Positions 1 through 64,000 of a DNA stretch of 64,000 nucleotides are shown one piece after another. The stretch lies in NCBI GenBank assembly GCA_048976805.1, contig JBHGUR010000035.1, positions 5,069 through 69,068 of the forward strand, written 5' to 3'. The notes beneath the pieces were generated by a model, which saw nothing but the letters and a program-made list of their open reading frames with translations, was not told the origin of the DNA and searched no databases. Each line of letters starts with the position of its first letter. Positions within the stretch are counted from its first letter, which is position 1. The stretch comes from Ectobacillus sp. (lineage in GTDB: Bacteria; Bacillota; Bacilli; Bacillales; Bacillaceae_G). A program made the translations under genes and the position numbers.

Positions 1-637
1 TGCTGGATTTTCTAACATGACAGCCCTTTCTACAAATCCTGATCCAAACACAGCAAGCCGCCCGTTTGATAAAAATCGGGATGGATTTGTTATTGCAGAA
101 GGTGCGGGAATTGTAATTTTAGAAGAATTAGAGCATGCGTTAGCTCGCGGTGCCAACATTTACGGGGAATTGATTGGCTATGGGGCCACTGGCGATGCAT
201 ATCATATTACAACTCCTGCCCCGGATGGCGAAGGCGGACAACGTGCTATTGCATTAGCGTTACAAGATGCCGGCATTTCCTATGAACAAGTTGATTATAT
301 TAATGCCCACGGCACTTCTACACCTTATAATGATTTGTACGAAACAAAAGCAATTAAAGAAGTGTTTGGAGAGCATGCATATCGCCTTGCTGTTAGTTCT
401 ACAAAATCCATGACTGGACATTTATTAGGGGCGGCAGGGGCCATTGAGGCAATCTTTTGTCTATTAGCTATCAAGGAAGGCATTCTCCCTCCAACCATTA
501 ATTATGAAACACCGGATGAAGAGCTTGATTTGGATTATATTCCGAATGCTGCAAGAACGGCAAATGTTAATGTCGCGTTATCCAACTCTTTAGGATTTGG
601 CGGCCACAATGCTACGCTGGTATTTAGAAAAATATAA
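1..637 (+). CDS. fabF: beta-ketoacyl-ACP synthase II, C-terminal part (gene starts upstream of window)
   Basis: Frame is open from base 2. Motifs [33 protein letters not shown] and [10 protein letters not shown]. Confidence 0.95.
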
Positions 638-651
638 AAAACATATAAATA

Positions 652-731
652 GAAAGGGGAGATCCGAAAAGTGGAAATCTCCCCAAATGAAATAATCAAG
701 AATGTTGATATATGATGAAGGTTTTGAAACA
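652..731. repeat. dispersed intergenic repeat, copy 1 (GGGG..CCGAAAAGTGGA..CCCC hairpin + ATAATCAAGAATGTTGATATAT..GGTTTTGAAAC)
   Basis: Near-identical to 43322-43398; both copies sit just after a stop codon. Confidence 0.75.
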
Positions 732-988
732 AGAACTTTGCCTACTTAATAGAGAACACCAACATAAGCTAGTACACCGTCTATTTTGCTTTATCTTTCA
801 CTTTCGGGTTAAACGGTGCAAAGAGTCCGCTCGGATTTCCCTTCCACACCCAGACATGCAAATCATAGTGCTGATTTTCCCGTTTTGCTTTTTCCTCATC
901 ACTTAGCGAGCATTGTAATCAAAAAGAAGATACTTGATTCATCAAGCATCTTCTTTAAAACACCACAATTTTTATATCATCCTTATAG

Positions 989-2212
989 TTATGCTGCTTT
1001 TCTTTCTGCAGTATTTTGCTTTGTCTCAGGGAAGGTAGCAACCAAAAAGATATACAAGCTGGAAACACTGATAAAGAAAATCATTGCAGGAACATAGCCA
1101 GCCGAACCTAAAATGTAGCTCCATGCTATAGTAGCAATTGTTTGTCCTGCATAAGCCAATGCCCAGAATAAACCAAACATTACAGTCAGCCTCTGTGGAT
1201 TCATTCCTTTTAGTTCATGCGGGAGATTTAAGAAAATCGGATATTGGATAAACATAGAAAAACCAGATACAGCTATCAGTACATATGCAAGAAGCGGGAG
1301 TGTATTAGCAAAAAACAGAGCTGCAGCAAAGGTGCCGACCATAATGATTCCTACTGTAACAAGCGTTGGTTTACGGGCAACATCCCTATTGCCAATCGCA
1401 ATACCTGCAAAGGTTCCAAGAATGCCGAATCCGGAAATTAATAAATTTGTTACCGATCCATTTAATTGGGTATACTCGTCAAAAATTGCTTTAAAGCTCA
1501 CAAGCGATAATACATATAGCGTTAAAAAGGATGCAAACGCCAGCCCATACCGCCAAAGAAATGGATCTTTCAATGCGTTTTTGTATCCATATTGCACATT
1601 CTGCTTGCCGTTCGCTTCTTGCATTTCAAAGCTCTCCGCTTTCCATAGCCAAGCGATAAAACATAGCAAAGTTAACGAAGCGAAAAATGTTAATGTTAAA
1701 CGCCAATTTTCTGTCATTTGAGAAGCAAAGAGGGTAAACAAAACGGCAACAATAAAGGCGCCGACATTATAGGAAACCGTATTGGCTGCATTAATGCGCA
1801 ATTTTTCATTCGGATTTGATACGTAACGGGCAACTACAGGATTCATATAAACAATAACCATAGATCCCCCGACAGCCATAACCATCCTCGCTGCAGTATA
1901 AGCCCAGTAATTAGGGAGGTAAATGGCCACAAGCGCCATCATCAAAAGGCCAATAGCTAAACCAGCCGCCTTTTTAGGCCCTATTTTCATTAATAAAACC
2001 GCTGCTAAAATATTAGCAAAAACACGGGCGGTTGTAATCGAATAATTGACAAGCTGGGAGATAACAGGGTCAACGGGGCCGCCGAAAAAAGTTTGCGTTA
2101 TTTGCGGCGTTAATGAAGAGCCTGCTACCCAGTTCATCGCAAAGGTTACATATGCTAACCATAAAACGGCCATCATAAAATAACCTTTTCCTTTATGATG
2201 TATTGAATTCAT
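989..2212 (-). CDS. MFS transporter
   Basis: About 12 hydrophobic segments. ATG at 2212 follows a GAGGTG RBS; the ORF-track GTG start overlaps that RBS. Confidence 0.85.
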   Translation of the reverse strand: MNSIHHKGKGYFMMAVLWLAYVTFAMNWVAGSSLTPQITQTFFGGPVDPVISQLVNYSITTARVFANILAAVLLMKIGPKKAAGLAIGLLMMALVAIYLPNYWAYTAARMVMAVGGSMVIVYMNPVVARYVSNPNEKLRINAANTVSYNVGAFIVAVLFTLFASQMTENWRLTLTFFASLTLLCFIAWLWKAESFEMQEANGKQNVQYGYKNALKDPFLWRYGLAFASFLTLYVLSLVSFKAIFDEYTQLNGSVTNLLISGFGILGTFAGIAIGNRDVARKPTLVTVGIIMVGTFAAALFFANTLPLLAYVLIAVSGFSMFIQYPIFLNLPHELKGMNPQRLTVMFGLFWALAYAGQTIATIAWSYILGSAGYVPAMIFFISVSSLYIFLVATFPETKQNTAERKAA

Positions 2213-2493
2213 GCTGTTCACCTCTGCAAGTATGATTTCTTAATTCCTAAATTGTATAATATATGAATCAAAATACAAGGTATTTCACCAAATGTACAAA
2301 TAATTTAATGAAATAATGGAGCGAAATTATACTTGCTGTGATATACAAGCTTTGCTGGCACTTCGTAAGTGGAAGGAATATAGGAGAAAGAAGGGTATGT
2401 GGAGATTTTGCTTGGGGATTGAGTGATATCCTAAAGCATCACTCAATCCCCATGTAAGGATGATTGATGCTATTCAATTAGAAGCTATCTTTG

Positions 2494-2640
2494 TTATTTG
2501 CTTTTTTGATCTTTAATCACTTCAGCATTAGATTTTTTAGGTGCAAAGTAGCCATTGTCATCGATAGAAACAGCATGCCGGTCATAATTGCCATCAGCGT
2601 GCTTTTTCTTTATCATATGGGGATTTTGATTATTGCCCAT
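2494..2640 (-). CDS. small hydrophilic protein, 48 aa (MGNNQNPHMIKKKHADGNYDRHAVSIDDNGYFAPKKSNAEVIKDQKSK)
   Basis: Read manually. GGAGGTG RBS lies just upstream of the ATG; below the ORF-track cutoff. Confidence 0.6.
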   Translation of the reverse strand: MGNNQNPHMIKKKHADGNYDRHAVSIDDNGYFAPKKSNAEVIKDQKSK

Positions 2641-2943
2641 GTAATATCACCTCCAGCACATATAGTATGCGCTTAGCTTCAAATATCTTTTCAAACTAAG
2701 CGTTTACAAAAGGTGGAAAATAACAGCAGAAAATGCACTGACATATATTGCATAAATGCCTTAGTAAAAATAAACCAAATCTATATAAAGGGGATATAGA
2801 CATGCGAATTGCTTCTTTCGCTTAGAAAAGCTTTTTCAACGAACCCGGCCGATCATCCATTTCCCGTTACTATGGCAGAACCAGCAGTTTTAGAATGAAA
2901 AACAGCCATCTTTCGTTGCGAGTGAGAAAGATGGCTGTTTCGT

Positions 2944-3522
2944 TTATTCAGATTGATTGGTCATGCCCGCAGATAAAATAAATTTCATTGCGTCTTCCGG
3001 CTTGATATCAAGCACCTCAATATCGCTTTTTGGAACAAGAAACGTTATGCCCGCCACCTGAAACGTCTGCGGAATAAACACAGCGACATACTCCTGCAGC
3101 GGTTCATATAGCGTATGCAACTCTTCCGATGTCACAAATCCAAGGCTCTTCATGCTCGTTCCGGGAATAGTTACAAGCACGACTTTAGAAAATGAACGTT
3201 TTTCTCCCAACAAAGATTGTAAAATATCCTGGATGGAGGTATACAGTGTTTTTACAAGAGGAACCTTGCGAAACAGCCGGTCTATTATCCTCAAAATTCC
3301 GTTTATCATATAATGCTTTGATAGCCAGCCGAGAAAAGTCAAAAACACGATGGTGACCAAGATTCCAATTCCGGGTACATACGCTTCTCCAACATAGCTT
3401 TTAATAGCATTCCCTAAAAGTCCATCTAAAAATGTAAATACAGTAAATAAAACATATACGATAAGCAAAATAGGAACGATTGTTAAAATCCCATTTAGAA
3501 AATGTTTTAGCCAATGCTTCAT
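2944..3522 (-). CDS. DUF502 family membrane protein
   Basis: Two N-terminal TM helices, IPLVKTLY-like segment and C-terminal AMKFILSAG pattern; GGAGGCGG RBS. Confidence 0.8.
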   Translation of the reverse strand: MKHWLKHFLNGILTIVPILLIVYVLFTVFTFLDGLLGNAIKSYVGEAYVPGIGILVTIVFLTFLGWLSKHYMINGILRIIDRLFRKVPLVKTLYTSIQDILQSLLGEKRSFSKVVLVTIPGTSMKSLGFVTSEELHTLYEPLQEYVAVFIPQTFQVAGITFLVPKSDIEVLDIKPEDAMKFILSAGMTNQSE

Positions 3523-3919
3523 AAAGACTACCGCCTCCCTCTATAAAATAACAATCCGTCTTATATATACTATCATATGGACTGGAGAGGTCAGTGCGTA
3601 AAAAGAAAGATTGCAGCTAATTAGATTTAAATGGAAAGTGAAAACAATTCAAAAGGAAGTACTTTGAATGTTTGCAAACAATAAATAAGTCTATAAATGC
3701 ATAGGAGGCTGGCTTGTTTTTGGTTATTAAACTCGTGAAAAATGATACAATTGAGGTATAATATAATGTGGTGAATAAATATAGCCTCTTCAATTTATAT
3801 TTTTATCAGTATTATATAATGCAAAAGGACTTTTATAATTATTCTAAAAAAGTTGAAGAAGCTATTTATTTCACGTGCCTTATTTTATGAAGATTCAAGA
3901 TTGAAAGCGAGTGTTTAGT

Positions 3920-4639
3920 ATGGGTCGTAAATGGAACAACATTAAGGACAAAAAAGCGTCAAAAGACGCAAATACAAGCCGTATATACGCAAAGTTCGGA
4001 CGCAAGATTTATGTAGCGGCAAAGCAAGGAGATCCTGATCCGGAAGCAAACCAAGCTTTAAAATTTGTCCTTGAGCGCGCCAAAACATACAGTGTACCAA
4101 AAACGATTATTGACCGTGCGATTGAAAAAGCGAAAGGCAGTGCAGACGAAAACTATGATGAGCTTCGCTACGAAGGCTTTGGGCCGAACGGGGCAGCGGT
4201 AATTATAGATGCATTAACAAACAACGTGAATCGTACTGCAGCAGAGGTCCGGGCTGCATTTAATAAAAACGGCGGAAACATGGGAGTAAGCGGATCTGTC
4301 TCTTATATGTTTGATGCAACAGCTGTTATTGGCATTGAAGGCAAAACAGCAGATGAAGCGCTTGAAATATTAATGGAAGCCGATGTAGATGCGCGTGATA
4401 TTGTAGAAGAGGATGAAGCGGTTATTGTATATGCTGAACCTGACCAATTCCATGCTATACAAGAAGCGTTCAAGAATGCTGGCATCACTGAATTTACAGT
4501 TGCGGAGCTAACGATGCTTGCGCAAAATGAAGTGACACTTCCAGAAGATGCCAAATTGCAATTCGAAAAACTGATTGATGCATTGGAAGATTTAGAAGAT
4601 GTCCAACAAGTGTACCATAATGTGGACTTAGGGGAATAA
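3920..4639 (+). CDS. YebC/PmpR family protein
   Basis: MGRKWNNIK start, YEGFGPNG and terminal DVQQVYHN motifs. Confidence 0.92.
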
Positions 4640-4694
4640 ATGGACGAAGGCAGGCCGTTTGTTACATAACAAACGGCCTGTTGTTTTTATTCAA

Positions 4695-4880
4695 TCAACA
4701 CTTATAATCATTGTTTACAGCAACACTTAAATGTTCCCAGCGTTTAATGAATCGATTTAGCTCTTGTTCTCCTTTTTCGGTTAATGGGCAGTATTTGCGT
4801 TTAGGACCTGCTGTTGACTTTCTTAAAGCGGCACTAACTAATTTATCCTTTTGCTGCTGTACTAAATAGGGTATATAAAC
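4695..4880 (-). pseudogene. PadR-family regulator remnant (C-terminal half)
   Basis: Translation YIPYLVQQQKDKLV..GPKRKYCPLTEKGEQEL..RWEHLSVAVN resembles the PadR wing and C-helix; no N-terminus or RBS. Confidence 0.6.
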
Positions 4881-4917
4881 CATATATTTGTACAAAAACA
4901 GGAGAGGAAAAAATAAA

Positions 4918-7260
4918 ATGAGCGAGTATCGTATAATCGGCAAAAGCATTCCAAGAAAAGAAGGATGGGATAAAGTAACAGGGAGAGCAAAATATATTGA
5001 TGACCAAAATGAAGCAGGTACGCTGCATGCAAAGCTAGTGACAAGCCCAAATGCGCATGCTTATATAGAACAAATTGATATTAGCGAAGCACGGAAAATA
5101 GCAGGTGTACAAGCTATCGTGACAGGGCTGGATTTTCCGCAGCTTGTTGGTTCCAGTATTGTTGACCGGCCGCCGCTTGCTTTTGAAAAAGTTCGCTATT
5201 TTGGCGAACCGGTTGCCATTGTGATTGCGGATACGGAAGCGATTGCGAGAAAAGCGGCTTTTTCTGTTCGCGTAACGTACCGGGAACTTCCTGTCGTACA
5301 TACCCCTTTACAGGCATATCAACCAAATGCTCCTCTCATCCATGAGAAACTCGGAGAATACAAAATCATTGAGGAAGCTAGACCGGAGCCAGGAACAAAC
5401 ATTGCCAACCGGACAAAAATCAGAAAAGGTAATATTCAAGCGGGGTTTGCTAAAAGCGATGTGATTGTCGACGAATATTTCTCTTTTCCTCAATCTCTTC
5501 ATGCAGCGCTTGAAACAAGATGTGCAGAAGTTGAAATTCGGCCGAGCGGAGAGGTGATTGTGTATTCAACCTCTCAGGCACCTTTTGAAATTCGAGAACA
5601 GCTTAGCGAAGTTTTCCAGATAGATGAATCCAATATAGCCGTCCATGTACCGTTAGTAGGGGGAGCTTATGGCGGAAAAACACATGTCCAGCTAGAAATT
5701 TTGGCATATCTCGCTTCTAGGGCTACAGGCGGCAGACGGGTAAAACTGCGCTGCAGCCGGGAAGAGGATTCCGCGACAGCGCCTGTGCATATCGGCTTGC
5801 AAGCAAGAGTCCGGCTCGGTTGTACACAAGGTGGCAAGCTACAAGCAGCAGAGCTGTTGTATTTATTTGATGGCGGCGCCTATGGGGAACGGGCTGTCGT
5901 TGTCAGTAAAGCGGCCGGATTGGATTGTACCGGACCGTACGCTATTGAACATGTTTCATGCGACTCGCTTTGTATGTATACAAACCATCCGTACGCCACA
6001 GCCTTTCGGGGGTTTGGGCATTGTGAGTATACGTTTGCCGTGGAACGAACTATTGATATATTAGCAAAACGGCTGAATATGTGCCCGCTTGAATTTCGGC
6101 TGAAAAATGCAATTCGGCCCGGGGATACAACGCCGACGCAAGTGCCGGTTACAAGAAGCAATACAGGCGATGCCGCACAATGTTTAATAAAATTAAAGGA
6201 GCTCATTCACTGGGAAGAAGGAGAGCGCATTCCTGTTTCTGGCCGTAAAGTAAGAGCAAAAGGAATTGCGTTTGCTTGGAAAAATTCGACAACACCCCAA
6301 AATGCTGGAGCCGGTGCTGTTTTAACATTTGCAAAAGACGGAACAGTTTCCATTAATTGCGGTGCGGTCGAAATTGGGCAGGGTACAAAAACAGTATTAA
6401 CACAAATAGCGGCAGAGATTCTTCAAATGAAAATAGACGATATTCACATTAAGATGGAGGTGAACACCGAGACGGCGCCCAAACACTGGAAAACAGCGGC
6501 GAGCCGTACGACGTATCTTGTAGGAAATGCTGTTGTTGCAGCGGCAGAAGAGGCGTTGAGGCAGCTAAAGGAGCGGGCATCAGAGCTGCTTGGCATTCCG
6601 GAAGAAGATTTAGAGGTTGCAGATAAAAGAGTGTACAAAAAAAGCCAAAAAGAGACCGGAGTTGATTTTAGCGAAATTGTACACGGCTACGTAGCTGAAG
6701 ATGGAACGGCAATCGGTCCGCAAGTTATCGGAACGGGCGCTTATATGCTAGAAGGATTAACAGAAAATGACCCTGAGACTGGCAAGGGCAGGCATGGACC
6801 GGAATGGGGCATCATTGCCCAAGCAGTAGAGGTAGAGTTTGATATGAGAGACTGCACATACGAACTTATCCGGGCTGTGAGTGTAGCAGATGCCGGCAAG
6901 ATTTTAAATGAGAAGGGCGCAAAAGGGCAGGTAATGGGCGCGATGAGTATGGGACTAAGCTTTGCATCGCGGGAAGGGCACCAATACGACGAAAAGAGCC
7001 GCATCTTAAACACACAATTTCGTTCCTATAAGGTCACCCATTATGGACAACATCCAGAATATGTTGTCGATTTCATTGAAGTTCCCCATGATGGGTCCGC
7101 CTTTAAGTCACGCGCTCTCGGCGAACATGGCATCCTCGGCATGCCTGCCGCTCTAGCCAATAGCCTTTCAACGGCGGCAAACACTTCGCTGCATCATTTG
7201 CCGATTACGCCGGAATTAATTTGGAAAACAAGGCTCCAACAGGAAGGAGCTTCACTATGA
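4918..7260 (+). CDS. xanthine dehydrogenase-family molybdopterin-binding large subunit
   Basis: KVTGRAKY, GGAYGGK, TAFRGFG, EIGQG and GEHG motifs. Confidence 0.9.
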   Translation: MSEYRIIGKSIPRKEGWDKVTGRAKYIDDQNEAGTLHAKLVTSPNAHAYIEQIDISEARKIAGVQAIVTGLDFPQLVGSSIVDRPPLAFEKVRYFGEPVAIVIADTEAIARKAAFSVRVTYRELPVVHTPLQAYQPNAPLIHEKLGEYKIIEEARPEPGTNIANRTKIRKGNIQAGFAKSDVIVDEYFSFPQSLHAALETRCAEVEIRPSGEVIVYSTSQAPFEIREQLSEVFQIDESNIAVHVPLVGGAYGGKTHVQLEILAYLASRATGGRRVKLRCSREEDSATAPVHIGLQARVRLGCTQGGKLQAAELLYLFDGGAYGERAVVVSKAAGLDCTGPYAIEHVSCDSLCMYTNHPYATAFRGFGHCEYTFAVERTIDILAKRLNMCPLEFRLKNAIRPGDTTPTQVPVTRSNTGDAAQCLIKLKELIHWEEGERIPVSGRKVRAKGIAFAWKNSTTPQNAGAGAVLTFAKDGTVSINCGAVEIGQGTKTVLTQIAAEILQMKIDDIHIKMEVNTETAPKHWKTAASRTTYLVGNAVVAAAEEALRQLKERASELLGIPEEDLEVADKRVYKKSQKETGVDFSEIVHGYVAEDGTAIGPQVIGTGAYMLEGLTENDPETGKGRHGPEWGIIAQAVEVEFDMRDCTYELIRAVSVADAGKILNEKGAKGQVMGAMSMGLSFASREGHQYDEKSRILNTQFRSYKVTHYGQHPEYVVDFIEVPHDGSAFKSRALGEHGILGMPAALANSLSTAANTSLHHLPITPELIWKTRLQQEGASL

Positions 7261-8096
7261 TTCCATTCGATTTTGAGTATTATCGCCCAGCTTCTATTGA
7301 AGAAGCAGTCCAACTTTTTAGCAAATTATATAAAGAAGGGAAAAAGCCGCTGTACTACAGCGGGGGCACGGAAATTATTACATATGCTCGGCTGAATCTT
7401 GTTTCTACAGAAGCTGTCATCGATATTAAATATATCCCTGCCTGTCATACGTACGGATCTCAGCAAGGTTTTTTGATTCTCGGTGCTGCTCTTACTTTAA
7501 CACAAATATCCGATATGAACGCATTTCCGCTACTAAGCACTACAGCCTCCCGCATAGCCGATCATACAGCGCGAAATAAAATTACATTAGGGGGGAATAT
7601 TGCTGGAGACATTCCGTATCGTGAAGCTGTTCTGCCCTTTTTATTGACAAATAGTACCTTCGTCATCGCCGGAATGGGCGGAATTCGTTACGTTCCTGCC
7701 AAGAAAGCATTTCAGGGACAACTGCAGCTATATCCCGGGGAATTTCTCGTGCAAATTGCTACGCCTGCCGAATATGCGAATGCTCCTTTTTATAGCGTAA
7801 AGAAACGGAAAAACGAAGAAATTGACTACCCTCTCATTACGCTTGCTGCGATCAAGACCGATTTTAATATTCGAACTGCTTATAGCGGATTATGTGAATT
7901 TCCATTTTGTTCAGAGAAAATGGATAGGCAATTGAATAACAAGAATATTCCAAGAGAGCAAAGAATTGAGCGGGCTGTTGCTTCTATCCCTAATTCTGTG
8001 CGCAATGATATTCGCGGTTCTCGGGAATACCGTTTGTTTGTATTGCGGAATATGCTGCAAGATGCTTTAACAGAGCTAGAAGGGGTGGAGGTATGA
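7257..8096 (+). CDS. xanthine dehydrogenase-family FAD-binding subunit
   Basis: FEYYRPASIEEA, SGGTE, RNKITLGGN motifs; ATGA overlap with the upstream gene. Confidence 0.9.
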   Translation: MIPFDFEYYRPASIEEAVQLFSKLYKEGKKPLYYSGGTEIITYARLNLVSTEAVIDIKYIPACHTYGSQQGFLILGAALTLTQISDMNAFPLLSTTASRIADHTARNKITLGGNIAGDIPYREAVLPFLLTNSTFVIAGMGGIRYVPAKKAFQGQLQLYPGEFLVQIATPAEYANAPFYSVKKRKNEEIDYPLITLAAIKTDFNIRTAYSGLCEFPFCSEKMDRQLNNKNIPREQRIERAVASIPNSVRNDIRGSREYRLFVLRNMLQDALTELEGVEV

Positions 8097-8557
8097 TTGC
8101 GAAGCTGAATCTATATGTTAACGGAGAAACGCGGGCTGTTGTGGCCAGAATGGCAGACACCCTCCTTGATATGCTACGGGATGAGCTTGGATTGACCGGA
8201 GCAAAGCGCGGCTGTGAAAACGGAGATTGCGGCGCCTGTACGGTACTAGTAGACGAAGTGCCGCTTAAGTCATGTATCATGCTTGCCGTAGAGGGAGATG
8301 GAAAGCGCATCACAACCGCTGAAGGGTTAGGAGGAGTTCCTATTCAACAAGCGTTCATTGAAAAATGGGCATTTCAATGCGGCTATTGTACACCCGGTTT
8401 CATTATCAATTGCCACGCTCTCGTCAACAGGCATCCTAACGCGAACGATCAAGTAATAAAACAATGGCTGCAATCCAATATTTGCCGTTGCACAAGCTAC
8501 CAGGAAATTGAACAAGCTGTAAAAGATGTGTTGCATAAACAGGGTGATGGCCAGTGA
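8093..8557 (+). CDS. (2Fe-2S)-binding small subunit
   Basis: GCENGDCGAC, QCGYCTPG and CRC motifs. Confidence 0.93.
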   Translation: MIAKLNLYVNGETRAVVARMADTLLDMLRDELGLTGAKRGCENGDCGACTVLVDEVPLKSCIMLAVEGDGKRITTAEGLGGVPIQQAFIEKWAFQCGYCTPGFIINCHALVNRHPNANDQVIKQWLQSNICRCTSYQEIEQAVKDVLHKQGDGQ

Positions 8558-9468
8558 CATCTGTATACGAAGTATGGGAAGCTGTCGCATCCCGCAATGA
8601 GCCTTGTGTGATGGCAACTATTATACAAACAGTTGGTTCTTCATACCAAAAAGAAGGCGCGGTGATGGCGATGTGGGAGGATGGCGCGCGGCTGGGAATG
8701 CTAAGCGCCGGCTGTATCGAAGAAGACTTGCTTTGCCGAGCGAAAGAGCTGCAAGCTGGCGGATGGCTGATTTGTGAATATGACACATCGGACGAACAAG
8801 ACTTTTTATGGACTGTCGGCTGCAACGGGCAAATTCGCGTGTTGCTGGAGCAAGTGCATACACAATGCTTGGAGCAGCTTAATGCTGTCGTAAAAGAATT
8901 TCAAAAAGGCTACGGAGTTCGAGTTATAAAAGACCTTTCTAATAATCATGCTTATTTTATCAGCGATAGCGGGCAGGCGTTTGGAAACTTGCCGAACAAG
9001 CATGGGGACATCTATGAGCAATATATTCCGCCAAAACCTCGGCTCTATATATTTGGCGCAGGAGAAGATGCAAAGCCGCTTGTCTGCTTGGCAAAAACGG
9101 TCGGCTTTTCCGTCACTGTATGCGACTGGAGAGAACAATGGTGCACCCAGCTGCGCTTTCCTGAAGCTGATGCGTGCATCATCGGATTTCCAAAAGAAAT
9201 TGTTCCTGTTTTGTCTCTTGCTTCAAATGATTTTGTTGTGATTATGACACATCATTTTCAAAGAGACCAAGAATTATGGGAACTATTAAATAAGCAATCG
9301 CTTCGTTATTTAGGCATTTTGGGAGCACGGCAACGAACGCAGCGTTTATGCGGAGGAACAATACCGGACAACGTGTTTGCCCCGGTCGGCCTTCCGATTG
9401 GCGCCCGGGGCCCGAATGAAATCGCGGTAAGCATTGTTGCGGAAATGATTCAAGTATTAAGGACGTAA
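8554..9468 (+). CDS. XdhC/CoxI family Mo-cofactor maturation factor
   Basis: LSAGCIEED, LYIFGAG, MTHHFQRD, PVGLPIGARGPNEIAVSI motifs. Confidence 0.9.
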   Translation: MTSVYEVWEAVASRNEPCVMATIIQTVGSSYQKEGAVMAMWEDGARLGMLSAGCIEEDLLCRAKELQAGGWLICEYDTSDEQDFLWTVGCNGQIRVLLEQVHTQCLEQLNAVVKEFQKGYGVRVIKDLSNNHAYFISDSGQAFGNLPNKHGDIYEQYIPPKPRLYIFGAGEDAKPLVCLAKTVGFSVTVCDWREQWCTQLRFPEADACIIGFPKEIVPVLSLASNDFVVIMTHHFQRDQELWELLNKQSLRYLGILGARQRTQRLCGGTIPDNVFAPVGLPIGARGPNEIAVSIVAEMIQVLRT

Positions 9469-9472
9469 AAAT

Positions 9473-10081
9473 ATGAATATTATCGGCCTCTATCTTGCAG
9501 CAGGGGCTGGGAAGCGAATGAAAACGGCTGTACACAAGCTCTGCCTTCCTGTAGGCGACAAGCCACTGGGGAGTATTGCCTTGCAAACTGCTTTTTCTTC
9601 CCAGCTTTCTTCTATTATTGTTGTGACGAATGAAACAGATTGGCTGCTGCCCCATTTTTACGGGGAGCGGCTTATCATTCTTTCTTGTGAACAGGCATCT
9701 CTCGGCCAAGCGTATTCCCTGCGCTGCGGCTTAGAGAAAGCCGAAAGCTTGCAAGCTGACGCAGTATTAGTTATGCTGGCGGATCAGCCGTTCATTCCAA
9801 AACAGATAATTAATGATATTTTACATAATTATAGGCGTGAACCGGAAAACGCCTATATAGCATCCTGCCACCAAGGTATTCCGAGACCGCCTGTTTTATT
9901 ATCGCGCAGCGTATTCTCGCTTCTCAAACAGCTGCAGGGCGATCAAGGGGCCCGTTCTATTTTTAACAACCCTTTCATAACAGGCAAACTTCTTTCATAT
10001 GAGGACCCAAAATGGTTTTATGATGTCGATACGCCAGAAAATTATAAAACAATCTGCCGGCAGCCTACATCTTTTTTATAG
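9473..10081 (+). CDS. MocA-like molybdenum cofactor nucleotidyltransferase
   Basis: LAAGAGKRM, LADQP, GDQGAR, DVDTPENY motifs; operon context. Confidence 0.88.
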   Translation: MNIIGLYLAAGAGKRMKTAVHKLCLPVGDKPLGSIALQTAFSSQLSSIIVVTNETDWLLPHFYGERLIILSCEQASLGQAYSLRCGLEKAESLQADAVLVMLADQPFIPKQIINDILHNYRREPENAYIASCHQGIPRPPVLLSRSVFSLLKQLQGDQGARSIFNNPFITGKLLSYEDPKWFYDVDTPENYKTICRQPTSFL

Positions 10082-10144
10082 AAAAATCCAAAGATATCCT
10101 TTAAGATATAGAAGCAAGAACAGCAATAGAAAGGATAAAGAGTT

Positions 10145-10885
10145 GTGAAAAAACTAGATGTACTGCTCATGCTGCTTAGCTTGTTGTTTCCTGTTGCCGG
10201 TATCATGAACCAAATCCCTCTGCAGTTATCATTATTTATGGGAGGGTTATTGTTTATAACAAGTTTCGGCAGCTACTTTGCTAAACGTATGAATTCGCGA
10301 ATTTTCAGTTGGGCGGCCTATACAGCATTTATTGTATTTTTGCTGTCGCTGTGGAACCAGTATGTAACAACAGATTCTCTTGTCGCAAATGTTAAAGTCG
10401 CTGCCTGCATTGCTGCTGTTCCCTTTTTATTCCGCTTCCGTACCTATGCAATCACAATCGGGCTGCTTGGATTATGGGGCGCTGTATTATGGGATGTAAA
10501 GGAGGCCCAATCATTGGCCGTTTTGCAGCGCATGATGCATACAATCCCGACGGAACGGCTATATGTATTCGCCTTGGCGTCCGGCTTTTTGCTTGGCGGC
10601 TGGCTTGGAAACATTACAACCCCTAAGGAGTGGCGGGAAAAAGCAAATAAAGCAAAAAGGAAGAAAAAAAGCCGAAAACTTACAATCCCGATGCCTAGCC
10701 TTCCAAAATTGAAAATAAAAATATGGAAATTCGGGCGAAAATCTTCTGCGCCTCAGAAAATCCGTCCGCATGAACCGGCTTATGAAGAACATATTAAAAC
10801 TGTAAACATGGAGCAAACAAGCGAGCCCGAGCCGCCCCGCGGACAAACGAGAATGGAGCGAAGAAAAAATCGGTATCGTGCTTAA
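10145..10885 (+). CDS. membrane protein with basic C-terminal tail, unknown function
   Basis: Hydrophobic N-terminal two thirds and K/R-rich tail. Confidence 0.7.
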   Translation: MKKLDVLLMLLSLLFPVAGIMNQIPLQLSLFMGGLLFITSFGSYFAKRMNSRIFSWAAYTAFIVFLLSLWNQYVTTDSLVANVKVAACIAAVPFLFRFRTYAITIGLLGLWGAVLWDVKEAQSLAVLQRMMHTIPTERLYVFALASGFLLGGWLGNITTPKEWREKANKAKRKKKSRKLTIPMPSLPKLKIKIWKFGRKSSAPQKIRPHEPAYEEHIKTVNMEQTSEPEPPRGQTRMERRKNRYRA

Positions 10886-10911
10886 ACAGCAGTGTATGGA
10901 GGTATTGTATC

Positions 10912-11160
10912 ATGGAACATAAAGTAATCATTTACACACAAGAAACATGCGGTCCTTGCCACGCAGAAAAAGCATGGCTGCAAGATAACAATATTTCATT
11001 TGAAGAAAGAGATATCCGCAAAAATCCGGCTTACTTGGAAGAAGCGCTGCAGCTTGGGGCAAGCGCTACACCGGTAACGGTAATTCATACAAGCGCCGGC
11101 CATGAAGTTGTGATGGGGTTTGATAAAGAAAAACTCTCCGCGTTATTAAATCTGAGCTAA
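10912..11160 (+). CDS. glutaredoxin-like (NrdH-type) protein
   Basis: CGPC motif, ATPV cis-Pro loop, GFD; GGAGG RBS. Confidence 0.88.
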   Translation: MEHKVIIYTQETCGPCHAEKAWLQDNNISFEERDIRKNPAYLEEALQLGASATPVTVIHTSAGHEVVMGFDKEKLSALLNLS

Positions 11161-11274
11161 ACACATAAATGAACGGGAATCCGCAACTAAAACGCGGGTT
11201 CTTTTTATTGGCATCGTACAATACCTAAATTTATAATTAATAATTAAGGCAACTAGAAGGATAAGGAGAATGTC

Positions 11275-12033
11275 ATGAAGCTGATTTCTTGGAACGTAAA
11301 TGGTATTAGAGCTTGTGTGCGCAAAGGTTTTTTGCAGTACTTTGAAGAAATGGATGCGGATATATTCTGCATACAAGAAACAAAATTACAAGAAGGTCAA
11401 ATTCGGCTTGAACTAGAAAATTACTTTCAATATTGGAATTATGCAGTAAAAAAGGGATATTCCGGTACAGCTGTATTTACAAAGAAACAGCCATTATCGG
11501 TTACGTACGGTGTAGGGCCGGAGGAAACAGAGCCAGAAGGCCGTATTATCACATTAGAATTCGAGAGGTTTTATCTTGTGAATGTATATACACCGAATTC
11601 ACAACGAGATTTGGCAAGGCTGGATTATCGGCTTTCCTGGGAAGATAATATCCGCAGTTATCTGAAAGATTTGGATAACCGTAAGCCAGTCATTTTATGC
11701 GGCGATTTGAACGTAGCACATCAAGAAATCGACTTAAAAAACCCAAAGCCCAATAAAGGAAACTCCGGATTTACAGAAGAAGAACGGGAAAAAATGACGC
11801 AGTTGCTAAAATTCGGGTTTATTGATACGTTTCGCTATTTATATCCCGACAAAGAAGGCGCATATACGTGGTGGTCATATATGAACCAAGCAAGGGAGCG
11901 AAATATAGGGTGGAGAATCGATTATTTTATTGTGTCGGATACATTGAAGAAGTCGATCCAAGATGCCCAAATTCATGCCCATGTAATGGGAAGCGATCAT
12001 TGCCCTGTCGTTTTGGAACTGGTGCAAAAATAA
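11275..12033 (+). CDS. exoA: exodeoxyribonuclease III / AP endonuclease
   Basis: SWNVNG, LCGDLNVAH, GWRIDYF, GSDHCP motifs. Confidence 0.95.
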   Translation: MKLISWNVNGIRACVRKGFLQYFEEMDADIFCIQETKLQEGQIRLELENYFQYWNYAVKKGYSGTAVFTKKQPLSVTYGVGPEETEPEGRIITLEFERFYLVNVYTPNSQRDLARLDYRLSWEDNIRSYLKDLDNRKPVILCGDLNVAHQEIDLKNPKPNKGNSGFTEEEREKMTQLLKFGFIDTFRYLYPDKEGAYTWWSYMNQARERNIGWRIDYFIVSDTLKKSIQDAQIHAHVMGSDHCPVVLELVQK

Positions 12034-12078
12034 ATACTTCTAAAAAATAGGATGTGTGAAACGTTAGTGTTGATAAAT

Positions 12079-12241
12079 CCCCCTTCTCTTTGGAGGTGGA
12101 GAGTGCTCCCAGCCGTGTGTAGTAACGGTCAAGGCCTAACTCTGCCTCGTCCAAAGGAAAAACCAAAGGGAGAATATGAGTGCAGGGTACGATTGATTCT
12201 GCATAGCCGTGATGTACAGACTGATATCAAAATCAACATTG
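12079..12241. repeat. unassigned structured element, copy A
   Basis: Collinear homology with 37902-38034. Confidence 0.7.
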
Positions 12242-12374
12242 ATGCTATTGCGAATAGCGCCGCGATGGATAAAAATTACATTCCATAGATATAATTAAGG
12301 GTTATCAAAAATGAGCAACTTTTGGGGTAGCCAAAAAAATAAAGCAGCATGGGATATGCTGCTTTTATATTATA

Positions 12375-12524
12375 TTATTCAGCATTTCCAATTACGAAAG
12401 GGTTACCGCTAATATTGCTTCTCATTTCATCAGTCAATGTAAAAGGCTCTTTTACAGTTGAATCAGAATTTGCATAATCATGATTGTGTGCGCTGCCATC
12501 ATAATGAATCGGTTTTCCATCCAT
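12375..12524 (-). CDS. small protein, 49 aa (MDGKPIHYDGSAHNHDYANSDSTVKEPFTLTDEMRSNISGNPFVIGNAE)
   Basis: Read manually. GGAGGTG RBS; a hairpin terminator follows at ~12340-12367. Confidence 0.6.
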   Translation of the reverse strand: MDGKPIHYDGSAHNHDYANSDSTVKEPFTLTDEMRSNISGNPFVIGNAE

Positions 12525-12616
12525 AACTATCACCTCCATCAATCTAACGTTAAATATAGTATATACAATATTTTACTATTCATTTCCCGCTAATAGTCCT
12601 AAATCGCGTTTTCACT

Positions 12617-12940
12617 TTATGGATTCGTATATCTCATCCATCCGCCCTCTGACGGTGCCGCCTTATACTTGCCATAAGATAGAAGCTTCAGCGCTGAACG
12701 AATAGACGAATAAAAAACTAAGCTTAGCTTTGAATCTTCCTCCATTTCATCAGGATAAGCCGTAGATTCGTAAACATAATAAGCAGCCATAATGCAGGGT
12801 ACCACTTGATCCGGCTCAAATTCATAAGCGGCTGCCTCCCCGAAAACTAAATCTATGAGGGGTTGGCTTTTACCAGCAATTTCTTTTTGGAGCAGCTTTT
12901 TTACCGGCTCCGGCACTAATTCTAATATTTTATTCTTCAT
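12617..12940 (-). CDS. hypothetical protein
   Basis: ORF; probable ATG at 12940 after a GAGGTG RBS. Confidence 0.6.
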   Translation of the reverse strand: MKNKILELVPEPVKKLLQKEIAGKSQPLIDLVFGEAAAYEFEPDQVVPCIMAAYYVYESTAYPDEMEEDSKLSLVFYSSIRSALKLLSYGKYKAAPSEGGWMRYTNP

Positions 12941-13060
12941 AACAGTCACCTCATCCTTTATCATATCCAGATAATTGAAAAAAATATTGCTGTTAATCCG
13001 CATGAATTAGTCCCTTTAGCACAAAATAGGTACGAATCTAAAGTAGGAGGAGACTATAAA

Positions 13061-13186
13061 ATGACAAATCGCAACGATAATCGCGAGCGTAAAAACAAAT
13101 ATCCCAATAACCTCAAGCAGGACACTGAATTTGCAAAAGATGTAAATATTAGAAGCGAAGCAACAAAAAAGGATTTAAAGAAATAA
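13061..13186 (+). CDS. small charged protein, 41 aa (MTNRNDNRERKNKYPNNLKQDTEFAKDVNIRSEATKKDLKK), loosely YfhD-like
   Basis: Read manually; AGGAGG RBS. Confidence 0.6.
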   Translation: MTNRNDNRERKNKYPNNLKQDTEFAKDVNIRSEATKKDLKK

Positions 13187-13346
13187 GATGTGAAACTTTG
13201 GGCGCCTAACTCATTGGTATAGGTGCCTATTTTTATGCCTACTATTAAGTATTTTATGAATATTAGGATGTAAGAGATATCCAACAAGCGTTTCATAATG
13301 ATAAAATAAAAAGCATCATCAAGATTTATAAAGGGAGAGAAGCGGC

Positions 13347-13607
13347 ATGGAGTTTATCGATTTTCGAAGCGATACAGTCACAAAACCAACGCAAGAGATG
13401 AGACGGGCAATGCTACACGCTGAGGTGGGCGATGATGTGTATGGCGAAGACCCTACCGTAAATCGCCTGGAAGCATTGGCAGCCAAAATACTGGGGAAGG
13501 AAGATGCGCTATTTGTAACAAGCGGTACACAAGGAAATCAAATAGCCATACATGAAAAAGCAGCGGCTGTAATCACATATCTTAAGAAATGCAGTTTGCT
13601 GCAGTGA
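13347..13607 (+). pseudogene. ltaE: low-specificity L-threonine aldolase, truncated after ~68 codons
   Basis: [34 protein letters not shown], then an early stop; the full enzyme is about 340 aa. Confidence 0.85.
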
Positions 13608-13619
13608 GGAGAAAGTGTT

Positions 13620-14045
13620 TTGGATCAAAAGCAAACTGTACACATAGAAAAGAAATTATCAATAATCCAAAAAGTAAAAAGATGGGCAAAGCGCCTAAAG
13701 AAGCAGCTATTTGTTTTGTATGTAGCATACCAGGATGAAAGAGTGCCTTGGCACGCTAAATTGTTAACAATTCTCATTGTTGCGTATGCCTTTAGCCCTG
13801 TTGATCTTATTCCGGATTTCATTCCAGTTTTAGGTTACCTTGATGATTTGATTCTTGTGCCATTAGGTGTCTCCTTTGCTCTCAAGCTGATTCCAAGTGA
13901 AGTTTTACATGACTCCAAACGGAAAATGGAAGAGAATCCCCTTAAAAGCAAACCTAAAAACTGGTTGGCAGGTACTATCATTATTTGTATATGGATTTTT
14001 GTTTTAATAGCGGCGGGGAGATTATTTGTTTATAAGTGGATATAG
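13620..14045 (+). CDS. YkvA/DUF1232 family membrane protein
   Basis: [21 protein letters not shown] motif. Confidence 0.9.
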
Positions 14046-14055
14046 AGGTGAACAT

Positions 14056-15270
14056 ATGAATCATAACATAGATAGCAAGACATATGCACAATTATTCGAG
14101 GCTTTAGGAATGTTAAAAGAAACGCAGAGGCAATCGCAACAAAGAAAGGATAAAAGAATTTGGGGCGATATTTCTATTCCTTTTACACTACATGATGGCC
14201 TTGCCAGACTGACAAAAGATGAACTGCATGCGATACTGAGACAACTGGAGGTAGAGAGTGCAAGCAGCTTAAAAAAAGCAGAACTTATTTCATTATTTCA
14301 AGAAAGAATACCGAGTTCTCTTGAAACAATATGTTTGCAGCTGGACAAGGAACGTTACAACATAGTAAGAAAAATAGCCCGTAATGGCGGCTATATAGCA
14401 GCGCCCAGTTTAAAACAAAACCAAATGGAATACCTCCGCTCAATTGGCATTATATTTACAGGTATTTATAAGGAAAAAAAAATATTAGCAATGCCGCAGG
14501 AAATGATTGAGCAATTTTTGCATTTAGATGCTAGCCCCAAAACAAATGCGATTGTCCGCCGAAATACAGAATGGATCAAGCTTACCCAAGGACTTCTTTA
14601 CTATTATGGAACTTTAAGTTTAACAACGTTAACAGAAATGCTAGAAACATACACAAATGAACAATTAAATCTAACAGAATACCTAGAAATCATTAAAAAT
14701 GCAGCTTCATATTATCGGGAGATTCACATTGATAGCTACGGCTTTTCCAATAGCAGGGTGTTTGATCCAAAAAGAGTAAAAGAGGAGCATAAAATAAGGA
14801 AAAACCTTTCTTTCTTTCCTTTTTCTAAGGAGCAGCTGCTCAAAGCAGGCGAGCCTGAATATGTGGAACGGAACGAAAGCTATGTAAAGTTCGTTAATTT
14901 TATTATGCAACATTATGACATCAACAGGGAGGAAGCAGATGGCATCGTGGAAGAATGCGTGTATGCCACTAGAATAGGGAAAGGGCCTAACGATATCCTT
15001 ACATATTTGCAAAGCCGACTAGAATTCGATAGTATGGATACTCTGCGAGCATTTATGGAAAGAATTGTCCATCTCATGAATAATACAAGAGAATGGTTCC
15101 TAAAAGGATATACATCTGCAGAACTGCATGAACAAGAGAAACAATTGTTAATGCCATTGCCGGCTAGTAAAGATAATGTTATAGATATGAAAACCGGAAA
15201 AAAGATAGGACGAAATGATCCGTGTCCTTGTGGGAGCGGGAAAAAATACAAGAAGTGTTGCGGAAGATAG
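14056..15270 (+). CDS. SEC-C motif protein
   Basis: C-terminal [19 protein letters not shown]; ATG after a GAGGTG RBS. Confidence 0.85.
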
Positions 15271-15334
15271 GTAACTGGATATAGCCTTACGTTGATAAGA
15301 TGATAGGGGTTTTGATGCAGGATGTTATATTAAA

Positions 15335-15385
15335 AGAACAGACAAGGAGTAACTCTACTCTCGAGTTACTCTTTGTCTGTTGATT
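15335..15385 (+). terminator. intrinsic terminator hairpin
   Basis: AACAGACAAGGAGTAACTC / GAGTTACTCTTTGTCTGTT inverted repeat. Confidence 0.6.
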
Positions 15386-15579
15386 GGCGTAACTGAGTGT
15401 TCCTCAGATTCTCGGCTCTGTTCCCGTTTTAGTACGAACGCCGATTGTTTCAGCAATCTCTGTTATTGCACCAGTAGCAAGGATGACATATGTAGCTTCC
15501 TTTGAGACTTTTATTTTTGTGATTGACGGAGCATTTGATGCTTGCATGTATTTGGGGATGAAGAAAGGGGTTTTCATTC

Positions 15580-18204
15580 ATGAATTCATCTGTTCTGTTT
15601 TTTAGCCAAATTAACCGCACTAGCCTTCCGCTTGTAGGAGGGAAAGGAGCCAACTTGGGAGAACTAAGCAAGGCAGGATTCCCAGTGCCTAGCGGATTTT
15701 GCGTGACAACACAGGCCTATCGGGGCTTTGTTGCTTCCAATCCGGAAATGGGTTCTTTGCTGCAAGAACTGAACCGTTTGGACTCCAACGACTTCACTCA
15801 ATTGCGATTACTGGGGGAGAGAATTCGCACCCACCTTCTCCAATTGCATATCCCAACCAAATTAAAGAATGAAATCATAGCGGCTTGGAAGGCAACGGGT
15901 TCGCAGTATGCATACGCAGTCCGTTCCAGTGCCACGGCTGAAGATTTGCCGACCGCTTCCTTTGCAGGCCAGCAGGATACATACCTAAACGTAAAAGGCG
16001 AGGAGTCATTGCTTTCTCATATCCAACAGTGCTGGGCTTCCCTTTTTACAGATCGAGCGATTTCATACAGGGCAAAAAACCATTTTGACCATCGGCAGGT
16101 GTATGTATCTGTTATCGTGCAGCGAATGGTACACCCTGAGCTATCGGGCATTATGTTTACAGCTGATCCCCTCACAGGCCATCGTAAAGTAATTACGATT
16201 GATGCAAGTTTTGGGATGGGGGAAGCATTAGTATCCGGCATTGTCTCCGCTGACCTGTATAAGGTAAAGGAGGGGAAGGTTATCGAGAAAAATATTTCCG
16301 AGAAAAGGCTAGCCGTCTTCCCGCTGCCGGAAGGGGGGACAGCCAAAAAAGAGGTGCCTTTGAAGCAACGAACCATGCAAGCATTGACAAATCAGCAAAT
16401 TTTGCAGTTAGCTGAATTGGGCAAAAAGGTGGAACAACATTTCGGAACTGCACAAGATATTGAGTTTTGTATTGAAAACGGAGACATATTCATCGTACAA
16501 AGCCGGCCCATTACGTCTTTGTACCCCTTGCCTGACATGCCGAGTGATCCGTTGCGCATTATGATTTCAGTTGGCCATATTCAAGTGATGACAGATGCCT
16601 TGAAACCGCTCGGCTTGTCCGTGTTCCAAACCATTATGCCCAAAAGTATATTAAAAACTGCAGGCGGGCGGATGTTCTTTGATTTGACAGATTTTCTTCA
16701 CTTAAAAGCAGGACAAAAAATCATCATCCAGATCCTACGCAACATGGATGAATCCATTAGCCGCGCTCTTGCAGACGTTGTGCAGCGCCCTGAGTTTAAG
16801 AAGAGCCGCTATAAGAAACAATCCATTATACTGGTTGCTAAAGCATTTCTGCCTGTCGCAAAGCAAGTGCTGAAAAATCTTTTTATCTATGATCCTTCTC
16901 TGGCAAAAGAAAGGACGGAAGAGGTGATGAGAGAATTTTCTTCCAAGGTGCAAAAAGATTTAGAGTCTTTAAACGGAACAAAGCGCTTGGAAACCATTCA
17001 GCGCTATTTAGGGCAGGTCCCGCAAGAAATATTGAAGATTTTTGCGAATCCAGTAACGTTTCTGGCGGCAGCGCTGCTCCTAAAGAAGCAGCTAACCCAC
17101 ATTATGGGGTCTGATTATGAAATTCATGTTTTAACCAAGTCGCTGCCTGGAAACATAATGAGCGAAATGGGATTGCAACTCGGCGGCTTAGCTGATTTCG
17201 TACGAAAGCACCCGGACGTAGAATCCTATCTCCAGACAGCAAAGGACGAAACGTTTTATGAAGGACTGGAAAATCTAGCAGGCGGAACAGAATTCGCGAA
17301 AATTTTCCAATCTTTTATAGAAACGTATGGAATGAGATGCCCCGGTGAAATTGATATTACAAAACCGCGTTGGAGAGAACAGCCGACTTTAATTGCGGCG
17401 AGCATATTGGGAGATGTCAAAAACCTAACGGATGGCGAATACCGTCACAATTTTGCAAAGGGACAAAAAGAAGTGGAGGAAGCAAAGGCAAGAATCTTTG
17501 CGAAAACGGAGTATCGCCGTTACCAATACAGAAAGACGAAACGGCTGATTGATGTATATCGGTATATGGGCGGATTGCGGGAGCATCATAAGCATCTATT
17601 AACTATTATTCTGGACTTATGTAAACAAGCCATCATAAAAGAAGCACAGGCATTGGTGGACGCAGGAGTTCTGCAAGAAGTTGAAGATGTGTATTATTTG
17701 ACGCTGGAGGAACTGATTCAGGTTGCAAATGGAACGTTTCAAGCGCATGTGCCGCACCTGGTAAGTGAGCGTAAAAGCCAATTTAAATGGTTCCAGACTT
17801 TAAAGCAGCCGCGTGTGCTGACAAGTGAGGGAGAAATCATTACAGGGTCTCCCAAAAAGGGAGAATATCCAGACGGCGCACTCATTGGCAGCCCGATTTC
17901 ACCAGGAGTTGTAGAAGGAATTGCACGAGTGGTGCTGTCTCCGGAAACAGCCCATTTGAACGAAGGAGAAATCCTGGTCGCACCGCATACAGATCCAGGC
18001 TGGACGCCGCTGTTTCAGTCTGCCGGGGCGTTGGTGGCAGAAGTAGGCGGCCTGATGACCCACGGCTCTATTGTCGCCAGAGAATATGGCATTCCAGCTG
18101 TAGCAGGAGTAGACGAGGCAACCAGACTCATTCAAGATGGGCAGCGGATACGGGTGGATGGAACCCGGGGATATGTGGAGATTTTAACTGACAACTCCCC
18201 TTAG
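15580..18204 (+). CDS. rifampin phosphotransferase-like protein (ATP-grasp + substrate domain + His-swivel)
   Basis: VGGKGANLGEL, VRSSATAEDLPTASFAGQQDTYLN, ISVGHIQVMTD, YGMRCPGEIDIT, GGLMTHGSIVAREYGIPAV motifs; no PEP-binding TIM barrel. Confidence 0.8.
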   Translation: MNSSVLFFSQINRTSLPLVGGKGANLGELSKAGFPVPSGFCVTTQAYRGFVASNPEMGSLLQELNRLDSNDFTQLRLLGERIRTHLLQLHIPTKLKNEIIAAWKATGSQYAYAVRSSATAEDLPTASFAGQQDTYLNVKGEESLLSHIQQCWASLFTDRAISYRAKNHFDHRQVYVSVIVQRMVHPELSGIMFTADPLTGHRKVITIDASFGMGEALVSGIVSADLYKVKEGKVIEKNISEKRLAVFPLPEGGTAKKEVPLKQRTMQALTNQQILQLAELGKKVEQHFGTAQDIEFCIENGDIFIVQSRPITSLYPLPDMPSDPLRIMISVGHIQVMTDALKPLGLSVFQTIMPKSILKTAGGRMFFDLTDFLHLKAGQKIIIQILRNMDESISRALADVVQRPEFKKSRYKKQSIILVAKAFLPVAKQVLKNLFIYDPSLAKERTEEVMREFSSKVQKDLESLNGTKRLETIQRYLGQVPQEILKIFANPVTFLAAALLLKKQLTHIMGSDYEIHVLTKSLPGNIMSEMGLQLGGLADFVRKHPDVESYLQTAKDETFYEGLENLAGGTEFAKIFQSFIETYGMRCPGEIDITKPRWREQPTLIAASILGDVKNLTDGEYRHNFAKGQKEVEEAKARIFAKTEYRRYQYRKTKRLIDVYRYMGGLREHHKHLLTIILDLCKQAIIKEAQALVDAGVLQEVEDVYYLTLEELIQVANGTFQAHVPHLVSERKSQFKWFQTLKQPRVLTSEGEIITGSPKKGEYPDGALIGSPISPGVVEGIARVVLSPETAHLNEGEILVAPHTDPGWTPLFQSAGALVAEVGGLMTHGSIVAREYGIPAVAGVDEATRLIQDGQRIRVDGTRGYVEILTDNSP

Positions 18205-18311
18205 TAACAAGACATTATTCGAACTAAAAGGAGTTCTTTTAATGAGATTTCTCATTAAGTATAAAGATTTTAAAACTAAAGAAACATTCCACTTTAGATT
18301 TATCCAAATAT

Positions 18312-18662
18312 TTGTTAATGGATGAAGAAGGAAAAGCCAAAATGGTGTTTGAGAGTATGTGTGAGGGGCTGCGGCTTATTGCTGATTTTGACCATTTGGA
18401 AATAGAAAAAATAGAAGAAGTAATCAATCATATTAGAATCCACGGTATGAATGCAGAACTAACGTATGCAACTAAGCAAAATCATCATTACTTAGCGGAA
18501 ATCATTTACCAAGTTCCTAAAAAGCATGATTTGAAAGCGGATTATCGTTTACGCGTTACAGACTTAATTTCTAACCAATCTGGTACAGTTCATATTGATA
18601 ACTTGGATACATGGTATGCTCCATACAGTTTAGGAAAAATCCTCTTAAAAAAAATGAGATAG
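18312..18662 (+). CDS. hypothetical protein, possibly the frameshifted tail of a gene starting at 18242
   Basis: ORF lacks a clear RBS; AAAGGAG RBS + ATG at 18242 opens only a 27-codon frame. Confidence 0.45.
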   Translation: MLMDEEGKAKMVFESMCEGLRLIADFDHLEIEKIEEVINHIRIHGMNAELTYATKQNHHYLAEIIYQVPKKHDLKADYRLRVTDLISNQSGTVHIDNLDTWYAPYSLGKILLKKMR

Positions 18663-18802
18663 TCATTAAAGGCCGGGAGAGTTTCAGGGCGCAAATTGCT
18701 CGTGAAATAGATAAACTTCCAAATGAGTATAGATTTAAAATCACTGATATCCTGAAATAAAAAGAAGTAATGAAATATTTTGTGACAAGGAAGTAAGGCT
18801 AC

Positions 18803-18820
18803 CATCACACAATCATCACA
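18803..18820 (+). promoter_or_regulatory. TCACA-N6-TCACA direct repeat, candidate OmpR-type binding site
   Basis: CATCACACAATCATCACA upstream of the response regulator; the same motif occurs at 21075-21090. Confidence 0.55.
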
Positions 18821-18868
18821 GAAATCTGATAATACTTTTAACAAAGATGTAATTGGGAGTGTTACTTA

Positions 18869-19549
18869 TTGAAAAAACCACTTGTATTGCTTGCAGATGA
18901 TGAATTAAGACTTAGAAAGCTCGTTTCTGATTTTCTTTTAAATGCTGGTTTTGAAGTAATTTGTGCTGAAAACGGCAAGCAGGCATTTGACACATTTTTG
19001 CAATTGAGTGAATCGATTGATCTCATCATTCTCGATGTGATGATGCCGATTATGGACGGATGGGAGGTATTGAATGAAATAAAAAGCATATCAACAGTCC
19101 CGGTCATCATGCTTACAGCCAAAGGTGAGGAAAGTGATCAACTTACCGGATTTCGACTTGGCGCAAATGATTATGTCTGTAAGCCGTTCTCTCCAAGCAT
19201 TTTGGTCGCCAGGGTGGAAAACCTGTTAAAACAATTGGGGAAAAAGGGACCGGACAGGCTTCATATTGGTGGCATTGCAATAGATACTAATCAGCATAGA
19301 GTATATGTCGATGAAAACAGCATTGATTTAACTCCAAAAGAATTTGATTTGCTATTGTTTTTATTTAAGAATGAAGGTTTAGCCCTTTCAAGAGACAAAA
19401 TCCTGAATGGGGTCTGGAGTTATGACTATCATGGGGATTTAAGGACAGTTGACACCCATGTTAAGCAGTTAAGGGCCAAACTTGGAAAGTATGGGACTTA
19501 TATTGAGACTGTAAGAGGTGTAGGTTACAGATTGAGGGAACAAACATGA
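18869..19549 (+). CDS. OmpR-family response regulator
   Basis: Receiver domain (ADDE, LDVMMP, MLTAK, KPF) and wHTH (LTPKEFDLL, RTVDTHVKQLR, ETVRGVGY). Confidence 0.95.
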   Translation: MKKPLVLLADDELRLRKLVSDFLLNAGFEVICAENGKQAFDTFLQLSESIDLIILDVMMPIMDGWEVLNEIKSISTVPVIMLTAKGEESDQLTGFRLGANDYVCKPFSPSILVARVENLLKQLGKKGPDRLHIGGIAIDTNQHRVYVDENSIDLTPKEFDLLLFLFKNEGLALSRDKILNGVWSYDYHGDLRTVDTHVKQLRAKLGKYGTYIETVRGVGYRLREQT

Positions 19550-21030
19550 GAATTACCATAAGGGGCAAGTTATTTGCAATTTTGGTTGGTATCATCCTCC
19601 TGTTTATTGCGGTCATCCAGCTTTTCAGCGCATTATTCCTCGAGGATTTTTATCAGTCCAATAAGAAAAAAACGTTGGAAGAGAGTTTTCACCAAACAGA
19701 ACAAATTATAACAACGGAAAAGGACTATGAAGAAAGGCTATCCGCTCTTCAAGATAATAAAAATGTGACGATTTTAATCCTTGACAGTGAGTATGAACCT
19801 TTTTTTAGATTAGCTTTATTAAAACGCCCGGCTAAATATCAAAATCAACAATCAAGGTCTCCAATGGGGCATGATGAGGAATTGATTAGCACCAACTTGG
19901 ATAAATTTAACGGTGAACCCGTTATTGTAACAAGGAAGGAGAGAAGAACAAACACCGAATTCTTAAGCCTTTATTCAGCCATCACACTGCCTGACGGAAC
20001 AAAGGGATTTACCGTGATTAGTACGTCAATTGATGCCATGAAGGACAGTGTGATGGCTGCGAGTGACTTTATCCTTTATACCTCACTCTTTGTTGGTGTA
20101 ATTGGAACAGTAGCTGTGCTTTATGTATCAGACAGAATTTCAAAACCCATTGTCAAAATAAACAGAATCACTTCAAAAATGGCCAAAATGGATTTTTCAG
20201 AAAGAATTACAGTTGATTCTTCAGATGAAATTGGTGAATTGGCCAATAACATAAATTTCCTTTCTAAGCAATTAGATCTTAAAATCAATGAACTGGCTAT
20301 TGCCAATAAACAGCTGAAAAAAGATATACAGTTAAAGGAAAAAGTGGAGCAGTCACGAAAAGAGTTGCTCTCGAATGTTTCTCATGAGTTAAAAACGCCG
20401 ATTTCGCTCATTGGTGGGTATGCAGAAGGATTAAAACTCAATATCAATGAGAACGACAAAGATTTCTATTGCGATGTCATCATCGATGAAACGAAAAAAA
20501 TGGACAAACTTGTATTAAGTCTCCTTGACCTCGCCCAGGTTGAGGCAGGTTATAAGGAAATGAACAGGGTTAGGGTTGACATCTCTCAATTGGTTGCAGG
20601 AATCCTTGATAAGTATCAATTAGTCTTTACTGAAAAAGGGATCAGCTTGCATAGTTCCTGCCAGGGAAATACCTTGGTGATGGCAGACATTGAAAGAATC
20701 GAACAAGTAGTTACCAATTACCTTAATAACGCGCTGGACCATGTTGATGCAAATCGAATCATTTCTGTTACTGTTAAAGAGATAAAAAATCAAGCAAGAG
20801 TAGGTATTTTTAATTCAGGGAAACCGATTGACCCTGACCAACTGGACCGGATTTGGGACAGTTTTTATAAAGTTGACAAGGCGCGCACAAGGGAATACGG
20901 AGGTTCCGGTCTTGGGTTATCGATTGTCAAAGCCATCATTCATCTTCATGAAGGCGAATATGGCGTAAGAAATCTTGCTGATGGCGTAGAATTTTGGTTT
21001 TTGCTCAATAAGATAAAAGGCAGCTCCTGA
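19546..21030 (+). CDS. HAMP-domain sensor histidine kinase
   Basis: Two TM helices, SHELKTP H-box, NYLNNA N-box, GSGLGLSI G-box. Confidence 0.95.
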   Translation: MRITIRGKLFAILVGIILLFIAVIQLFSALFLEDFYQSNKKKTLEESFHQTEQIITTEKDYEERLSALQDNKNVTILILDSEYEPFFRLALLKRPAKYQNQQSRSPMGHDEELISTNLDKFNGEPVIVTRKERRTNTEFLSLYSAITLPDGTKGFTVISTSIDAMKDSVMAASDFILYTSLFVGVIGTVAVLYVSDRISKPIVKINRITSKMAKMDFSERITVDSSDEIGELANNINFLSKQLDLKINELAIANKQLKKDIQLKEKVEQSRKELLSNVSHELKTPISLIGGYAEGLKLNINENDKDFYCDVIIDETKKMDKLVLSLLDLAQVEAGYKEMNRVRVDISQLVAGILDKYQLVFTEKGISLHSSCQGNTLVMADIERIEQVVTNYLNNALDHVDANRIISVTVKEIKNQARVGIFNSGKPIDPDQLDRIWDSFYKVDKARTREYGGSGLGLSIVKAIIHLHEGEYGVRNLADGVEFWFLLNKIKGSS

Positions 21031-21074
21031 CAACAGGCGCTGTCTTTTTTTGTCAATAGATTTCTTGATGCCCC

Positions 21075-21090
21075 TCACATAGACATCACA
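21075..21090 (+). promoter_or_regulatory. TCACA-N6-TCACA direct repeat upstream of the exporter operon
   Basis: TCACATAGACATCACA, followed by TATAAA at 21103-21108. Confidence 0.55.
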
Positions 21091-21132
21091 AAAACCCGCT
21101 ACTATAAAACTTGTACAAAAAAGAAAGGACTG

Positions 21133-22287
21133 ATGCTCATGAGGAAAAGGATAATGGCGATCCTCCTCTCCTGTTCATTGGGAGCGGGGTTATTGGCAGG
21201 TTGTTCAAATGAAGCAGAATCATCACCGGTAAAAACAACAGAACAAAAGGTGAAAAAAGGAAATTTAGAGGTAGGCCTAGGGGCAGATGGAAGAATAAGC
21301 TTGCCCCTATCTAATTTGAATTTTGAAGTATCCGGTACTGTCAAGACAATAAATGTTCAAATAGGGCAAAAAGTAAATGCCGGGGATGTTCTTGCGGAAC
21401 TTGAGGATACCGATTTAAAGCTCGCTGTTACGCAGGCAGAAAACGCATTAAACAAAGCGGAAGCGAATTACTCTGAAGCGGTCAACAAGTATGAAATCGA
21501 TAAAATGGAGTCGAAATTAAAGGTTGACGAAGCAAAAGTTAAAATGGATGCCAAGCCAGATGACGCATCTCTCAAAGCAGCGTATGAATTGGAAAATAAG
21601 AAATATCAGACACTTCTCAACAGTCAGGGTGCTATTCAAAATGCCAAACTGGAGATAGAGGAAGCACAAAACAAATTGCAGGAAGCAAAAAATAATTTGA
21701 ATAAAATTTATCTCAAAGCACCGATTTCGGGTGAAATCATGAATATTAACTATAAAGTGGGTGAAGTGGTCTCAGGTATTAAGGCTGGAAATGATACAAA
21801 TTCAGCATCATCAGGAACAGCTTTTATGACCATTGTGGATCCAACAGTCATTTATGTAAAGGCAAGTGCAACTGAGAGTGATATTTCAGGAATCGAAAAA
21901 GGCCAGCAAATGAGGGTTGCAGTGGATTCTTTATCATTGGAGAACCTGCAGGGTGAAGTGGTTTCTGTTAACAACACACCGAATATTGATAATTCAGGAA
22001 TTGTTACTTATGAGGTTATCGGAAAATTAGCAGAACCAAACCCTGCTATTAAGGAAGGGATGACAACTTTTGTTACGTTCCTAAAGAAAGAAAAGAAAGA
22101 TGTTATTCTCGTCCCGAATAAAGCAATCTTTGTTGAAGACGGCAAGCAATATGTCAATGTTCAAACTGCAGAAGATAAAACAGAAAAAAGGGCGATTACC
22201 GGGGGGCTGACAAATGGTATCCAGACGGAGGTAGTTGAAGGTCTTAAAGAAGGAGAGACCGTCATCATAGGTGGTGTTCAAAAATGA
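21133..22287 (+). CDS. MacA/HlyD-type membrane-fusion adaptor lipoprotein
   Basis: Lipobox LLAGC, lipoyl halves (VKTINVQIGQKVNAGDVLA; LKAPISG) and a coiled coil. Confidence 0.88.
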   Translation: MLMRKRIMAILLSCSLGAGLLAGCSNEAESSPVKTTEQKVKKGNLEVGLGADGRISLPLSNLNFEVSGTVKTINVQIGQKVNAGDVLAELEDTDLKLAVTQAENALNKAEANYSEAVNKYEIDKMESKLKVDEAKVKMDAKPDDASLKAAYELENKKYQTLLNSQGAIQNAKLEIEEAQNKLQEAKNNLNKIYLKAPISGEIMNINYKVGEVVSGIKAGNDTNSASSGTAFMTIVDPTVIYVKASATESDISGIEKGQQMRVAVDSLSLENLQGEVVSVNNTPNIDNSGIVTYEVIGKLAEPNPAIKEGMTTFVTFLKKEKKDVILVPNKAIFVEDGKQYVNVQTAEDKTEKRAITGGLTNGIQTEVVEGLKEGETVIIGGVQK

Positions 22288-23522
22288 AATTAGTTGAGCA
22301 ATTGCGTTCTGTTATGCTCAGCGTGGCCCATAATAAATTCCGGGTGTTTTTGACTTCACTAGGAATCATTATTGGCACTTTTACCATCATTATGGTCGTG
22401 GGAATCGGAAATGCCAGCGAAAAGGCAGTTGAAGACCAATATAAAAGGCTATCTGTTGAGAGTATTACCATTTCACAAGCACGGGGCGGCGGGGGAGGTG
22501 GCAGAGGAGGAACCTCCACCTCCAAGTCTCTTACAAAAGAAGATGCCCTTCTGATGCCTGAGTTATTGACAAATGTTAAAAGTGTTGGCATCAGTACAAG
22601 AACTTCTTCGGAGATTGCCTATGGAACAACAGCTGAGACTGTAAATATCCAGGGAATCAACGAAGCGTATGCTGATATCACAAATCTTGTCCCAATTACT
22701 GGGGAACTGTTTACGGACGAAGATGGCTTACTGCGGAATAAGGTTGTCGTCCTTGGCTATAACATTGCAGACTTATTATTCGAGGGAGATATCCAATCGG
22801 CTGTAGGCCAGAAGGTTCTTTTAAAAGGGACATCCTATACGGTCACAGGAGTGCTGGACCGGATCGGCGGTTCTGGAGGAATGAGCACCGGAGGAGGAAT
22901 GGCCAATTCTGCTTCCGCTGATGATATGGCATTCATTCCTTATGATGTCGCCGTGAAATATACATCCGGCGGCGGTGGTGGTGCTGTGACCTTTATCGCA
23001 CAAGCCAACGATATTGACAGCGTCCAGCCGGCAATCGATGAAATCAAGCAATATATCGGGGAAATTACAGGTGATTCGGAATCCTATACCGTTGTAGACG
23101 CAGGAAGCACACTCGCATCTGCGCAGGAAACATCAAAAACTATGTCTGCCCTGTTAATTGCTGTGGCCGCTATCATCATGATTGTAAGCGGGATTGGAAT
23201 TATGAACGTACTAATGGTAGCCGTCAAGGAGCGTACACGTGAAATTGGCATCCTCAAGAGTATTGGTGCGGCAAGGAAGGTTATTTTAATGGAGTTTTTG
23301 CTTGAATCAACCTTCATTAGCCTTTGCGGAGGAGTATTCGGGGTGCTAATGAGTGTTTTTGCCCCATGGATTCTATCGTTCACAGATATTAAATACTTAG
23401 CTTCAGTCAAGGGTGTTTTTATTGGTCTTGGGTTCTCTGTCATAACGGGAATTTTCTTTGGCTACTACCCCGCCGCTAAGGCATCTAAGCTGAAGCCAAT
23501 TGAAGCACTAAACTACGATTGA
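22284..23522 (+). CDS. MacB/FtsX-family ABC permease
   Basis: LTSLGIIIG, VKERTREIGILKSIGA, GYYPAAKASKLKPIEAL motifs. Confidence 0.93.
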   Translation: MKLVEQLRSVMLSVAHNKFRVFLTSLGIIIGTFTIIMVVGIGNASEKAVEDQYKRLSVESITISQARGGGGGGRGGTSTSKSLTKEDALLMPELLTNVKSVGISTRTSSEIAYGTTAETVNIQGINEAYADITNLVPITGELFTDEDGLLRNKVVVLGYNIADLLFEGDIQSAVGQKVLLKGTSYTVTGVLDRIGGSGGMSTGGGMANSASADDMAFIPYDVAVKYTSGGGGGAVTFIAQANDIDSVQPAIDEIKQYIGEITGDSESYTVVDAGSTLASAQETSKTMSALLIAVAAIIMIVSGIGIMNVLMVAVKERTREIGILKSIGAARKVILMEFLLESTFISLCGGVFGVLMSVFAPWILSFTDIKYLASVKGVFIGLGFSVITGIFFGYYPAAKASKLKPIEALNYD

Positions 23523-23536
23523 TAGGAGTGGACAGC

Positions 23537-24088
23537 TTGAAGAAAAAGTTTAACAGTTCAATCTTAATATTGCTGCTTACTTTTACAATGGCAGCCTGTT
23601 CTAATACTAAAGAAGGAAATTCTGCTTCAACATCAGGAGAAAAAACCGGTAATTCGACTGTGGTTGCAAGTAACATGGATGAAATAGATTTATATGGTGA
23701 AGTATCTGAAATAATCGGCAATGAAGTTACATTGAGATTAATAGAAAAGCCTGAAAAACCTGCAAGGAATGGAGAGAATGATGGAAATGGCGGCGGCCGA
23801 GGAGGTGCAGGTGGCCGCGGTGGCGATGGTGCCAGCGGAGGTGGTGGTGCTATGAGAGAAAGAAAATATACAGGTGAAGAGAAAACCTTTGTCATCCCTG
23901 TAGGTGCCCCACTGGTGACAGTTACACGCGGGGAAAGCGGCATGGAAGAAAGCAAAATAAGCTTGAATGAAGTAACTCCGGGTAGCATCTTATCTGTCTA
24001 CTATGAGGAAGATGGGAAAACAATCGAAGAGATCAGAGTCCAAAAACCAAGAACAGGAGGTGGGCAAGGTGGCAGAGGCGGTAATTAA
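23537..24088 (+). CDS. Gly-rich lipoprotein, unknown function
   Basis: TTG start after AGGAG; lipobox MAAC; poly-Gly/Arg tracts. Confidence 0.75.
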   Translation: MKKKFNSSILILLLTFTMAACSNTKEGNSASTSGEKTGNSTVVASNMDEIDLYGEVSEIIGNEVTLRLIEKPEKPARNGENDGNGGGRGGAGGRGGDGASGGGGAMRERKYTGEEKTFVIPVGAPLVTVTRGESGMEESKISLNEVTPGSILSVYYEEDGKTIEEIRVQKPRTGGGQGGRGGN

Positions 24089-24089
24089 A

Positions 24090-24773
24090 ATGAAGGATGT
24101 TTATAAGTCATATGGCATCGGAGAACATAAAGTAAATGTCCTGAATGGTGTTTCTATTTCGGTTAACGCAGGTGAATTTGTAGCCATTCTGGGACCATCC
24201 GGATCCGGCAAAACCACATTGATGAACCTCATTGGGCTGATTGATACGATCGATCGCGGAGATTATTTTCTTGATGGACTCAATATTGTAGATCAGTCTG
24301 AACAAAAGTACGCTAGAATCAGGAATGAGAAAATCGGATTCGTCTTCCAAAAGTTTAACCTTATTTCTAAATATACCGCGTTGTACAACGTCGCCCTGCC
24401 CCTTCTTCTTAGAGGAGAAAGTTATAAGGATGCCAGGGAAAAAGCAGCAAAAACACTTGAAAGAGTAGGCCTGGGAGACCGGATAAACCATCGGCCCAAT
24501 CAGCTTTCAGGAGGACAGCAGCAACGCGTGGCCATCGCGCGTGCCCTGGTCGGGGATTGCCCTTTGATCCTTGCCGATGAACCAACAGGTGCTCTAGACC
24601 AGAAAACAGGAGGGGAGGTCCTCTCTTTTTTCCAGGAACTGAACCATGAAGGGAAAACCATCGTCATGATTACCCACGATGAAAATATTGCAGCAAAAGC
24701 GAAACGGGTAATCCGGGTGGAGGATGGTTCAATCCGTGAGAAGAACATGCAATTGGGCAATGCGCTATCATAA
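24090..24773 (+). CDS. ABC transporter ATP-binding protein (LolD/MacB type)
   Basis: GPSGSGKT, LSGGQQQRVAIARAL, ADEPTG motifs. Confidence 0.95.
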   Translation: MKDVYKSYGIGEHKVNVLNGVSISVNAGEFVAILGPSGSGKTTLMNLIGLIDTIDRGDYFLDGLNIVDQSEQKYARIRNEKIGFVFQKFNLISKYTALYNVALPLLLRGESYKDAREKAAKTLERVGLGDRINHRPNQLSGGQQQRVAIARALVGDCPLILADEPTGALDQKTGGEVLSFFQELNHEGKTIVMITHDENIAAKAKRVIRVEDGSIREKNMQLGNALS

Positions 24774-24878
24774 TAACTCTCTTTACATCATGGCCGGACT
24801 TATAAACAGTCCGGCCCAAAAATTCTATTAATTTCTAAAATGTAGAGCTGATGACATATGAAGGGAAGGTAATTATCA

Positions 24879-25275
24879 ATGTTGCGAATAAAGAAAGCCG
24901 GGCGTTTTTTTATCGTGTTTTTGATATTTGCTACATTTGCCGGAGGAAGGTACATATATTCATCTGGAAAACAAATAGAAAAGAACGATCCTGAACCGGA
25001 AATTACTTTGACAAGTGAAACTAAATTATCCAACACGATGATAAAAGATCCCAATCCATCCCCTGAAGAACCTGATAAAGTGTTGATTGAAGGTGTTCCT
25101 CATATTCAACAATTCCCTGAATTGCCGCGAGGATGCGAAGTTACCAGTTTGGCTATGATTATGCAATATGCAGGTGTTTCTATCGATAAAATGACTCTTG
25201 CAGAAGAGGTTGCAACAGTTCCTTTTCTTGATCAAAACGGAGTGCGGGAGTGCGAGGGAATCCAAATGACGGGTT
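24879..25275 (+). pseudogene. C39-like peptidase (YvpB-like), frameshifted and truncated
   Basis: LPRGCEVTSLAM motif. An 8-bp tandem duplication GGAGTGCG (25239-25254) shifts the frame before RGNPNDGF, and similarity then ends. Confidence 0.75.
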
Positions 25276-25654
25276 TGAGTACCTTTCCAGCAGTGTGGCG
25301 GGATTGGCAACAATTGAACAGGGCATCATCCGTCTATATATGATTGGTAAGACAAACAGACTGTTGACAAATCTGCAGAATCTAAACGCTTTAAGACAGC
25401 ACCTACCCTGGGCAAAAAATTTGAGCAGTACGAGATTCCTCTACATGCCAATCCAGCTAACGAAGACAATAATAAAGGAAGCAAGATAATGCCAAGGTAG
25501 GCACTCAAATTGTGAAAGTTGTAGTTGATATGGCAGCTCTTTTTATCGGTTTAATAAATAGCATTACTGCTGCTTTATCTTTTTTCGCTACATAGATAGG
25601 CGTTTGCTGCCAATGCCTTCACCAATCTAATTTGTTCTGAACGAAATATGTACT

Positions 25655-26218
25655 TTAAATTGGCCATATATCATGGAACCGTTCTTTAGCATAGCCAGCA
25701 ATCACCCATACAAGTAAAGCGTCTTTGCGCTTTGCACCAGAATCGCGCATTTGTAAAACCAGATGTTCAATGCGGATTACTTGAATTGGTTTAGAAAAAT
25801 GCTCGTTGATAAAAGCTTGCTGGTCTCTCTCGTCTGAAAGAAAATAGGGAATTCCCATCGTATGAGCATAGGCAATAGAGACAATTTCACCCCAATGACT
25901 TCCGTTTTCACGAGTGCCTTTTTCTCTTCGAAGTTTCTCAATGGTGTCTTCGTAGAGTATATAATGGAGTGAGCTTTGTTGTTGAAGAGCAGCAGTCGTA
26001 ACAATCTCGGCTCGACCTTTTTGGATCAGCACATCTATTTGCTCTTTTGCTTCCCTTGGTGTTAGAACTTCGTGATTGTATACATACTCATGAATCAGCA
26101 GCAGTCCTACATAGTGGGGTAAAATATCCTCAATAACTCTATATTTCCTTAGTCTCCCTAGCTTAATTGCAAAATCAGCATCCAAAATGGCGGTTTCCCA
26201 TATATAAGATTCAGTCAT
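25655..26218 (-). CDS. PIN-domain protein (DUF3368/VapC-like), putative toxin
   Basis: ILDAD after beta1, HEVL, GEIVSIAYA, FLSDERD acidic motifs; start overlaps the upstream stop. Confidence 0.65.
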   Translation of the reverse strand: MTESYIWETAILDADFAIKLGRLRKYRVIEDILPHYVGLLLIHEYVYNHEVLTPREAKEQIDVLIQKGRAEIVTTAALQQQSSLHYILYEDTIEKLRREKGTRENGSHWGEIVSIAYAHTMGIPYFLSDERDQQAFINEHFSKPIQVIRIEHLVLQMRDSGAKRKDALLVWVIAGYAKERFHDIWPI

Positions 26219-27029
26219 GTTCTTCCTCCAACAGCCGGTCAATTTCTTCTTCTGTCGACAGACTGTCCGGTGTAACGATGCCAAAGTCTTCGGGTTTTCG
26301 GTGCACGAGTCCAAGAAGATTTTGTAGGTGTTTAGGAGAAATTTGCCCGTGCTTATATAAGGAAAGGGCATGTTCCACTAATCCCTCATAGTGAACCAAC
26401 GGTTGTGCCTCTGCAGGCTCATCCAACTGGAGTGTTTTACGAATCAATGAGATATTTGAAATTTCCCATAACTGTTTTGCCGCATCCTTGTCAATGTAGC
26501 CAATTTCAAACAAGCGACGAACCATAGACTTGTAAGGGACTTGAAAAATGGTTGCTAACTCTACAACGTGGAAACTCGAGATAGTCCCAGAAGGAGCCGC
26601 AAGAAAGAGAAGCTCTTGCTCCAATACGTGCTTTGGCACAAGAAACATCGCAGCAAACAAATTTGCACGGAGTTCTCGTGTATTGTCTGTCTCATCCTCC
26701 AAGGTATCATTTCTTAGTAACTCGGGATGATTCAGATATTCTTTATCGAACCAAATGTGGTACAGCTCATGCGCTGCTGCAAAATATTGCTTCTCTTTTG
26801 GGATTTGGCTGTTGATGTAAACAAAAAGACGATTCTTCTTATGGCACACGAATGCGCACAGATTTTCATCTTGAAAAGGCGCTTGTAAAAGAGTAGCCTC
26901 TCTCTTTACAATTCTAAGTACATCTTTGCCAAGAATGCGAGAAGACTTATGCAGCTCGCTTAGCTTACTATTGGCTTTTGCCTCAATGTCCTGCATTTCT
27001 GTTCCAGAGAGAAGCGGAAGGAAGGTCAT
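26211..27029 (-). CDS. ImmA/IrrE-family Zn metallopeptidase
   Basis: FAAAHELYH (HExxH), ELRANLFAAMFLVP, FQVPYKSMVRRL motifs. Confidence 0.9.
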   Translation of the reverse strand: MTFLPLLSGTEMQDIEAKANSKLSELHKSSRILGKDVLRIVKREATLLQAPFQDENLCAFVCHKKNRLFVYINSQIPKEKQYFAAAHELYHIWFDKEYLNHPELLRNDTLEDETDNTRELRANLFAAMFLVPKHVLEQELLFLAAPSGTISSFHVVELATIFQVPYKSMVRRLFEIGYIDKDAAKQLWEISNISLIRKTLQLDEPAEAQPLVHYEGLVEHALSLYKHGQISPKHLQNLLGLVHRKPEDFGIVTPDSLSTEEEIDRLLEEEHD

Positions 27030-27391
27030 AATCGCTCCTCCTTTAACTTTTCAGACAATTCCTCTAACTCAATAAGTTGCTCCATAACAAAGTCTAAGTA
27101 TTGTAGATGCTGCCGAATGTCTGGATTGTCTGTGCTCTCCATCATAAAGAGGATGGGATCTTCAATGACAGTCGCCTTTGGAACACGCTGAATGAGATCA
27201 TCAACTTTCGTATTCATGATTTCAGCAATCCTTTGAATTTCTCCGATATTTGTTGCTTTCTTGCCGTTCACAATTTTGCTCATGACCTGCTTGGATACAC
27301 CTAAGCGCTCAGCAAATTCAACTTGACTCATATTATGGGCTTTAAGAAATTGTGCGATTTTGTCTCCAATCTCTTCAAAGATTGTTTTCAT
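27026..27391 (-). CDS. XRE-family HTH regulator
   Basis: MSQVEFAERLGVSKQVMSKIVNGK; AAGGAGG RBS; ATGA overlap with the peptidase gene. Confidence 0.9.
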   Translation of the reverse strand: MKTIFEEIGDKIAQFLKAHNMSQVEFAERLGVSKQVMSKIVNGKKATNIGEIQRIAEIMNTKVDDLIQRVPKATVIEDPILFMMESTDNPDIRQHLQYLDFVMEQLIELEELSEKLKEERL

Positions 27392-27412
27392 GTAAAACGC
27401 CTCCTTGTATTC

Positions 27413-27442
27413 AGTGTACGGTAATTCCTTTGATTGTGTCAA
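27413..27442 (-). promoter_or_regulatory. sigma-A-like promoter for the XRE-peptidase-PIN operon
   Basis: TTGACA-N18-TACACT immediately upstream of the RBS. Confidence 0.5.
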
Positions 27443-27512
27443 CAAATCGTGTACGATAAAGTTTGTATAAGTAAATAAATTATTGTCGAAAGGATATGTT
27501 TATATAATATAA

Positions 27513-27600
27513 ATAAAATCTCTTAGCAGCAAGGCAGAAGAGGCATTAGCGGACAACGATAAAGAAAGTAGTATCAAGAAATGGCAAGATATGTTTGGCC
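27513..27600 (+). pseudogene. putative CD-NTase (CBASS cyclase) C-terminal remnant
   Basis: IKSLSSKAEEALADNDKESSIKKWQDMFG resembles the terminal A..A...KW..(I/M)FG helices of CD-NTases; short, and recognised from memory. Confidence 0.5.
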
Positions 27601-28225
27601 CTTGCTGCTGGAATTGGTGCTGCAGAGATCGCAGATTTGTATTCACAGCAAACAAAAAGGATATTTGGTAAGAAGCGCGCTCTGTTTGGTATACGAAAAT
27701 CCAAGTACTCAAACGAACCCTTACAGCAGTTTCTTTTCGAAAAATTCGGGGGAAAGAGAATTACTGAGTCAAATGTCATGCTGTGCATCCCATCTATTGA
27801 GCATAGCAAAGCCGAACCAAAAGTATATAAGACACCGCACCATAAAGAATATATTATTGATGGTCAGAGGTATATGGGGGAGGCTGCTTTAGCCACTTCC
27901 GCAGCTCCAACTTTCTTTCCACCTGCAATGGTTGGCTAAGATCGATGGCGGACTGTGGGCAAACAATCCTGTCCTAGTAGGGATTGCAGAAGCAATTAAA
28001 CTAGGTTATCTGCTCTATCAGATTGAAGTGTTGTCCTTAGGAACAGGTGAACCAGTTTATTTTAATAAAAAAGGGCATCCGTTAGCAGGCGGCTTAATGC
28101 AATGGATGAACAATCTAATTGATCTTGCTTTTCAATCACAATCAAAAGGGTCGTTGACTTCGCTTGACGCTGCAAGGTCTGATCTTGTGCGGCATATGGT
28201 ATATGACATATATATAGCATGGCTT
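27595..28225 (+). pseudogene. patatin-like phospholipase (CapV-like), N-terminus deleted and frameshifted
   Basis: LALAAGIGAAEIADLY, SKYSNEPL, ATSAAPTFFP, then DGGLWANNP and VLSLGTG in another frame; the GxSxG nucleophile is missing. Confidence 0.8.
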
Positions 28226-28844
28226 GGACGCGTTCCAACAGCAAAATTCAGCTATTTCACAATCTTTTCGTTATGGTCAACTTTTATATCAACACCACCA
28301 CATGGGAGAGGGGAGAACCCGCGTCACTGCTGCTCCTTATTTAGGAAAAATCTAGTTAACATAATATATATTATACTAAGTTGTTTAGGGATAAAAAAAT
28401 ATGTATCAATAGTAAAGTTAACTTTGTTTTTTGAGATGGTTTGGGGATTTCAAGGTGCAATGATATATTATTTAGATTAAGACTTCTGAATAATAAATCG
28501 TCTACAAACTCATTTACAAAAAAAATCATTCAAAGCCGCATCATCACAGCTTGTTAACGACCTCGTTTTCATCCGAATCTCTAAAAATATATCGATAAAA
28601 TATATTTATGATAAAACCCCGTGTTTTTTTGCATTTTTATCATTTTTAATTATATTAGAATATCAATATACCCAATCAATAGGTACATCAAAAAACCGCA
28701 ACATATACGTTGCGGTCATCCTTTTTCCCCATATATCGCTCCTTTCTTTTTCTCTTTTATATATAAAGGATCCACACTAATCCTTAGCTGCTCCGCGATA
28801 ACCAACCCTTCCCTCCTTTTTTACGAATATATGCAAGATCGCCT

Positions 28845-29540
28845 CTAAGCGCAAGGCTCCGCTCTTGGAAGCGGGAATAACTGATCACCTGGACCTAAAA
28901 AGCGCCATGCATTCGGAGATGTCCAAACGGCTGCTTCGAATGGCCTCATCTTCAACAGCCTCATATTCCCCCTATTGAGATTTGCTTTTGGTGTACGGGA
29001 GTTATGCACAATTGCTGTGTGCCCCAGCACATTGTTTCTTACTTCAGGGTATCGAACAATCTTTCGGCTCCCTTGTTTTTCTGCTTGTCCTGCTGTTTTT
29101 GGAACAATGAACAAGGTATACTCAACCGCTTTCATTTTTTCTATCTTTTTGCGTCTCGCCTTTCTTCTGCCAGCTGCGGTCTCTTTTTCTTTTTGGACTA
29201 ACACATACTCATAGCCATATACTGTTTCTCTTTTAGCAATAAAAATCGAATTTGTAATTTTATATTCCTGTTCTTCAGTTGTTGCAGGGAATCTTAGCTT
29301 ATATTGAACTACATTTGCCCCCGCCTGTTTAGTTGTATAGTTGAGTCGAAGGATAGAGCTTTCATGCACAAAATGGAAGTCATACAGTTTTCCTTGTTCA
29401 TCTAATTGAATGCATAAGGTTAAGCCTTTTCTCCCTTTCTTTCGGGGTAAAATTGCCCTTTGCCGATTTTTTTTGATTCCGGAAAAGTTGACTAAGATGC
29501 AATTATGGCCTTCAATCGATGACAACTCCGCAAATCTCAT
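28845..29540 (-). CDS. hypothetical basic protein
   Basis: 231-codon ORF with GGAAGGGG RBS; no motif recognised. Confidence 0.6.
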   Translation of the reverse strand: MRFAELSSIEGHNCILVNFSGIKKNRQRAILPRKKGRKGLTLCIQLDEQGKLYDFHFVHESSILRLNYTTKQAGANVVQYKLRFPATTEEQEYKITNSIFIAKRETVYGYEYVLVQKEKETAAGRRKARRKKIEKMKAVEYTLFIVPKTAGQAEKQGSRKIVRYPEVRNNVLGHTAIVHNSRTPKANLNRGNMRLLKMRPFEAAVWTSPNAWRFLGPGDQLFPLPRAEPCA

Positions 29541-29812
29541 GCTATCCCCTTCCTTCCAAAGAAACTTTCAGGTAAATTTTACCTATGACAACAATTTCTA
29601 TTTGTTATACGTCTTTCCCTACTTTTCCCTCTAGCTTTTTATCGTCAACTTTGTATAAATAATGCGATTTATTTTCTTATATCGAATATTTTTGAGAAAA
29701 TTCACTAGCAAAAAACGTTGGTTGCCGTTATAATTTGTTAATTAAAAATAAACAAAAAAGCTGACCTAAAAGGTTCTAAACCTGATAAGTCAGCTTTCCT
29801 GTAGAATGTTAT

Positions 29813-30451
29813 TTAAGATTCTAATGAGGATAAAGCATCCATATTGCTCGCAATCATGGCAATAATCGTGCTTGCTTCTTCTTTGCTGAAAATAAAATTC
29901 GATTCATCTTCAATCACTTCATCATCTGCCGCCATAATGCGGTTTACCCGGCGCAAAATGCCATCGCCTGTCTCCTCGACAATTCCAAATTGATAAGTAA
30001 TTTCGACCTCATCTCCTTGCGCATACGCTGTCACTTTAGGAGTTGTCCATTCAACGTCGATTTCTTCATACACATCATCTTCTTCAAAGCATTCATGCTC
30101 TTCATCATCGCTTATGTCATACACATCTTCATCATCGTCCTCATTTATATAGCTGTGAAAGCTTTCGTGAACTGCATCCACAATATCTTCAATATCGGTA
30201 AAAATCGTTCTGGAAGTTTGGTCAAAATCTAAGTCAATCGATTCTATGTAAAATTCTCCATTGTACGGATCGAAAAACAAGGTACAAAAATATTCTCGAA
30301 TGTTATCGTCCGTTTCAATGAAAAATTCGATTCGTGGATGCTTTGCTCCTCTATCAATCGACATATGGCCAACTTGATCATATTTTTCACAAATGGATTC
30401 TAGATGGTCTTGCAGCTCTCCTGTTACACGATCAAACCATTCTAATAACAT
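29813..30451 (-). CDS. highly acidic hypothetical protein
   Basis: ORF; ATG at 30451 after AAGGAAGGG; D/E-rich linker. Confidence 0.7.
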   Translation of the reverse strand: MLLEWFDRVTGELQDHLESICEKYDQVGHMSIDRGAKHPRIEFFIETDDNIREYFCTLFFDPYNGEFYIESIDLDFDQTSRTIFTDIEDIVDAVHESFHSYINEDDDEDVYDISDDEEHECFEEDDVYEEIDVEWTTPKVTAYAQGDEVEITYQFGIVEETGDGILRRVNRIMAADDEVIEDESNFIFSKEEASTIIAMIASNMDALSSLES

Positions 30452-30608
30452 ACAGGTATCCCTTCCTTTCAAGGTTGTCGCCTTTATTATTTCCAACTGC
30501 ACCATTTTGAGCCACCAAATATAGCAAGAGCATATGCAATAATCTAGGAAAGCTCACCTGCATTTGCATATAATACTCTATCCGTTTTTAATACAAAGGA
30601 GTGTATCG

Positions 30609-31682
30609 ATGGAACAACAGCAATTTATTAATAGCATTGCACCTTATGCTGTAAAAGCGATGCAGCAGCATAATATTCTGGCATCCTTGACAATCGCGCA
30701 AACTATTTTAGAAAGCGGCTGGGGAAAGTCAGAGCTTGCGGTAAAAGGGAACAATCTATTCGGGATAAAAGGGGTTGGGCCGGCAGGAAGCATTACAATT
30801 GAAACGACGGAACACCATGAAAACGGAACGCCGTATCGAACGAGTGCCGAGTTTCGGAAGTATCACTCCCGTGAAGAAAGCTTGGAGGATCATACAAGAC
30901 ATCTGCTGCAATCGCCAAGATACCAAAGCATTATTGGCGAGAAGGATTATAAACGGGCAAGCGAAAAAATACAAGCGGCCGGGTATACAAACGACCCGAA
31001 TTATCCTAGTCTTTTAATTGGCATTATCGAACGGCATCGTTTATATGAATATGATAACCAAACTATAGTGCCTGCACCTGCCCCGTTAAAAGAAACCGGA
31101 GTAGTAACGATCATAGCAGAAACATTGAATCTAAGGAGCGGCCCCGGCATGAATTATCCTGTTTTGCGGACGCTCCCGAAAGGATCGCAATGGAAGGTGT
31201 TTGGAGAAGCGGTGAACGGCTTTTATAATCTTGGAGGCGACCAATGGTGTTCTGCCAATCCCGTTTACGTTTCCTTCACCCCTTCCTCGCGCCCTGCCCA
31301 GGCGGCTACGAGCATAACAGGTGAAATCAAACTGCTGGTTGATTTGAATTTGCGCAGCGGCCCTGGCATGCAGTATAAAGTAATCCGAGTCATGAAAAAA
31401 GGAGAATCTTACAAAGTATTCGGAAATGCAGTTAACGGATGGTATAATCTTGGCGGTCAACAATGGTGTTCGGCTAATCCCTCCTATGTTTCTTATACTC
31501 CGTATCATTTCATAAAGGTAACTGCGGATGTGTTAAATGTACGAAACGGCCCCGGGACCCAATATGCAGTCATAAAACAAATTAAGCGCAATGAAACGTA
31601 TAGAACCTACGGCTACCAAAATGGATGGTACAACATAGGGAACGACCAATGGGTTTCCGGCGGCTATGTAACAACTATTTAA
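30609..31682 (+). CDS. GH73 glucosaminidase/muramidase with three SH3b domains
   Basis: AQTILESGWG, NNLFGIKG, GYTNDPNY; three LN(L/V)R.GPG..Y repeats. Confidence 0.88.
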   Translation: MEQQQFINSIAPYAVKAMQQHNILASLTIAQTILESGWGKSELAVKGNNLFGIKGVGPAGSITIETTEHHENGTPYRTSAEFRKYHSREESLEDHTRHLLQSPRYQSIIGEKDYKRASEKIQAAGYTNDPNYPSLLIGIIERHRLYEYDNQTIVPAPAPLKETGVVTIIAETLNLRSGPGMNYPVLRTLPKGSQWKVFGEAVNGFYNLGGDQWCSANPVYVSFTPSSRPAQAATSITGEIKLLVDLNLRSGPGMQYKVIRVMKKGESYKVFGNAVNGWYNLGGQQWCSANPSYVSYTPYHFIKVTADVLNVRNGPGTQYAVIKQIKRNETYRTYGYQNGWYNIGNDQWVSGGYVTTI

Positions 31683-31749
31683 GTTGCCGAAAAGCATAGC
31701 AAAGTTGGTCGCAAAGGCATTTCTTTGCGACCAACTAAATCGTTTATTA

Positions 31750-32214
31750 TCACTTTAAAATTGATAAATCTTGGGATAATCGAATCATATCCCTGCACTG
31801 TATGCCGTTTTCAAAAATTTCTTCAGAGTAGTGCCTAATGAAAAAATCCCTATCAATGCCAGTTATTCTAAAACCGCATTTTTGATAAAGGGCTAATTGT
31901 CCTATGCTTGAATTTCCAGTACCAATTTCTATTGTTTTAAATCTCCTTAACCTAGCTGTATGAATAGCATCCATCACCAATTGTTTCCCAATGCCTTTAC
32001 CGTGCAGGGTTTCTATAACAGAAACATTTACCAATTCAACAGTTTCAGGCCTTGTTGGAAGCAAAACGTAAACACCAATAGTTTTATTATCCTTTTCGGC
32101 TACAAAGCATTCGCCTCTTTGTATATACTCCTCAATAAACAACGGCGAAGGATCAGCTAATAACAACAATTCCATTGGAGGTTTTTCATTCACATTTAGT
32201 TTTCGAATATTCAT
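31750..32214 (-). CDS. GNAT acetyltransferase
   Basis: HGKGIGKQL and LYQKCGF motifs. Confidence 0.9.
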   Translation of the reverse strand: MNIRKLNVNEKPPMELLLLADPSPLFIEEYIQRGECFVAEKDNKTIGVYVLLPTRPETVELVNVSVIETLHGKGIGKQLVMDAIHTARLRRFKTIEIGTGNSSIGQLALYQKCGFRITGIDRDFFIRHYSEEIFENGIQCRDMIRLSQDLSILK

Positions 32215-32261
32215 ATTGCCCTCCCTTAAAAACGATATTGTTCCGAAGTTTTAGATTTATT

Positions 32262-34388
32262 TTACATACATAACTGACGTTGCCTTACTAATGCAGCTTT
32301 AATCATAAAATAGGTAATTTCAGGCGGAAGCTCATCTTTGATGGGCTTTAATTTCTCTGTGCCTGTACGTAATGCTGCTTCCTGAATAAGCGCCTCCTGC
32401 TCCGGTGTCAAAATATCCTCCCACGACACCGGCAGCCCTTCCTCCAAACATTGCACAATATGATTTTCAATCGTGATGCGGGATAATTGGCGCAAAGCGG
32501 CAATCTCTTGCAGGCTATTTCCTTGTTGGTACATCTCATATGTCACCAAATGCGATGGCTGTTTTGCTGCTTTCTCTTTTGGCGGTTCCTGCACGTTTAT
32601 AGCCGGAGTGTAGGATGGATTGCTTTCCAAATACTCCGCGATGGCATGCAACAAGCGTGCTCCATATCGTTCTTGCTTTGCCGCGCCAATTCCTTTTACG
32701 CCAAGCAGCTCTTCTTTTGTTCGCGGCAGCTTCGCACACAAATCGTGCAGCGTCTCGTCCGATACGATAACAAACGGCGGAACCTGTTCCTTGGCGGCGA
32801 TTTCTTTGCGCACTTGGCGCAAGGCTGTAAACAGCGCATCATCCGATACAACGCGTGTTGCCGCCATCGCTTCTTTGCGCATCACACGCTCCTTTCCAAT
32901 CAGCACTTCCCGCCCCTGGTTTGTCACATACAGCACTGGATATTGCCCGCCGGCTGTTCCTGCGTATTGCTCCGAAACGAGAAAATCAATAAAATCAGTA
33001 ATCTCCTTTGCGCTTTTATGCTTCAACAGTCCGTAGGTGGACAGCTTATCGAGCCGCATCTCCCGCAGCTTTTTATTCAGCGACCCGGCCAGCACTTGGC
33101 TGATCATCGTCTTGCCGAACCGCTCACCCGCACGGATGATGCACGACAGCACCATTTGCGCCTCCGTCGTCACGTCAACTTCCTCCCTTTGGTCGGTGCA
33201 ATTGCCGCAGCGGCCGCACGGACCAGCGGACTCTTCGCCAAAATACTGCAGGATAAACGACTGCAAGCATCCTTCTGTATAGCAGTAATTCTTCACTTGA
33301 AGAAGCTTGTAAAGCTCCTGGTTTTTTAACGTCTCATCTGCAGCTGACTGTTCTATTAGATAGCGCTGCAGTTGAATATCCTGTGCCGCGTAACATAAAA
33401 TACATTCGCTGCTTAATCCATCACGCCCAGCTCTGCCGGCTTCTTGATAGTAGCTTTCCATATTTTTTGGCAATTGGTAATGAATCACAAAGCGCACATT
33501 GCTTTTATTGATCCCCATTCCAAAGGCATTCGTCGCTACCATCACGGTCATATCGTCCTGCAAAAAAAGATCCTGTTGCCGCGCCCGTTCGCTATCGCTC
33601 ATGCCTGCATGGTATTTGGCCGCAGCAATGCCCTGTTTTTCCAAATGTTCCTGCAATTGATCGACATCTTTTCGGGTGGCTGCATATACAATGCCGGCTT
33701 CTCCCTTGTTTTGTTTTACATACTGTGTCATATATGCCAGCCGGTCCTGCCCCTTTACGACTTTAAAGGATAAGTTCGGCCGCGCAAATCCCGTCACAAT
33801 CGTGTTGTGCATCGGGATGCCAAGCAAAAAACAAATATCTTCCTTCACCTGGGGCGTTGCCGTTGCGGTTAACGCCAGGATCACCGGGCTTTTGGGAATG
33901 TGCTCTATCATTTCTTTAATGCGCAAATAACTCGGGCGGAAATCATGGCCCCACTGCGAAATACAATGCGCTTCATCGACTGCCACTAATGACACAGGCA
34001 TGTCCTGCAGCAAATCCAAAAATTGTGGCGCATCCATCCGTTCTGGTGCGATATATAAAATCTTGTATATCCCTTGGCGCAAGCCTGATAAACGTTCGCG
34101 CGTTTCGGATACACTGAGCGTGCTGTTGAGGAAAGTCGCCGGAATACCGACTCGCTCCAGACTGTCCACTTGATCCTTCATGAGAGAGATAAGCGGTGAA
34201 ATAACGATGGTAATGCCAGGAAGAAGAAGCGCGGGGATTTGATAGCAGATGGATTTGCCGCCGCCAGTCGGCATAATGCCAGCCGTATGATTGCCAGCGA
34301 GGATGTTTTGAATGATTTGCTCCTGGCCGGGGCGGAAGCTGTCATAGCCAAAGTACTGCTTTAAGTATTCTTTTGCTTGAGTAAGCAT
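32262..34388 (-). CDS. recQ: ATP-dependent DNA helicase RecQ
   Basis: MPTGGGKS, DEAHCISQWGHDFRPSY, QEAGRAGRDG; Zn-binding, RQC and HRDC domains. Confidence 0.96.
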   Translation of the reverse strand: MLTQAKEYLKQYFGYDSFRPGQEQIIQNILAGNHTAGIMPTGGGKSICYQIPALLLPGITIVISPLISLMKDQVDSLERVGIPATFLNSTLSVSETRERLSGLRQGIYKILYIAPERMDAPQFLDLLQDMPVSLVAVDEAHCISQWGHDFRPSYLRIKEMIEHIPKSPVILALTATATPQVKEDICFLLGIPMHNTIVTGFARPNLSFKVVKGQDRLAYMTQYVKQNKGEAGIVYAATRKDVDQLQEHLEKQGIAAAKYHAGMSDSERARQQDLFLQDDMTVMVATNAFGMGINKSNVRFVIHYQLPKNMESYYQEAGRAGRDGLSSECILCYAAQDIQLQRYLIEQSAADETLKNQELYKLLQVKNYCYTEGCLQSFILQYFGEESAGPCGRCGNCTDQREEVDVTTEAQMVLSCIIRAGERFGKTMISQVLAGSLNKKLREMRLDKLSTYGLLKHKSAKEITDFIDFLVSEQYAGTAGGQYPVLYVTNQGREVLIGKERVMRKEAMAATRVVSDDALFTALRQVRKEIAAKEQVPPFVIVSDETLHDLCAKLPRTKEELLGVKGIGAAKQERYGARLLHAIAEYLESNPSYTPAINVQEPPKEKAAKQPSHLVTYEMYQQGNSLQEIAALRQLSRITIENHIVQCLEEGLPVSWEDILTPEQEALIQEAALRTGTEKLKPIKDELPPEITYFMIKAALVRQRQLCM

Positions 34389-34511
34389 GAGGTGCCTCCT
34401 TTCGTTTTTACAAAATCTATTATAACACTTGTAGAAAAGTTCAGCCGCCTAAATTCCACCATGATGATGCAATAGAAAACACAAAAAAACCGCAAAAACT
34501 TGCGGCCTCCA

Positions 34512-34820
34512 TTACATATTGCGGAGCATATCCACTAAAAGAATAATAACCAACAGCAAATACCAAACAGCCGGAAACAAACTCCATCTAATTGCTTTTT
34601 GGTATTTTTCCTTTACAAATGCACGCCAGCTCATGATAGCTGAAATTACAACAAAGATTGGATACGTAGATATAAACGAAAAGAACAATGCTCCCATTTC
34701 AGATGCAAAAACCCAGCCGATATACCACCAGAAAAGGGTCAAGGCAAGAATGATTTCACTGCCTATCAGCCAAATGAGCAGCATAATTTTACGAGATTTC
34801 TTCACAAATAACTCCCCCAT
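34512..34820 (-). CDS. small membrane protein
   Basis: Three hydrophobic segments. Confidence 0.65.
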   Translation of the reverse strand: MGELFVKKSRKIMLLIWLIGSEIILALTLFWWYIGWVFASEMGALFFSFISTYPIFVVISAIMSWRAFVKEKYQKAIRWSLFPAVWYLLLVIILLVDMLRNM

Positions 34821-34842
34821 CCTCTTCTTCTATGTCCAAAAA

Positions 34843-35463
34843 TTACCCCTCCTCAATAATATCTAAAAAGTGCTTTAAAATTCTAGCCGTTAATCCCCAT
34901 ATTACCCTGTCTTCATAAAAATAAAAATACTCGTCCATCGTTCGGGTATGCCAATTATAGTTTTCTCCTCCCGCAATCAAGTCAAAAGGAAAAGAGGCTT
35001 CAGGTTCTATCTTAAAATAAATTTTATATACTTCAGGCGTTGTATTTTTTAAGAAAGAAAGGGGAATTGTAAAGATTTCCTCAACCTCGGATGGATTTGG
35101 CTTAATATGCTCAGGAGCTGTGATGAGTCCGGTATATGAATAGATGATTGTGCCGAACGGAGAGACCATATAATCTAAAGGAGAGACATTTGCAACCTCG
35201 TTTTCTTCTATCCCTAATTCTTCGGATGTTTCGCGAATCGCTGTATGCTGCTCATCTCGGTCATCCGGATCAATTTTGCCGCCAGGAAAACAAATTTCTC
35301 CCGGCTGCCTCCGCAATTGAAGAGAGCGAACTTCAAAAAGCACGTGAAGCTCGTTGTCTTTCTCGATAAGCGGTAACAAAACGGCAAATCTTGAGAAGTT
35401 TTCGCTGCCTAGTATAGTTGGAACACGGTTTTGTAATTGGCCTGTTAGCTTTGCAATGTTCAT
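34843..35463 (-). CDS. Nudix CoA pyrophosphatase
   Basis: QPGEICFPGG, AIRETSEELG, IWGLTARIL motifs. Confidence 0.92.
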   Translation of the reverse strand: MNIAKLTGQLQNRVPTILGSENFSRFAVLLPLIEKDNELHVLFEVRSLQLRRQPGEICFPGGKIDPDDRDEQHTAIRETSEELGIEENEVANVSPLDYMVSPFGTIIYSYTGLITAPEHIKPNPSEVEEIFTIPLSFLKNTTPEVYKIYFKIEPEASFPFDLIAGGENYNWHTRTMDEYFYFYEDRVIWGLTARILKHFLDIIEEG

Positions 35464-35589
35464 TTTCTCACCCCGTTTTCATATTATGTTTTATGCAGTT
35501 TCTACTCTTAATAGTATGGGGAAACCCGCCATAAAATAGCTGCCCCGTGAGAAAAACAATGATTTCCTTACTATAAAGATTCCCGCCGT

Positions 35590-36519
35590 CTATTCTTTGG
35601 CTTTTGCGCATATCCTTTGAAAATGGCAGTTGGCGCACTTTAATGGATGCTCCGATTTTTCGAAATACTTCAAATCTACAGGCTGATTCTGTTCTACATC
35701 CGCTACATATTGCAGCATCTGATTGACGCTCAGCAGCATGATTTCGTTTGCCCTTTCTAAATCTGCGGTGCTAATCGTACTGATATGCTGCGTTTTGCTT
35801 GCCAAATATTCGTTTCGTATTTCTATTTTTTCATGATGTATATGATATTTCTCATGAAGGTATAGTGAATATAAAGCTAGCTGATTGCGGTCTTCCTTAC
35901 TTTCCCTCCCTGTTTTCCAATCAATAATAAACCATCGACCCACATTTTCGTCTTTATACAACAAATCCATGACAATGTATACTTTTATATCATGAAGACG
36001 GAAGGAATGGAATTGTTCTGCTTCATACAAATAAATATTTTGTGCAAACATTGCCTTCTGAAAACTTTCATTTTCGTATAATGCTTCCAACGACTGACGA
36101 AGCCGCTCTGTCAAATCGGCAATCTTGCTTTTTTCAACGGCTTCCCCGTACACTAGCTCACGCAACAACGGTATAGCTTTTGGTTTTTGATGCCATAGTT
36201 GCCGCTGCTGTGAATATTTATATGCTGTGTTTAGGTTATCTCGAATATATTTCTCAACAGCTTCAATCGGCGGCAGCTCTTTAAAACGATAATGGGATAA
36301 CAATTGATAAATTGCTTGGTGGAGCATATCGCCAAGATACATCGGCAAATTGCTTAACTTCTTATAAAAGTATGCTTCCTGAGCGGAAAGAGGGGAATCA
36401 AATCGCCATCCGTTGTGGGATACATAGTATTGATATGCATATTTTCGCTTACATTCAAAAAATGTTTTATGGCGGCTGATAGACCAGGAAAATTCGGGAA
36501 ACGGCCTTGCTTCAAACAT
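35590..36519 (-). CDS. PD-(D/E)XK nuclease, Cas4/AddB-like
   Basis: D..IIDWKTG motif; one N-terminal Cys plus C-terminal CxxC...C. Confidence 0.8.
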   Translation of the reverse strand: MFEARPFPEFSWSISRHKTFFECKRKYAYQYYVSHNGWRFDSPLSAQEAYFYKKLSNLPMYLGDMLHQAIYQLLSHYRFKELPPIEAVEKYIRDNLNTAYKYSQQRQLWHQKPKAIPLLRELVYGEAVEKSKIADLTERLRQSLEALYENESFQKAMFAQNIYLYEAEQFHSFRLHDIKVYIVMDLLYKDENVGRWFIIDWKTGRESKEDRNQLALYSLYLHEKYHIHHEKIEIRNEYLASKTQHISTISTADLERANEIMLLSVNQMLQYVADVEQNQPVDLKYFEKSEHPLKCANCHFQRICAKAKE

Positions 36520-36612
36520 ATTTATATCCTCTCCTATCAAGTATGTAACGCCATTATAGCAAAACGAAAAGAAAGGCAGAAGAACACCAGTATTGGCCAG
36601 TGTTCTTTTATC

Positions 36613-37422
36613 TCATTGCAAAAGGGGATCAATTCCGTCAAAGGGCGGGTACAAATCAGGATGAAGCAGCGGAGCCAGCTTTTTTAAACCGAGCAATAAC
36701 CGTGGAGACGGACGGCAATATAGCCATTCTTCTAATATATGAATTCGATTTTGCTTTACTGCCTCCATCTCCGGCCACCCCGGTCTTTTGAGAAGAATAC
36801 TCGGGTTCACTTTATTTGTTTGCACGCCAACCCAAGCTAAGCAAATATGGTCGGGATGTTTGCTTTTTACTTCTTCCCAATCGGTTTGAATGCTTGCCTT
36901 ATCGATATGAGAGAATGCATTTATCCCCCCAGCCAACTCGCTGATTTCGGTCAGCCAATTGGTTTTTCCGGGAGTAAACACAGGCTTGGGCCACCATTCC
37001 CAATAAAGCGAAGGCCGGTGCGCAATTTTGCTTGCAATATCCTGATAGCTGTTAATAAAAGCATTGTATGCGGCAACTAGTTCATTTGCCTTCTCTTCCT
37101 TGTTTACCGCTTTTCCTAATGTCAATAAATCAGCAGCAATTTCTCGCAAGGAATTTGGATTGAGTACAATGTAGGGGAGGCCTCTTTCTTGAAGTGCCGC
37201 AATATTTTTTTCCATGCCAGGTACACTAAGGGAAGCCACAACAAGATCAGGGCGAAGCTCCTCCACAAGGTTCATATTAATATTTAAATCCGGGCCGACA
37301 CGGGGAAGGTGCTGGACTTGCGCCGGCCAATCGGAATAATCATCAATTCCTACTATATCTTCCAAGCAATCCAGATAAGCAAGCAATTCCGTATTGCTTG
37401 GGCAAATAGACACAATTCTCAT
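36613..37422 (-). CDS. cobalamin/Fe-siderophore-type substrate-binding protein (BtuF-like)
   Basis: MRIVSICPSNTELL, VGIDDYSDWP, RPSPRL motifs. Confidence 0.85.
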   Translation of the reverse strand: MRIVSICPSNTELLAYLDCLEDIVGIDDYSDWPAQVQHLPRVGPDLNINMNLVEELRPDLVVASLSVPGMEKNIAALQERGLPYIVLNPNSLREIAADLLTLGKAVNKEEKANELVAAYNAFINSYQDIASKIAHRPSLYWEWWPKPVFTPGKTNWLTEISELAGGINAFSHIDKASIQTDWEEVKSKHPDHICLAWVGVQTNKVNPSILLKRPGWPEMEAVKQNRIHILEEWLYCRPSPRLLLGLKKLAPLLHPDLYPPFDGIDPLLQ

Positions 37423-37514
37423 TCCTTGCTTCCTTTCACGTTTTAATATTCTTAATTGTAACACAATTAAGAAACAAATCAGCAAGAAAGGTGCAGGATT
37501 TTCCTGCACCCGCA

Positions 37515-37853
37515 TCACTTTGCTGTTTCCTTGAAGGTGATTCGTAAAACCGTTTCTGTTTTGGTGTTAAACGTAATATCGATAAATACCCCATATTCTT
37601 TATCTCCTTCCCTTAGCCAAAGCTTAAACCTTTCAATTGCCACATTGTTCGGTTTGTTTTCTCTGCCAATATGGAGATAATCCACGATATGTGCTTTTGG
37701 GTATTTTTCTTTTGTTTTGATAACCGCAAGCTTTCCCCATTTTGCGTATGCTGGTTCTTGGCGCTTTGCCTCTATAGCATGAGGGCTATATATATAGGTA
37801 TAGCTTGCACATCCAAGTGTGCATATAAATAGCATAATGAAAAAACGCTTCAT
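37515..37853 (-). CDS. DUF3889 (YqzG-like) exported protein
   Basis: Signal peptide; YAKWGKLAV..YP...VDYLHIGR..FKLWL pattern. Confidence 0.8.
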   Translation of the reverse strand: MKRFFIMLFICTLGCASYTYIYSPHAIEAKRQEPAYAKWGKLAVIKTKEKYPKAHIVDYLHIGRENKPNNVAIERFKLWLREGDKEYGVFIDITFNTKTETVLRITFKETAK

Positions 37854-37901
37854 AAGCTATCTCCTTTCTTTTTTTGTAGTAGGATGTGTTAAATTATATA
37901 A

Positions 37902-38034
37902 CCCCTTTTTTAGAGGGGGAGAGTGCAGTAACGGTCAGTCCAGAGGAAAACCAGAGGGAGAACATGAGTGCAGGATAAGATTGGTTCTGCATAGCCGTAA
38001 GGCACAGACGTACGTTATATAAAAATCAACATTG
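37902..38034. repeat. unassigned structured element, copy B
   Basis: Homologous to 12079-12241; preceded by TTGTAG-N17-TATAAC (37874-37902). Confidence 0.7.
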
Positions 38035-38056
38035 CTCTTTAACAAAGCCTTGTAGT

Positions 38057-38090
38057 AAAAAGGCGTTTGAGATAACTCAAACGCCTTTTT
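38057..38090. terminator. bidirectional intrinsic terminator
   Basis: AAAAAGGCGTTTGAG / CTCAAACGCCTTTTT inverted repeat. Confidence 0.8.
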
Positions 38091-38101
38091 ATAGCAATTG
38101 C

Positions 38102-38704
38102 CTAACGTTTTAAATGATGATTGGATTGGTCTTCCTGTTCTTTCTTTAACTGCTCCTTTTCATGCTCCGGCAACTGTTTGTCGTTTTGTTTTGTCGGGTT
38201 CGGCCGGTCACTATCCATTGTATCGCTTGGTATTTGCGGCATAACGCGGCCGATAATAGCTGCCAGCTCCTCCATAACTCCTTCCGGTTTTCCGGCTCTA
38301 ATTTGATTGCCCATCTCTTTTAAACGCTGGTATGTATCTACATCGGCAACTACGACAGCATTTTTTCCGTGCGGATCATTTTTCAGGCTCTCTGCCACTG
38401 TATATTTAATCGTTTCAACACGCGAACGGTCCATTTTTCCGTTCACATCAATGCCAACAACAGCATACGGACCAATTACAATCGCCGTTGCATCCTTTAC
38501 ATTCGGAACACGTTCAGCCACGCTGGCCAAATGCGCAGATATTTTCTCATTGGATTTATATTGCGCCGTATTGTTTGCCGTATTTTGAACACGAACTCCA
38601 TTTTTCTGATTATCGCCTGCTCTATTTACATCATTGTTCATCGCACAGCTTGCCAACATCCATACAACCGGAATTACGTATAGTATCTTTTTCACATTTT
38701 TCAC
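38102..38704 (-). CDS. YhcN/YlaJ family sporulation lipoprotein
   Basis: Lipobox LASC; VPNVKDATAIVIGPYAVVGIDV motif. Confidence 0.88.
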   Translation of the reverse strand: MKNVKKILYVIPVVWMLASCAMNNDVNRAGDNQKNGVRVQNTANNTAQYKSNEKISAHLASVAERVPNVKDATAIVIGPYAVVGIDVNGKMDRSRVETIKYTVAESLKNDPHGKNAVVVADVDTYQRLKEMGNQIRAGKPEGVMEELAAIIGRVMPQIPSDTMDSDRPNPTKQNDKQLPEHEKEQLKKEQEDQSNHHLKR

Positions 38705-38723
38705 CCCTTATCACGTTCTGTAG

Positions 38724-40067
38724 CTACGATTCAAAATTAGCTTCTACATTCTTTAGCTTTTCTACCTTTTCTTCTGCGCCTGTGTCAGCATTAATAAAAA
38801 TTTGGTATGTGTCATTCCTTAACGTTCCTAGAAATTCATAGCACAGCACTTCTTTTTTCAAATCATTCAGAATGATTGCCTGGCGTTCTTCCATAACTTT
38901 TACGCCTGAATTGATTTTTTTCTTGGCTTCTTCAATAGATAGCGCCGGCTTTGGAATGGTTCGCTTTCGATGCGCCGACAAATAATCCTTTGCTGAAAAG
39001 CCGACAATGGCTCCATCATCAAGCGCCACTTTCATATGAATCGATTCAGGATAAATACGGACATTGTTTATGTTCGTCACAAAAGTGAAAACCCCGACAG
39101 AATCATATTGGGCACTGTCATATAGCTCCATATTCGCAAATTTATGATCTTTTAAAAATTGAAGCCCTTTGTTAGCTGCATCGTTTAAGCTGATACTTTG
39201 TTTTTTAATTTCCCGGTTGTTAATAACCCAAATCGGATAACCGCCTTTTTCCGTTATATCCATATACGTATCGCTGTTTGTTTGCGGATGGTGAACAGTT
39301 AAGCTATAAAAGCCTTCTTTCGCCCCTTTCCCGCTATGCTCTACAGATGTGCTTTCTGATCCCTTTAAACCGAGAAAGGACCTGGCTATCCCTTTTGCCT
39401 GCTCTTTTGTAATTTTATCTCCTTCTAAATCAACCAAACCTTTTTCTCCCTTTTCAAAGCTCGTTGCAGTCGGGCCAAAGTCCGTTTCCGAATAGGATGC
39501 CACATTTTTCTCGACCGTTTTGAATCCGTCAATAATTGTGTTATCTGCCGGGTTTTTATTTGCTGCAAGTGCAAGCTCCACATCCATCCAACGCAAATTG
39601 TTTTTTAATACAAGATATTGAACATGCCGCAATTCATTTTGGATATCGCCAGCGTTTTTGTATAGCTTTTGAAGCGTTTCATATTCTTTGTCATTCAGCG
39701 GCTCTTTTTCTAAATCGCGGATAGCTGTCCGATAGCTGAAATACCCAATTTTTGCCAAAAATTCTTCTGTTTTATTAAAAGGCAATAAAGTTAGCGGCAG
39801 CTGCCCGACATTAGAGCGGGCTTCCGAAGTAATGCGCCACACCTCGGCAAGTGCAGGAGATAATGATGTTCTTGAATTCATCGCTAGCGTTGTCCCAATT
39901 TTGTCGTGCAATAAATCGACTTCGTATGCCAAATCATGAAAAGCGCGCTGATACGTATTTTCGGCGCGTATCAAAACGGCATTTTTTTCTTGATGCTCAC
40001 GATAGCCCCAGTATCCCGTACCGGCTGCGCCGATTGTTAAGGCGATAATAAGCAAAGCTCTTAGCAT
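38724..40067 (-). CDS. ypeB: germination protein YpeB
   Basis: ENTYQRAFHDL, LPFNKTEEFL motifs; PepSY repeats; follows sleB. Confidence 0.93.
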   Translation of the reverse strand: MLRALLIIALTIGAAGTGYWGYREHQEKNAVLIRAENTYQRAFHDLAYEVDLLHDKIGTTLAMNSRTSLSPALAEVWRITSEARSNVGQLPLTLLPFNKTEEFLAKIGYFSYRTAIRDLEKEPLNDKEYETLQKLYKNAGDIQNELRHVQYLVLKNNLRWMDVELALAANKNPADNTIIDGFKTVEKNVASYSETDFGPTATSFEKGEKGLVDLEGDKITKEQAKGIARSFLGLKGSESTSVEHSGKGAKEGFYSLTVHHPQTNSDTYMDITEKGGYPIWVINNREIKKQSISLNDAANKGLQFLKDHKFANMELYDSAQYDSVGVFTFVTNINNVRIYPESIHMKVALDDGAIVGFSAKDYLSAHRKRTIPKPALSIEEAKKKINSGVKVMEERQAIILNDLKKEVLCYEFLGTLRNDTYQIFINADTGAEEKVEKLKNVEANFES

Positions 40068-40085
40068 GTGATAGTCCCCTCCATT

Positions 40086-40835
40086 CTATTTGCAAAAAAT
40101 ATGTCTGCCGATTTTTTTGATTTGCGGCCGGCTCCAAATCCAGGCGCTCGTCGCTGTATCTGGATTGAAGTAGTAAATCGCTTCGCCTGTCGGATCCCAT
40201 CCGTTAATCGCATCTAGAACAGCTTTTCTGGCGGTATCATTGGGAGTCAGCCAAATTTGCCCATCTGCCACAGCTGTGAATGCACGCGGTTCAAAAATCA
40301 CTCCGGAAACCGTATTGGGAAACGAAGGGCTGCTCACCCGGTTTAAAATAACGGCTGCCACTGCCACCTGCCCGATATACGGTTCCCCCCGCGCCTCTCC
40401 GTACACCGCATTTGCCATCAATTTAATATCGTTTTGTGAAAATCCATTTGGAACGTTCGTTGCTGTCGCTTTTGCCGATTGATTGTTAGTCTGCTGATTG
40501 CCGGCGGCAGTGCTTGGCTTGTTATATTTCGTTGCTTTTACAAGCTTTTGCTTTGTTTGCTCGCCGGCAATTCCGTCGACCTTCATGCCGAATGCAGATT
40601 GGAAGTTGCGAAGAGCCCAATATGTATTCCATCCAAAAACGCCGTCAATTTTTCCTTTATAAAAACCGATGTATTGCAAGCGCGACTGTAATTCTATAAC
40701 ATCTTCCCCCACAGCACCTCTTTGAATCACCTGATTAGAGAAAGCGTGTGCGCCCTCACCGAGACTGCCAATTAACAAAGAGGCAAGAAAAACAAACATG
40801 ATAAACGGTGTTTTCCAAAAACCTTTACCAAACAT
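40086..40835 (-). CDS. sleB: spore cortex-lytic enzyme SleB
   Basis: PG-binding domain plus ANAVYGEARGEPYIGQVAVAAVILNR and YYFNPDTATSAWIWSR. Confidence 0.95.
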   Translation of the reverse strand: MFGKGFWKTPFIMFVFLASLLIGSLGEGAHAFSNQVIQRGAVGEDVIELQSRLQYIGFYKGKIDGVFGWNTYWALRNFQSAFGMKVDGIAGEQTKQKLVKATKYNKPSTAAGNQQTNNQSAKATATNVPNGFSQNDIKLMANAVYGEARGEPYIGQVAVAAVILNRVSSPSFPNTVSGVIFEPRAFTAVADGQIWLTPNDTARKAVLDAINGWDPTGEAIYYFNPDTATSAWIWSRPQIKKIGRHIFCK

Positions 40836-41016
40836 ACATAACCCCCCTATAAAAATCATTGCTTTTATGGCTATTTTCTGTAAACAGTGCACTTTTATGT
40901 AAACCATACAAAAAAAACCATGCGCTTGGTTTAAATCATTCCCATTTTTGGATGCGAAAGAAAACATGACCACATAAAAAAGAGAAGCACAAGTGCTCCT
41001 CTTTTACCTTTTCATC

Positions 41017-41421
41017 TTACTTTCTCCTAGTATGATATCTATTGCGATATACATACTTCTTTACATCTGCATCGTTAAGGTTTCCATCATATACCCGAAA
41101 CAGAAGGGACTTATATCGCGGATGGTGTTTCGTTACATATAAAGCAAACTCTTTTCTATCCGCCTTCGCTTTTTTTGTAAATTCTTCATCATTTATAATC
41201 TCTTGAAGCTGTTCTTGAACATATTCCTTCGCGTCTTCCCACTTTTGTTTTCTATTAGTTAATATATCTTTTGCATAAGAGGGCATTTTCTCAATCACAA
41301 AATCGATATATCCTTCTGCCCACATGGACATTCTTTCTTTTTCTGTTAATTCAAATACGATATGCATTAATTGTATTTCATCATATTGCGAACTCGCGGC
41401 ATACTGCCCTGCTTTATTCAT
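41017..41421 (-). CDS. hypothetical helical protein
   Basis: ORF with GAGAGGCGG RBS. Confidence 0.7.
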   Translation of the reverse strand: MNKAGQYAASSQYDEIQLMHIVFELTEKERMSMWAEGYIDFVIEKMPSYAKDILTNRKQKWEDAKEYVQEQLQEIINDEEFTKKAKADRKEFALYVTKHHPRYKSLLFRVYDGNLNDADVKKYVYRNRYHTRRK

Positions 41422-41464
41422 AGCATATCCGCCTCTCTCCTCGTTATTACATATAGCAGTTAAA

Positions 41465-42370
41465 TCAACTTGCTAAGCTCTCTATAAACAGCTTAAGAGG
41501 AACCAATCCTCTCTTTGGCATGCAGCTGCTGATAACAGCTGTGAGCTGCATTTCCGGTATTACGATGATATACTGTCCCCCATAACCCATAGCAAAGTAT
41601 ACATGATAAGGGATTTGAAATGTGTTTTTGTCGATTACCCACCAATGATAGCCATATGAGCCGATGTGCCTATAAGTAGTAAACAAAGGAGAAGTCGATT
41701 GTCGAACCCAATGAGGAGATAGCAGCTGGCTTCCTTGCCATATTCCCCCATGCAAATACAATAAACCGATTTTTAATAAATCTGCCGGCTTCATCATCAT
41801 TCCGAAGCCACCGATATAAATGCCTTGCGGATCCTGCTCCCACATATAATCTGCGATGCCGAGCGGTTTGAACAAATATTCCTCGGCAAATTTTGCTGCT
41901 GGCATATTTGCCGCACTTTGCAAAATATAGCTTAAAAGGTGAGAAGAACCTGAATGATAGTTCATAGCTGTTCCGGGCTTGCATACGAGCGGCCGCTTTA
42001 ATATATAATCTACCCAGTTTTTTGATTTCACAAAAAAAGAGGGAAATAACACACCATTTTCGAATTCTTTCCAATCTTCTCCGGTTGTCATTGTCAATAA
42101 ATGATATATCGTTATGTTTTCTTTTTCCTTCGGTATATGGGGAAAAAAGTTCCCAATAGGCAGGTGGATATCAGGAAGATAGCCTTTATCGATAGCTATG
42201 CCAATTAGGGTAGTCATTATACTTTTTGTAATGGAATTAATTTTTGCGAGATTCGTACTATATTCTTCGGGTTGATAATATTCGGCAATCATTTCCCCGT
42301 TTTGATATACCAAAAAAGCGTTCACGTTTTCCTTTTGAAGTTGCTCCTTGAGCATTCCGATATGTAACAT
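41465..42370 (-). CDS. serine hydrolase (beta-lactamase class C/esterase fold)
   Basis: SITK (SxxK), LLTMTTG, MNYHSGSSHLL, AMGYGGQ motifs. Confidence 0.85.
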   Translation of the reverse strand: MLHIGMLKEQLQKENVNAFLVYQNGEMIAEYYQPEEYSTNLAKINSITKSIMTTLIGIAIDKGYLPDIHLPIGNFFPHIPKEKENITIYHLLTMTTGEDWKEFENGVLFPSFFVKSKNWVDYILKRPLVCKPGTAMNYHSGSSHLLSYILQSAANMPAAKFAEEYLFKPLGIADYMWEQDPQGIYIGGFGMMMKPADLLKIGLLYLHGGIWQGSQLLSPHWVRQSTSPLFTTYRHIGSYGYHWWVIDKNTFQIPYHVYFAMGYGGQYIIVIPEMQLTAVISSCMPKRGLVPLKLFIESLAS

Positions 42371-42576
42371 ATATTCCTCCCTAGATGGAATGATGTATGC
42401 TATATGTTTTTCCTTCTATTACGTCGTTCATCCGTGAACGTATTATCACACAGCTTAAGGGAGAAATATAAATAATTGCTTTCTATAATACAGAATCATG
42501 TGAAAAATGCCACTATTAATGGCTAATCATATGGCCAAAAAGGAAGGCGGAAAACATATTGTTTTCCGCCTTCCTT

Positions 42577-42765
42577 TTAAGGATGCTTCTCTAAATAACC
42601 GTTTACCAATTCTTCCAACTTTTCAGGGTCTGGGCTATTTCCCTCAAATGCAAATTCGATTTCTTCCAGAAATTCCCCGTTTTGATATACGTGCAATCCG
42701 CCTTTTTGCAACAGAACGCTATATTCAATTTCAAAGCGGTAGCCGCCCTGCTCAATTGCCCCCAT
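42577..42765 (-). CDS. ybxH: YbxH family protein
   Basis: MGAIE..GYRFEIEYSV..HVY..GEF..EI.F pattern. Confidence 0.7.
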   Translation of the reverse strand: MGAIEQGGYRFEIEYSVLLQKGGLHVYQNGEFLEEIEFAFEGNSPDPEKLEELVNGYLEKHP

Positions 42766-42955
42766 TGATTATTGCCTCCTTGTATTTCCTACACATAGCT
42801 CATTAGCTTATCATTATCGTAGTATAAGCAAGTTCATCGTTTTTAACATATCTGTCATGAAAAATACGAAGAACATTCATAAATTATAAAATGATAGCTG
42901 TTTAGTTGATGATAATATAGAAAAAAGACGTTATTTTTAAAGGGAGAGACCGCGT

Positions 42956-43315
42956 ATGGAAGAATTATTACAACAGTTATTAAATGAAATGAAGGATATA
43001 AAAGAACAAGTCAGCAAAATTGACCATAAATTTGAGGATTTGAGCGCAAAGCTTGAAAATCTAGAAAAAATGGATAGCATTGAACATCGAGTAACGGTTA
43101 ATCAAATTGATTTAGTAGATGTGAAAGAATTAGTGGAGAAAATTGAATCCTTTCAAAGAGAGGAATTGGCCGAACTCGTGACAACTAATTTGCAAGTTGC
43201 AAATGTAAAAGAAGAATTTAAAAATGTCCATCGCCGGCTTGATGCCCATTTGACAAAAATCGCTAAAAATGAAGAAGCGATTCTTATGATTGAAAACAGA
43301 CACTTGCGAAACTAA
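42956..43315 (+). CDS. coiled-coil hypothetical protein
   Basis: Heptad-rich ORF; AAGGGAG RBS. Confidence 0.7.
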   Translation: MEELLQQLLNEMKDIKEQVSKIDHKFEDLSAKLENLEKMDSIEHRVTVNQIDLVDVKELVEKIESFQREELAELVTTNLQVANVKEEFKNVHRRLDAHLTKIAKNEEAILMIENRHLRN

Positions 43316-43321
43316 TGAAAG

Positions 43322-43398
43322 GAAAGGGGGTGTCCGAAAAGTGGAAATCCCCCAAACTGAAATAATCAAGAATGTTGATATATCAAGGTTTTGAAACA
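43322..43398. repeat. dispersed intergenic repeat, copy 2
   Basis: Matches 652-731; followed by a long hairpin at 43401-43450. Confidence 0.75.
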
Positions 43399-43623
43399 TG
43401 AAAAGGGGCATCCAGAAGTCGAAAATACGACTTTCTGGATAGCCCCTTTTCATATATCTCTGCTTCCCTGATTAAATGATTGTTTTATTGCTTTTATTTC
43501 TACTATAATTTTCTATTTATCTACTTTCCCGCTAATGCGCTCCACTTCGGTTTGCATCTCAACAAATTTTGTTTACGAAGATCGCTGCCGTATTGATAGC
43601 GAATATTATACATTTTATCTTTT

Positions 43624-43733
43624 GGCTCTGTTACACTTGATTGTTGCTTTTCCACTGCGGGCGGGGCCGAGCCGCTTTTCCCGCTGGAGTCGCCGCCTTT
43701 CGTTCCCAATCAACATGAGCCTTTAACAGAGCC
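43624..43733 (-). repeat. Bacillaceae-1-like repeat, internally shortened
   Basis: GGCTCTGTTA terminal inverted repeats; core GACTCCAGCGGGAAAAGCGG..CCCGC. Confidence 0.8.
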
Positions 43734-43836
43734 TGCCCTTTAAAGATAATACGTTTTTGGCAGTTGTGTTAATTAGTTCAATTCTTTGTTAAAACACTGC
43801 ATTTCGCGTAAATATAGATTTTAGAAACTAACATGG

Positions 43837-44934
43837 TTACACTCGCGCCTGAGCGGCTCCTGCCAGCTTAGCTTGAAATCCTGTCAGTTCTGTCATAAAT
43901 GCAGTAAATTCTTCAATGTTCATTTGCTGCGCAGAATCGGATAATGCAACAGCCGGGTCAGGGTGCACTTCAGCCATGACCGCATCTGCGCCGATAGCCA
44001 ATGCTGCTTTTGCTGCTGGGATAAGCAAGTCTTTTCGGCCTGTTGAATGCGTTACATCGACGACAACCGGTAAGTGTGTTTCCTTCTTTAAAATCGGTAC
44101 TGCAGAAATATCAAGCGTGTTGCGCGTCGCTTTTTCATATGTGCGGATGCCGCGTTCACAAAGGATAATTTGGTCGTTGCCTTGCGAGATAATATACTCG
44201 GCTGCATTCACGAATTCTTCAATCGTTGCGGCAAGTCCTCGTTTTAACAGTACAGGTTTATTTACCTTTCCTACTGTTTTTAATAAATCAAAGTTTTGCA
44301 TATTGCGCGCCCCGATTTGAATAACATCTACATAATCTAAAGCCGTTTCTACATCATTCGGATTTAAAATTTCACTAATAATCGCTAAATCGAATTCATC
44401 CGCTACTTTTCGTAAAATTTCTAAGCCCTCTACACCTAAACCTTGGAAATCATAAGGAGAAGTCCGCGGTTTAAATGCGCCGCCTCTCATTAGGCGCAGC
44501 CCTTGCTGTTTCATTGCCTGTGCAACGGCCCGTACTTGCTCGTAGCTTTCTACAGCGCATGGCCCCATAATGAATGACTGCGTGCCGTCGCCGATTTTCT
44601 CGCCTTTTACATCAACAATTGTATCTGTTGACTTCTTTTTGCGGGAAACAAGCAATGCCTTTCGATTATCATCTTCTTGCAGCTCTAAGCTTGCTTTAAA
44701 AATCGTTTTAAAAATATGCTGCAAGGTAGATGTTTCAAACGGACCTTCGTTATGCTCAGCAATCATATCCAATGCTTGGCGTTCCCGAACTGGGTCAAAT
44801 CGTTTTACGCCTTGAAGCTTCTTTTGTTCTCCAATTTCTTTTACTACCTTAGCCCGCTCATTTAATAAGCGCAGCAGTTCCAGATTAATCTCATCCACTT
44901 TATTTCTCAATCTTTCCAATTCATGTGTTGTCAT
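43837..44934 (-). CDS. aroA: bifunctional chorismate mutase / DAHP synthase
   Basis: N-terminal CM helix domain; [37 protein letters not shown] motifs. Confidence 0.96.
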
Positions 44935-44968
44935 ATATATATGACCTCCTACTTATATTTTTTGTATA

Positions 44969-45094
44969 GACTCTGTTACACTTGATTGTTGATTTTCCGC
45001 TACAGGCGGACGCTTTCCGCGGGCGGGGCCGAGCCGCTTTTCCCGCTGGAGCCGCAGCCTTTCGTCCCAATCAACATTAGCCTTTAACAGAGCC
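44969..45094 (-). repeat. Bacillaceae-1-like repeat
   Basis: Same TIRs and core as 52923-53067. Confidence 0.85.
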
Positions 45095-45101
45095 TTTGTA
45101 T

Positions 45102-45348
45102 AAAAAATCCCTGCCGTGAAAACGACAGGGACGATTTGCACCGCGGTACCACCCTCATTACAGACGTAGTCTGCCACTTGTTTGATGGTAACGATATCAT
45201 AATCGTCCTTCCCTTCATAAAGACATCGTCTTTACTACGAAAAGGCTGCTCCGGGAGTGTACTTCACGTTTATCTATATACTGATTTGCACCAACCATCA
45301 GCTCTCTGAAATAGGGAGATAAACATTACTCTATTCCCTTCATTGCCT
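45102..45348 (-). promoter_or_regulatory. T-box riboswitch (proximal), Tyr specifier UAC
   Basis: AGAGAGCUGA, GAAG-UAC-ACUC specifier, GGGUGGUACCGCG T-box (45142-45154), U-tract terminator. Confidence 0.9.
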
Positions 45349-45373
45349 GTAACGATATTTATTTGTTATAACC

Positions 45374-45621
45374 AAAAAGTCCCTGCTGGCTTTGCCAACA
45401 GGGACGATCATAGTCGCGGTACCACCCTGGTTGCAGACTCTAGTCTGCCTCCTCTTCTTGATAACGGTCTCATGACCGTCTTTCCCTTCATAAGGACAGT
45501 GTCCTTACTACGAAAAAGATGCTCCGGAAGTGTACTTCACGTTTATCTATATGCTGATTCGCACCGGCCACCAGCTCTCTGAAATAGGGAGATAAACATT
45601 ACTCTATTCCCTTCATTGCTT
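45374..45621 (-). promoter_or_regulatory. T-box riboswitch (distal), Tyr specifier UAC
   Basis: Same elements; T-box core at 45415-45427; stem I nearly identical to the proximal copy. Confidence 0.9.
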
Positions 45622-45661
45622 ATTATTAGAAAATTCAAAACAATTATTGGTTATGATTTGT

Positions 45662-45691
45662 ATTATAGTATTAAGTTCCTGAATGTGTCAA
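45662..45691 (-). promoter_or_regulatory. sigma-A promoter of the T-box/aroA transcript
   Basis: TTGACA-N18-TATAAT. Confidence 0.75.
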
Positions 45692-45817
45692 TACTTTTTA
45701 GAGCTTTTTCTAATAGCTGCCCTAAAAAATTTGCGCTTTATTCCGGCAAAACAAAAAGCTAGCCCGGAAATAATAGGCTAGCTTTTCTTGCATCACTGCA
45801 GCTTTTCGAAATAGAAA

Positions 45818-48109
45818 TTACAAGTATGGATTTTCATGCTTCGCTTTTAATACTTGCCATCTGCGTTCCACTTCTTCTTCAAAGCCATGCAGCAATTCCG
45901 CATTTTCTTCTTTTAACAAATGTTTTGTTTTTCCCATCCATTTTAGCCAATCCGCTAATGGGATACGCTTATTTTTCGCTTCCGGATCATATGTGATGGT
46001 CGTAATGCCTCTTTCAACTTCATAAAGCGGGAAGAAGCATGATTCTACTGCCGCTTTCATAATTGTTTCACCATAACGGTCTTCTGATTTCCAGTTCAAC
46101 GGACATGTAATCAGCAACTTACCGTACACCATGCCCATATTTTGTGCATACCACTGTGCCTTCGCAGCTTTTTTCACAAGATCCTGCGGGAAGGCTTCTG
46201 AAGCGGTAAATACGTACGGAATATTCGTTGCAGCCATAATTTGCGCTGTATCTTTATGATGGAACGCTTTCCCTCTTTGCGCTTTCCCTACAGAAGATGT
46301 GCTTGTCATATGCCCAATCGGTGTAGAATAAGACATTTGTGAACCGGTATTCATATACCCTTCATTATCATACTCAATGATAATCAGCTTATGATTCCGA
46401 AGAGCCGTACCGATTGCTGAGCCCATTCCGATATCCATGCCGCCGTCGCCTGTCACCATCACAAATGTTACATCATCAGAGATTTGGACTTCGCCGCGGC
46501 GCTTCATCTCTAGGAACGCTTCTAACGTACCAGATAATGTGGCCGGTCCATTTTGGAACAGGTTATGAATCATATTTTGTTTATGGGAGCTGTACGGATA
46601 TGCTGTTGTCACCACGTATGCGCAGCCTGTATGGAAGAGGACAACGATATCTCCTTCAATCCCTTTAAAAAACAATTCCAATCCTGAGAAAATGCCGCAT
46701 CCCGGACATGCACCGTGTCCTGGCGCAAGGCGTTTTGGTTTTTCTGTTAAAGCGCGCAATGGAGGAATACGAACCTTCAATTTGTTCGTTTCCGGATCTT
46801 CCGTTACAGCAATTAACCCTGTTTTAAATGTGTCGCCTTGCTGCGGTTCTAAAACAGGAACTTGGCGCAATTCTTCTCTTCCTGGTGTAATGCCGTAATA
46901 GTCAAATGGCTTTTCTGCATATCCTTTGTCCATCGCTTCAATTGCAAGATTGAAGAATGCTTCTGCATCATCTGCATAAAAGTCTTTTCCGCCAAGACCA
47001 AATACTCTGCTTAATACGATAGTTGCATTATATGGATCGTCTTGTAATGTGGATTTCACTTCATGCGTTAAGTTCGGGCCGTGGCCGCCATATGAATCAG
47101 CACGTTCGCCGATCAATAGCGCTTTGACATTTTTCAGCGCTTCACGAATTTGTTTAGCAGGGAACGGGCGAATCATATTCGGGCTGATTACTCCTGCCTT
47201 AATTCCTTGTGCGCGCAAACCGTCCACAACATCTTTTGCTGATTCAGCAGCTGAGTTTAACAGGAACAATGCAACATCCGCATCTTCCATACGATACAAA
47301 TCCAGCATTGGATAGGAACGTCCGGAAATTTCTTCATACTCTTTTGCGACTTGTTCAAATACATCCGCAGCGCGGTACATCGCTTCTGATTGCTGATAAT
47401 GGTTGTTCATTAAATCATCGCCATTCATATGGGCGCCGATTGTGATTGGATTTGCCGGGTCTACTACTGGATATTGTGTCGGGCGTTCTCCTACAAATTC
47501 CTGAACAACGTTGCGGTCTTTGAAGGATTGTACTTTACGCTTTTGGTGCGACGTGAAAAATCCATCATAAGCGACAATAACAGGGAGGCGAACATCGCTA
47601 TGCTCAGAAATTTTTAAAGCCATAATATTCATATCATATACAGCTTGCGGCGTACGGGCCGTTAAAATCACCCATCCTGTATTTAAGGCGAAATATAAGT
47701 CAGAGTGGTCGCCGCGAATATCAAGCGGCCCGCTGACAGCGCGCGTTACAAGGTTCATTACCATCGGAAAGCGCGTACCGGATTGGACCGGAAGCTGCTC
47801 TAGCATATACATAAGACCGTTGGCGCTTGTTGCGTTAAATACGCGCGCGCCTGCTACAGAAGCGCCGTAGCAAATCCCTGCTGAACCATGCTCGCCGTCA
47901 GCTGGAATCAATTTCATATCATGCAATCCGCGCGCTTTCATCATATCTAAGTATTGGGCGATTTCTGTAGAAGGAGTAATCGGGAAATATCCCATAATAT
48001 GATAATTAATTTGTGCCGCTGCTTTTGCAGCCATTTCGTTTCCAGATTCAAAGGAAACGACTTGTTCAGCTATTTTTGCTTGTGAAGTTGCGAACTCAAA
48101 TACTGTCAT
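45818..48109 (-). CDS. 2-oxoacid:ferredoxin oxidoreductase, fused alpha+beta subunits
   Basis: GYFPITPSTE, NATSANG (alpha); ACPGCG, HTGC, TGDGG..DNEGYMNTG TPP motif (beta); ATGA overlap. Confidence 0.9.
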   Translation of the reverse strand: MTVFEFATSQAKIAEQVVSFESGNEMAAKAAAQINYHIMGYFPITPSTEIAQYLDMMKARGLHDMKLIPADGEHGSAGICYGASVAGARVFNATSANGLMYMLEQLPVQSGTRFPMVMNLVTRAVSGPLDIRGDHSDLYFALNTGWVILTARTPQAVYDMNIMALKISEHSDVRLPVIVAYDGFFTSHQKRKVQSFKDRNVVQEFVGERPTQYPVVDPANPITIGAHMNGDDLMNNHYQQSEAMYRAADVFEQVAKEYEEISGRSYPMLDLYRMEDADVALFLLNSAAESAKDVVDGLRAQGIKAGVISPNMIRPFPAKQIREALKNVKALLIGERADSYGGHGPNLTHEVKSTLQDDPYNATIVLSRVFGLGGKDFYADDAEAFFNLAIEAMDKGYAEKPFDYYGITPGREELRQVPVLEPQQGDTFKTGLIAVTEDPETNKLKVRIPPLRALTEKPKRLAPGHGACPGCGIFSGLELFFKGIEGDIVVLFHTGCAYVVTTAYPYSSHKQNMIHNLFQNGPATLSGTLEAFLEMKRRGEVQISDDVTFVMVTGDGGMDIGMGSAIGTALRNHKLIIIEYDNEGYMNTGSQMSYSTPIGHMTSTSSVGKAQRGKAFHHKDTAQIMAATNIPYVFTASEAFPQDLVKKAAKAQWYAQNMGMVYGKLLITCPLNWKSEDRYGETIMKAAVESCFFPLYEVERGITTITYDPEAKNKRIPLADWLKWMGKTKHLLKEENAELLHGFEEEVERRWQVLKAKHENPYL

Positions 48110-49122
48110 GAACGAGCACCTCCTGCTACATATGGGAAATTGTGGGCAACACGATGTTCCGACGCATAGCCTATAGTTTCTGAAATTTCTGTCAATGCTG
48201 ACGTTGGGCAAGCTTCTACGCATTTTAAACAGCCTTTGCAATATTGATAGTCAATTCCTTTTAAAAACATTTGCTTGCGGCCGCGTTTATCCTCTCCCGC
48301 TTCCCATACAAAGCAAAGATCCGGACAAACAGTATCGCACGCTACGCAATTAATGCATTTTTCCTGATCAAAGCTTGGCAAAAAGCCTTGACGTGAACCG
48401 CTCATATCTTTTAATATACTATTTCCGTTAGCAACGATAATCCCGCCTGGCATTTGTGTATTATAGCCTAAAACAGGTTCAGGGCGTTGAAATGCCTTAC
48501 CTTGCGCTTCGGACGGCACTTCATATGTGCGGAAGATAACTTCCTCATAGCCGCGGTTGAAGGTTCGAATATTTGCTTCTACTAAATGCGGATATTTTTT
48601 CTCGAATGTGCGGCGAATGACATTGCGCATTGTATCTGGGTCAAGAAAATCACAAATACGGAATAACGCCCCTAGCATAGCTGTATTAACCTTTGTTTTT
48701 TCTTCTACTGCAATACCGAGGGCGTCTACAGTTGCAATCGTTCCATACTCAAGCTTTAAATCCCTTTTAATCTCATCAAAATCGCGCGTTGTATTTACAA
48801 GCACAATACCATCTGGAGCTAATCCGCTTACAACGTCTACCATTTTATATAAAGCTTCGTGAAATACTCCTATTACATGCGGTTCTTCAATTGGGCTATG
48901 GTCACGAATCTCCACATCCGGAGCGCAAAAACGAATAAAGCTTTTTACAGGCGACCCTTTTTTCTCTGAACCGTAGGAAGAAAAATTAGAACCGTTTAAC
49001 CCTAAACCTAATACTCCCGCTTCAGCCAACATTTTACCTGCTAGATTTGCTCCCAAGCCGCCGATGGATTCCAGGCGAATCTCATAAAAACCTAGTTTGT
49101 TAGTCTTTGGTAGTATAGACAT
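48106..49122 (-). CDS. 2-oxoacid:ferredoxin oxidoreductase, fused gamma+delta (2x[4Fe-4S]) subunits
   Basis: ESIGGLG, YGSEKKGSP, NTAMLGA; CINCVACDTVCP and CKGCLKCVEACP. Confidence 0.9.
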   Translation of the reverse strand: MSILPKTNKLGFYEIRLESIGGLGANLAGKMLAEAGVLGLGLNGSNFSSYGSEKKGSPVKSFIRFCAPDVEIRDHSPIEEPHVIGVFHEALYKMVDVVSGLAPDGIVLVNTTRDFDEIKRDLKLEYGTIATVDALGIAVEEKTKVNTAMLGALFRICDFLDPDTMRNVIRRTFEKKYPHLVEANIRTFNRGYEEVIFRTYEVPSEAQGKAFQRPEPVLGYNTQMPGGIIVANGNSILKDMSGSRQGFLPSFDQEKCINCVACDTVCPDLCFVWEAGEDKRGRKQMFLKGIDYQYCKGCLKCVEACPTSALTEISETIGYASEHRVAHNFPYVAGGARS

Positions 49123-49184
49123 AACCTTCCTCCTTCTATAAAAATGATTACTATCATTGTAGGATATAAAAACAGAAATGATAG

Positions 49185-49281
49185 TGTGAAAAAGTTAACA
49201 TTTTATGACAATCTGTGTATATCATTGTGTTATAATTTATTGTAACAGTTTGATTAGAAGAAAGTTGTGACGGAAATCATA
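49185..49281. promoter_or_regulatory. two Fnr/Crp-like boxes upstream of the oxidoreductase operon
   Basis: TGTGA-N6-TAACA (49185-49200) and TGTGA-N6-TCATA (49266-49281) versus the Bacillus Fnr consensus TGTGA-N6-TCACA. Confidence 0.5.
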
Positions 49282-49551
49282 GTTCGCAAAATTTACCTCT
49301 AGAAGGGAATTTTTCTTATATAGAGAAATAAAATTTATTTTAAAAGTTAGGGAACAGCTTTTTCCAATGAATTATTACAGTTTATCAACAGGCTCTGTTA
49401 AAGGGGTTGATCGAAAAGTGGTATTTCGGCCCGAAAACTAGAAAAAACAAAACCCAAGAATGCCGTTAAATCAACATTCTTGGGTTTTTAATTTCGGTAC
49501 ATTTTACTCTAAAATGGGCTTTTTAGACATCCTCCTTTGGGCAAACGAGAA

Positions 49552-50028
49552 TTAGACGATATAAAACCTGCCATCCTCATGGATTTCTAAGGAAGTATAG
49601 CTGCTTGCAAGGTCGCAAATTATCTCTTCATCTATTTCAGAAAAGATTTCCCCTCTATGCATCCGTTCTATCATGCTTTCATACTTCTCGTATTTATCTG
49701 CATCATTGACAAAATGATAAATATATACTTCGTCTCCGTCCTCATTGATTACGTTTACATAGTGAACAGGCCCGAATTGCTGGAACCATTCTACTGCTTC
49801 TTGCCGGTTTCGAAAGGAAGGAGCTATGCGTTCAACTACATGCCGATCTGTTTCTAAATGGCCAATTTCAAATTGATTGAGACAAGATTGGCAAATTCCC
49901 TTCTCTTGAATAAGAGATATCGCCACTGGGGCAACTTCTTTATCTTCACAATAAAAGCAGCTGGCATTTTTAGCCGTTGCCCACTCAAATACATCTTCAT
50001 ATTCTTTCTTTTTGTATGCGAATGCCAT
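49552..50028 (-). CDS. hypothetical protein with CxxC..CxxC motif
   Basis: CFYC and CQSC; AGGAGAAGG RBS before the ATG at 50028. Confidence 0.7.
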   Translation of the reverse strand: MAFAYKKKEYEDVFEWATAKNASCFYCEDKEVAPVAISLIQEKGICQSCLNQFEIGHLETDRHVVERIAPSFRNRQEAVEWFQQFGPVHYVNVINEDGDEVYIYHFVNDADKYEKYESMIERMHRGEIFSEIDEEIICDLASSYTSLEIHEDGRFYIV

Positions 50029-50204
50029 AGTCCTTCTCCTCCTATACATCCGTATTTGTACAAAATACGCTTCTGTACAAATACATTGTATCATGAAAGA
50101 TTGACGCGATCTGGAAAGGATTCGCACAAAATAGCGACATATAACAAAAACGGAAGCGAATTTTGGCTTCCGTTTTTGTTATATGTTAAAAAAATTGAAA
50201 ATTT

Positions 50205-52349
50205 TTATGCCGTTTTCGCCGGCAATATGATATTAAATGTAGTTCCCTTATTTAGTTCACTTTCTATATATACTTTTCCATTATGGCTTTCTATAATTTT
50301 AAAGCTAACCATTAAGCCGAGCCCATTGCCATTTTTCTTCGTCGTATAAAACGGTTCTCCGATTTTTTTCAATTTTTCTTCCGGGATGCCTACTCCTGTA
50401 TCTTGAATGGAAATTTGCACATTTCGGTCCTTAACTTCCATTCTTACAAAAATGTCCCCACCGCTAGGCATAGCTTCGATTCCGTTTTTGATTAAATTGA
50501 GAAAGACTTGTTTCAAACGGTCTTCATCGCATTCCACTTGAATAATTTCATCCTCGCAGGCAAAATGCAGCCGCACATTTTTTTTACGGGCTTCAAATTC
50601 AAGCAGGGCAAGAATGTTTGTCATGACAGGAACGATATTTTGCTCCTTCAACTGCACAACCTTTGGCTTGGAGAGAACTAGGAAATCCTCCACAATTGAG
50701 TTAACCCGGTCGACTTCATCCAAAATAATATCCAAATATTCTTTTCGCTCTTCATCCGTTTCATCCAATTGGAGAAACTCTGCATATCCTTTCATCGATG
50801 TAAGCGGATTGCGGATTTCATGTGCAATTCCGGCAGCCATCTGGCCAACAGCTGCTAATTTATCTTGGCGCCGCAGCATCTCTTCTGTCTTTTTGCGCTC
50901 GGTAATGTCATTGCGGATTGCCAAATATTGATATGGCTTTCCATGGTCATTTACAAATGGAACTATCGTTGTATCTACCCAATAAAATGAACCGTCTTTC
51001 GCTTTGTTTCGAATTTCGCCTCTCCACACCTTGCCTTGTCCGATTGTTTTCCACATCTCTTGGAAAAATTCCTTGGAATGATACCTCGAATTTAAAATAG
51101 AGTGGGTACGGCCAATTAGCTCTTCACGGCTGTATCCAGATATTTCACAAAACTTATCGTTTACATTCGTAATGACGCCTTTTGCATCTGTAAAAGCAAC
51201 AATTGAGGATTGGTCTAAAGCAAATTTAATATCGCTCAATTCTTTTAACGTCGCCTTTAAATGCTTTTCTGTCATTTTTCTATCGGTAATATCATTGCGA
51301 ATCGATACATACTGATACGGCTTTCCCTTTTTGTTGAGAAACGGAACAATGGTTGTATCTACCCAATAAAATGAACCGTCTTTCGCTTTGTTTCGAATTT
51401 CGCCTCTCCACACCTTGCCTTGTCCGATTGTTTTCCACATCTCTTGGAAAAACTCCTTGGAATGATAACCCGAACTTAAAATGGAATGATTTTGTCCGAG
51501 CAGCTCATGTTCTGTATATTGGGAAATCTCAACGAACTTCTCATTTACATACGTAATAATTCCTCTTGGGTCTGTAATCGCAACGATTGAGGATGTATTG
51601 AGAGCGAAGGTAATATCTTTTAAATTTGTATCGCTCGTTGCCAATCTTTTACTAATGAGTGTACTTGAGCTTATGAGTCCGATAAGAATTAGAATGGAGG
51701 CGCATACAACGAGATATATCATGAAATTGGCTCCTGAAACCGGAAGCACGCCGCTATTAGAAGTGAAGCTAGAAGCTCTGACGAATAAAAAGTGGCTTTC
51801 TACGATAGCGCCGGTTACAAGAAGTGCGCTTACAGGCTTCATCCAAATATGCGTGTGATAAGACAGCCTCTTAGAATAAAATAACATCCAGAATGAAAAT
51901 AAAAAGGTGCCAAACAGCATAAGGGCAGAAATAACAAGAATGAAAATATGATAGCGGGCAGCCATATTGATGCTGTATATTCCGATGATATAAATAGATA
52001 GTGCGGCAAACGTCATAAATAAGCTTCCAATCACGAGATGCCGAAATTTAGTAGTTTCACTGCTGATTATATAAAAAGCAACTCCGGTAAAAGAAAACCC
52101 AACAACCAGTGATAATATAATGATAGGGCTGTTAAATGATTGAAACCTGTCTAAATCCCTTGCGATGACCCCGAAGAAGTTCATAACCCAAATGCCGATG
52201 GTCATCGAAAATACTCCTCCTAAAAACAAAAAGCTCCTGTTCCGCTCTGTTGACCTTAAGAGTATGAGTAGATCAAAAGCAGTAAATGAAGCCATAATAG
52301 TTAAAATAATTGCGATAAACACGAGAATAGGATTGACAATTTGTATCAT
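50205..52349 (-). CDS. MHYT-like membrane sensor + tandem PAS histidine kinase
   Basis: About 6-7 TM helices, two PAS/PAC domains, AHEIRNPL, NLIKNGIEA, GNGLGL motifs. Confidence 0.92.
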   Translation of the reverse strand: MIQIVNPILVFIAIILTIMASFTAFDLLILLRSTERNRSFLFLGGVFSMTIGIWVMNFFGVIARDLDRFQSFNSPIIILSLVVGFSFTGVAFYIISSETTKFRHLVIGSLFMTFAALSIYIIGIYSINMAARYHIFILVISALMLFGTFLFSFWMLFYSKRLSYHTHIWMKPVSALLVTGAIVESHFLFVRASSFTSNSGVLPVSGANFMIYLVVCASILILIGLISSSTLISKRLATSDTNLKDITFALNTSSIVAITDPRGIITYVNEKFVEISQYTEHELLGQNHSILSSGYHSKEFFQEMWKTIGQGKVWRGEIRNKAKDGSFYWVDTTIVPFLNKKGKPYQYVSIRNDITDRKMTEKHLKATLKELSDIKFALDQSSIVAFTDAKGVITNVNDKFCEISGYSREELIGRTHSILNSRYHSKEFFQEMWKTIGQGKVWRGEIRNKAKDGSFYWVDTTIVPFVNDHGKPYQYLAIRNDITERKKTEEMLRRQDKLAAVGQMAAGIAHEIRNPLTSMKGYAEFLQLDETDEERKEYLDIILDEVDRVNSIVEDFLVLSKPKVVQLKEQNIVPVMTNILALLEFEARKKNVRLHFACEDEIIQVECDEDRLKQVFLNLIKNGIEAMPSGGDIFVRMEVKDRNVQISIQDTGVGIPEEKLKKIGEPFYTTKKNGNGLGLMVSFKIIESHNGKVYIESELNKGTTFNIILPAKTA

Positions 52350-52476
52350 TATTTTATAGCCTTTCTGTTAAAAAATAGTTTACACTATGATTGTAATGGA
52401 AAACTACTTTCTAGGGAAGTAGGGAAATATTTTATAGCAATAAAAAAGCTCTCCATCAACATGAAGAGCCCCTCTT

Positions 52477-52842
52477 TTAATGTGTTTGCTGCTTCAGTTC
52501 ACGCATACATTCCTGTACGATCGTTACCGCCTGGCTCATTGCTGCCCCGCCGGCAAAGGCAGCCGCCACGCCGCACGCTTCAAGCACTTCTTCATCGGAG
52601 CAGCCTTGATCCATACAACCTTTTGTATGGTAAATAGTACAGTACTCATCTCGCGTTGCCAAACTAATGCCAAGCGCAATTAATTGTTTCTCCCGCTTAG
52701 ATAAGGCTCCTTCTTGAAAACAAGTTTGAGCAAAAGCATTATATGCCTCTGCGATTTCCGGCATTTTTTGGGTAAACTCCCCTAATCCTTCTTTGTATTG
52801 ATGCAGCGCTTGCTCTGTAGAACTATGGAATTCATGTTCCAA
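52477..52842 (-). CDS. carboxymuconolactone decarboxylase/AhpD family protein
   Basis: LSKREKQLIALGIS, DEYCTIYH motifs; TTG start after GAGGTG. Confidence 0.85.
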   Translation of the reverse strand: MEHEFHSSTEQALHQYKEGLGEFTQKMPEIAEAYNAFAQTCFQEGALSKREKQLIALGISLATRDEYCTIYHTKGCMDQGCSDEEVLEACGVAAAFAGGAAMSQAVTIVQECMRELKQQTH

Positions 52843-52922
52843 GCACCTCACTCCTTTTCGCTTTTGTCATGCTTTAGTATGCTTTTCGCCTCAATTTATA
52901 TGCCACCCTCCCTTAAAAAGAA

Positions 52923-53067
52923 GGCTCTGTTAAAGGCTCATGTTGATTTGGATTCCTTTGTTGATTGGGAACGCAAGGCGGCGACTCCAGCGGGAAAAGC
53001 GGCTCGGCCCCGCCCGCGGAAAGCGTCCGCCTGTAGTGGAAAAGCAACAATCAAGTGTAACAGAGCC
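52923..53067 (+). repeat. Bacillaceae-1-like repeat
   Basis: GGCTCTGTTAAAG...GTAACAGAGCC ends; GCGACTCCAGCGGGAAAAGCGG..CCCGCGGAAAGCG core. Confidence 0.85.
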
Positions 53068-53136
53068 AAAAAGAAAAACATTAAAATGATTTATGAGTAA
53101 AATTCTACTTTTTCCACATACTATAAGAAAAAATTC

Positions 53137-53219
53137 GGACTTGTAGCTCAACTGGTTAGAGCGGTCAATACCCCATACGAGTTATTGGCAGTTTGCGGGT
53201 TCAAATCCCGCCAAGTCCA
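53137..53219 (+). ncRNA. tRNA-like RNA with an enlarged (26-nt) anticodon arm
   Basis: Acceptor GGACTTG/CAAGTCC, D arm GCTC-AACTGGTTA-GAGC, T arm GCGGG-TTCAAAT-CCCGC; anticodon stem GTCAA/TTGGC closes 16 nt. Confidence 0.8.
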
Positions 53220-53304
53220 TTCCGCAAATACTAACCATTTTTCTCTAAGGGATTTCTATAGTGTTGTGATGCTAAAAAAGTGGTATATAATAGTAAATAT
53301 TAAA

Positions 53305-53532
53305 ATGACAAGAAGAATTTTTTTACGCCGTAAAATCCCCGCCTATATTTCTAATGTAGCGCTGGAAGACCAACATAAAATCGGCTTTGTCCTATCCGTT
53401 AAACCGTATGATGAAAAAACGGAAGCTGACCTCTATTTTGAAGCATACTTAAAAGAACGCGGGTTGTATATAGGCGATGAAGAAGCAGAAACAGATAAAA
53501 TTGTTATACGAAAAAAGGCAGAATTTTTATAA
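53305..53532 (+). CDS. small hypothetical protein
   Basis: 75-codon ORF, weak RBS. Confidence 0.35.
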   Translation: MTRRIFLRRKIPAYISNVALEDQHKIGFVLSVKPYDEKTEADLYFEAYLKERGLYIGDEEAETDKIVIRKKAEFL

Positions 53533-53603
53533 GCCGCTTTTTTTGGCTAAACAAAACATCCCGCAGCTTATAAACTGCGGGATGTTTTGCTGGTATGAAA
53601 TTG

Positions 53604-56396
53604 TCATCCGATAGGTTCAATTTCCGCTTCAAAATTTGAAGGCTGACTGAGAGGCGCCGTATTCGGATTTATCATCATTTCATATTGGCGCAATCTTAAT
53701 TCAAATAATGTTAATGGATCATGGTATAACTCCGGTCTTGCTTTCATTTTGCTTAATCCGTCTCGGCTCGCTTGGATCTCCAAATGCGTTTCTTCTATTG
53801 TTTGCTTAAGAGTTGTGAACGGTTCCCTGAAAAACATAGTAATATCACGTTCCAACGACGTTTCGAACAGTTCGAACTGCCGGAAGAACATCGCGGAAAC
53901 AGAAGCGGCAACCTCACTATAATCCTCGTTCTCCAAATACTTTTTATATTTGTTATATAGCATCGCCTTGTTTTGCCCAAGACCGCCAAACAGTTTGCCG
54001 GCACTTTTTAATAAAAACTGAGCCGGTTTAAAACGAAGCATAATATTCACTTCATCAATTTGAATTCTACTTGTCATACGGTCCGCATCGCGCTGCCAAT
54101 CGTTTAATACTCTAAAATCGCATTTTAGCTTCATTCGCTCCTCTTCATATAAGGAATTGAATGTATCGCTCATTTCATCTAAATATGCCTGGCTTTGCGT
54201 AAACTCCTCATTCGCGTTTGCAATCCACTCCTGAATGGAACTGGAAAACTTCGGAAGTATCGTTTCTTGTAAGTAATCTTGAATTCTTTTGTTCATCTCT
54301 TCATTGAGTTCGACATGAATATGGCGGAAATCACTCTCCTCATGAATTAAATCGGAACAGCCCCGGAGAAGCTGCGGAATATTCCTGGCAATCTCCTTTG
54401 TAATATCGTCTTTGATTGTAAGATATGATTGTGCAATAATTTGTGCCTTTTCCTTTTCTAATGCGGAAAGATTATTAATAAAACCGTTCAGTTTCACTAA
54501 AATATCTTCATTCCATTGGATGGACTGAATGAAGCCATTTTCCATCTCCACCCGTTTAGCCAGCAAATACGTAATAATCTTCCTGATGAAGAACAGCAGC
54601 TTCACAATTCGCTCCTGATCAAGACTTCGATTGCTAAAGTTAAGCTTAATAAATTCAGCAAATTCGCTGAGCTGTTGATTGTTTGTATACAAAGAAGAGT
54701 ATGGGAATACCTTCGCATTCGGAAACAGTTCAGAGATTCGCTCTTTTGTTTCTTTTATAATTCTCGCAGCTTCCGCTTCATTATAAATAGTATCCATTTT
54801 ATTTAAAAGAAAATGAACAGGAAGGTCCGGTGCATACGTTTGAATTTGCGATAAAATTTCCCGCTCTTTATCTGTAAAAGGCGCCCCTGCGTTAAGAACA
54901 AATAATAAGCTATCTGCTAAATGCAAATAATTAAAGGTTTCATTTCTCTCGTTGCTGTTCGTATGAAATCCCGGTGTATCAATCAATGTTAGTGCATTCT
55001 TATTTAAAAATCTGCACGGCAATTTGAATTCAATACAGGATTCCCCGATATCCGTTGGGTGCTTCGCCGTTGTTATCTCATCAAATTCAGAAAGGTCGGA
55101 AATCGCATGGATTTGTGTATCCGTTATTTCATTTATTTCCGTACGAACATTATCATTGAATACAATTACAGTTGCAGTTGACGCACTTAAAATAGTTTCG
55201 CCCAGTATAGAATTAATAAATGCAGATTTCCCGCTTCCGCTAACTCCTGCTACGAGCAAATGGTTCGTCTTTAAATCTGCCAATTCCCGAACCCACCATT
55301 TAAAGCGGTACCCAACTTCCAATTCATTAATCTGAGCCCATTTCATAATGGATTCAAATAAATGTAAGCTATATGCAAGTCCGTCTGTATAATTATTGGC
55401 ATGATACAAGGAAGCTTCCGCATCTTTTACGACTGCGCCGCTCATACTAGAAGGGAACACTTCATTCCAAGCCAATATGCCGGCAGCAGCAAACAGCACT
55501 TGCGATTCGCCGGCCAACTTATGCCAATTCGTTAACAAGTTAGGCACGATATGATGAATTTCCTTAATTGCATACTCCCCATCAATCAGTTCGCAATATG
55601 TTTGCTCATAAAGGGCAGAGATTTCATACCAAGAATCGTACGGATTGATTTCAACATGCAAGAAAAGCTTATTAATTGTTTGAATCCATAATAAATAGGA
55701 ATCCTCGTTTTTATAGTTCCCCCATAAGGAAGACACAACTTCTTTAAAATGCACTTGATCTATTTTATATAGCGACATGAGTGCATCATAAAAATAGGCA
55801 GGCTCCATTTTTTTTGTATACCCTTTATCAATATAGTCCTTTAAAATTTGGAACCAATGAAGCGCCTCTGTCCGAATCCCTTCATTTACCGCCAGTTCTA
55901 CAGCACTGCCCCAGTCTCGTTGTTCTTCGTAAAACGCGCGGGCAAGCGCCGTTACATTCGGATAATCCGGATGCAGCGAAACAGCTCCTTTAATTACTTT
56001 AAAAGCAGATTCAAACAACTCTTGCTCTATGTAAAGAGAAAATAGCTGTAACACCACTTCTATTTGAAGTGTTTTGCTTTCTGTTGCGATGGATGTATAA
56101 ATATCTTCTGCTGTTTTAAAATCCTGAAGCTCAAAATAGGAATCTGCAATATTTTTTTTAGCCCAAGGCTCCAATTCATTATCAATTTTCTCCCATTTGA
56201 AAATAGCTGCCTCAAAATCTTTGCTGTGATAATACAACTCCCCCTGCGCGAAGCGAATATAAGATATATCGGATAGTTCATTTTTCGCCTCTGCTATATA
56301 CGCTTCCCCAAGCAATTGAATCAGATTGTTTGTCTCTGTTTCTGTGATAAATGTTTCATAATACGTCTTTTTAATCAGTTGATTTTCTAATGTCAT
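53604..56396 (-). CDS. TPR-repeat + dynamin-like GTPase
   Basis: N-terminal TPR-like helices; GVSGSGKS (G1), LIDTPG (G3), LNKMD (G4); helical C-terminal stalk. Confidence 0.8.
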   Translation of the reverse strand: MTLENQLIKKTYYETFITETETNNLIQLLGEAYIAEAKNELSDISYIRFAQGELYYHSKDFEAAIFKWEKIDNELEPWAKKNIADSYFELQDFKTAEDIYTSIATESKTLQIEVVLQLFSLYIEQELFESAFKVIKGAVSLHPDYPNVTALARAFYEEQRDWGSAVELAVNEGIRTEALHWFQILKDYIDKGYTKKMEPAYFYDALMSLYKIDQVHFKEVVSSLWGNYKNEDSYLLWIQTINKLFLHVEINPYDSWYEISALYEQTYCELIDGEYAIKEIHHIVPNLLTNWHKLAGESQVLFAAAGILAWNEVFPSSMSGAVVKDAEASLYHANNYTDGLAYSLHLFESIMKWAQINELEVGYRFKWWVRELADLKTNHLLVAGVSGSGKSAFINSILGETILSASTATVIVFNDNVRTEINEITDTQIHAISDLSEFDEITTAKHPTDIGESCIEFKLPCRFLNKNALTLIDTPGFHTNSNERNETFNYLHLADSLLFVLNAGAPFTDKEREILSQIQTYAPDLPVHFLLNKMDTIYNEAEAARIIKETKERISELFPNAKVFPYSSLYTNNQQLSEFAEFIKLNFSNRSLDQERIVKLLFFIRKIITYLLAKRVEMENGFIQSIQWNEDILVKLNGFINNLSALEKEKAQIIAQSYLTIKDDITKEIARNIPQLLRGCSDLIHEESDFRHIHVELNEEMNKRIQDYLQETILPKFSSSIQEWIANANEEFTQSQAYLDEMSDTFNSLYEEERMKLKCDFRVLNDWQRDADRMTSRIQIDEVNIMLRFKPAQFLLKSAGKLFGGLGQNKAMLYNKYKKYLENEDYSEVAASVSAMFFRQFELFETSLERDITMFFREPFTTLKQTIEETHLEIQASRDGLSKMKARPELYHDPLTLFELRLRQYEMMINPNTAPLSQPSNFEAEIEPIG

Positions 56397-56623
56397 GTTT
56401 TTCCCCCGCTATATATTTTCAAATTATGTTCATTTGAAAGGGATTAGAATTTCTCTCTTTGTGTGTCAACACTAGTATAGCTTCCTTTCTTTATGTACCT
56501 ATTCTAACAGAAACTTCTCTACTAAAAATTTCATTTTGTTTTCATTTTTGAAACAAGACTGTATAAAATTAAGATATCTCAAAATGTAAACCTTTACATC
56601 CGTTATACGCTTGTAACATAAAG

Positions 56624-56704
56624 CTACAAACTAAAATTCTCCAAGCTTTTGTCCATCATCTCCTGGTTAATTCCAATATACTTTAACGTAATGCTTGGTT
56701 TTGT
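56624..56704 (-). pseudogene. tyrosine recombinase C-terminal remnant
   Basis: TKPSITLKYIGINQEMMDKSLENFSL-stop, including the catalytic-Tyr ITLxYIG motif. Confidence 0.65.
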
Positions 56705-56761
56705 CTATATGGGGTCCCACCAGCAAAACGCGAATTTACAACGTTAAGGAAGCCCCAATAT

Positions 56762-56802
56762 AAAAAACCCAATTTCAGTATTTGAAAGAAATTGGGTTTT
56801 TT
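56762..56802. terminator. bidirectional terminator inside the left end of the transposon
   Basis: AAAAACCCAATTTC / GAAATTGGGTTTTT inverted repeat. Confidence 0.7.
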
Positions 56803-56839
56803 CAATAATCCATAAATTTGTTGTTTAGTGTTTTTATAT

Positions 56840-58069
56840 TTAGTTTGATAAATCTGTGTGGCTTAATTTATTTTCCTTAGTACTTTCACTTACCCTTAAC
56901 CAAATGTTTCCTATACATATCAAAATTGCTAGCAGAAATAAAGGTACTTTATATCCTTTAAAAATATCAATTAATATCCCAAATAAAGAAGGTGCAATTA
57001 CAATAAAAAATTGATTTATAGTTAATGCAACACTAACCGTCAAACTAATAAAATTTTTATTGGATTTTTCTGAAACAAGAACAATAAATAGACTAAACCA
57101 TCCCATGCCCAAAAAACCAATAAAGAAAGATAATATTCCGTTTGCCCAAAAGGGGAGATAAGAAGAGAATATAGCCAATAATATAATAAATATTACAGTA
57201 ACCCACATTGTTAATTGTAAAGGTACACTTCTATTCCCTTTAAAAATTGTATCACTCAACCAAGCTAATATTATTCTTCCAAGCATTCCACCTAATAAAG
57301 AAATACTAAGTAATAGTCCAGAAGAAGATAAATTAATGTTTAAGCTATTTGAAAAGAAATTCATTAAATGAGCAACAATAATTAGTTGTAATGAAACCAT
57401 TATTCCACCGACAAAAAATATGGGATACAATTCATGATTGTTTTTAATAATCTTAATTTTTGTCATGAATGTATAATTGCTTTCTTTATCTTTGGTAATT
57501 TTTAAGTCTTTATAAAATAACAAAAATACTAAACCACCTATAATTGTTAATGTTCCTTGAACAATTATGGCGGAAGATAACCCAGATTTATAATAAAAGA
57601 AAGGTAATATACCTGAAGCCAATGCCCCACCGACTGGAATTCCGGTTTGCCGAATACCCATTGCAACGCCTCGATGTTTTTTGGGGAACCACTTAACAAT
57701 TGCACTGCTTCCTCCGGGTTGAGCTGTGCCATACCATATACCTACTAAAGTAAGAATTCCTAGAAAAAGAAAATAGTTATTTGTTAAATTAACAACAAAA
57801 ACATTTAATCCTAATAAAATTGCCCCGATTCCTACAATCCATTTTTCCCCATATTTATCCATTAAATTTCCGAATATAATCATAGAAAATATAGGTCCAA
57901 TATTAACAGCAGATACAATTAAGCCAGTTTCAAAATGTGATAAATTATGTTCTTTTTGATAAAAAGTTGCTAAGGGGCCCATACCATATGTAACAAAAGT
58001 TGCACACATTTGAGCTAATGTAGCTATTAATAAAATAATCCATTTATATCTTCCCTGTTCATATATCAT
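56840..58069 (-). CDS. MFS transporter (transposon cargo)
   Basis: About 12 TM helices; GNLMDKYGEK loop, WFPKKHRGVAMG, AWLSD motifs; AT-rich. Confidence 0.9.
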   Translation of the reverse strand: MIYEQGRYKWIILLIATLAQMCATFVTYGMGPLATFYQKEHNLSHFETGLIVSAVNIGPIFSMIIFGNLMDKYGEKWIVGIGAILLGLNVFVVNLTNNYFLFLGILTLVGIWYGTAQPGGSSAIVKWFPKKHRGVAMGIRQTGIPVGGALASGILPFFYYKSGLSSAIIVQGTLTIIGGLVFLLFYKDLKITKDKESNYTFMTKIKIIKNNHELYPIFFVGGIMVSLQLIIVAHLMNFFSNSLNINLSSSGLLLSISLLGGMLGRIILAWLSDTIFKGNRSVPLQLTMWVTVIFIILLAIFSSYLPFWANGILSFFIGFLGMGWFSLFIVLVSEKSNKNFISLTVSVALTINQFFIVIAPSLFGILIDIFKGYKVPLFLLAILICIGNIWLRVSESTKENKLSHTDLSN

Positions 58070-58170
58070 TATTAATCCTTTCTTAAACAATTAAGTTTTA
58101 TTTATTGTTTTATATAATTGATTTAAAGCCTTCCAAAATATCAATATATGTTTTTGGAAGGCTTTAGAAA

Positions 58171-59196
58171 TTATATTGTCACAGCCTCATGAACAGGAGT
58201 AAAAACCCGTTTCTTAACCTGTTTTAGATTCCTATGATTCCATAAATCTGGAGCAACAAGAACTCTTTGTACCCACCGAAGAGCATTTCCATTTTTATCA
58301 AAAGTAGGAACAAACTGATCACGTGAATGTAGTGTAAATCTATTATTTACATAAATAAGGCGTCCTGGAGCAATATCTACTCCAAAACCTACTTTCTGAA
58401 TTGCTGTATGGAAATTTTTAAGCGCACTATCTGCCTCACTATTTTGAGGAGATACCATATCAGGATAAAAAGCAACAGAAATTTCTGGAGAATTATTTTC
58501 TCCTTGTATAATTGGAACTAAGTCAGTCACTTGCATGTCACCAGGAATAGATAATCTCCATCTATATGGAACTTTAATTTGATAAATAGGTTGTTTTAAT
58601 AAATCAATTTCTTTTTCTGATAAAAGGTTAAGAGCTTCTCTCGCATCTGATATCCGAGTGAGAGGTTTTTGAGGATCATGGCGTACTCCTGTTAAAATTA
58701 GACCAGAGGGAGAGAAATTCCAATCACCCATAAATTTAAGGGCTGCATTTTCTATATGAAAATCTAATTCTACTTCGGATCCTAACCCTGTATATTCCTT
58801 TTTATTCTCTATCTTGGGAATTAAATTGTTAACAATTTCGTGTCCTTCATGCAACATAGAGTAAGGCTCCCCAATTAGTGAACTAATAGTCATAATTACA
58901 TTTTCGCTTATAAATCCAGATTTAGCCTTTGGATTAAATTTTTGTGGGTCTGGTGTTGTATATACAATATCATCTACAGGGAGGTTTTCAATCAAAATAT
59001 AGGGACAAGACGATAATGAGGCTTTTATCTCGTTAAGACGCTCTAATATTCTAGGAGGTAATGCATTAAAGCCTATTTTTCTTACCTCAGTCACATATTG
59101 AAAGGAGCCAGTAGGATCATATGAGATCTTATTAAGTTCTTTGTATAAAAAATCTCTTTCGCTATCACTTAAAGTAAGTATAAATTTTGAATTCAT
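58171..59196 (-). CDS. Fe(II)/2-oxoglutarate oxygenase, clavaminate synthase/AsnO/TauD-like (transposon cargo)
   Basis: LDFHIEN (HxE), VNNRFTLHSRDQF (distal His), RWVQRV (2OG Arg); AGGAG RBS. Confidence 0.82.
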   Translation of the reverse strand: MNSKFILTLSDSERDFLYKELNKISYDPTGSFQYVTEVRKIGFNALPPRILERLNEIKASLSSCPYILIENLPVDDIVYTTPDPQKFNPKAKSGFISENVIMTISSLIGEPYSMLHEGHEIVNNLIPKIENKKEYTGLGSEVELDFHIENAALKFMGDWNFSPSGLILTGVRHDPQKPLTRISDAREALNLLSEKEIDLLKQPIYQIKVPYRWRLSIPGDMQVTDLVPIIQGENNSPEISVAFYPDMVSPQNSEADSALKNFHTAIQKVGFGVDIAPGRLIYVNNRFTLHSRDQFVPTFDKNGNALRWVQRVLVAPDLWNHRNLKQVKKRVFTPVHEAVTI

Positions 59197-59494
59197 TTTT
59201 TCATCTCCTATAAGCTTATTTTAAATAAAAGTGCTTATGTAATTTCAAAAGATGTTATGAATTAAAATATGAATTTTCTCCTTTCGCTATTTTATTAAGC
59301 CATATGCGTTACTATAGAATAGCTATTTGTCAAAATCAACATATTATGTAAAACTTTACCAAATATAAAAATAAGTAATATTTATGATAAAATTTTCAAG
59401 AAAATAAAATAATTTTTACGGATTAAACATATGTGGCAGTACCTAATGGAATAACATTAATAACGTTTTAAGCAAGTAAGAATGTTTCATGCAT

Positions 59495-59612
59495 GTGCCC
59501 TTTCAAAAAGCATACTTTATGACATGTTGGAAATCATGTATTATTTCCGTGTCATAAAGTGTGTTTTTTATTTTTGAAATATTTTATATTGTTGATATAC
59601 TTTTTGACATAG
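59495..59612. promoter_or_regulatory. putative res site
   Basis: Repeated TACTTT(A/T)TGACA half-sites at 59513-59524 and 59598-59609, inverted at 59550-59560, upstream of the resolvase. Confidence 0.6.
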
Positions 59613-59643
59613 TTTAATAGTTTTTCAGAAGGAGTTGCTATTA

Positions 59644-60255
59644 TTGAAACTTGGATATGCTCGTGTTTCGGCTAAGGATCAGAATCCAGAACGACAGCTA
59701 AAAAAATTTCGCGATCTAGGAATTGAAGAACGATATATTTTCATTGACAAGCAAAGTGGGAAAGATTTTAACCGACCGCAGTATCAGGGGATGCTTTTAA
59801 TTATTCGCGAAGGGGATTTACTATACCTTGATGCTCTGGACCGATTGGGTAGGGATTACGACGGTATCATTCGAGAATGGAAGTATATTACTCGGGATCT
59901 GAACGCAGATATTGTGGTCCTGGAAAATGAGACACTTTTTGATAGTAGGAAATTCCGAAGTATGGGTGATCTTGGAAAATTAATGGAGGACCAATTTTTA
60001 AGTCTACTTTCTTATGTGGCTGAGCAAGAGCGTAAAAAAAATAAGCAACGCCAGGCTGAAGGAATTGAAGTGGCAAAGAATAACGGCGTTAGATTCGGAC
60101 GACGTAAATATGAAATTAATGAGGACTTCATTCAAGTATATGATGAGTGGAAATCTGGATTAATCACTGCGACGGAAGGAATGAAGCGTCTTGATGTAAA
60201 GCCAAATACTTTTTATCGACGTGTAAAGGAGTATGAAAATCAAAGAAAGGCGTGA
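59644..60255 (+). CDS. tnpR: serine resolvase
   Basis: GYARVS, DKQSGKDFNRP, LDRLGR, C-terminal HTH; TTG start after GAAGGAG. Confidence 0.93.
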   Translation: MKLGYARVSAKDQNPERQLKKFRDLGIEERYIFIDKQSGKDFNRPQYQGMLLIIREGDLLYLDALDRLGRDYDGIIREWKYITRDLNADIVVLENETLFDSRKFRSMGDLGKLMEDQFLSLLSYVAEQERKKNKQRQAEGIEVAKNNGVRFGRRKYEINEDFIQVYDEWKSGLITATEGMKRLDVKPNTFYRRVKEYENQRKA

Positions 60256-63212
60256 AGATCTTGCGTGGAAAAGAACTTCTTACAATAGAGCAACGGCAAG
60301 AGTGGATGACCCCTCCTAATGGCGAATGGGAACTTGCTACTTACTACACCTTTTCGCAACATGATTTAGAAATAATTAATCGTCACCGACGAGACTACAA
60401 CCGGTTAGGCTTTGCCGTCCAATTAGCACTACTTCGTTATCCCGGATGGAGCTTAACCGATATATGGGAAGTTCCAGATTTCTTGCTTGATTTCTTAGCA
60501 AAACAGTTGGATATTGAGCCAAAAGTTTTTTCCCAATATGCTCGAAGAGAAAATACGCTATGGGACCATCTGAAAGAAATTCGTGAGAAATATGGATTTA
60601 CCACATTTACACCAAACGATTATCGAAGGTTGTTGAAGTATTTATTTAAACTTGCAATGGAAAATGGGAATACGATTCATTTGATTCGTGAGGCATTGGA
60701 CGAGCTACGTCGCTCAAAAATCATCCTTCCGGCAATTACAACAATTGAGAGGCTTGTATGGGAAGCACAGCATCGCGCAGAAGAGCGTATTTATAGCCTA
60801 ATCCACTCTGCACTAACAATTAACCAAAAAAAGAAACTGGACAAGCTTATCGAACCTATAGTTGGTACAGGAAAAACAAAACTTGGGTGGTTAAAGGAAA
60901 CAACAGGACAATTCTCTCCTGAAGCCTTTTTAAAAGTTATTGAACGGTTAGAATATATACGGAGTTTACAATTAAATATTGATACTAAAGAAATCCATCC
61001 CCATCGGCTCAGACAGCTCTCACGACTAGGTGCAAGATACGAGCCATATTCTTTTCGACGCTTCCATGAAACAAAACGATATACAGTATTAGTGGCGTAC
61101 CTTTTGGACCTTAGTCAAGATTTGGTAGATAGGGCATTTGAAATCCACGATAAACAAATCTTAACCTTGCAATCAAAAGGCCGGAAACAACAAGAGGAGC
61201 TTCAGAAACAAAACGGCAAAGCCGTGAATGAAAAAGTTGTCCATTATGCCGACTTAGGTGATGTCCTTATCAAAGCACGGGATGAGGGCCTTGATCCTTT
61301 TGTTATGCTAGAAACAGTAATGCCGTGGGACAAGTTTGTTGAATCTGTAGAGGAAGCGAAAAAACTATCGCGCCCTCTTAATTATGACTATTTAGATCTT
61401 TTAGAGAGTCGATTTAACTATCTTCGAAAATACACGCCTACCTTACTAAAAGCATTTGAGTTTCGTTCAACAAAGTCAGCTGAACCGTTGATAAAAGCCC
61501 TCGATACCATTAAAGAAATGAATGATACCGGTAAAAGAAAAGTACCTGAAGGTGCACCTTTAGATTTCGTATCTAATCGATGGCAAAAACATGTATTTGA
61601 TGATGATGGGACTATTCATCGACATTACTACGAGATGGCAGCTTTGACAGAATTACGAAATTATGTAAGATCGGGGGATGTTTCCATAGTTGGAAGTAGA
61701 CAGCATAAAGATTTCGACTCCTATCTGGTTTCACAAAATGAATGGAAATCTATACATACAACTGGCAGCAGATTAGCAGTAAATCTAAATGTGGAAGAAT
61801 ATCTTGAGGAGAGAACTACATCCCTACTACATCGATTACGTTGGATCAGCGAAAACATCGATGAACTTGAAGGTGTTAACTTTGAAAAAGGCAAATTACA
61901 TGTCCATCGGCTTGAAAAGGACGTTCCAGAAGAGGCAAAAAAATATAGTGCCACCCTCTATAGCATGCTGCCACGAATAAAGCTGACAGATTTACTTTTA
62001 GAGGTAGCAAGTTGGACAGGGTTTGATGAACAATTTATCTACGCATCCACCAATCGACCACCTAAAGGGGAAGAAAAAACAATTGCACTGGCAGCTCTTA
62101 TGGCAATGGGTACCAACATCGGATTAACCAAAATGGCTGATGCAACACCTGGTATCTCTTATCACCAAATGGCCAATGCATCTCAGTGGAGATTGCATGA
62201 GGATGCAATGAATAGAGCACAAGCTACTCTTGTAAACTTTCATCATCGTCGTTCATTAGTCTCCTATTGGGGGAATGGAAGCACATCCTCCTCTGATGGT
62301 ATGCGCGTGCAAGTAGGGGTTTCTTCCCTTAGTGCCGATCCTAATCCACATTATGGCTCAGGCAAAGGAGCGACTATTTATCGATTCGTTAGCGATCAAT
62401 ATTCATCTTTCTATTCAAAAGTAATTAATACAAACGCTCGCGATGCAGTTCATGTTATCGATGGCCTTTTGCATCATGAGTCAGATTTATCAATCGAGGA
62501 GCATTCTACAGATACAGCTGGCTATACAGATCAAATTTTTGGATTGACCCATCTATTAGGATTTAAGTTTGCTCCACGTCTACAGGATTTGTCAGATTCG
62601 AAGCTTTATGTAATTGGAAAACCTGGAGATTTTCCAGAATTCCAAAATTTACTACGTGGTCAAATTGATATGAAGGTCATACGTGAAAATTACGATGATG
62701 TTCTACGTTTAGCGCATTCTATTCAAGAAGGGAAAGTGTCAGGTGCACTTATTATGGGTAAGCTAGGCTCTTATGCTCGACAGAACAAGGTTGCTAAGGC
62801 ACTTAGGGAGATGGGTAGAATTGAAAAGACGATCTTTATCTTAGATTACATCTCAAGTGAATCAATCCGTCGGCGAATTCAACGAAGTTTAAATAAAGGA
62901 GAAGCAATGAATGCTTTGGCACGGGCTATTTTCTTCGGGAAACATGGAGAATTGAGAGAACGTGCTTTGCAGGATCAGTTGCAGCGTGCAAGTGCTTTAA
63001 ATATCCTAATAAATGCTATTAGTGTTTGGAATACGGTTTATCTAGGCGAGGCCACAGATTTACTCCGGAATAAAGGAGTGTTACGAGAAGATTTATTAAA
63101 ACATATTTCTCCATTAGGATGGGAGCATATCAACTTACTAGGTGAGTATCGCTTTGATCAAAAAGGGTCTACTACCTTAGAAACATTACGGCCGTTGAAC
63201 GACCAAGGATAA
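60252..63212 (+). CDS. tnpA: Tn3-family transposase
   Basis: RRDYNRLGFAVQL, SSSDG, HSTDTAGY, LNKGEAMNALARAIF, SPLGWEHINLLGEY motifs; 986 aa, uninterrupted. Confidence 0.97.
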   Translation: MKILRGKELLTIEQRQEWMTPPNGEWELATYYTFSQHDLEIINRHRRDYNRLGFAVQLALLRYPGWSLTDIWEVPDFLLDFLAKQLDIEPKVFSQYARRENTLWDHLKEIREKYGFTTFTPNDYRRLLKYLFKLAMENGNTIHLIREALDELRRSKIILPAITTIERLVWEAQHRAEERIYSLIHSALTINQKKKLDKLIEPIVGTGKTKLGWLKETTGQFSPEAFLKVIERLEYIRSLQLNIDTKEIHPHRLRQLSRLGARYEPYSFRRFHETKRYTVLVAYLLDLSQDLVDRAFEIHDKQILTLQSKGRKQQEELQKQNGKAVNEKVVHYADLGDVLIKARDEGLDPFVMLETVMPWDKFVESVEEAKKLSRPLNYDYLDLLESRFNYLRKYTPTLLKAFEFRSTKSAEPLIKALDTIKEMNDTGKRKVPEGAPLDFVSNRWQKHVFDDDGTIHRHYYEMAALTELRNYVRSGDVSIVGSRQHKDFDSYLVSQNEWKSIHTTGSRLAVNLNVEEYLEERTTSLLHRLRWISENIDELEGVNFEKGKLHVHRLEKDVPEEAKKYSATLYSMLPRIKLTDLLLEVASWTGFDEQFIYASTNRPPKGEEKTIALAALMAMGTNIGLTKMADATPGISYHQMANASQWRLHEDAMNRAQATLVNFHHRRSLVSYWGNGSTSSSDGMRVQVGVSSLSADPNPHYGSGKGATIYRFVSDQYSSFYSKVINTNARDAVHVIDGLLHHESDLSIEEHSTDTAGYTDQIFGLTHLLGFKFAPRLQDLSDSKLYVIGKPGDFPEFQNLLRGQIDMKVIRENYDDVLRLAHSIQEGKVSGALIMGKLGSYARQNKVAKALREMGRIEKTIFILDYISSESIRRRIQRSLNKGEAMNALARAIFFGKHGELRERALQDQLQRASALNILINAISVWNTVYLGEATDLLRNKGVLREDLLKHISPLGWEHINLLGEYRFDQKGSTTLETLRPLNDQG

Positions 63213-63460
63213 TAATGAGCACCGGTTACACCTTATCGTGGTGAAAACCGGTTATTTTTTTACTCAGATTTCCTTAGCGTTGTAAATTCGCGTTTTGCTG
63301 GTGGTACCCCTATATGAATTTATGTAAGAATCTGTTAAAAGGATTATCTCCGACAGTATCAGAATACATACCGAGAATAGGATTGTACTAGCAGCGTTCT
63401 GATTTTCCATATGTTGAATATATTAGAAAACAGAAGAGACTACTATAGGGAGGCTGTTTT

Positions 63461-63883
63461 ATGCAATATTATTACGGAAACCAAATGCCGTTGCGTGTTC
63501 TTGACGAGGCTGAGTTTTGGAAGCACCAAGAAGCGGAGCATACTGTGGTCATTCGGGAGCTTGTAAAAAACCTTGAGCAAACATATGTCCAAAATTTGCA
63601 GCAGTGGGAAAGAGACTTCACTGCTGCCCACCAACAGGTCGTAAGGTATATTGAAACGGTAACTCGTTCATATGATGTAACGCAAGCTCTATATCAAGAT
63701 ATTTTGAAGCTTGTTTCTTTTTGTTTGCAGCAAAGCCAGCGCTTTACCGAGTTTTGCCGGACGCTAATGGAACAAAGCGAACCAATCCGCACGAATCCTA
63801 CAGCTAAGGTTGTTGTAAAGCATATTATTGTAGAATCTGAATACTTTATTGGAGTTGCCCAAACTATCTTATATCAGCGTTAA
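63461..63883 (+). CDS. DUF2935 domain protein
   Basis: EAEFWKHQEAEH..IR and HIIVESEYF motifs. Confidence 0.8.
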   Translation: MQYYYGNQMPLRVLDEAEFWKHQEAEHTVVIRELVKNLEQTYVQNLQQWERDFTAAHQQVVRYIETVTRSYDVTQALYQDILKLVSFCLQQSQRFTEFCRTLMEQSEPIRTNPTAKVVVKHIIVESEYFIGVAQTILYQR

Positions 63884-63909
63884 TTCCCTTCAAAAAACTC
63901 TCCTATATA

Positions 63910-64000
63910 ATCGAGTAGGAGAGGGTGACTAACCCTCGACCTCTCACACCACCGTACGTACCGTTCGGTATACGGCGGTTCAACTAAGTATGACGCAATT
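63910..64000 (-). mobile_element. group II intron class IIC, 3' end (domains V-VI); remainder lies outside the window
   Basis: Minus strand reads GAACCGCCGTATACCGAACGGTACGTACGGTGGTGTGAGAGG..CCTACTCGAT; CGC triad and short D5. Confidence 0.9.

Follow-up and report, generated by a model that had tools for sequence, protein, structure and literature searches.

A self-contained XRE-ImmA-PIN-like cassette matching candidate defense family PDC-M69 lies beside a CBASS remnant in Ectobacillus

Organization of the locus

The window analyzed is a 64,000-nucleotide stretch of the genome of an Ectobacillus sp. Between positions 25655 and 27391 it carries three intact, overlapping genes on the minus strand, in the order XRE, ImmA/M78 peptidase and third protein. 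The first encodes an XRE-family HTH repressor of 121 aa (27026..27391, minus strand) and the second an ImmA/IrrE-family (M78, COG2856) zinc metallopeptidase of 272 aa (26211..27029, minus strand). The third encodes a PIN-like (VapC-fold, DUF3368-related) protein of 187 aa (25655..26218, minus strand), a predicted nuclease that would be the effector or toxin. The ATG of the ImmA gene overlaps the XRE stop codon as ATGA, the ImmA gene and the third gene overlap by 8 nt (ATGACTGA), and all three starts are preceded by a GGAGG-type ribosome-binding site.

A sigma-70-type promoter was located upstream of XRE (27413..27442, minus strand), with a -35 hexamer, TTGACA, at 27442-27437 and a -10 hexamer, TACACT, at 27418-27413, separated by an 18-nt spacer. 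It matches 10/12 consensus positions and is the top-scoring site in the region. A repeat search also returned the direct repeat GTGTACG(G/A)TAA, two copies of which lie 35 bp apart (27414..27459, no strand assigned); one overlaps the -10 hexamer and the other is just upstream of the -35. Judging from this one 11-nt direct repeat, the site is a candidate XRE operator. Both promoter hexamers and the ribosome-binding site are kept in the copy of the cassette found in Ectobacillus funiculus, and the repeat core, TCGTA(C/A)AC, is partly kept there.

The limits of the cassette were set by DNA homology to the E. funiculus copy, which is 73% identical over 1848 nt; homology begins and ends at 25649/27490, and the regions beyond are unrelated between the two loci. 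Homology in four further genomes starts at the XRE ATG (27391) and ends at 25657-25757, no more than ~100 nt from the PIN stop. The whole conserved cassette, i.e., the promoter and three genes (25649..27490, minus strand), is self-contained, measures ~1.8 kb and has sharp boundaries. Comparison of the three genes with those of E. funiculus gave pN values of 0.11-0.15 and pS values of 0.70-0.81 (pN/pS ~0.13-0.19 for all three), ratios that indicate purifying selection on each gene. Target-site duplications and terminal repeats were sought around the cassette, with only short, chance-level repeats being found, and a search for compositional anomaly of the cassette found none.

Both neighbors are decayed. 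The right flank consists of a cyclase fragment joined to the remnant of a CapV-type phospholipase gene, both outside the cassette. The former retains ~30 codons from the C-terminal region of a CBASS oligonucleotide cyclase (27513..27600, plus strand; PADLOC cyclase HMMs, profile positions ~264-295, E 1.9e-5), the first ~263 codons being missing. The latter encodes a broken CapV-type cGAMP-activated patatin phospholipase (27589..28150, plus strand) with ~50 N-terminal residues missing, a frameshift near 27935 and nothing left past profile position 243 of 317; it was matched by NCBIfam NF041079 at positions 49-163 (5.3e-32) and 171-243 (3.1e-11) of 317, and by the PADLOC phospholipase effector HMM (1.4e-34). 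The left neighbor is a truncated C39-like peptidase gene (24879..25277, plus strand; Pfam Peptidase_C39_2, 2e-11, profile positions 2-50 of 143), in which tblastn with homologues of 267-285 aa covered only residues 1-147 before a frame slip. An earlier sequence-only reading of this DNA had described three overlapping intact genes with their own promoter, separate HTH and peptidase proteins, and pseudogenes on both flanks, and all of these features were recovered.

The end of the cassette at 27490 lies 23 nt from the 5'-truncated cyclase fragment, so no native divergent promoter arrangement survives, and the junction is a rearrangement scar rather than a shared promoter region. Simple insertion of the cassette into the cyclase gene was rejected, as the left flank is the truncated C39-like gene and not the cyclase N-terminus. 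No integrase, excisionase, transfer or phage genes were found within the flanks in the window, nor in most relatives.

The XRE and ImmA proteins

The XRE protein was matched by Pfam HTH_3 (2.4e-12, residues 12-66) and, over its full length, by the PADLOC profile PDC-M69A (1.2e-41, profile positions 1-112 of 113). After the HTH come the motif P-I-L-F-M-M, at residues 78-83, and an amphipathic helix at the C-terminus. Conservation of this motif extends to 11 orthologues, with the consensus P-[IV]-L-[FM]-[MF]-M, and a relative in which the HTH and peptidase are fused has TFLFRADNP at the equivalent position. Within the motif, LF|MM (residues 80-83) is reminiscent of F95|M96, the cleavage site of ImmR. 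The motif also resembles the mapped cleavage sites of CapH (F82|R83; 10.1101/2022.04.27.489752) and VapB52 (F75-R76; PMC13273310). XRE is probably the substrate of ImmA, with LF|MM as the candidate cleavage site, and it is probably also the antitoxin that holds the PIN protein.

ImmA was matched by Pfam Peptidase_M78 (3.4e-13) and, over its full length, by PADLOC PDC-M69B (9.9e-100, profile positions 3-272 of 272). The zinc-binding motif is HELYH, at residues 87-91, with E119 as the third ligand; across 28 homologues H87, E88 and H91 are invariant and E119 is nearly so. An AF2 model (pLDDT 88) had IrrE, CapP and PprI as its top PDB matches, with only ~175 columns aligned by Foldseek to CapP and IrrE. 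The model is all-helical past residue 73, and the C-terminal region ends in an acidic tail. With the ImmA profile, a 393-aa chain annotated 'HTH cro/C1-type domain-containing protein' (9vzy), which may be VapB52, scored at about the level of IrrE and CapP.

No GAF domain, which in IrrE and CapP forms the ssDNA groove, was found in ImmA, and no beta-rich domain in its AF2 model. Nor is there a cysteine-switch loop: no cysteine lies between H91 and E119, and the sole cysteines, C58 and C62, both precede the HExxH. As both features are missing, the activating trigger may differ from that of IrrE and CapP. The PADLOC capP HMM matched ImmA at 4.3e-13 over residues 57-177, which is the generic peptidase core, and capH matched XRE at 1.1e-4. 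The C-terminus of ImmA reads ...ALSLYKHGQISPKHLQNLLGLV..., as the sequence-only reading had it, but the resemblance to UPF0175 antitoxins that was seen there found no support: when the ImmA family was aligned with six UPF0175 proteins, hhalign gave a non-significant match (probability 0.6%, E 0.099, 29 columns), the top local alignment of which covers the very segment named in that reading.

The third protein

The third protein was matched over its full length by PADLOC PDC-M69C (5.5e-68, profile positions 2-186 of 188) and by nothing in Pfam or NCBIfam. None of 49 members of its family was matched by Pfam, including the PIN models and PF11848 (DUF3368), and a search of PDB sequences with the family profile returned nothing at E<=10. 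The AF2 model (pLDDT 90.4) had the VapC toxins 3zvk and 5ecw as its top Foldseek matches (probability 1.0, E 4.5e-4; target-normalized TM 0.53-0.62). With Foldseek E ~5e-4 and TM 0.41-0.62, support for assignment of a PIN fold is moderate. Profile-profile alignment by hhalign related the family to DUF3368 (95.3%, E 2e-8).

The conserved acidic residues of the protein are D13, D15, E50, E111 and D129/E130. Among the 49 family members, D13, D15 and G110-E111 are invariant, E50 is present in at least 90%, and positions 129-130 are D/N129-E/D130. The modeled fold and four conserved acidic residues place the protein in the VapC/PIN superfamily. It is thus modeled as a VapC-like PIN fold, remotely related to DUF3368, and predicted to be a nuclease, in agreement with the PIN fold and DUF3368 kinship that had been proposed from sequence. 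The family may be the same as PIN_26, a small cluster from Firmicutes. Searches of 50,697 phage genomes, IMG/VR and PHROGs found no member of it, and a phage or prophage origin was rejected on these three negative results; XRE and the peptidase do have PHROG matches.

Relatives and genomic context

The triad was found as a discrete cassette in nine other genomes and on one plasmid, with different flanks each time. Gene order is the same in 9/11 genome loci and on plasmid pFN9A; the plasmid copy sits on a 110-kb Lysinibacillus plasmid, beside recombinase genes. About half of the loci are within a few kb of defense genes, as the sequence-only reading would have expected: type I Cas3 and Wadjet JetC/JetD (L004), SIR2-HerA (L011), PDC-M26 and a Mokosh-like gene (L001, the E. 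funiculus copy) and Cas (L008). In three loci (L002, L009 and L010) the triad is found among housekeeping genes. In more distant members of the PIN family (20-30% identity), an M78 gene lies immediately upstream of the PIN gene in all five that were checked. It is preceded by an HTH_3 gene in two of them and by a small ORF without a Pfam match in another two; in the fifth (L020) the protein is an HTH-M78 fusion that aligns with both XRE and ImmA.

CBASS adjoins the triad in 0/10 other intact loci, and the survey of divergent genes that had been suggested with the sequence-only reading turned up no recurrent partner in these ten. The juxtaposition of triad and CBASS remnant reflects their sharing of a variable chromosomal site and is not a sign that one regulates the other.

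Proposed mechanism and alternatives

The reading that we favor, and consider fairly probable, is that the cassette is an autonomous, protease-gated PIN toxin module, i.e., a 'split' form of the three-component toxin-antitoxin (TA) or defense systems that combine an HTH protein, a COG2856 peptidase and a PIN protein. It builds on the observed gene structure, protein families, fold, catalytic residues, gene linkage (including the HTH-peptidase fusion), boundaries and purifying selection. From these we infer the biochemical steps, namely repression, cleavage, the partner that neutralizes PIN, the trigger and the target. XRE would bind its own promoter and keep the operon low, and its C-terminal extension would probably also keep the PIN protein inactive. 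ImmA would be switched on by a cue of stress or infection; by analogy, the foremost candidate for this cue is ssDNA or damaged DNA. Active ImmA would then cut XRE past the HTH, within the conserved motif at L-F|M-M, whereupon the operon would be derepressed and the PIN nuclease freed to cut RNA (perhaps tRNA), leading to arrest or death of the cell. The sequence-only reading had proposed a damage- or phage-triggered switch that both releases a PIN RNase and derepresses the adjacent operon; the first part, in which repressor and protease release PIN, survives as the best reading, with the characterized, fused VapBC52 as its analogue (PMC13273310), whereas derepression of the adjacent CBASS does not.

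An alternative that is unlikely, but has to be reckoned with, is that the triad is a selfish addiction or stress-response TA module without an anti-phage role, kept because its loss kills the cell. A compact cassette with varying flanks, a plasmid copy beside recombinase genes and three loci among housekeeping genes would all suit such a module, as would the intact state of the cassette between decayed neighbors, and the architecture has classically been predicted to be TA (PMC2701414, PMC5499597). Against it are the proximity of about half of the loci to defense genes, the CBASS debris at the present one included, and the selection of the family by PADLOC through guilt-by-embedding (10.1101/2024.01.29.577857). 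A selfish TA role and an anti-phage role are not mutually exclusive.

We hold it improbable that the split triad is specifically an abortive-infection system in which the GAF-less ImmA is both the sensor and a second antitoxin. In such a system the family-specific helical C-terminal domain of ImmA and its conserved acidic tail (residues ~205-272) would bind the PIN protein and cover its active site until the protease was activated by some cue from the phage, other than ssDNA, so that sensing, repressor cleavage and toxin release would be coupled in one protein. If this were true, the natural occurrence of split as well as fused forms in a single PIN family would provide a tractable model for the evolution of such switches.

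It is very improbable that XRE and ImmA, as a pair of the CapH/CapP type, once regulated the divergent CBASS operon together with the PIN gene and outlived that operon. The triad is indeed divergent from the cyclase-CapV remnant, its proteins are matched by the PADLOC capP and capH profiles, CapP (7t5t) ranks near the top of the structural matches of ImmA, and many immune operons are known to have such a pair beside them (10.1101/2022.04.27.489752). However, the capP match is confined to the generic core, as opposed to the full-length match of PDC-M69B at 1e-99, neither the GAF domain nor the Cys-switch loop is present, the fragment beyond the cassette end has no 5' portion, and in the ten other intact loci CBASS is never adjacent and no divergent partner recurs; the sequence-only suggestion of CapH/CapP-type control of the adjacent CBASS is not supported on these grounds.

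Finally, it is hardly credible that the locus is the remaining ImmR/ImmA-type immunity switch of a former prophage or integrative element, in which the third gene would be accessory cargo and not a toxin: the gene pair and its order, the PHROG matches of XRE and peptidase, and truncated flanking genes suggestive of past insertion or deletion fit such an origin, but mobile-element genes are not adjacent here or in most relatives, the PIN family is missing from phage collections, and the whole family has kept the third gene and its link to the peptidase.

If the protease-gated mechanism is correct, the cassette would be a minimal, portable 1.8-kb switch that senses, cuts its repressor and releases a nuclease, and would provide a test case for the activation of IrrE/ImmA-type peptidases that have no GAF domain. 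It would also turn a PADLOC candidate into a defined system and link VapBC52 of mycobacteria, which was solved recently, to a broader family of split genes in Bacillota. For annotation, XRE-ImmA pairs beside defense debris should not automatically be taken as regulators of that defense system.

Comparison with known systems

In ImmR/ImmA of ICEBs1, too, the repressor and the anti-repressor protease are distinct proteins, and the gene for the repressor comes first. The present locus differs in having no mobile-element genes to regulate and an attached PIN effector, and its ImmA has an additional helical domain and exceeds that of ICEBs1 by ~100 aa. In the UPF0175-DUF3368 (COG2886-COG2405) pairs, the PIN protein is a remote homologue of the one described here and has the GE...(S/T)D(D/E) motifs in common with it; no UPF0175 antitoxin gene is present here, and the similarity of the ImmA C-terminus is not significant.

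CapP has the architecture peptidase-HTH-GAF, with a groove for ssDNA between the peptidase and GAF domains, and the Cys-switch loop is found in 33% of CapP proteins and is not strictly defining. The CapH/CapP regulators of CBASS (Lau et al. 2022, 10.1101/2022.04.27.489752; 10.64898/2026.05.16.725639) and the present pair share an HTH repressor with an IrrE-like peptidase, the peptidase fold and a phenylalanine-containing candidate site past the HTH, and here CBASS debris is physically adjacent. They differ in the GAF domain and Cys-switch loop, both lacking here, and in what accompanies the pair, which is a co-transcribed PIN gene here in place of a divergent immune operon under its control; the family as a whole has no CBASS association.

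Systems that combine an HTH protein, a DUF955/COG2856 peptidase and a PIN-like protein were predicted to be three-component TA systems (Makarova 2009, PMC2701414; Matelska 2017, PMC5499597), and the PIN groups found in them include COG2405, DUF4411, PIN_14, PIN_20 and PIN_26 (Matelska 2017, PMC5499597). The present locus has the same three domains, co-transcribed: an Xre HTH, a COG2856/DUF955 peptidase with an intact HExxH and a PIN protein with conserved acidic residues. Cleavage of the Xre repressor/antitoxin by the protease has likewise been proposed for those systems. The difference is in the PIN family, which here falls outside Pfam DUF3368 and DUF4411.

In VapBC52 of M. tuberculosis, an antitoxin comprising an HTH and an IrrE-like peptidase cleaves itself with ssDNA and frees a PIN tRNase (NAR 2026, PMC13273310). 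As in the proposed module, a PIN toxin is under an XRE-type HTH and an IrrE-like zinc peptidase, an aromatic-containing cleavage motif (in XRE, a candidate) lies past the HTH, and the peptidase is followed by a C-terminal domain and has no GAF domain; the HTH-M78 fusion in L020, from the same PIN family as the present protein, adds to the likeness. In contrast to VapB52, the HTH and peptidase are separate and translationally coupled here, and cleavage would therefore be in trans rather than self-cleavage. The present ImmA also lacks the cysteine-switch residue between the HExxH and E119, and its PIN partner is of another, DUF3368-related family.

The closest known system is PDC-M69, a computational phage-defense candidate ('Assign as candidate PDC-M69', supplement file 8; Payne et al. 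2024, 10.1101/2024.01.29.577857). A literature search for PDC-M69 found no article mentioning the system name. Its components A, B and C were matched full length and in the same order by genes that overlap and are co-oriented, and on these profile matches the XRE-ImmA-PIN triad belongs to the family that PADLOC already catalogs under this name.

Gene structure and family assignment

Three overlapping ORFs were found on the minus strand at 25655-27391, where the sequence-only reading had placed them: a 121-aa XRE-type HTH protein (P0003, 27026..27391), a 272-aa ImmA/IrrE-family M78 peptidase (P0002, 26211..27029) and a 187-aa protein (P0001, 25655..26218). The stop codon of XRE overlaps the ImmA start in ATGA, that of ImmA overlaps the third-gene start in ATGACTGA, and each of the three starts is preceded by a GGAGG-type ribosome-binding site. 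The third ORF could also be read as 238 aa long, but this finds no support, as the start of every homologue corresponds to the 187-aa start. Of the promoter-like sites in the region, the best is TTGACA-18 nt-TACACT (27442-27413, minus strand); the copy in Ectobacillus funiculus retains its two hexamers and the ribosome-binding site. A direct repeat of 11 nt, GTGTACG(G/A)TAA, with one copy over the -10 and a second just upstream of the -35, is a candidate operator.

P0003 and P0002 were assigned to Pfam HTH_3 (2.4e-12) and Peptidase_M78 (3.4e-13), and P0001 had no match in Pfam or NCBIfam. All three matched PADLOC-DB models over their full length (P0003, PDC-M69A, 1.2e-41; P0002, PDC-M69B, 9.9e-100; P0001, PDC-M69C, 5.5e-68). 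PADLOC already lists the exact family, as an untested candidate: PDC-M69 belongs to a set of 145 such ‘phage defence candidates’ derived from guilt-by-embedding (Payne et al., 10.1101/2024.01.29.577857), entered in supplement file 8 of that work as ‘Assign as candidate PDC-M69’. No mention of PDC-M69 was found in the literature searched. The HTH, peptidase and PIN architecture was predicted to be a three-component toxin-antitoxin system in 2009 (PMC2701414) and again in 2017 (PMC5499597), and characterisation of a fused analogue followed in 2026 (VapBC52, PMC13273310). The triad is real and well delimited, yet ordinary within its kind, which is known but still untested.

The peptidase

The H87-E88-x-x-H91 motif is invariant in 28 P0002 homologues, and E119 nearly so. 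The AF2 model of P0002 (pLDDT 88) matches IrrE (3dti), PprI (8sln), CapP (7t5t) and M. tuberculosis PrpR-type regulators over ~175 columns; a profile search of PDB sequences returned the same proteins and a 393-aa HTH cro/C1 protein (9vzy). The model is all-helical beyond residue 73 and therefore without a GAF domain, and there is no cysteine between H91 and E119, hence no cysteine-switch loop; P0002 differs in both respects from CapP, which has these features (10.1101/2022.04.27.489752; 10.64898/2026.05.16.725639). The C-terminal ~70 residues are family-specific, with a conserved Y..G.I...L..LL....P(E/D)DFG segment and an acidic tail. This C-terminus had been likened to UPF0175 antitoxins. 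When ImmA was aligned by hhalign with six UPF0175 proteins, the best local alignment did fall on the named segment (residues 218-249), but with a probability of 0.6% (E 0.099), which is no evidence of homology.

The third protein

The P0001 family is small: ~30 close clusters, all of them Bacillaceae where the source is named, and 167 sequences at E<=1e-3 among 1.84 billion representatives. No Pfam model matched any of 49 family members, which extend down to ~20% identity, and a profile search of PDB sequences was empty. The AF2 model, built with 16 homologues (pLDDT 90.4, pTM 0.85), was best matched in the PDB by the VapC PIN toxins 3zvk, 5ecw, 6ifc and 3tnd (Foldseek probability 1.0, E from 4.5e-4, target-normalised TM 0.53-0.62), in keeping with the PIN fold proposed earlier. 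PIN domains carry four acidic residues, at the end of beta-1, after beta-2, at the N-terminus of the helix before beta-4, and after beta-4. In the 49-member alignment D13, D15 and G110-E111 never vary, position 129/130 is (D/N)(E/D) throughout, and H43, E50, Y89 and A118 are kept in at least 90% of members; the conserved residues sit at the expected places of the four acidic residues. Profile-profile comparison with eight DUF3368/COG2405 proteins from other Bacilli gave a probability of 95.3% (E 2.1e-8, 113 columns) and aligned the same motifs, so the description ‘DUF3368-type PIN’ is right at the superfamily level. P0001 is a predicted PIN-like nuclease.

The flanks

Both flanks of the triad are broken, as had been noticed. 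On the left, a C39-like peptidase gene is cut after residue 147 of ~270-285. On the right, a stretch of ~30 codons aligns with oligonucleotide-cyclase HMMs at positions 264-295 (E 1.9e-5) and runs near 27589-27600, in another frame, into a CapV-type phospholipase gene, whose profile match begins at position ~49-53, with a frameshift near 27935 and nothing left beyond position 243 of 317. This CBASS remnant (27513-28150, plus strand) bears at least four lesions: loss of ~263 N-terminal cyclase codons, an internal deletion joining cyclase ~295 to CapV ~53, the frameshift and loss of the CapV C-terminus. As the cyclase fragment is 5'-truncated and lies 23 nt from the conserved cassette end at 27490, no native divergent promoter region is left. 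No flanking repeats or compositional shift marking the cassette were found, and the rest of the window is ordinary chromosome.

An AT-rich element of ~90 nt (28346-28440, plus strand) lies directly on the 3' side of the CapV remnant. Several genomes of the same order share it at 71-81% over 86-100 nt, and the four copies examined are all intergenic. Its ~30-nt core, CTAGTT[TA]ACATAATATATATTAT, is 91-100% identical and is followed by a GTCTCAAA...TGAGAC hairpin-like repeat. It has no Rfam family at E<=0.1, and may comprise a promoter/operator with a small RNA or leader. Between the remnant and an autolysin-like gene are two intact minus-strand ORFs of 231 aa (28845-29540) and 230 aa (29813-30505, very acidic), without significant matches in Pfam, PADLOC or PHROGs.

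Conservation and neighbours of the cassette

A pattern-based scan of GTDB species representatives gave 11 loci, two of them degraded and nine with the same gene order of XRE, ImmA, PIN; a tenth intact copy is carried by plasmid pFN9A (110 kb) of Lysinibacillus capsici. Of 30 relatives of the window's genome, a single one, from the same genus, has the triad: DNA homology there is 73% over 1848 nt, exactly from 27490 to 25649, between unrelated flanks. In four other genomes homology begins at the XRE ATG and reaches to within ~100 nt of the end of the PIN gene. Purifying selection acts on all three genes (pN 0.11-0.15, pS 0.70-0.81, synonymous sites near saturation). Judged from these comparisons, the triad is an autonomous cassette.

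In each of five distant PIN-family members (20-30% identity), an M78 peptidase gene is immediately upstream of PIN, preceded by an HTH_3 gene in two and by a small ORF without a Pfam match in two. In the fifth, HTH and M78 are fused in a 386-aa protein that aligns with P0003 (44% over the HTH) and with P0002 (28%, residues 32-251, including the C-terminal PE(E/D)(Y/F)GI motif). The DUF3368 search also yielded an XRE, M78 and DUF3368 triad (L033) and a fused HTH-M78 gene paired with a DUF3368-like gene (L034). Computationally, the best case for joint action of the three proteins comes from this linkage and the gene fusion. Loci L033 (44-1686, XRE and M78 split) and L034 (21-1668, a fused 374-aa protein with an FLFR motif after the HTH) follow the same three-part logic in other Bacilli, with a DUF3368-type PIN by Pfam that is below the family cut-off in both.

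The clearest defence-island context is that of L004 (Schinkia azotoformans LMG 9581, 1402-16833), where the triad lies between Wadjet-like JetC/JetD and a type I cas operon that is divergent from it and has cas3 adjacent. Elsewhere the neighbours are SIR2-HerA (L011), PDC-M26 and a Mokosh-like helicase (L001, the E. funiculus copy), cas genes (L008), a DpdE/ZorD-like SNF2 helicase 6 kb away (L005), DNA methyltransferases (pFN9A) and housekeeping genes (L002, L009, L010). The surroundings are thus defence-rich at roughly half of the loci in this small survey, which fits PADLOC's classification. A distant triad (P0146; L019, 5483-6388) is directly upstream of an AbiEii-family toxin gene, another toxin-antitoxin/abortive-infection neighbour.

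The sequence-only reading had cast the triad as a switch that could derepress the adjacent operon as well as release a PIN RNase. Its expectation of defence surroundings is borne out at about half of the loci; the specific tie to CBASS is not, since neither CapV nor a cyclase neighbours any of the other triad loci and no divergent partner recurs in the survey. Attractive as it is, the link does not hold.

Proposed mechanism and comparison with known systems

XRE proteins of the family share a strictly placed P-[IV]-L-[FM]-[MF]-M motif ~12 residues beyond the HTH (ILFMME in the window), followed by a conserved amphipathic helix. Given the cleavage precedents of VapB52 and CapH, it is proposed that ImmA would cut XRE in trans at F81|M82; with the repressor cut, the autoregulated promoter would be derepressed and the PIN nuclease set free, every step being inferred. 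By analogy with VapB52, XRE is favoured as the PIN neutraliser, with the ImmA C-terminal domain as the alternative. The favoured trigger, also by analogy, is ssDNA, although the groove-forming GAF domain is absent from ImmA.

Of the characterised systems, VapBC52 of M. tuberculosis comes closest. Its antitoxin, VapB52, binds the PIN toxin through an N-terminal XRE-like HTH domain, which is followed by an IrrE-like peptidase domain in the middle and by a C-terminal domain; in response to ssDNA, VapB52 cuts itself at a conserved ‘FR’ motif of the linker, and the tRNase VapC52 is freed (PMC13273310). CapP likewise cuts CapH at F82|R83 on ssDNA stimulation (10.1101/2022.04.27.489752). Where the triad XRE proteins carry their motif, the fused L034 protein has TFLFRADNP.

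Follow-up and report, generated by a model that had tools for sequence, protein, structure and literature searches.

A decayed CBASS operon was recognized in the plus strand of a 64,000-nt stretch of Ectobacillus sp. DNA (GCA_048976805.1, contig JBHGUR010000035.1), referred to here as the window. The locus spans ~640 bases (27513–28153) and, with a probability that we put at roughly 90%, is what remains of a pseudogenized, no longer functional E2-type ("type II short") CBASS with the ancestral order CD-NTase, E2-like Cap2, CapV. It is an ordinary decayed CBASS gene cluster, neither functional nor a new type of system, and the operon was probably acquired by a horizontal route into a variable region of the Ectobacillus chromosome. 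An earlier note on this DNA had proposed a decayed CBASS in which a cyclase piece adjoins a patatin piece, a proposal borne out by PADLOC, NF041079, tblastn, and the intact operons of relatives. The features on which the assignment is built are the following.

27513–27599, plus strand: internal CD-NTase fragment of 29 codons, corresponding to residues 261–289 of a 336-aa Bacillus cyclase
27589–27599, plus strand: deletion junction of 11 nt (ATATGTTTGGC), from codon comparison with four intact operons
27589–27936, plus strand: CapV fragment A, residues 66–181 of 322, 57% identity (tblastn) to the Bacillus CapV P0001
27934–27940, plus strand: frameshift site, with 1 nt between the G181 and K186 codons where relatives carry 3–4 codons
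27938–28153, plus strand: CapV fragment B, residues 186–257, 67% identity (tblastn) to P0001
28154–28345, no strand assigned: DNA past the CapV 3′ break, with the last ~65 CapV codons absent in every frame
25649–27495, minus strand: XRE, M78 (ImmA-IrrE) peptidase, and third gene, the PADLOC candidate PDC-M69, not part of the CBASS (PADLOC and DNA match to E. funiculus)

E2-CBASS is the type II short architecture, comprised of a CD-NTase, a single E2-like Cap2, and an effector, described in two reports (bioRxiv 10.1101/2022.05.25.493364; mLife 2026, PMC12948482). The two remnants are ordered and oriented as in the cyclase, PF26395 E2-CBASS gene, patatin layout of the nearest intact relatives; the difference is that here the E2 gene is wholly absent, 29 of ~336 cyclase codons are left, and the operon cannot function. 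The same reports (bioRxiv 10.1101/2022.05.25.493364; PMC12948482) describe E2-CBASS cyclases as mostly long, clade-G enzymes; the cyclases of the relatives used here are 335–347 aa long. In the window, the CapV pieces follow directly on the cyclase scrap on the same strand, as remnants only. The nucleotidyltransferase core of a functional CD-NTase (SMODS / GS...DxD) is gone, with only residues 261–289 left, and no E2-like Cap2 gene lies between cyclase and effector. In the intact ancestor, the cyclase would sense infection and make a cyclic oligonucleotide, which for CapV effectors is typically 3′3′-cGAMP. The nucleotide would activate CapV, leading to degradation of membrane phospholipid and killing of the infected cell, and the E2 protein would regulate the cyclase via covalent attachment to the cyclase C-terminus.

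Translation of 27513–27599 in one frame gives the peptide IKSLSSKAEEALADNDKESSIKKWQDMFG, with a TAA stop directly upstream and no start codon. In a tblastn search of the whole window, residues 261–289 of the Bacillus cyclase (VQKLKENCQDAMDEKNKEDSIEKWQDIFG) aligned to this peptide without gaps (12/29 identical, E 2e-4). Comparison of the 29-mer with 5027 PADLOC models returned eight matches, all to CBASS cyclases and all at the equivalent position, the best being PDLC00798 (E 7.7e-6, positions 264–291 of 344). Across all six frames of the 3.53-Mb genome, the 29-mer was the only match to that cyclase model. An HMM built from four neighboring cyclases (Bacillus, Peribacillus tepidiphilus, Siminovitchia fordii, and a genome of genus g7 in the same family) retrieved the 29-mer at E 2.5e-7; the alignment is gap-free with all four, and the C-terminal-domain motif SI.KWQ.IFG stands at the expected site. 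Since only cyclases were matched and the match is unique in the genome, the assignment rests on more than resemblance. The earlier note had allowed that the segment might belong to a family other than CD-NTases, a concern laid to rest by PADLOC, tblastn, the HMM, and the genome scan, which matched CD-NTases only. Its description of the segment as a cyclase tail needs correcting: the scrap is an internal piece of the C-terminal domain (residues 261–289 of ~336), and an intact cyclase would continue 47 residues past it. HMM searches of window 24000–30000 found no further cyclase or E2 piece. A TATAAT box had also been placed directly before these ~29 codons. The string is present (27503–27508), but a promoter scan of 27300–28900 did not list it and found no acceptable −35 partner, and no start codon accompanies the segment; TATAAT is not supported as a promoter. 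The number of promoter-like sites in 27300–28900 equals the shuffled expectation.

The patatin sequence follows in a different frame. From 27595 (TTG GCC), frame A reads ALAAGIGAAEIADLY...ATSAAPTFFPPAMVG, with a stop at 27937–27939. With P0001 (322 aa), the best match, as query, tblastn aligned 27574–27936 to residues 61–181 at 57% identity, with true similarity beginning at residue 66 (ICL...). Fragment A thus begins five residues after the GTSTG nucleophile motif, just past GxSxG as the earlier note had it, and both GTSTG and the GGGxxG oxyanion motif are missing. The next frame opens with KIDGGLWANNP at 27938 and retains an intact DGG motif (DGGLW, 27944–27958), with the catalytic Asp codon at 27944–27946. 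The break between the fragments, earlier put near 27935, is found near 27937 and comes with the loss of ~4 codons; no homopolymer or repeat occurs at 27934–27940.

Both pieces belong to the CBASS phospholipase family. The PADLOC model PDLC00758 matches fragment A at E 1.7e-33 and fragment B at E 1.2e-17, and the top family for both is NF041079 of NCBIfam, "CBASS cGAMP-activated phospholipase" (E 2e-33, 116 bits and E 7.7e-12, 45.1 bits, respectively). The equivalog cutoff of NF041079 is 200 bits, and intact P0001 scores 268.7 bits; the fragments fall below the cutoff because the gene is truncated. An HMM of 83 full-length CapV homologues matched at positions 61–183 and 186–259 of 318, with positions 1–60 and 260–318 absent in all six frames of 27300–29000. 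P0001 residues 26–32 (GGG) and 59–63 (GTSTG) are likewise uncovered in any frame, so the Ser-Asp dyad and GGGxxG motif of an active enzyme are incomplete. The two pieces were joined into one read-through, for searching only, and compared with 5.8 billion proteins. The best matches were proteins of 315–335 aa from Bacillus, Peribacillus, Neobacillus, and others, at no more than 59% identity, which carry the source name "CBASS cGAMP-activated phospholipase". The possibility raised earlier that the closest homologues might be stand-alone lipases did not hold up, as the closest are CapV effectors inside cyclase operons. For two CapV relatives, an exact-sequence look-up gave no recorded match.

CapV is the patatin-like phospholipase that cGAMP activates in CBASS (Severin et al. 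2018, PMC6042076), and its catalytic core is a Ser-Asp dyad, S58/D192 in AbCapV (PMC12480259). The remnant resembles CapV in its best families (NF041079 / PDLC00758), in its 57–67% identity to Bacillus and Peribacillus CapV, and in the retained DGG aspartate. It differs in having neither the motif of the Ser nucleophile nor the glycine-rich oxyanion loop, in ending ~65 residues early, in its broken frame, and in the replacement of W162 by Gly. Patatin homology ends at 28153 by both tblastn and the CapV HMM, short of the 28225 given in the earlier note. Beyond that point, 28154–28850 showed no Pfam match in any ORF, no plasmid match, and no repeat within the genome.

The structure of the ancestral operon can be read from its relatives. 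In four of the four readable closest operons, namely those from the genomes that supplied the neighboring cyclases, a cyclase of 335–347 aa is followed by an E2-CBASS gene (PF26395/PDLC00858) of 131–137 aa and then by CapV; in Bacillus, the 336-aa SMODS/DncV-type cyclase gene lies two places upstream of the CapV gene encoding P0001. Intact operons with a cyclase and CapV, which the earlier note had suggested looking for, were thereby found in relatives, with an E2-like gene between the two. The ancestral operon most likely had three genes, for the cyclase, the E2-like "short" Cap2, and CapV, and the presence of an E2 gene in all four readable closest intact relatives points to a former E2 gene at this locus. 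Gene order and deletion sizes are extrapolated from relatives at 48–59% protein identity, as no intact allele was found in a close relative (>60% identity). The search for such an allele covered the DNA of 40 relatives and, with the CapV model, 104 family genomes, and returned nothing closer than ~59% protein identity.

Comparison of codons with the four intact operons placed the fusion of cyclase and CapV in the 11 nt at 27589–27599, which the two readings share in different frames. The note had the 29 codons run into patatin at TTGGCC (27595–27600); the string is there, but the frames differ, and these 11 nt are common to both. Translated in the cyclase frame, the junction gives D-M-F-G, and in that of CapV it gives I-C-L-(A); since both readings agree with the relatives, the break can be narrowed no further than these 11 nt. 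The parental sites in the relatives are themselves alike (cyclase ..GAY ATT TTT GG. vs CapV ..ATY ATT TGT CTS GG.). The overlap of the junction in both frames and this resemblance suggest a deletion between short direct repeats, which probably arose by slippage or illegitimate recombination. In the relatives, 756–774 bp separate cyclase codon ~289 from CapV codon ~66, and from their cyclase-E2-CapV order it follows that a single deletion of ~760 bp would have taken the C-terminal end of the cyclase, all of the E2 gene, and the N-terminal part of CapV.

Set against the relatives, the locus shows four lesions. The first removed the promoter and the first ~260 cyclase codons, with the break within ~20 nt of the end of the PDC-M69 cassette. 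A second, the ~760 bp deletion, fused cyclase codon ~289 to CapV codon ~66, eliminating the GGGxxG and GTSTG (Ser nucleophile) motifs. The third is a small indel at 27937 that shifts the CapV frame, and the fourth the loss of the last ~65 CapV codons. Instead of the two deletions proposed earlier, at least three truncations (cyclase 5′ end, internal ~760 bp, and CapV 3′ end) are thus counted, along with a small frameshifting indel.

The genome is a 114-contig draft, which could invite the objection that the breaks are assembly or sequencing artefacts and that the organism has an intact operon. However, the 1501 bp of window 27400–28900 are base-for-base identical in GCA_048976845.1 and in the Logan assembly of run SRR33394486, and the frameshift and junctions are therefore not errors of a single assembly. 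The missing parts (~780 + 760 + 195 bp) are far beyond indel error and are absent from the entire 99.9%-complete assembly, and the chance that an artefact explains the locus is next to nil. The two further assemblies represent the same lineage rather than independent populations, given that GCA_048976845.1 differs from the window by only two substitutions in 12.8 kb; it also has a 975-bp gap inside recQ and is a very close, non-identical genome. The gap removes exactly 975 bp (325 codons; window 32750–33724) and reflects either an in-frame deletion specific to that strain or a collapse during assembly.

In the rest of the 3.5-Mb genome, no SMODS domain and no E2 gene were detected; the E2 model gave E 1.1e-46 in a positive-control genome (G073). 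The absence of the missing operon parts from the rest of the genome indicates that they were deleted, not relocated. Among the eight other Ectobacillus genomes, none (0/8) has a SMODS domain and none contains DNA resembling the remnant, which is consistent with an operon that arrived horizontally and then decayed. In other species of the genus, the ABC transporter and RecQ flanks show no synteny.

Inactivation of the operon looks recent. The 564 surviving CapV nucleotides contain zero stop codons, where 5.2% of possible single changes would create one; with neutral divergence of 5%, the probability of finding no stop is 0.23, and with 10% it is ~0.05. Of the alignment columns covered, 55 are at least 90% conserved across the 83 homologues, and 52 of these keep the consensus residue; a conserved Trp, at P0001 position 162, has become Gly. 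It is on the lack of stops and the 52/55 retained positions that a recent date is proposed. Continued selection on the surviving CapV pieces is an unlikely alternative. Loss of the CBASS may have been neutral, or it may have been favored since an abortive-infection lipase is costly.

Gene callers place an ORF on each patatin piece, 114 and 182 aa long, and for this reason the truncated CapV peptides may be expressed. One could go further and suppose that they have been repurposed, for instance as a decoy that binds nucleotides or as a dominant-negative partner, in line with two open frames and well-kept conserved residues. Yet the fragment A ORF has a TTG start without a Shine-Dalgarno-like sequence and no promoter-like site upstream, the N-terminal third and C-terminal fifth of the fold are missing, the genome has no cyclase to synthesize a ligand, and recent inactivation explains the good conservation equally well; we regard repurposing as extremely improbable. 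For annotation, the ORFs of 114 and 182 aa are fragments of a single CapV pseudogene, the 29-codon scrap is a CD-NTase remnant, and the genome should not be scored CBASS-positive. Beyond annotation, the locus has little significance, other than as a clean, small example of how an abortive-infection system is lost, in which a single ~760 bp deletion would have taken the cyclase C-terminus, the E2 regulator, and the lipase nucleophile.

The loss sits beside an independently mobile defense candidate. Divergently upstream of the remnant, on the minus strand, lie genes for an XRE regulator, an M78 peptidase, and a third protein, which match PDC-M69A/B/C of PADLOC at E 1.9e-41, E 9.9e-100, and E 1.2e-67, respectively; a literature search for "PDC-M69" found no paper in the library covered. 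The likeliest start codon of the XRE gene is the ATG at 27391, preceded by a promoter, TTGACA-18-TACACT. In Ectobacillus funiculus JCM 11201, the cassette shows 73% nucleotide identity over window 25649–27490 and none beyond, and the conserved end (27490–27495) stops 18–23 nt from the cyclase scrap. A related-locus search with the M78 protein returned two loci, from E. funiculus and Caldifermentibacillus hisashii. In total, the complete triad was found in six other genomes (E. funiculus, C. hisashii, and four more Bacillales), none with a cyclase, E2, or CapV within ~9 kb. The XRE-upstream side in these six genomes is occupied, in order, by IS fragments and a McrBC-like pair; a NUDIX gene; an unknown ORF and a pyruvate-kinase-like ORF; type I CRISPR-Cas genes; a BlaR1/BlaI pair; and a tRNA methyltransferase. 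The check suggested earlier, for an intact CBASS beside the same XRE-peptidase-PIN genes, accordingly gave a negative result, as the triad occurs without CBASS in all six.

This arrangement is suggestive of CapH/CapP regulation because CapH/CapP pairs are found upstream of CBASS operons in divergent orientation (Lau et al., bioRxiv 10.1101/2022.04.27.489752), as is the HTH repressor and M78-type Zn peptidase pair here with respect to the remnant. If the XRE and M78 proteins were CapH and CapP, 25655–28153 would represent one former CapH/CapP-controlled CBASS of which only the regulators and a PIN-like gene survive. In PADLOC, the M78 protein does match capP (E 4.3e-13) and the XRE protein capH (E 1.6e-4), but these are weaker matches, with far better scores to PDC-M69A/B and a third gene assigned to PDC-M69C. 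The difference from CapH/CapP is that here both genes are part of a three-gene cassette whose movement is independent of CBASS: the orientation is the expected one, and co-inheritance with CBASS is lacking. The whole triad recurs in the six genomes devoid of CBASS genes nearby, its upstream neighbor in three of them is an unrelated same-strand gene (NUDIX, BlaR1, or tRNA methyltransferase), the E. funiculus DNA homology ends short of the cyclase scrap, and the XRE/M78 pair stands beside 0/4 intact relatives of this CBASS. A CapH/CapP-controlled origin is thus unlikely, and the evidence favors an autonomous cassette that merely abuts the CBASS remnant. The coincidence of the cassette end with the cyclase 5′ break suggests that arrival of the cassette, or a neighboring deletion, decapitated the cyclase. 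A fuller scenario, in which PDC-M69 arrival or recombination decapitated the cyclase, the deletion then took the signaling and killing parts at once, and the open CapV frames yield products with some remaining ligand-binding or dominant-negative function, strikes us as highly improbable; if true, the locus would be a snapshot of one defense module displacing another.

Additional elements were observed around the cassette. Operator-like motifs TGTCAACAAAnnGTnTACGA and TTGTCGAA occur upstream of the XRE gene (window 27446–27495) and are kept in the E. funiculus and C. hisashii cassettes. In E. funiculus, IS fragments (DUF772 / DDE_Tnp_1_6) lie beside the PDC-M69 copy (2584–7636 of locus L018), as does a McrBC-like pair (MrcB_N + AAA_5; DUF2357 + PDDEXK_7), another defense-island setting. 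A neighboring peptidase gene in the region of the window is also broken. This Peptidase_C39_2-like gene (window 24879–25290) matches residues 2–143 of a 273-aa frame in a relative (G008), and its frame shifts near 25247 (..VRGNPNDGF continues in an ORF from 25250), soon after which homology ends; it constitutes a second pseudogene flanking the PDC-M69 cassette.

On the far side of the remnant, an ~85-nt intergenic element (window 28350–28440) is conserved in 11 genomes of at least eight Bacillales genera. Neither this element, at E < 0.1, nor window 24000–32000, at a credible level, matched Rfam. The element contains an invariant block, CTAGTTwACATAATATATATTATAGGAAGTTG, that includes the 14-bp palindrome ATAATATATATTAT. 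Some 20 variable nucleotides past the block, a hairpin of the form GTCTCA-N25-TGAGAC with an inner AAAGTAAACTTT is found, and a T-run follows the hairpin on the minus strand. A bidirectional intrinsic terminator lies further along (window 28694–28717), ~130 nt downstream of a 231-aa minus-strand ORF, with a hairpin formed by ACCGCAAC...GTTGCGGT and T-runs on both strands.

Follow-up and report, generated by a model that had tools for sequence, protein, structure and literature searches.

What function is served by two genes, one for an Fe(II)/2-oxoglutarate (2OG) oxygenase and the other for an MFS permease, that are carried together by a transposon? This question is raised by a locus in a 64,000-nucleotide stretch of Ectobacillus sp. 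DNA, the whole of which is referred to here as the window. A sequence-only reading had described two co-oriented ORFs, at 56840-58090 and 58171-59196 of the minus strand, as cargo of a transposon. Both ORFs are present as described, and both genes lie inside 41-bp inverted repeats (IRs) flanked by TATAT (Table 1).

Table 1. The transposon, its cargo and the flanking duplication, in window coordinates
Feature	Position	Strand	Evidence
Target-site duplication, left copy, TATAT	56706-56710		Direct sequence reading; 5 bp
IRL, 41-bp terminal inverted repeat, GGGGTCCCACCAGCAAAACGCGAATTTACAACGTTAAGGAA	56711-56751	+	Inverted-repeat pair
Intrinsic terminator 3' of the MFS gene	56756-56802	-	15-bp stem followed by U-tract; -17.7 kcal/mol, z-score -3.6
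MFS permease, 409 aa, resembling the anion-symporter/exchanger type	56840-58069	-	PF07690, E 2.4e-44
Strong hairpin in the oxygenase-MFS intergenic gap	58124-58166	-	-20.5 kcal/mol, z-score -6.8
Predicted clavaminate-synthase-like Fe(II)/2OG oxygenase, 341 aa	58171-59196	-	TauD/CAS-like profile matches, AF2 model, Foldseek
Non-coding region, cargo promoter side followed by putative res region	59197-59634		
tnpR, serine resolvase, 203-206 aa	59635-60255	+	PF00239, E 3.6e-23
tnpA, full-length Tn3-family DDE transposase, 986 aa	60252-63212	+	PF01526, 9e-152; DUF4158
IRR, 41-bp terminal inverted repeat	63270-63310	-	Inverted-repeat pair
Target-site duplication, right copy, TATAT	63311-63315		Direct sequence reading; 5 bp

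Positions 56711-63310 of the window are an intact and complete single-copy Tn3-family transposon of 6.6 kb. The terminal repeats are 95% identical across 41 nt and both begin with GGGG; they may resemble the Tn4430-type IRs of Gram-positive bacteria. A DDE TnpA of about 1000 aa, related terminal IRs of at least 38-40 bp and a 5-bp duplication, by which the Tn3 family is recognized, are all present, and TnpA scores 1021 bits against NF033527 (cut-off 500), aligning with profile positions 5-954 of 954. The element landed at an intergenic site in a Bacillales chromosome, creating the 5-bp duplication. Its components follow the order IRL, cargo, putative res, tnpR, tnpA and IRR, which is a Tn501-like colinear layout. 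Transposons of the Tn501/Tn21 type share with it the TnpA of about 1000 aa, the serine resolvase, a res site (putative in the present element) upstream of tnpR, GGGG-starting terminal IRs, the 5-bp duplication and a cargo between IRL and res (PMC7157771), but carry mer or antibiotic-resistance genes in place of a predicted amino-acid oxygenase and a permease, and the present host belongs to the Bacillales.

Apart from the cargo pair, tnpR, tnpA and short ORFs nested in the latter two, there is no ORF of at least 60 aa inside the element, and the oxygenase and MFS genes are thus its sole passengers, as had been proposed. The AT-rich promoter side of the cargo ends at approximately 59450 and is followed, upstream of tnpR, by a conserved region that is common to related transposons and contains an inverted repeat (59505-59569); we consider it a candidate res whose subsites are unmapped. 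Mesobacillus foraminis and a metagenome supply tnpR-tnpA-IRR backbones of 90-93% identity. The boundary of the cargo is set by two of the related backbones, L100 and L101, in which the homology begins at window positions 59448 and 59500, respectively, and extends rightwards only; the tnpR orthologues of both encode 203 aa. A related IR was found in L100, L101 and L005, and a search for a left IR in L100 and in L101-103, all 90-93% identical in the tnpR-tnpA-IRR part, did not find one. Searching 30 relatives with the joined flanks did not recover an uninterrupted site, owing to a lack of conservation in the intergenic region, and the insertion is therefore undatable by this approach. An identical insertion is present in one other assembly, which at 99.97% identity does not constitute an independent observation.

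The cargo was also said to be more AT-rich than tnpA and the host genes, and this is borne out by a GC content of 29.8%, compared with 39.2% for the transposon backbone (39-40% for tnpR/tnpA) and 41.1% for the rest of the window. The corresponding GC3 values are about 20% for the cargo, 31-33% for tnpR/tnpA and 33-40% for the rest of the window. Moreover, the oxygenase gene was found in none of 30 host relatives. The cargo is thus a foreign AT-rich two-gene module placed between IRL and the putative res, and the pair does not belong to the housekeeping genes.

In the AF2 model of the oxygenase (pLDDT 90.9), the double-stranded beta-helix is CAS-like, which identifies the protein as an Fe(II)/2OG oxygenase of the free-amino-acid type, sharing the fold of CAS and AsnO. 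The best Foldseek matches of the model are AsnO, KDO1, NapI, VioC, OrfP and CAS, with an E-value of 1e-28 to AsnO and TM-scores of 0.80-0.83 to AsnO and KDO1 and of 0.74-0.83 to KDO1, VioC, OrfP, NapI and CAS. The HxE...H triad noticed in the sequence-only reading is genuine: H147-I-E149 and H290 align with H155/E157/H287 of AsnO (PDB 2OG5-7), and the three iron ligands are invariant among 59 homologues. The predicted 2OG arginine, R307, is conserved, as is the putative amino-acid anchor E117/N150/R311, equivalent to E125/N158/R305 of AsnO. The window enzyme therefore shares with AsnO, VioC, OrfP, NapI, KDO1 and CAS the fold, the triad, the 2OG arginine and the residues holding the alpha-amino and alpha-carboxylate groups.

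Assignment to the clavaminate synthase/AsnO/VioC group consequently stands as far as fold is concerned, but does not extend to orthology. The protein is only 16-24% identical to these oxygenases, and its NCBIfam matches to GntD (4e-26), CS1 (5e-20) and VioC (9e-16) all fall below the equivalog cut-offs (92 versus 345, 72 versus 450 and 58 versus 419 bits, respectively). To judge from these comparisons, it is not orthologous to AsnO, VioC, CAS, GntD or the lysine hydroxylases, the identity being about 23%. It also differs from AsnO and the CAS-like oxygenases in its partner, which is a transporter and not an NRPS or other biosynthetic cluster. With 25.2 bits it also misses the gathering cut-off of Pfam TauD (PF02668, 27 bits), for which most homologues have a precomputed match, and it is a borderline divergent member of that family. 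No enzyme of this subfamily is named in the review PMC11611013.

The active site differs from those of the known enzymes in two respects. The side-chain-binding Asp of AsnO, D241, is replaced by A242-F243-Y244, which is A/V-F-Y across the family with F and Y invariant; the alignment reveals no counterpart of this Asp, of the RxDP Asp of the Arg enzymes or of the KDO1 FD motif. The lid carries R212-W213-R214 within a family-invariant PYRWR motif with two arginines that is unique to this family. Because of these two features, the substrate is predicted to be other than Asn, Arg or Lys; our best guess is an amino acid with an acidic side chain, of the Asp or Glu type.

The MFS protein scores 152 bits against PF07690 (cut-off 33.4) and covers profile positions 2-347 of 347. 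Its ORF reaches the TTG at 58090, as originally given, but the start is most likely the ATG at 58069, preceded by the RBS GAAAGGA, and the resulting 409-aa form is the version on record. The best partial matches are to PgtP/OPA, D-galactonate (ACS), aromatic-acid, lactate and oxalate/formate transporters, although the cut-offs of the ACS and OPA subfamilies are missed (TIGR00881, 95 versus 408; TIGR00893, 80 versus 395). Among solved structures, it comes nearest to DgoT and SLC37A4, and NCBI labels homologues 'sugar phosphate permease'. Similarity to DHA efflux pumps falls short as well (TIGR00880, 31.5 versus 131, 1.6e-7; NorA, E 3e-4). By its resemblance to PgtP, DgoT and SLC37A4, to which it is closest, the MFS protein would be a 12-TM-class permease of the organic-anion symporter/exchanger type and not of a drug-efflux type. 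PADLOC returned no matches for the oxygenase, the MFS protein or the resolvase, and a role in anti-phage defence was rejected.

The subfamily of the window oxygenase is spread across Bacillales, Pseudomonas, Serratia, Photorhabdus, Bartonella, Burkholderia, Pantoea and Legionella. In the tree, the uncharacterised family to which this oxygenase belongs appears as two clades, A, which includes the window enzyme, and its sister B. A survey of gene neighbourhoods showed that in all 39 clade-A loci the oxygenase gene adjoins a gene for an anion-type transporter, MFS or AEC. In Bacillales the partner is the same MFS, with orthologues 61-71% identical to that of the window, whereas in Proteobacteria an AEC-family carrier lies 3-20 bp downstream of the oxygenase gene in its place. 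The oxygenase and the transporter are thus an evolutionarily conserved functional pair, and the possibility that the homologues are ubiquitous housekeeping genes unlinked to the MFS is contradicted by this adjacency and by the 30 relatives that lack the gene. ATP-grasp ligases are never present in clade-A loci. Clade-B oxygenases, with catalytic and lid motifs nearly identical to those of clade A, reside in small peptide gene clusters with two or three ATP-grasp ligases, an aminotransferase and a DHA2 efflux pump (224 versus 230 for DHA2 EmrB); one such cluster is found in Pantoea. Clade B is clearly biosynthetic, and this setting implies that the family product serves there as a building block.

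The reading that we tentatively favour, although we would not call it probable, is that the pair takes up an anionic amino acid and hydroxylates it at C-beta, as an accessory salvage or detoxification trait. The permease would import an L-alpha-amino acid that is anionic or polar, or a compound closely resembling one, and the oxygenase would hydroxylate it with O2 and 2OG; C-beta, the position used by AsnO, VioC and KDO1, is the probable site. The hydroxy-amino acid would then be handled by host or co-located enzymes. Candidates for this step are a beta-hydroxy-amino-acid dehydratase, since on B. cereus plasmids a PLP enzyme like Thr/Ser dehydratase or 3-hydroxyaspartate ammonia-lyase is encoded between the oxygenase and MFS genes, and a D-2-hydroxyacid dehydrogenase as in Pseudomonas and Bartonella, the gene for which adjoins the pair in 12 loci. 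Chromosomal copies have adjacent MocR, LysR or GntR-FCD regulators. These neighbours incline us towards uptake and catabolism, and so does the likeness of the MFS protein to anion importers and exchangers, as opposed to the DHA2 pump of clade B. The presence of the pair in host-restricted Bartonella was counted on the same side. Counted against uptake were the MFS family assignments, which lie far under curated cut-offs, and the fact that the MFS and AEC families both include exporters. Furthermore, the transposon encodes neither a downstream catabolic enzyme nor a regulator, so that, in a host unable to process it, the hydroxylated product could go no further.

This last point is also an argument for a serious rival, the first of the two options raised in the sequence-only reading, namely that the oxygenase acts on an amino acid common inside the cell and the permease exports the hydroxylated product as an antimetabolite, signal or metal-binding compound. 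A two-gene module lacking downstream enzymes works in any host only if its substrate is ubiquitous, and the near-identical active-site motifs in the ATP-grasp/aminotransferase/DHA2 clusters of clade B suggest a common intracellular substrate. In B. songklensis, the pair is immediately preceded upstream by genes for an IDO-like dioxygenase and an EamA exporter. The IDO of B. thuringiensis is linked to an exporter. That locus resembles the present one in combining a free-amino-acid 2OG hydroxylase of a Bacillus with a small-molecule transporter, but IDO is a member of PF10014, a family unrelated in sequence, and its product is known. IDO provides a precedent for the production of a free hydroxy-amino acid (cited in PMC11611013). 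Were this explanation correct, the transposon would spread a minimal producer trait. However, clade A is devoid of ligases and its transporters are of the anion-uptake/exchange type and not DHA, LysE or RhtB exporters. The dehydratase and 2-hydroxyacid dehydrogenase neighbours and the catabolic-style regulators suit degradation better, and Bartonella is an unlikely antibiotic producer. We regard production and export as somewhat less likely than uptake. The frequent pseudogenes among the homologues are neutral in this respect.

A further explanation draws on the taurine system, in which TauABC-mediated uptake is followed by oxygenolysis by the 2OG oxygenase TauD. The logic of a transporter plus one Fe/2OG oxygenase of the same Pfam clan, serving as an accessory nutrient module complete in itself, is similar, but the window enzyme is CAS-like with an amino-acid anchor, and its partner is an MFS or AEC carrier and not an ABC importer. 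By analogy, the permease could import an anionic amino-acid analogue such as sulfo- or phosphono-alanine, cysteate or an O-phosphoserine-like compound, bound by the PYRWR lid, and hydroxylation beside the heteroatom would free sulfite or phosphate; a transporter and one enzyme would then suffice, in keeping with a self-sufficient two-gene module. The lid arginines could serve as a binding site for a sulfonate or phosphonate. Among partial matches, organophosphate/phosphoglycerate (OPA) transporters rank first for the MFS protein, whose homologues are named sugar phosphate permeases, and five Pseudomonas loci encode a TauE/SafE-family anion exporter close to the pair, immediately upstream of it in one case (L024). 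All this support is circumstantial, though: the position of TauE varies and may merely reflect the local gyrB-proximal region, and the known relatives with the CAS-like fold all hydroxylate without fragmentation. We consider such scavenging improbable. If true, a clavaminate-synthase scaffold would perform TauD/PhnY-style chemistry, which is not among the known reaction classes of this fold, in a mobile module carried by Tn3-family transposons and plasmids.

The mobility of the pair is not confined to the window. A Virgibacillus plasmid carries the same oxygenase-MFS pair beside Tn3-type ends, with a different transposase; a search for the terminal IR pair of that element found MFS-side ends only and none past its tnpA. 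The cassette has kept its place beside such ends, although the genes for transposition and resolution were exchanged. The pair is also present on B. cereus plasmids, and a plasmid-database search for clade-A homologues returned none. The view that this is not standard Tn3 cargo is fair, but needs to be qualified by the Virgibacillus pair and by the great diversity of Tn3-family passengers, which include catabolic genes (PMC7157771). Mobility, together with a patchy distribution and frequent loss, would suit a resistance cassette in which the oxygenase inactivates an amino-acid-like antibiotic, for example a clade-B-type product, and the permease expels the antibiotic or its product; kinship to enzymes of antibiotic-like clusters offers a natural source of the substrate specificity. 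This is unlikely, as no curated resistance model was matched and the MFS protein matches drug-efflux models only weakly. To our knowledge, there is no case of antibiotic inactivation by a CAS-like hydroxylase.

Finally, the cargo could be an inert hitch-hiker, decaying or unexpressed in its present host. Many homologues are broken: Neobacillus retains a 119-aa fragment, the genes of H. coagulans and Schinkia are truncated, and Bartonella has copies with multiple stops. The terminal branch of the window oxygenase is long (0.38). Yet the two genes of the window have their full length, every catalytic residue is kept, an RBS and a terminator are present, and the transposon itself is intact with a perfect target duplication, all of which makes inertness very improbable. 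The terminator touches the inner edge of IRL. The hairpin between the two genes is possibly a partial terminator or attenuator, and non-homologous hairpins occupy the equivalent gap in four other loci (L005, L012, L014 and L098). Neither the Rfam search of eight loci at gathering score nor that of window 56600-59700 at E up to 1 revealed a relevant riboswitch or leader, and a promoter scan of this AT-rich DNA did not exceed shuffled expectation.

The transposon and its cargo do not overturn current understanding. They point to a widely distributed, uncharacterised subfamily of putative free-amino-acid hydroxylases that is set apart by its lid motif and has a transporter as obligate partner. 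There is demand in biocatalysis for regio- and stereoselective amino-acid hydroxylases, and one acting on a new class of substrate would be of use. Under the favoured reading of uptake and hydroxylation, the transposon would spread a small trait for salvage or detoxification that is useful under certain conditions and belongs to no known resistance class. The Tn3-family repertoire in Gram-positive bacteria would thereby gain a metabolic passenger related neither to resistance nor to virulence, a small metabolic trait moving between genomes.

The anatomy of the transposon is secure. A terminal pair of repeats (IRL and IRR, left and right) stands out in an inverted-repeat search of the window, and TATAT borders the 6.6-kb element at either end. 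Between the repeats lie, in order, the MFS gene, the oxygenase gene, a non-coding stretch and the genes for a serine resolvase and TnpA. Tn501 is laid out alike, with colinear res-tnpR-tnpA and passengers next to IRL; family features and repeat length were compared using PMC7157771. The element is a Tn3-family transposon, an already known kind, present as one copy in the 3.53-Mb genome and inserted between the genes for a dynamin-like GTPase and a DUF2935 protein. Immediately to the left of the insertion, some 75 nt are 79–88% conserved in four same-genus genomes; the remaining intergenic DNA is not conserved, and the 75-nt stretch has no match in Rfam.

Coordinates of the transposon, its cargo and other features of the window
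Feature	Position	Strand	Details
IRL and IRR	within 56711-56766 and 63255-63310		41 nt, 95% identical, start GGGG
MFS permease	56840-58090	(-)	PF07690, E 2.4e-44
Oxygenase	58171-59196	(-)	341 aa, TauD/clavaminate-synthase-like
Non-coding stretch, oxygenase to resolvase gene			438 bp
tnpR, serine resolvase	59635-60255
tnpA, full-length Tn3-family TnpA	60252-63212		NF033527, 1021 bits vs cut-off 500
Conserved stretch	56624-56698
Dynamin-like GTPase	53604-56396	(-)	930 aa, directly left of insertion; weak PADLOC match to LeoA (E 1e-12)
Group II intron domain (RF00029)	63910-63980	(-)	downstream of DUF2935 gene; 45.3 bits vs gathering score 40
PEP-synthase/rifampicin-phosphotransferase-family protein	15580-18204	(+)	874 aa; best named relative Priestia flexa, 68% identity

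The two cargo genes lie exactly where the sequence-only reading had placed them. Its claim that they are more AT-rich than tnpA and the host genes also holds, with 29.8% GC in the cargo versus 39.2% in the backbone (tnpR-tnpA-IRR) and 41.1% in the rest of the window; GC3 is about 20% in the cargo and 31–33% in the backbone. The cargo forms a foreign module of its own. Mesobacillus foraminis and a metagenome contain backbones 90–93% identical to window 59448/59500-63311, and in both the DNA to the left of that point is unrelated to the window. A Neobacillus chromosome carries decayed cargo alone (86.6% identical over window 56824-58568; oxygenase cut to a 119-aa fragment, MFS split), with no Tn3 genes beside it. 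No oxygenase homologue occurs in any of 30 host relatives, of which 8 share its genus, 10 its family and 12 its order. On a Virgibacillus necropolis plasmid, the same pair adjoins a tyrosine recombinase and a 1016-aa TnpA only 25% identical to that of the window. Two Tn3-type ends follow just past the MFS gene, the first a degenerate copy homologous to the window IRL and the second, 55 bp further out, an intact GGGGTACCACCAGCA... end. The cassette has therefore been kept beside such a repeat while the transposition and resolution genes were swapped. The junction TGTCTATAT/GGGG (host flank, target duplication, IRL start) at window 56702-56714 is identical to positions 10583-10595 of the Virgibacillus locus (L005), beside the degenerate IRL-like repeat; nine identical nucleotides outside the repeat are unexpected for independent insertions.

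The likely start of the MFS gene is ATG 58069, which is preceded by a GAAAGGA ribosome-binding site; the product then has 409 aa, as in the entries of public collections. A terminator lies 3' of this gene, abutting IRL, and a strong hairpin separates it from the oxygenase gene (-20.5 kcal/mol, z-score -6.8). Since non-homologous hairpins, some with U-tracts, recur at the same intergenic position in other Bacillales, the expression levels of the two genes may differ. A search for riboswitches at the cargo gave no hit.

The oxygenase is a member of the CAS-like amino-acid oxygenase subfamily, likewise an already known kind. The HxE...H triad seen in the sequence-only reading is present as H147-I-E149 and H290. 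NCBIfam gave partial matches to GntD, clavaminate synthase 1 and VioC, and as every equivalog cut-off was missed widely, orthology to a characterised enzyme is ruled out. The AlphaFold model, built with 59 homologues as input, is confident (pLDDT 90.9); its top Foldseek matches are AsnO, KDO1, NapI, VioC, OrfP, CmnC and clavaminate synthase (E 1e-28 to 1e-21, TM 0.74–0.83, 16–24% identity), and sequence and profile searches of the PDB ranked these relatives in the same way. Compared with AsnO, the iron-binding residues are conserved, the 2OG-binding R301 is kept as R307, and E125, N158 and R305, which hold the alpha-amino and alpha-carboxylate groups, are kept as E117, N150 and R311. A free L-amino acid or close analogue would therefore fit as substrate. 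The enzymes for Asn, Arg and Lys use an Asp to recognise the side chain; the oxygenase has A/V-F-Y there, F243 and Y244 being invariant. In AsnO a lid segment (residues 208–223) closes over the substrate; in the window's family this segment contains an invariant P-Y-R-W-R, absent from every solved relative. Because the Asp is replaced, the lid is distinctive, the anchor residues are kept and a characterised orthologue is lacking, the substrate is predicted to be non-cationic and probably anionic. The D241N variant of AsnO accepts aspartate, which fits a need to lose this Asp for acidic substrates. There is only a small chance that the enzyme serves TauD-style oxygenolytic scavenging.

Homologues are 69–73% identical to the oxygenase in Bacillales and 42–58% in Proteobacteria. 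The neighbours were scored in 80 fetched loci, from one genome per species. A maximum-likelihood tree, unrooted and without characterised-enzyme outgroups, has two clades (SH-aLRT 100% each), with the window's copy in clade A. A transporter gene adjoins the oxygenase gene in all 39 clade-A loci. The same MFS (61–71% identity) is found in six Bacillales loci, and also on B. cereus plasmids and the B. pumilus chromosome; ten Bartonella have an MFS of the same type (33–41% identical), and in 23 Proteobacteria an AEC (Mem_trans) carrier lies 3–29 bp downstream. That the pairing persists while one anion-carrier family is swapped for another argues strongly for a single compound handled by both enzyme and transporter. 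In the Pseudomonas putida group (L021-L024, L032) the oxygenase-AEC pair lies just after dnaA-recF-gyrB, with a TauE/SafE-family anion exporter and a GMC oxidoreductase nearby in varying positions. Broken copies are frequent in clade A, namely in Bartonella, Neobacillus, H. coagulans, Schinkia, B. xiamenensis and Thermolongibacillus, which fits a conditionally useful accessory trait; that the pair is an inert remnant is the least credible reading considered. The module is decaying in Bartonella: the oxygenase has 1–8 in-frame stops in seven loci (L038, L088, L061, L062, L037, L051, L082), and the MFS is fragmentary in five of the ten (L038, L051, L061, L082, L091).

In clade B (Burkholderia, Paraburkholderia, Variovorax, Robbsia, Pantoea and Rahnella plasmids) the oxygenase is accompanied by a DHA2 efflux pump and by ATP-grasp ligases, two or three in number. 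The Pantoea and Rahnella loci also have an aminotransferase, joined in Pantoea by an FMN monooxygenase; in Legionella a flavin reductase, racemase and L-amino-acid ligase accompany the oxygenase. Clade B looks biosynthetic. The Pantoea agglomerans plasmid NZ_CP126682.1 (5907-14990) encodes TetR, the TauD-like oxygenase, a DHA2 MFS, three ATP-grasp ligases, an aminotransferase and an NtaA/DmoA FMN monooxygenase. This compact cluster, also on a Rahnella sikkimica plasmid and with relatives in Variovorax and on chromosome 3 of Burkholderia, appears to be an uncharacterised cluster for the biosynthesis of small peptides.

For the clade-A pair we infer the function and tentatively favour the reading that the transporter would take up an anionic or polar amino acid and the oxygenase would hydroxylate it, as an accessory salvage or detoxification trait. 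This is suggested by the transporter types, by the efflux pump that the biosynthetic clade B has instead, by the presence of the pair in Bartonella and by recurrent neighbours: a Thr/Ser-dehydratase-type PLP enzyme on B. cereus plasmids (also resembling 3-hydroxyaspartate ammonia-lyase, BhcB and EutB), D-2-hydroxyacid dehydrogenases in Pseudomonas, a gammaproteobacterial MAG and Bartonella, and MocR, LysR or GntR-FCD regulators. A flavin reductase is a further recurrent neighbour. The sequence-only reading had proposed either a make-and-export or an import-and-inactivate module; transposon cargo and an enzyme-transporter pair are borne out, and make-and-export, not favoured here, is a rather unlikely but serious rival. 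The sister clade shows that the product can serve as a building block, a module of only two genes that lacks a downstream enzyme is simplest with a ubiquitous substrate, and B. songklensis has a parallel dioxygenase-exporter module next door. At that locus (4702-10471) MocR is divergent from the genes for the IDO-like PF10014 dioxygenase, EamA transporter, CAS-like oxygenase and MFS, which make up two adjacent amino-acid dioxygenase-transporter modules. Resistance is improbable, if slightly less so than scavenging. The main value of the element lies in an uncharacterised transporter-coupled hydroxylase family and a possible new substrate class.
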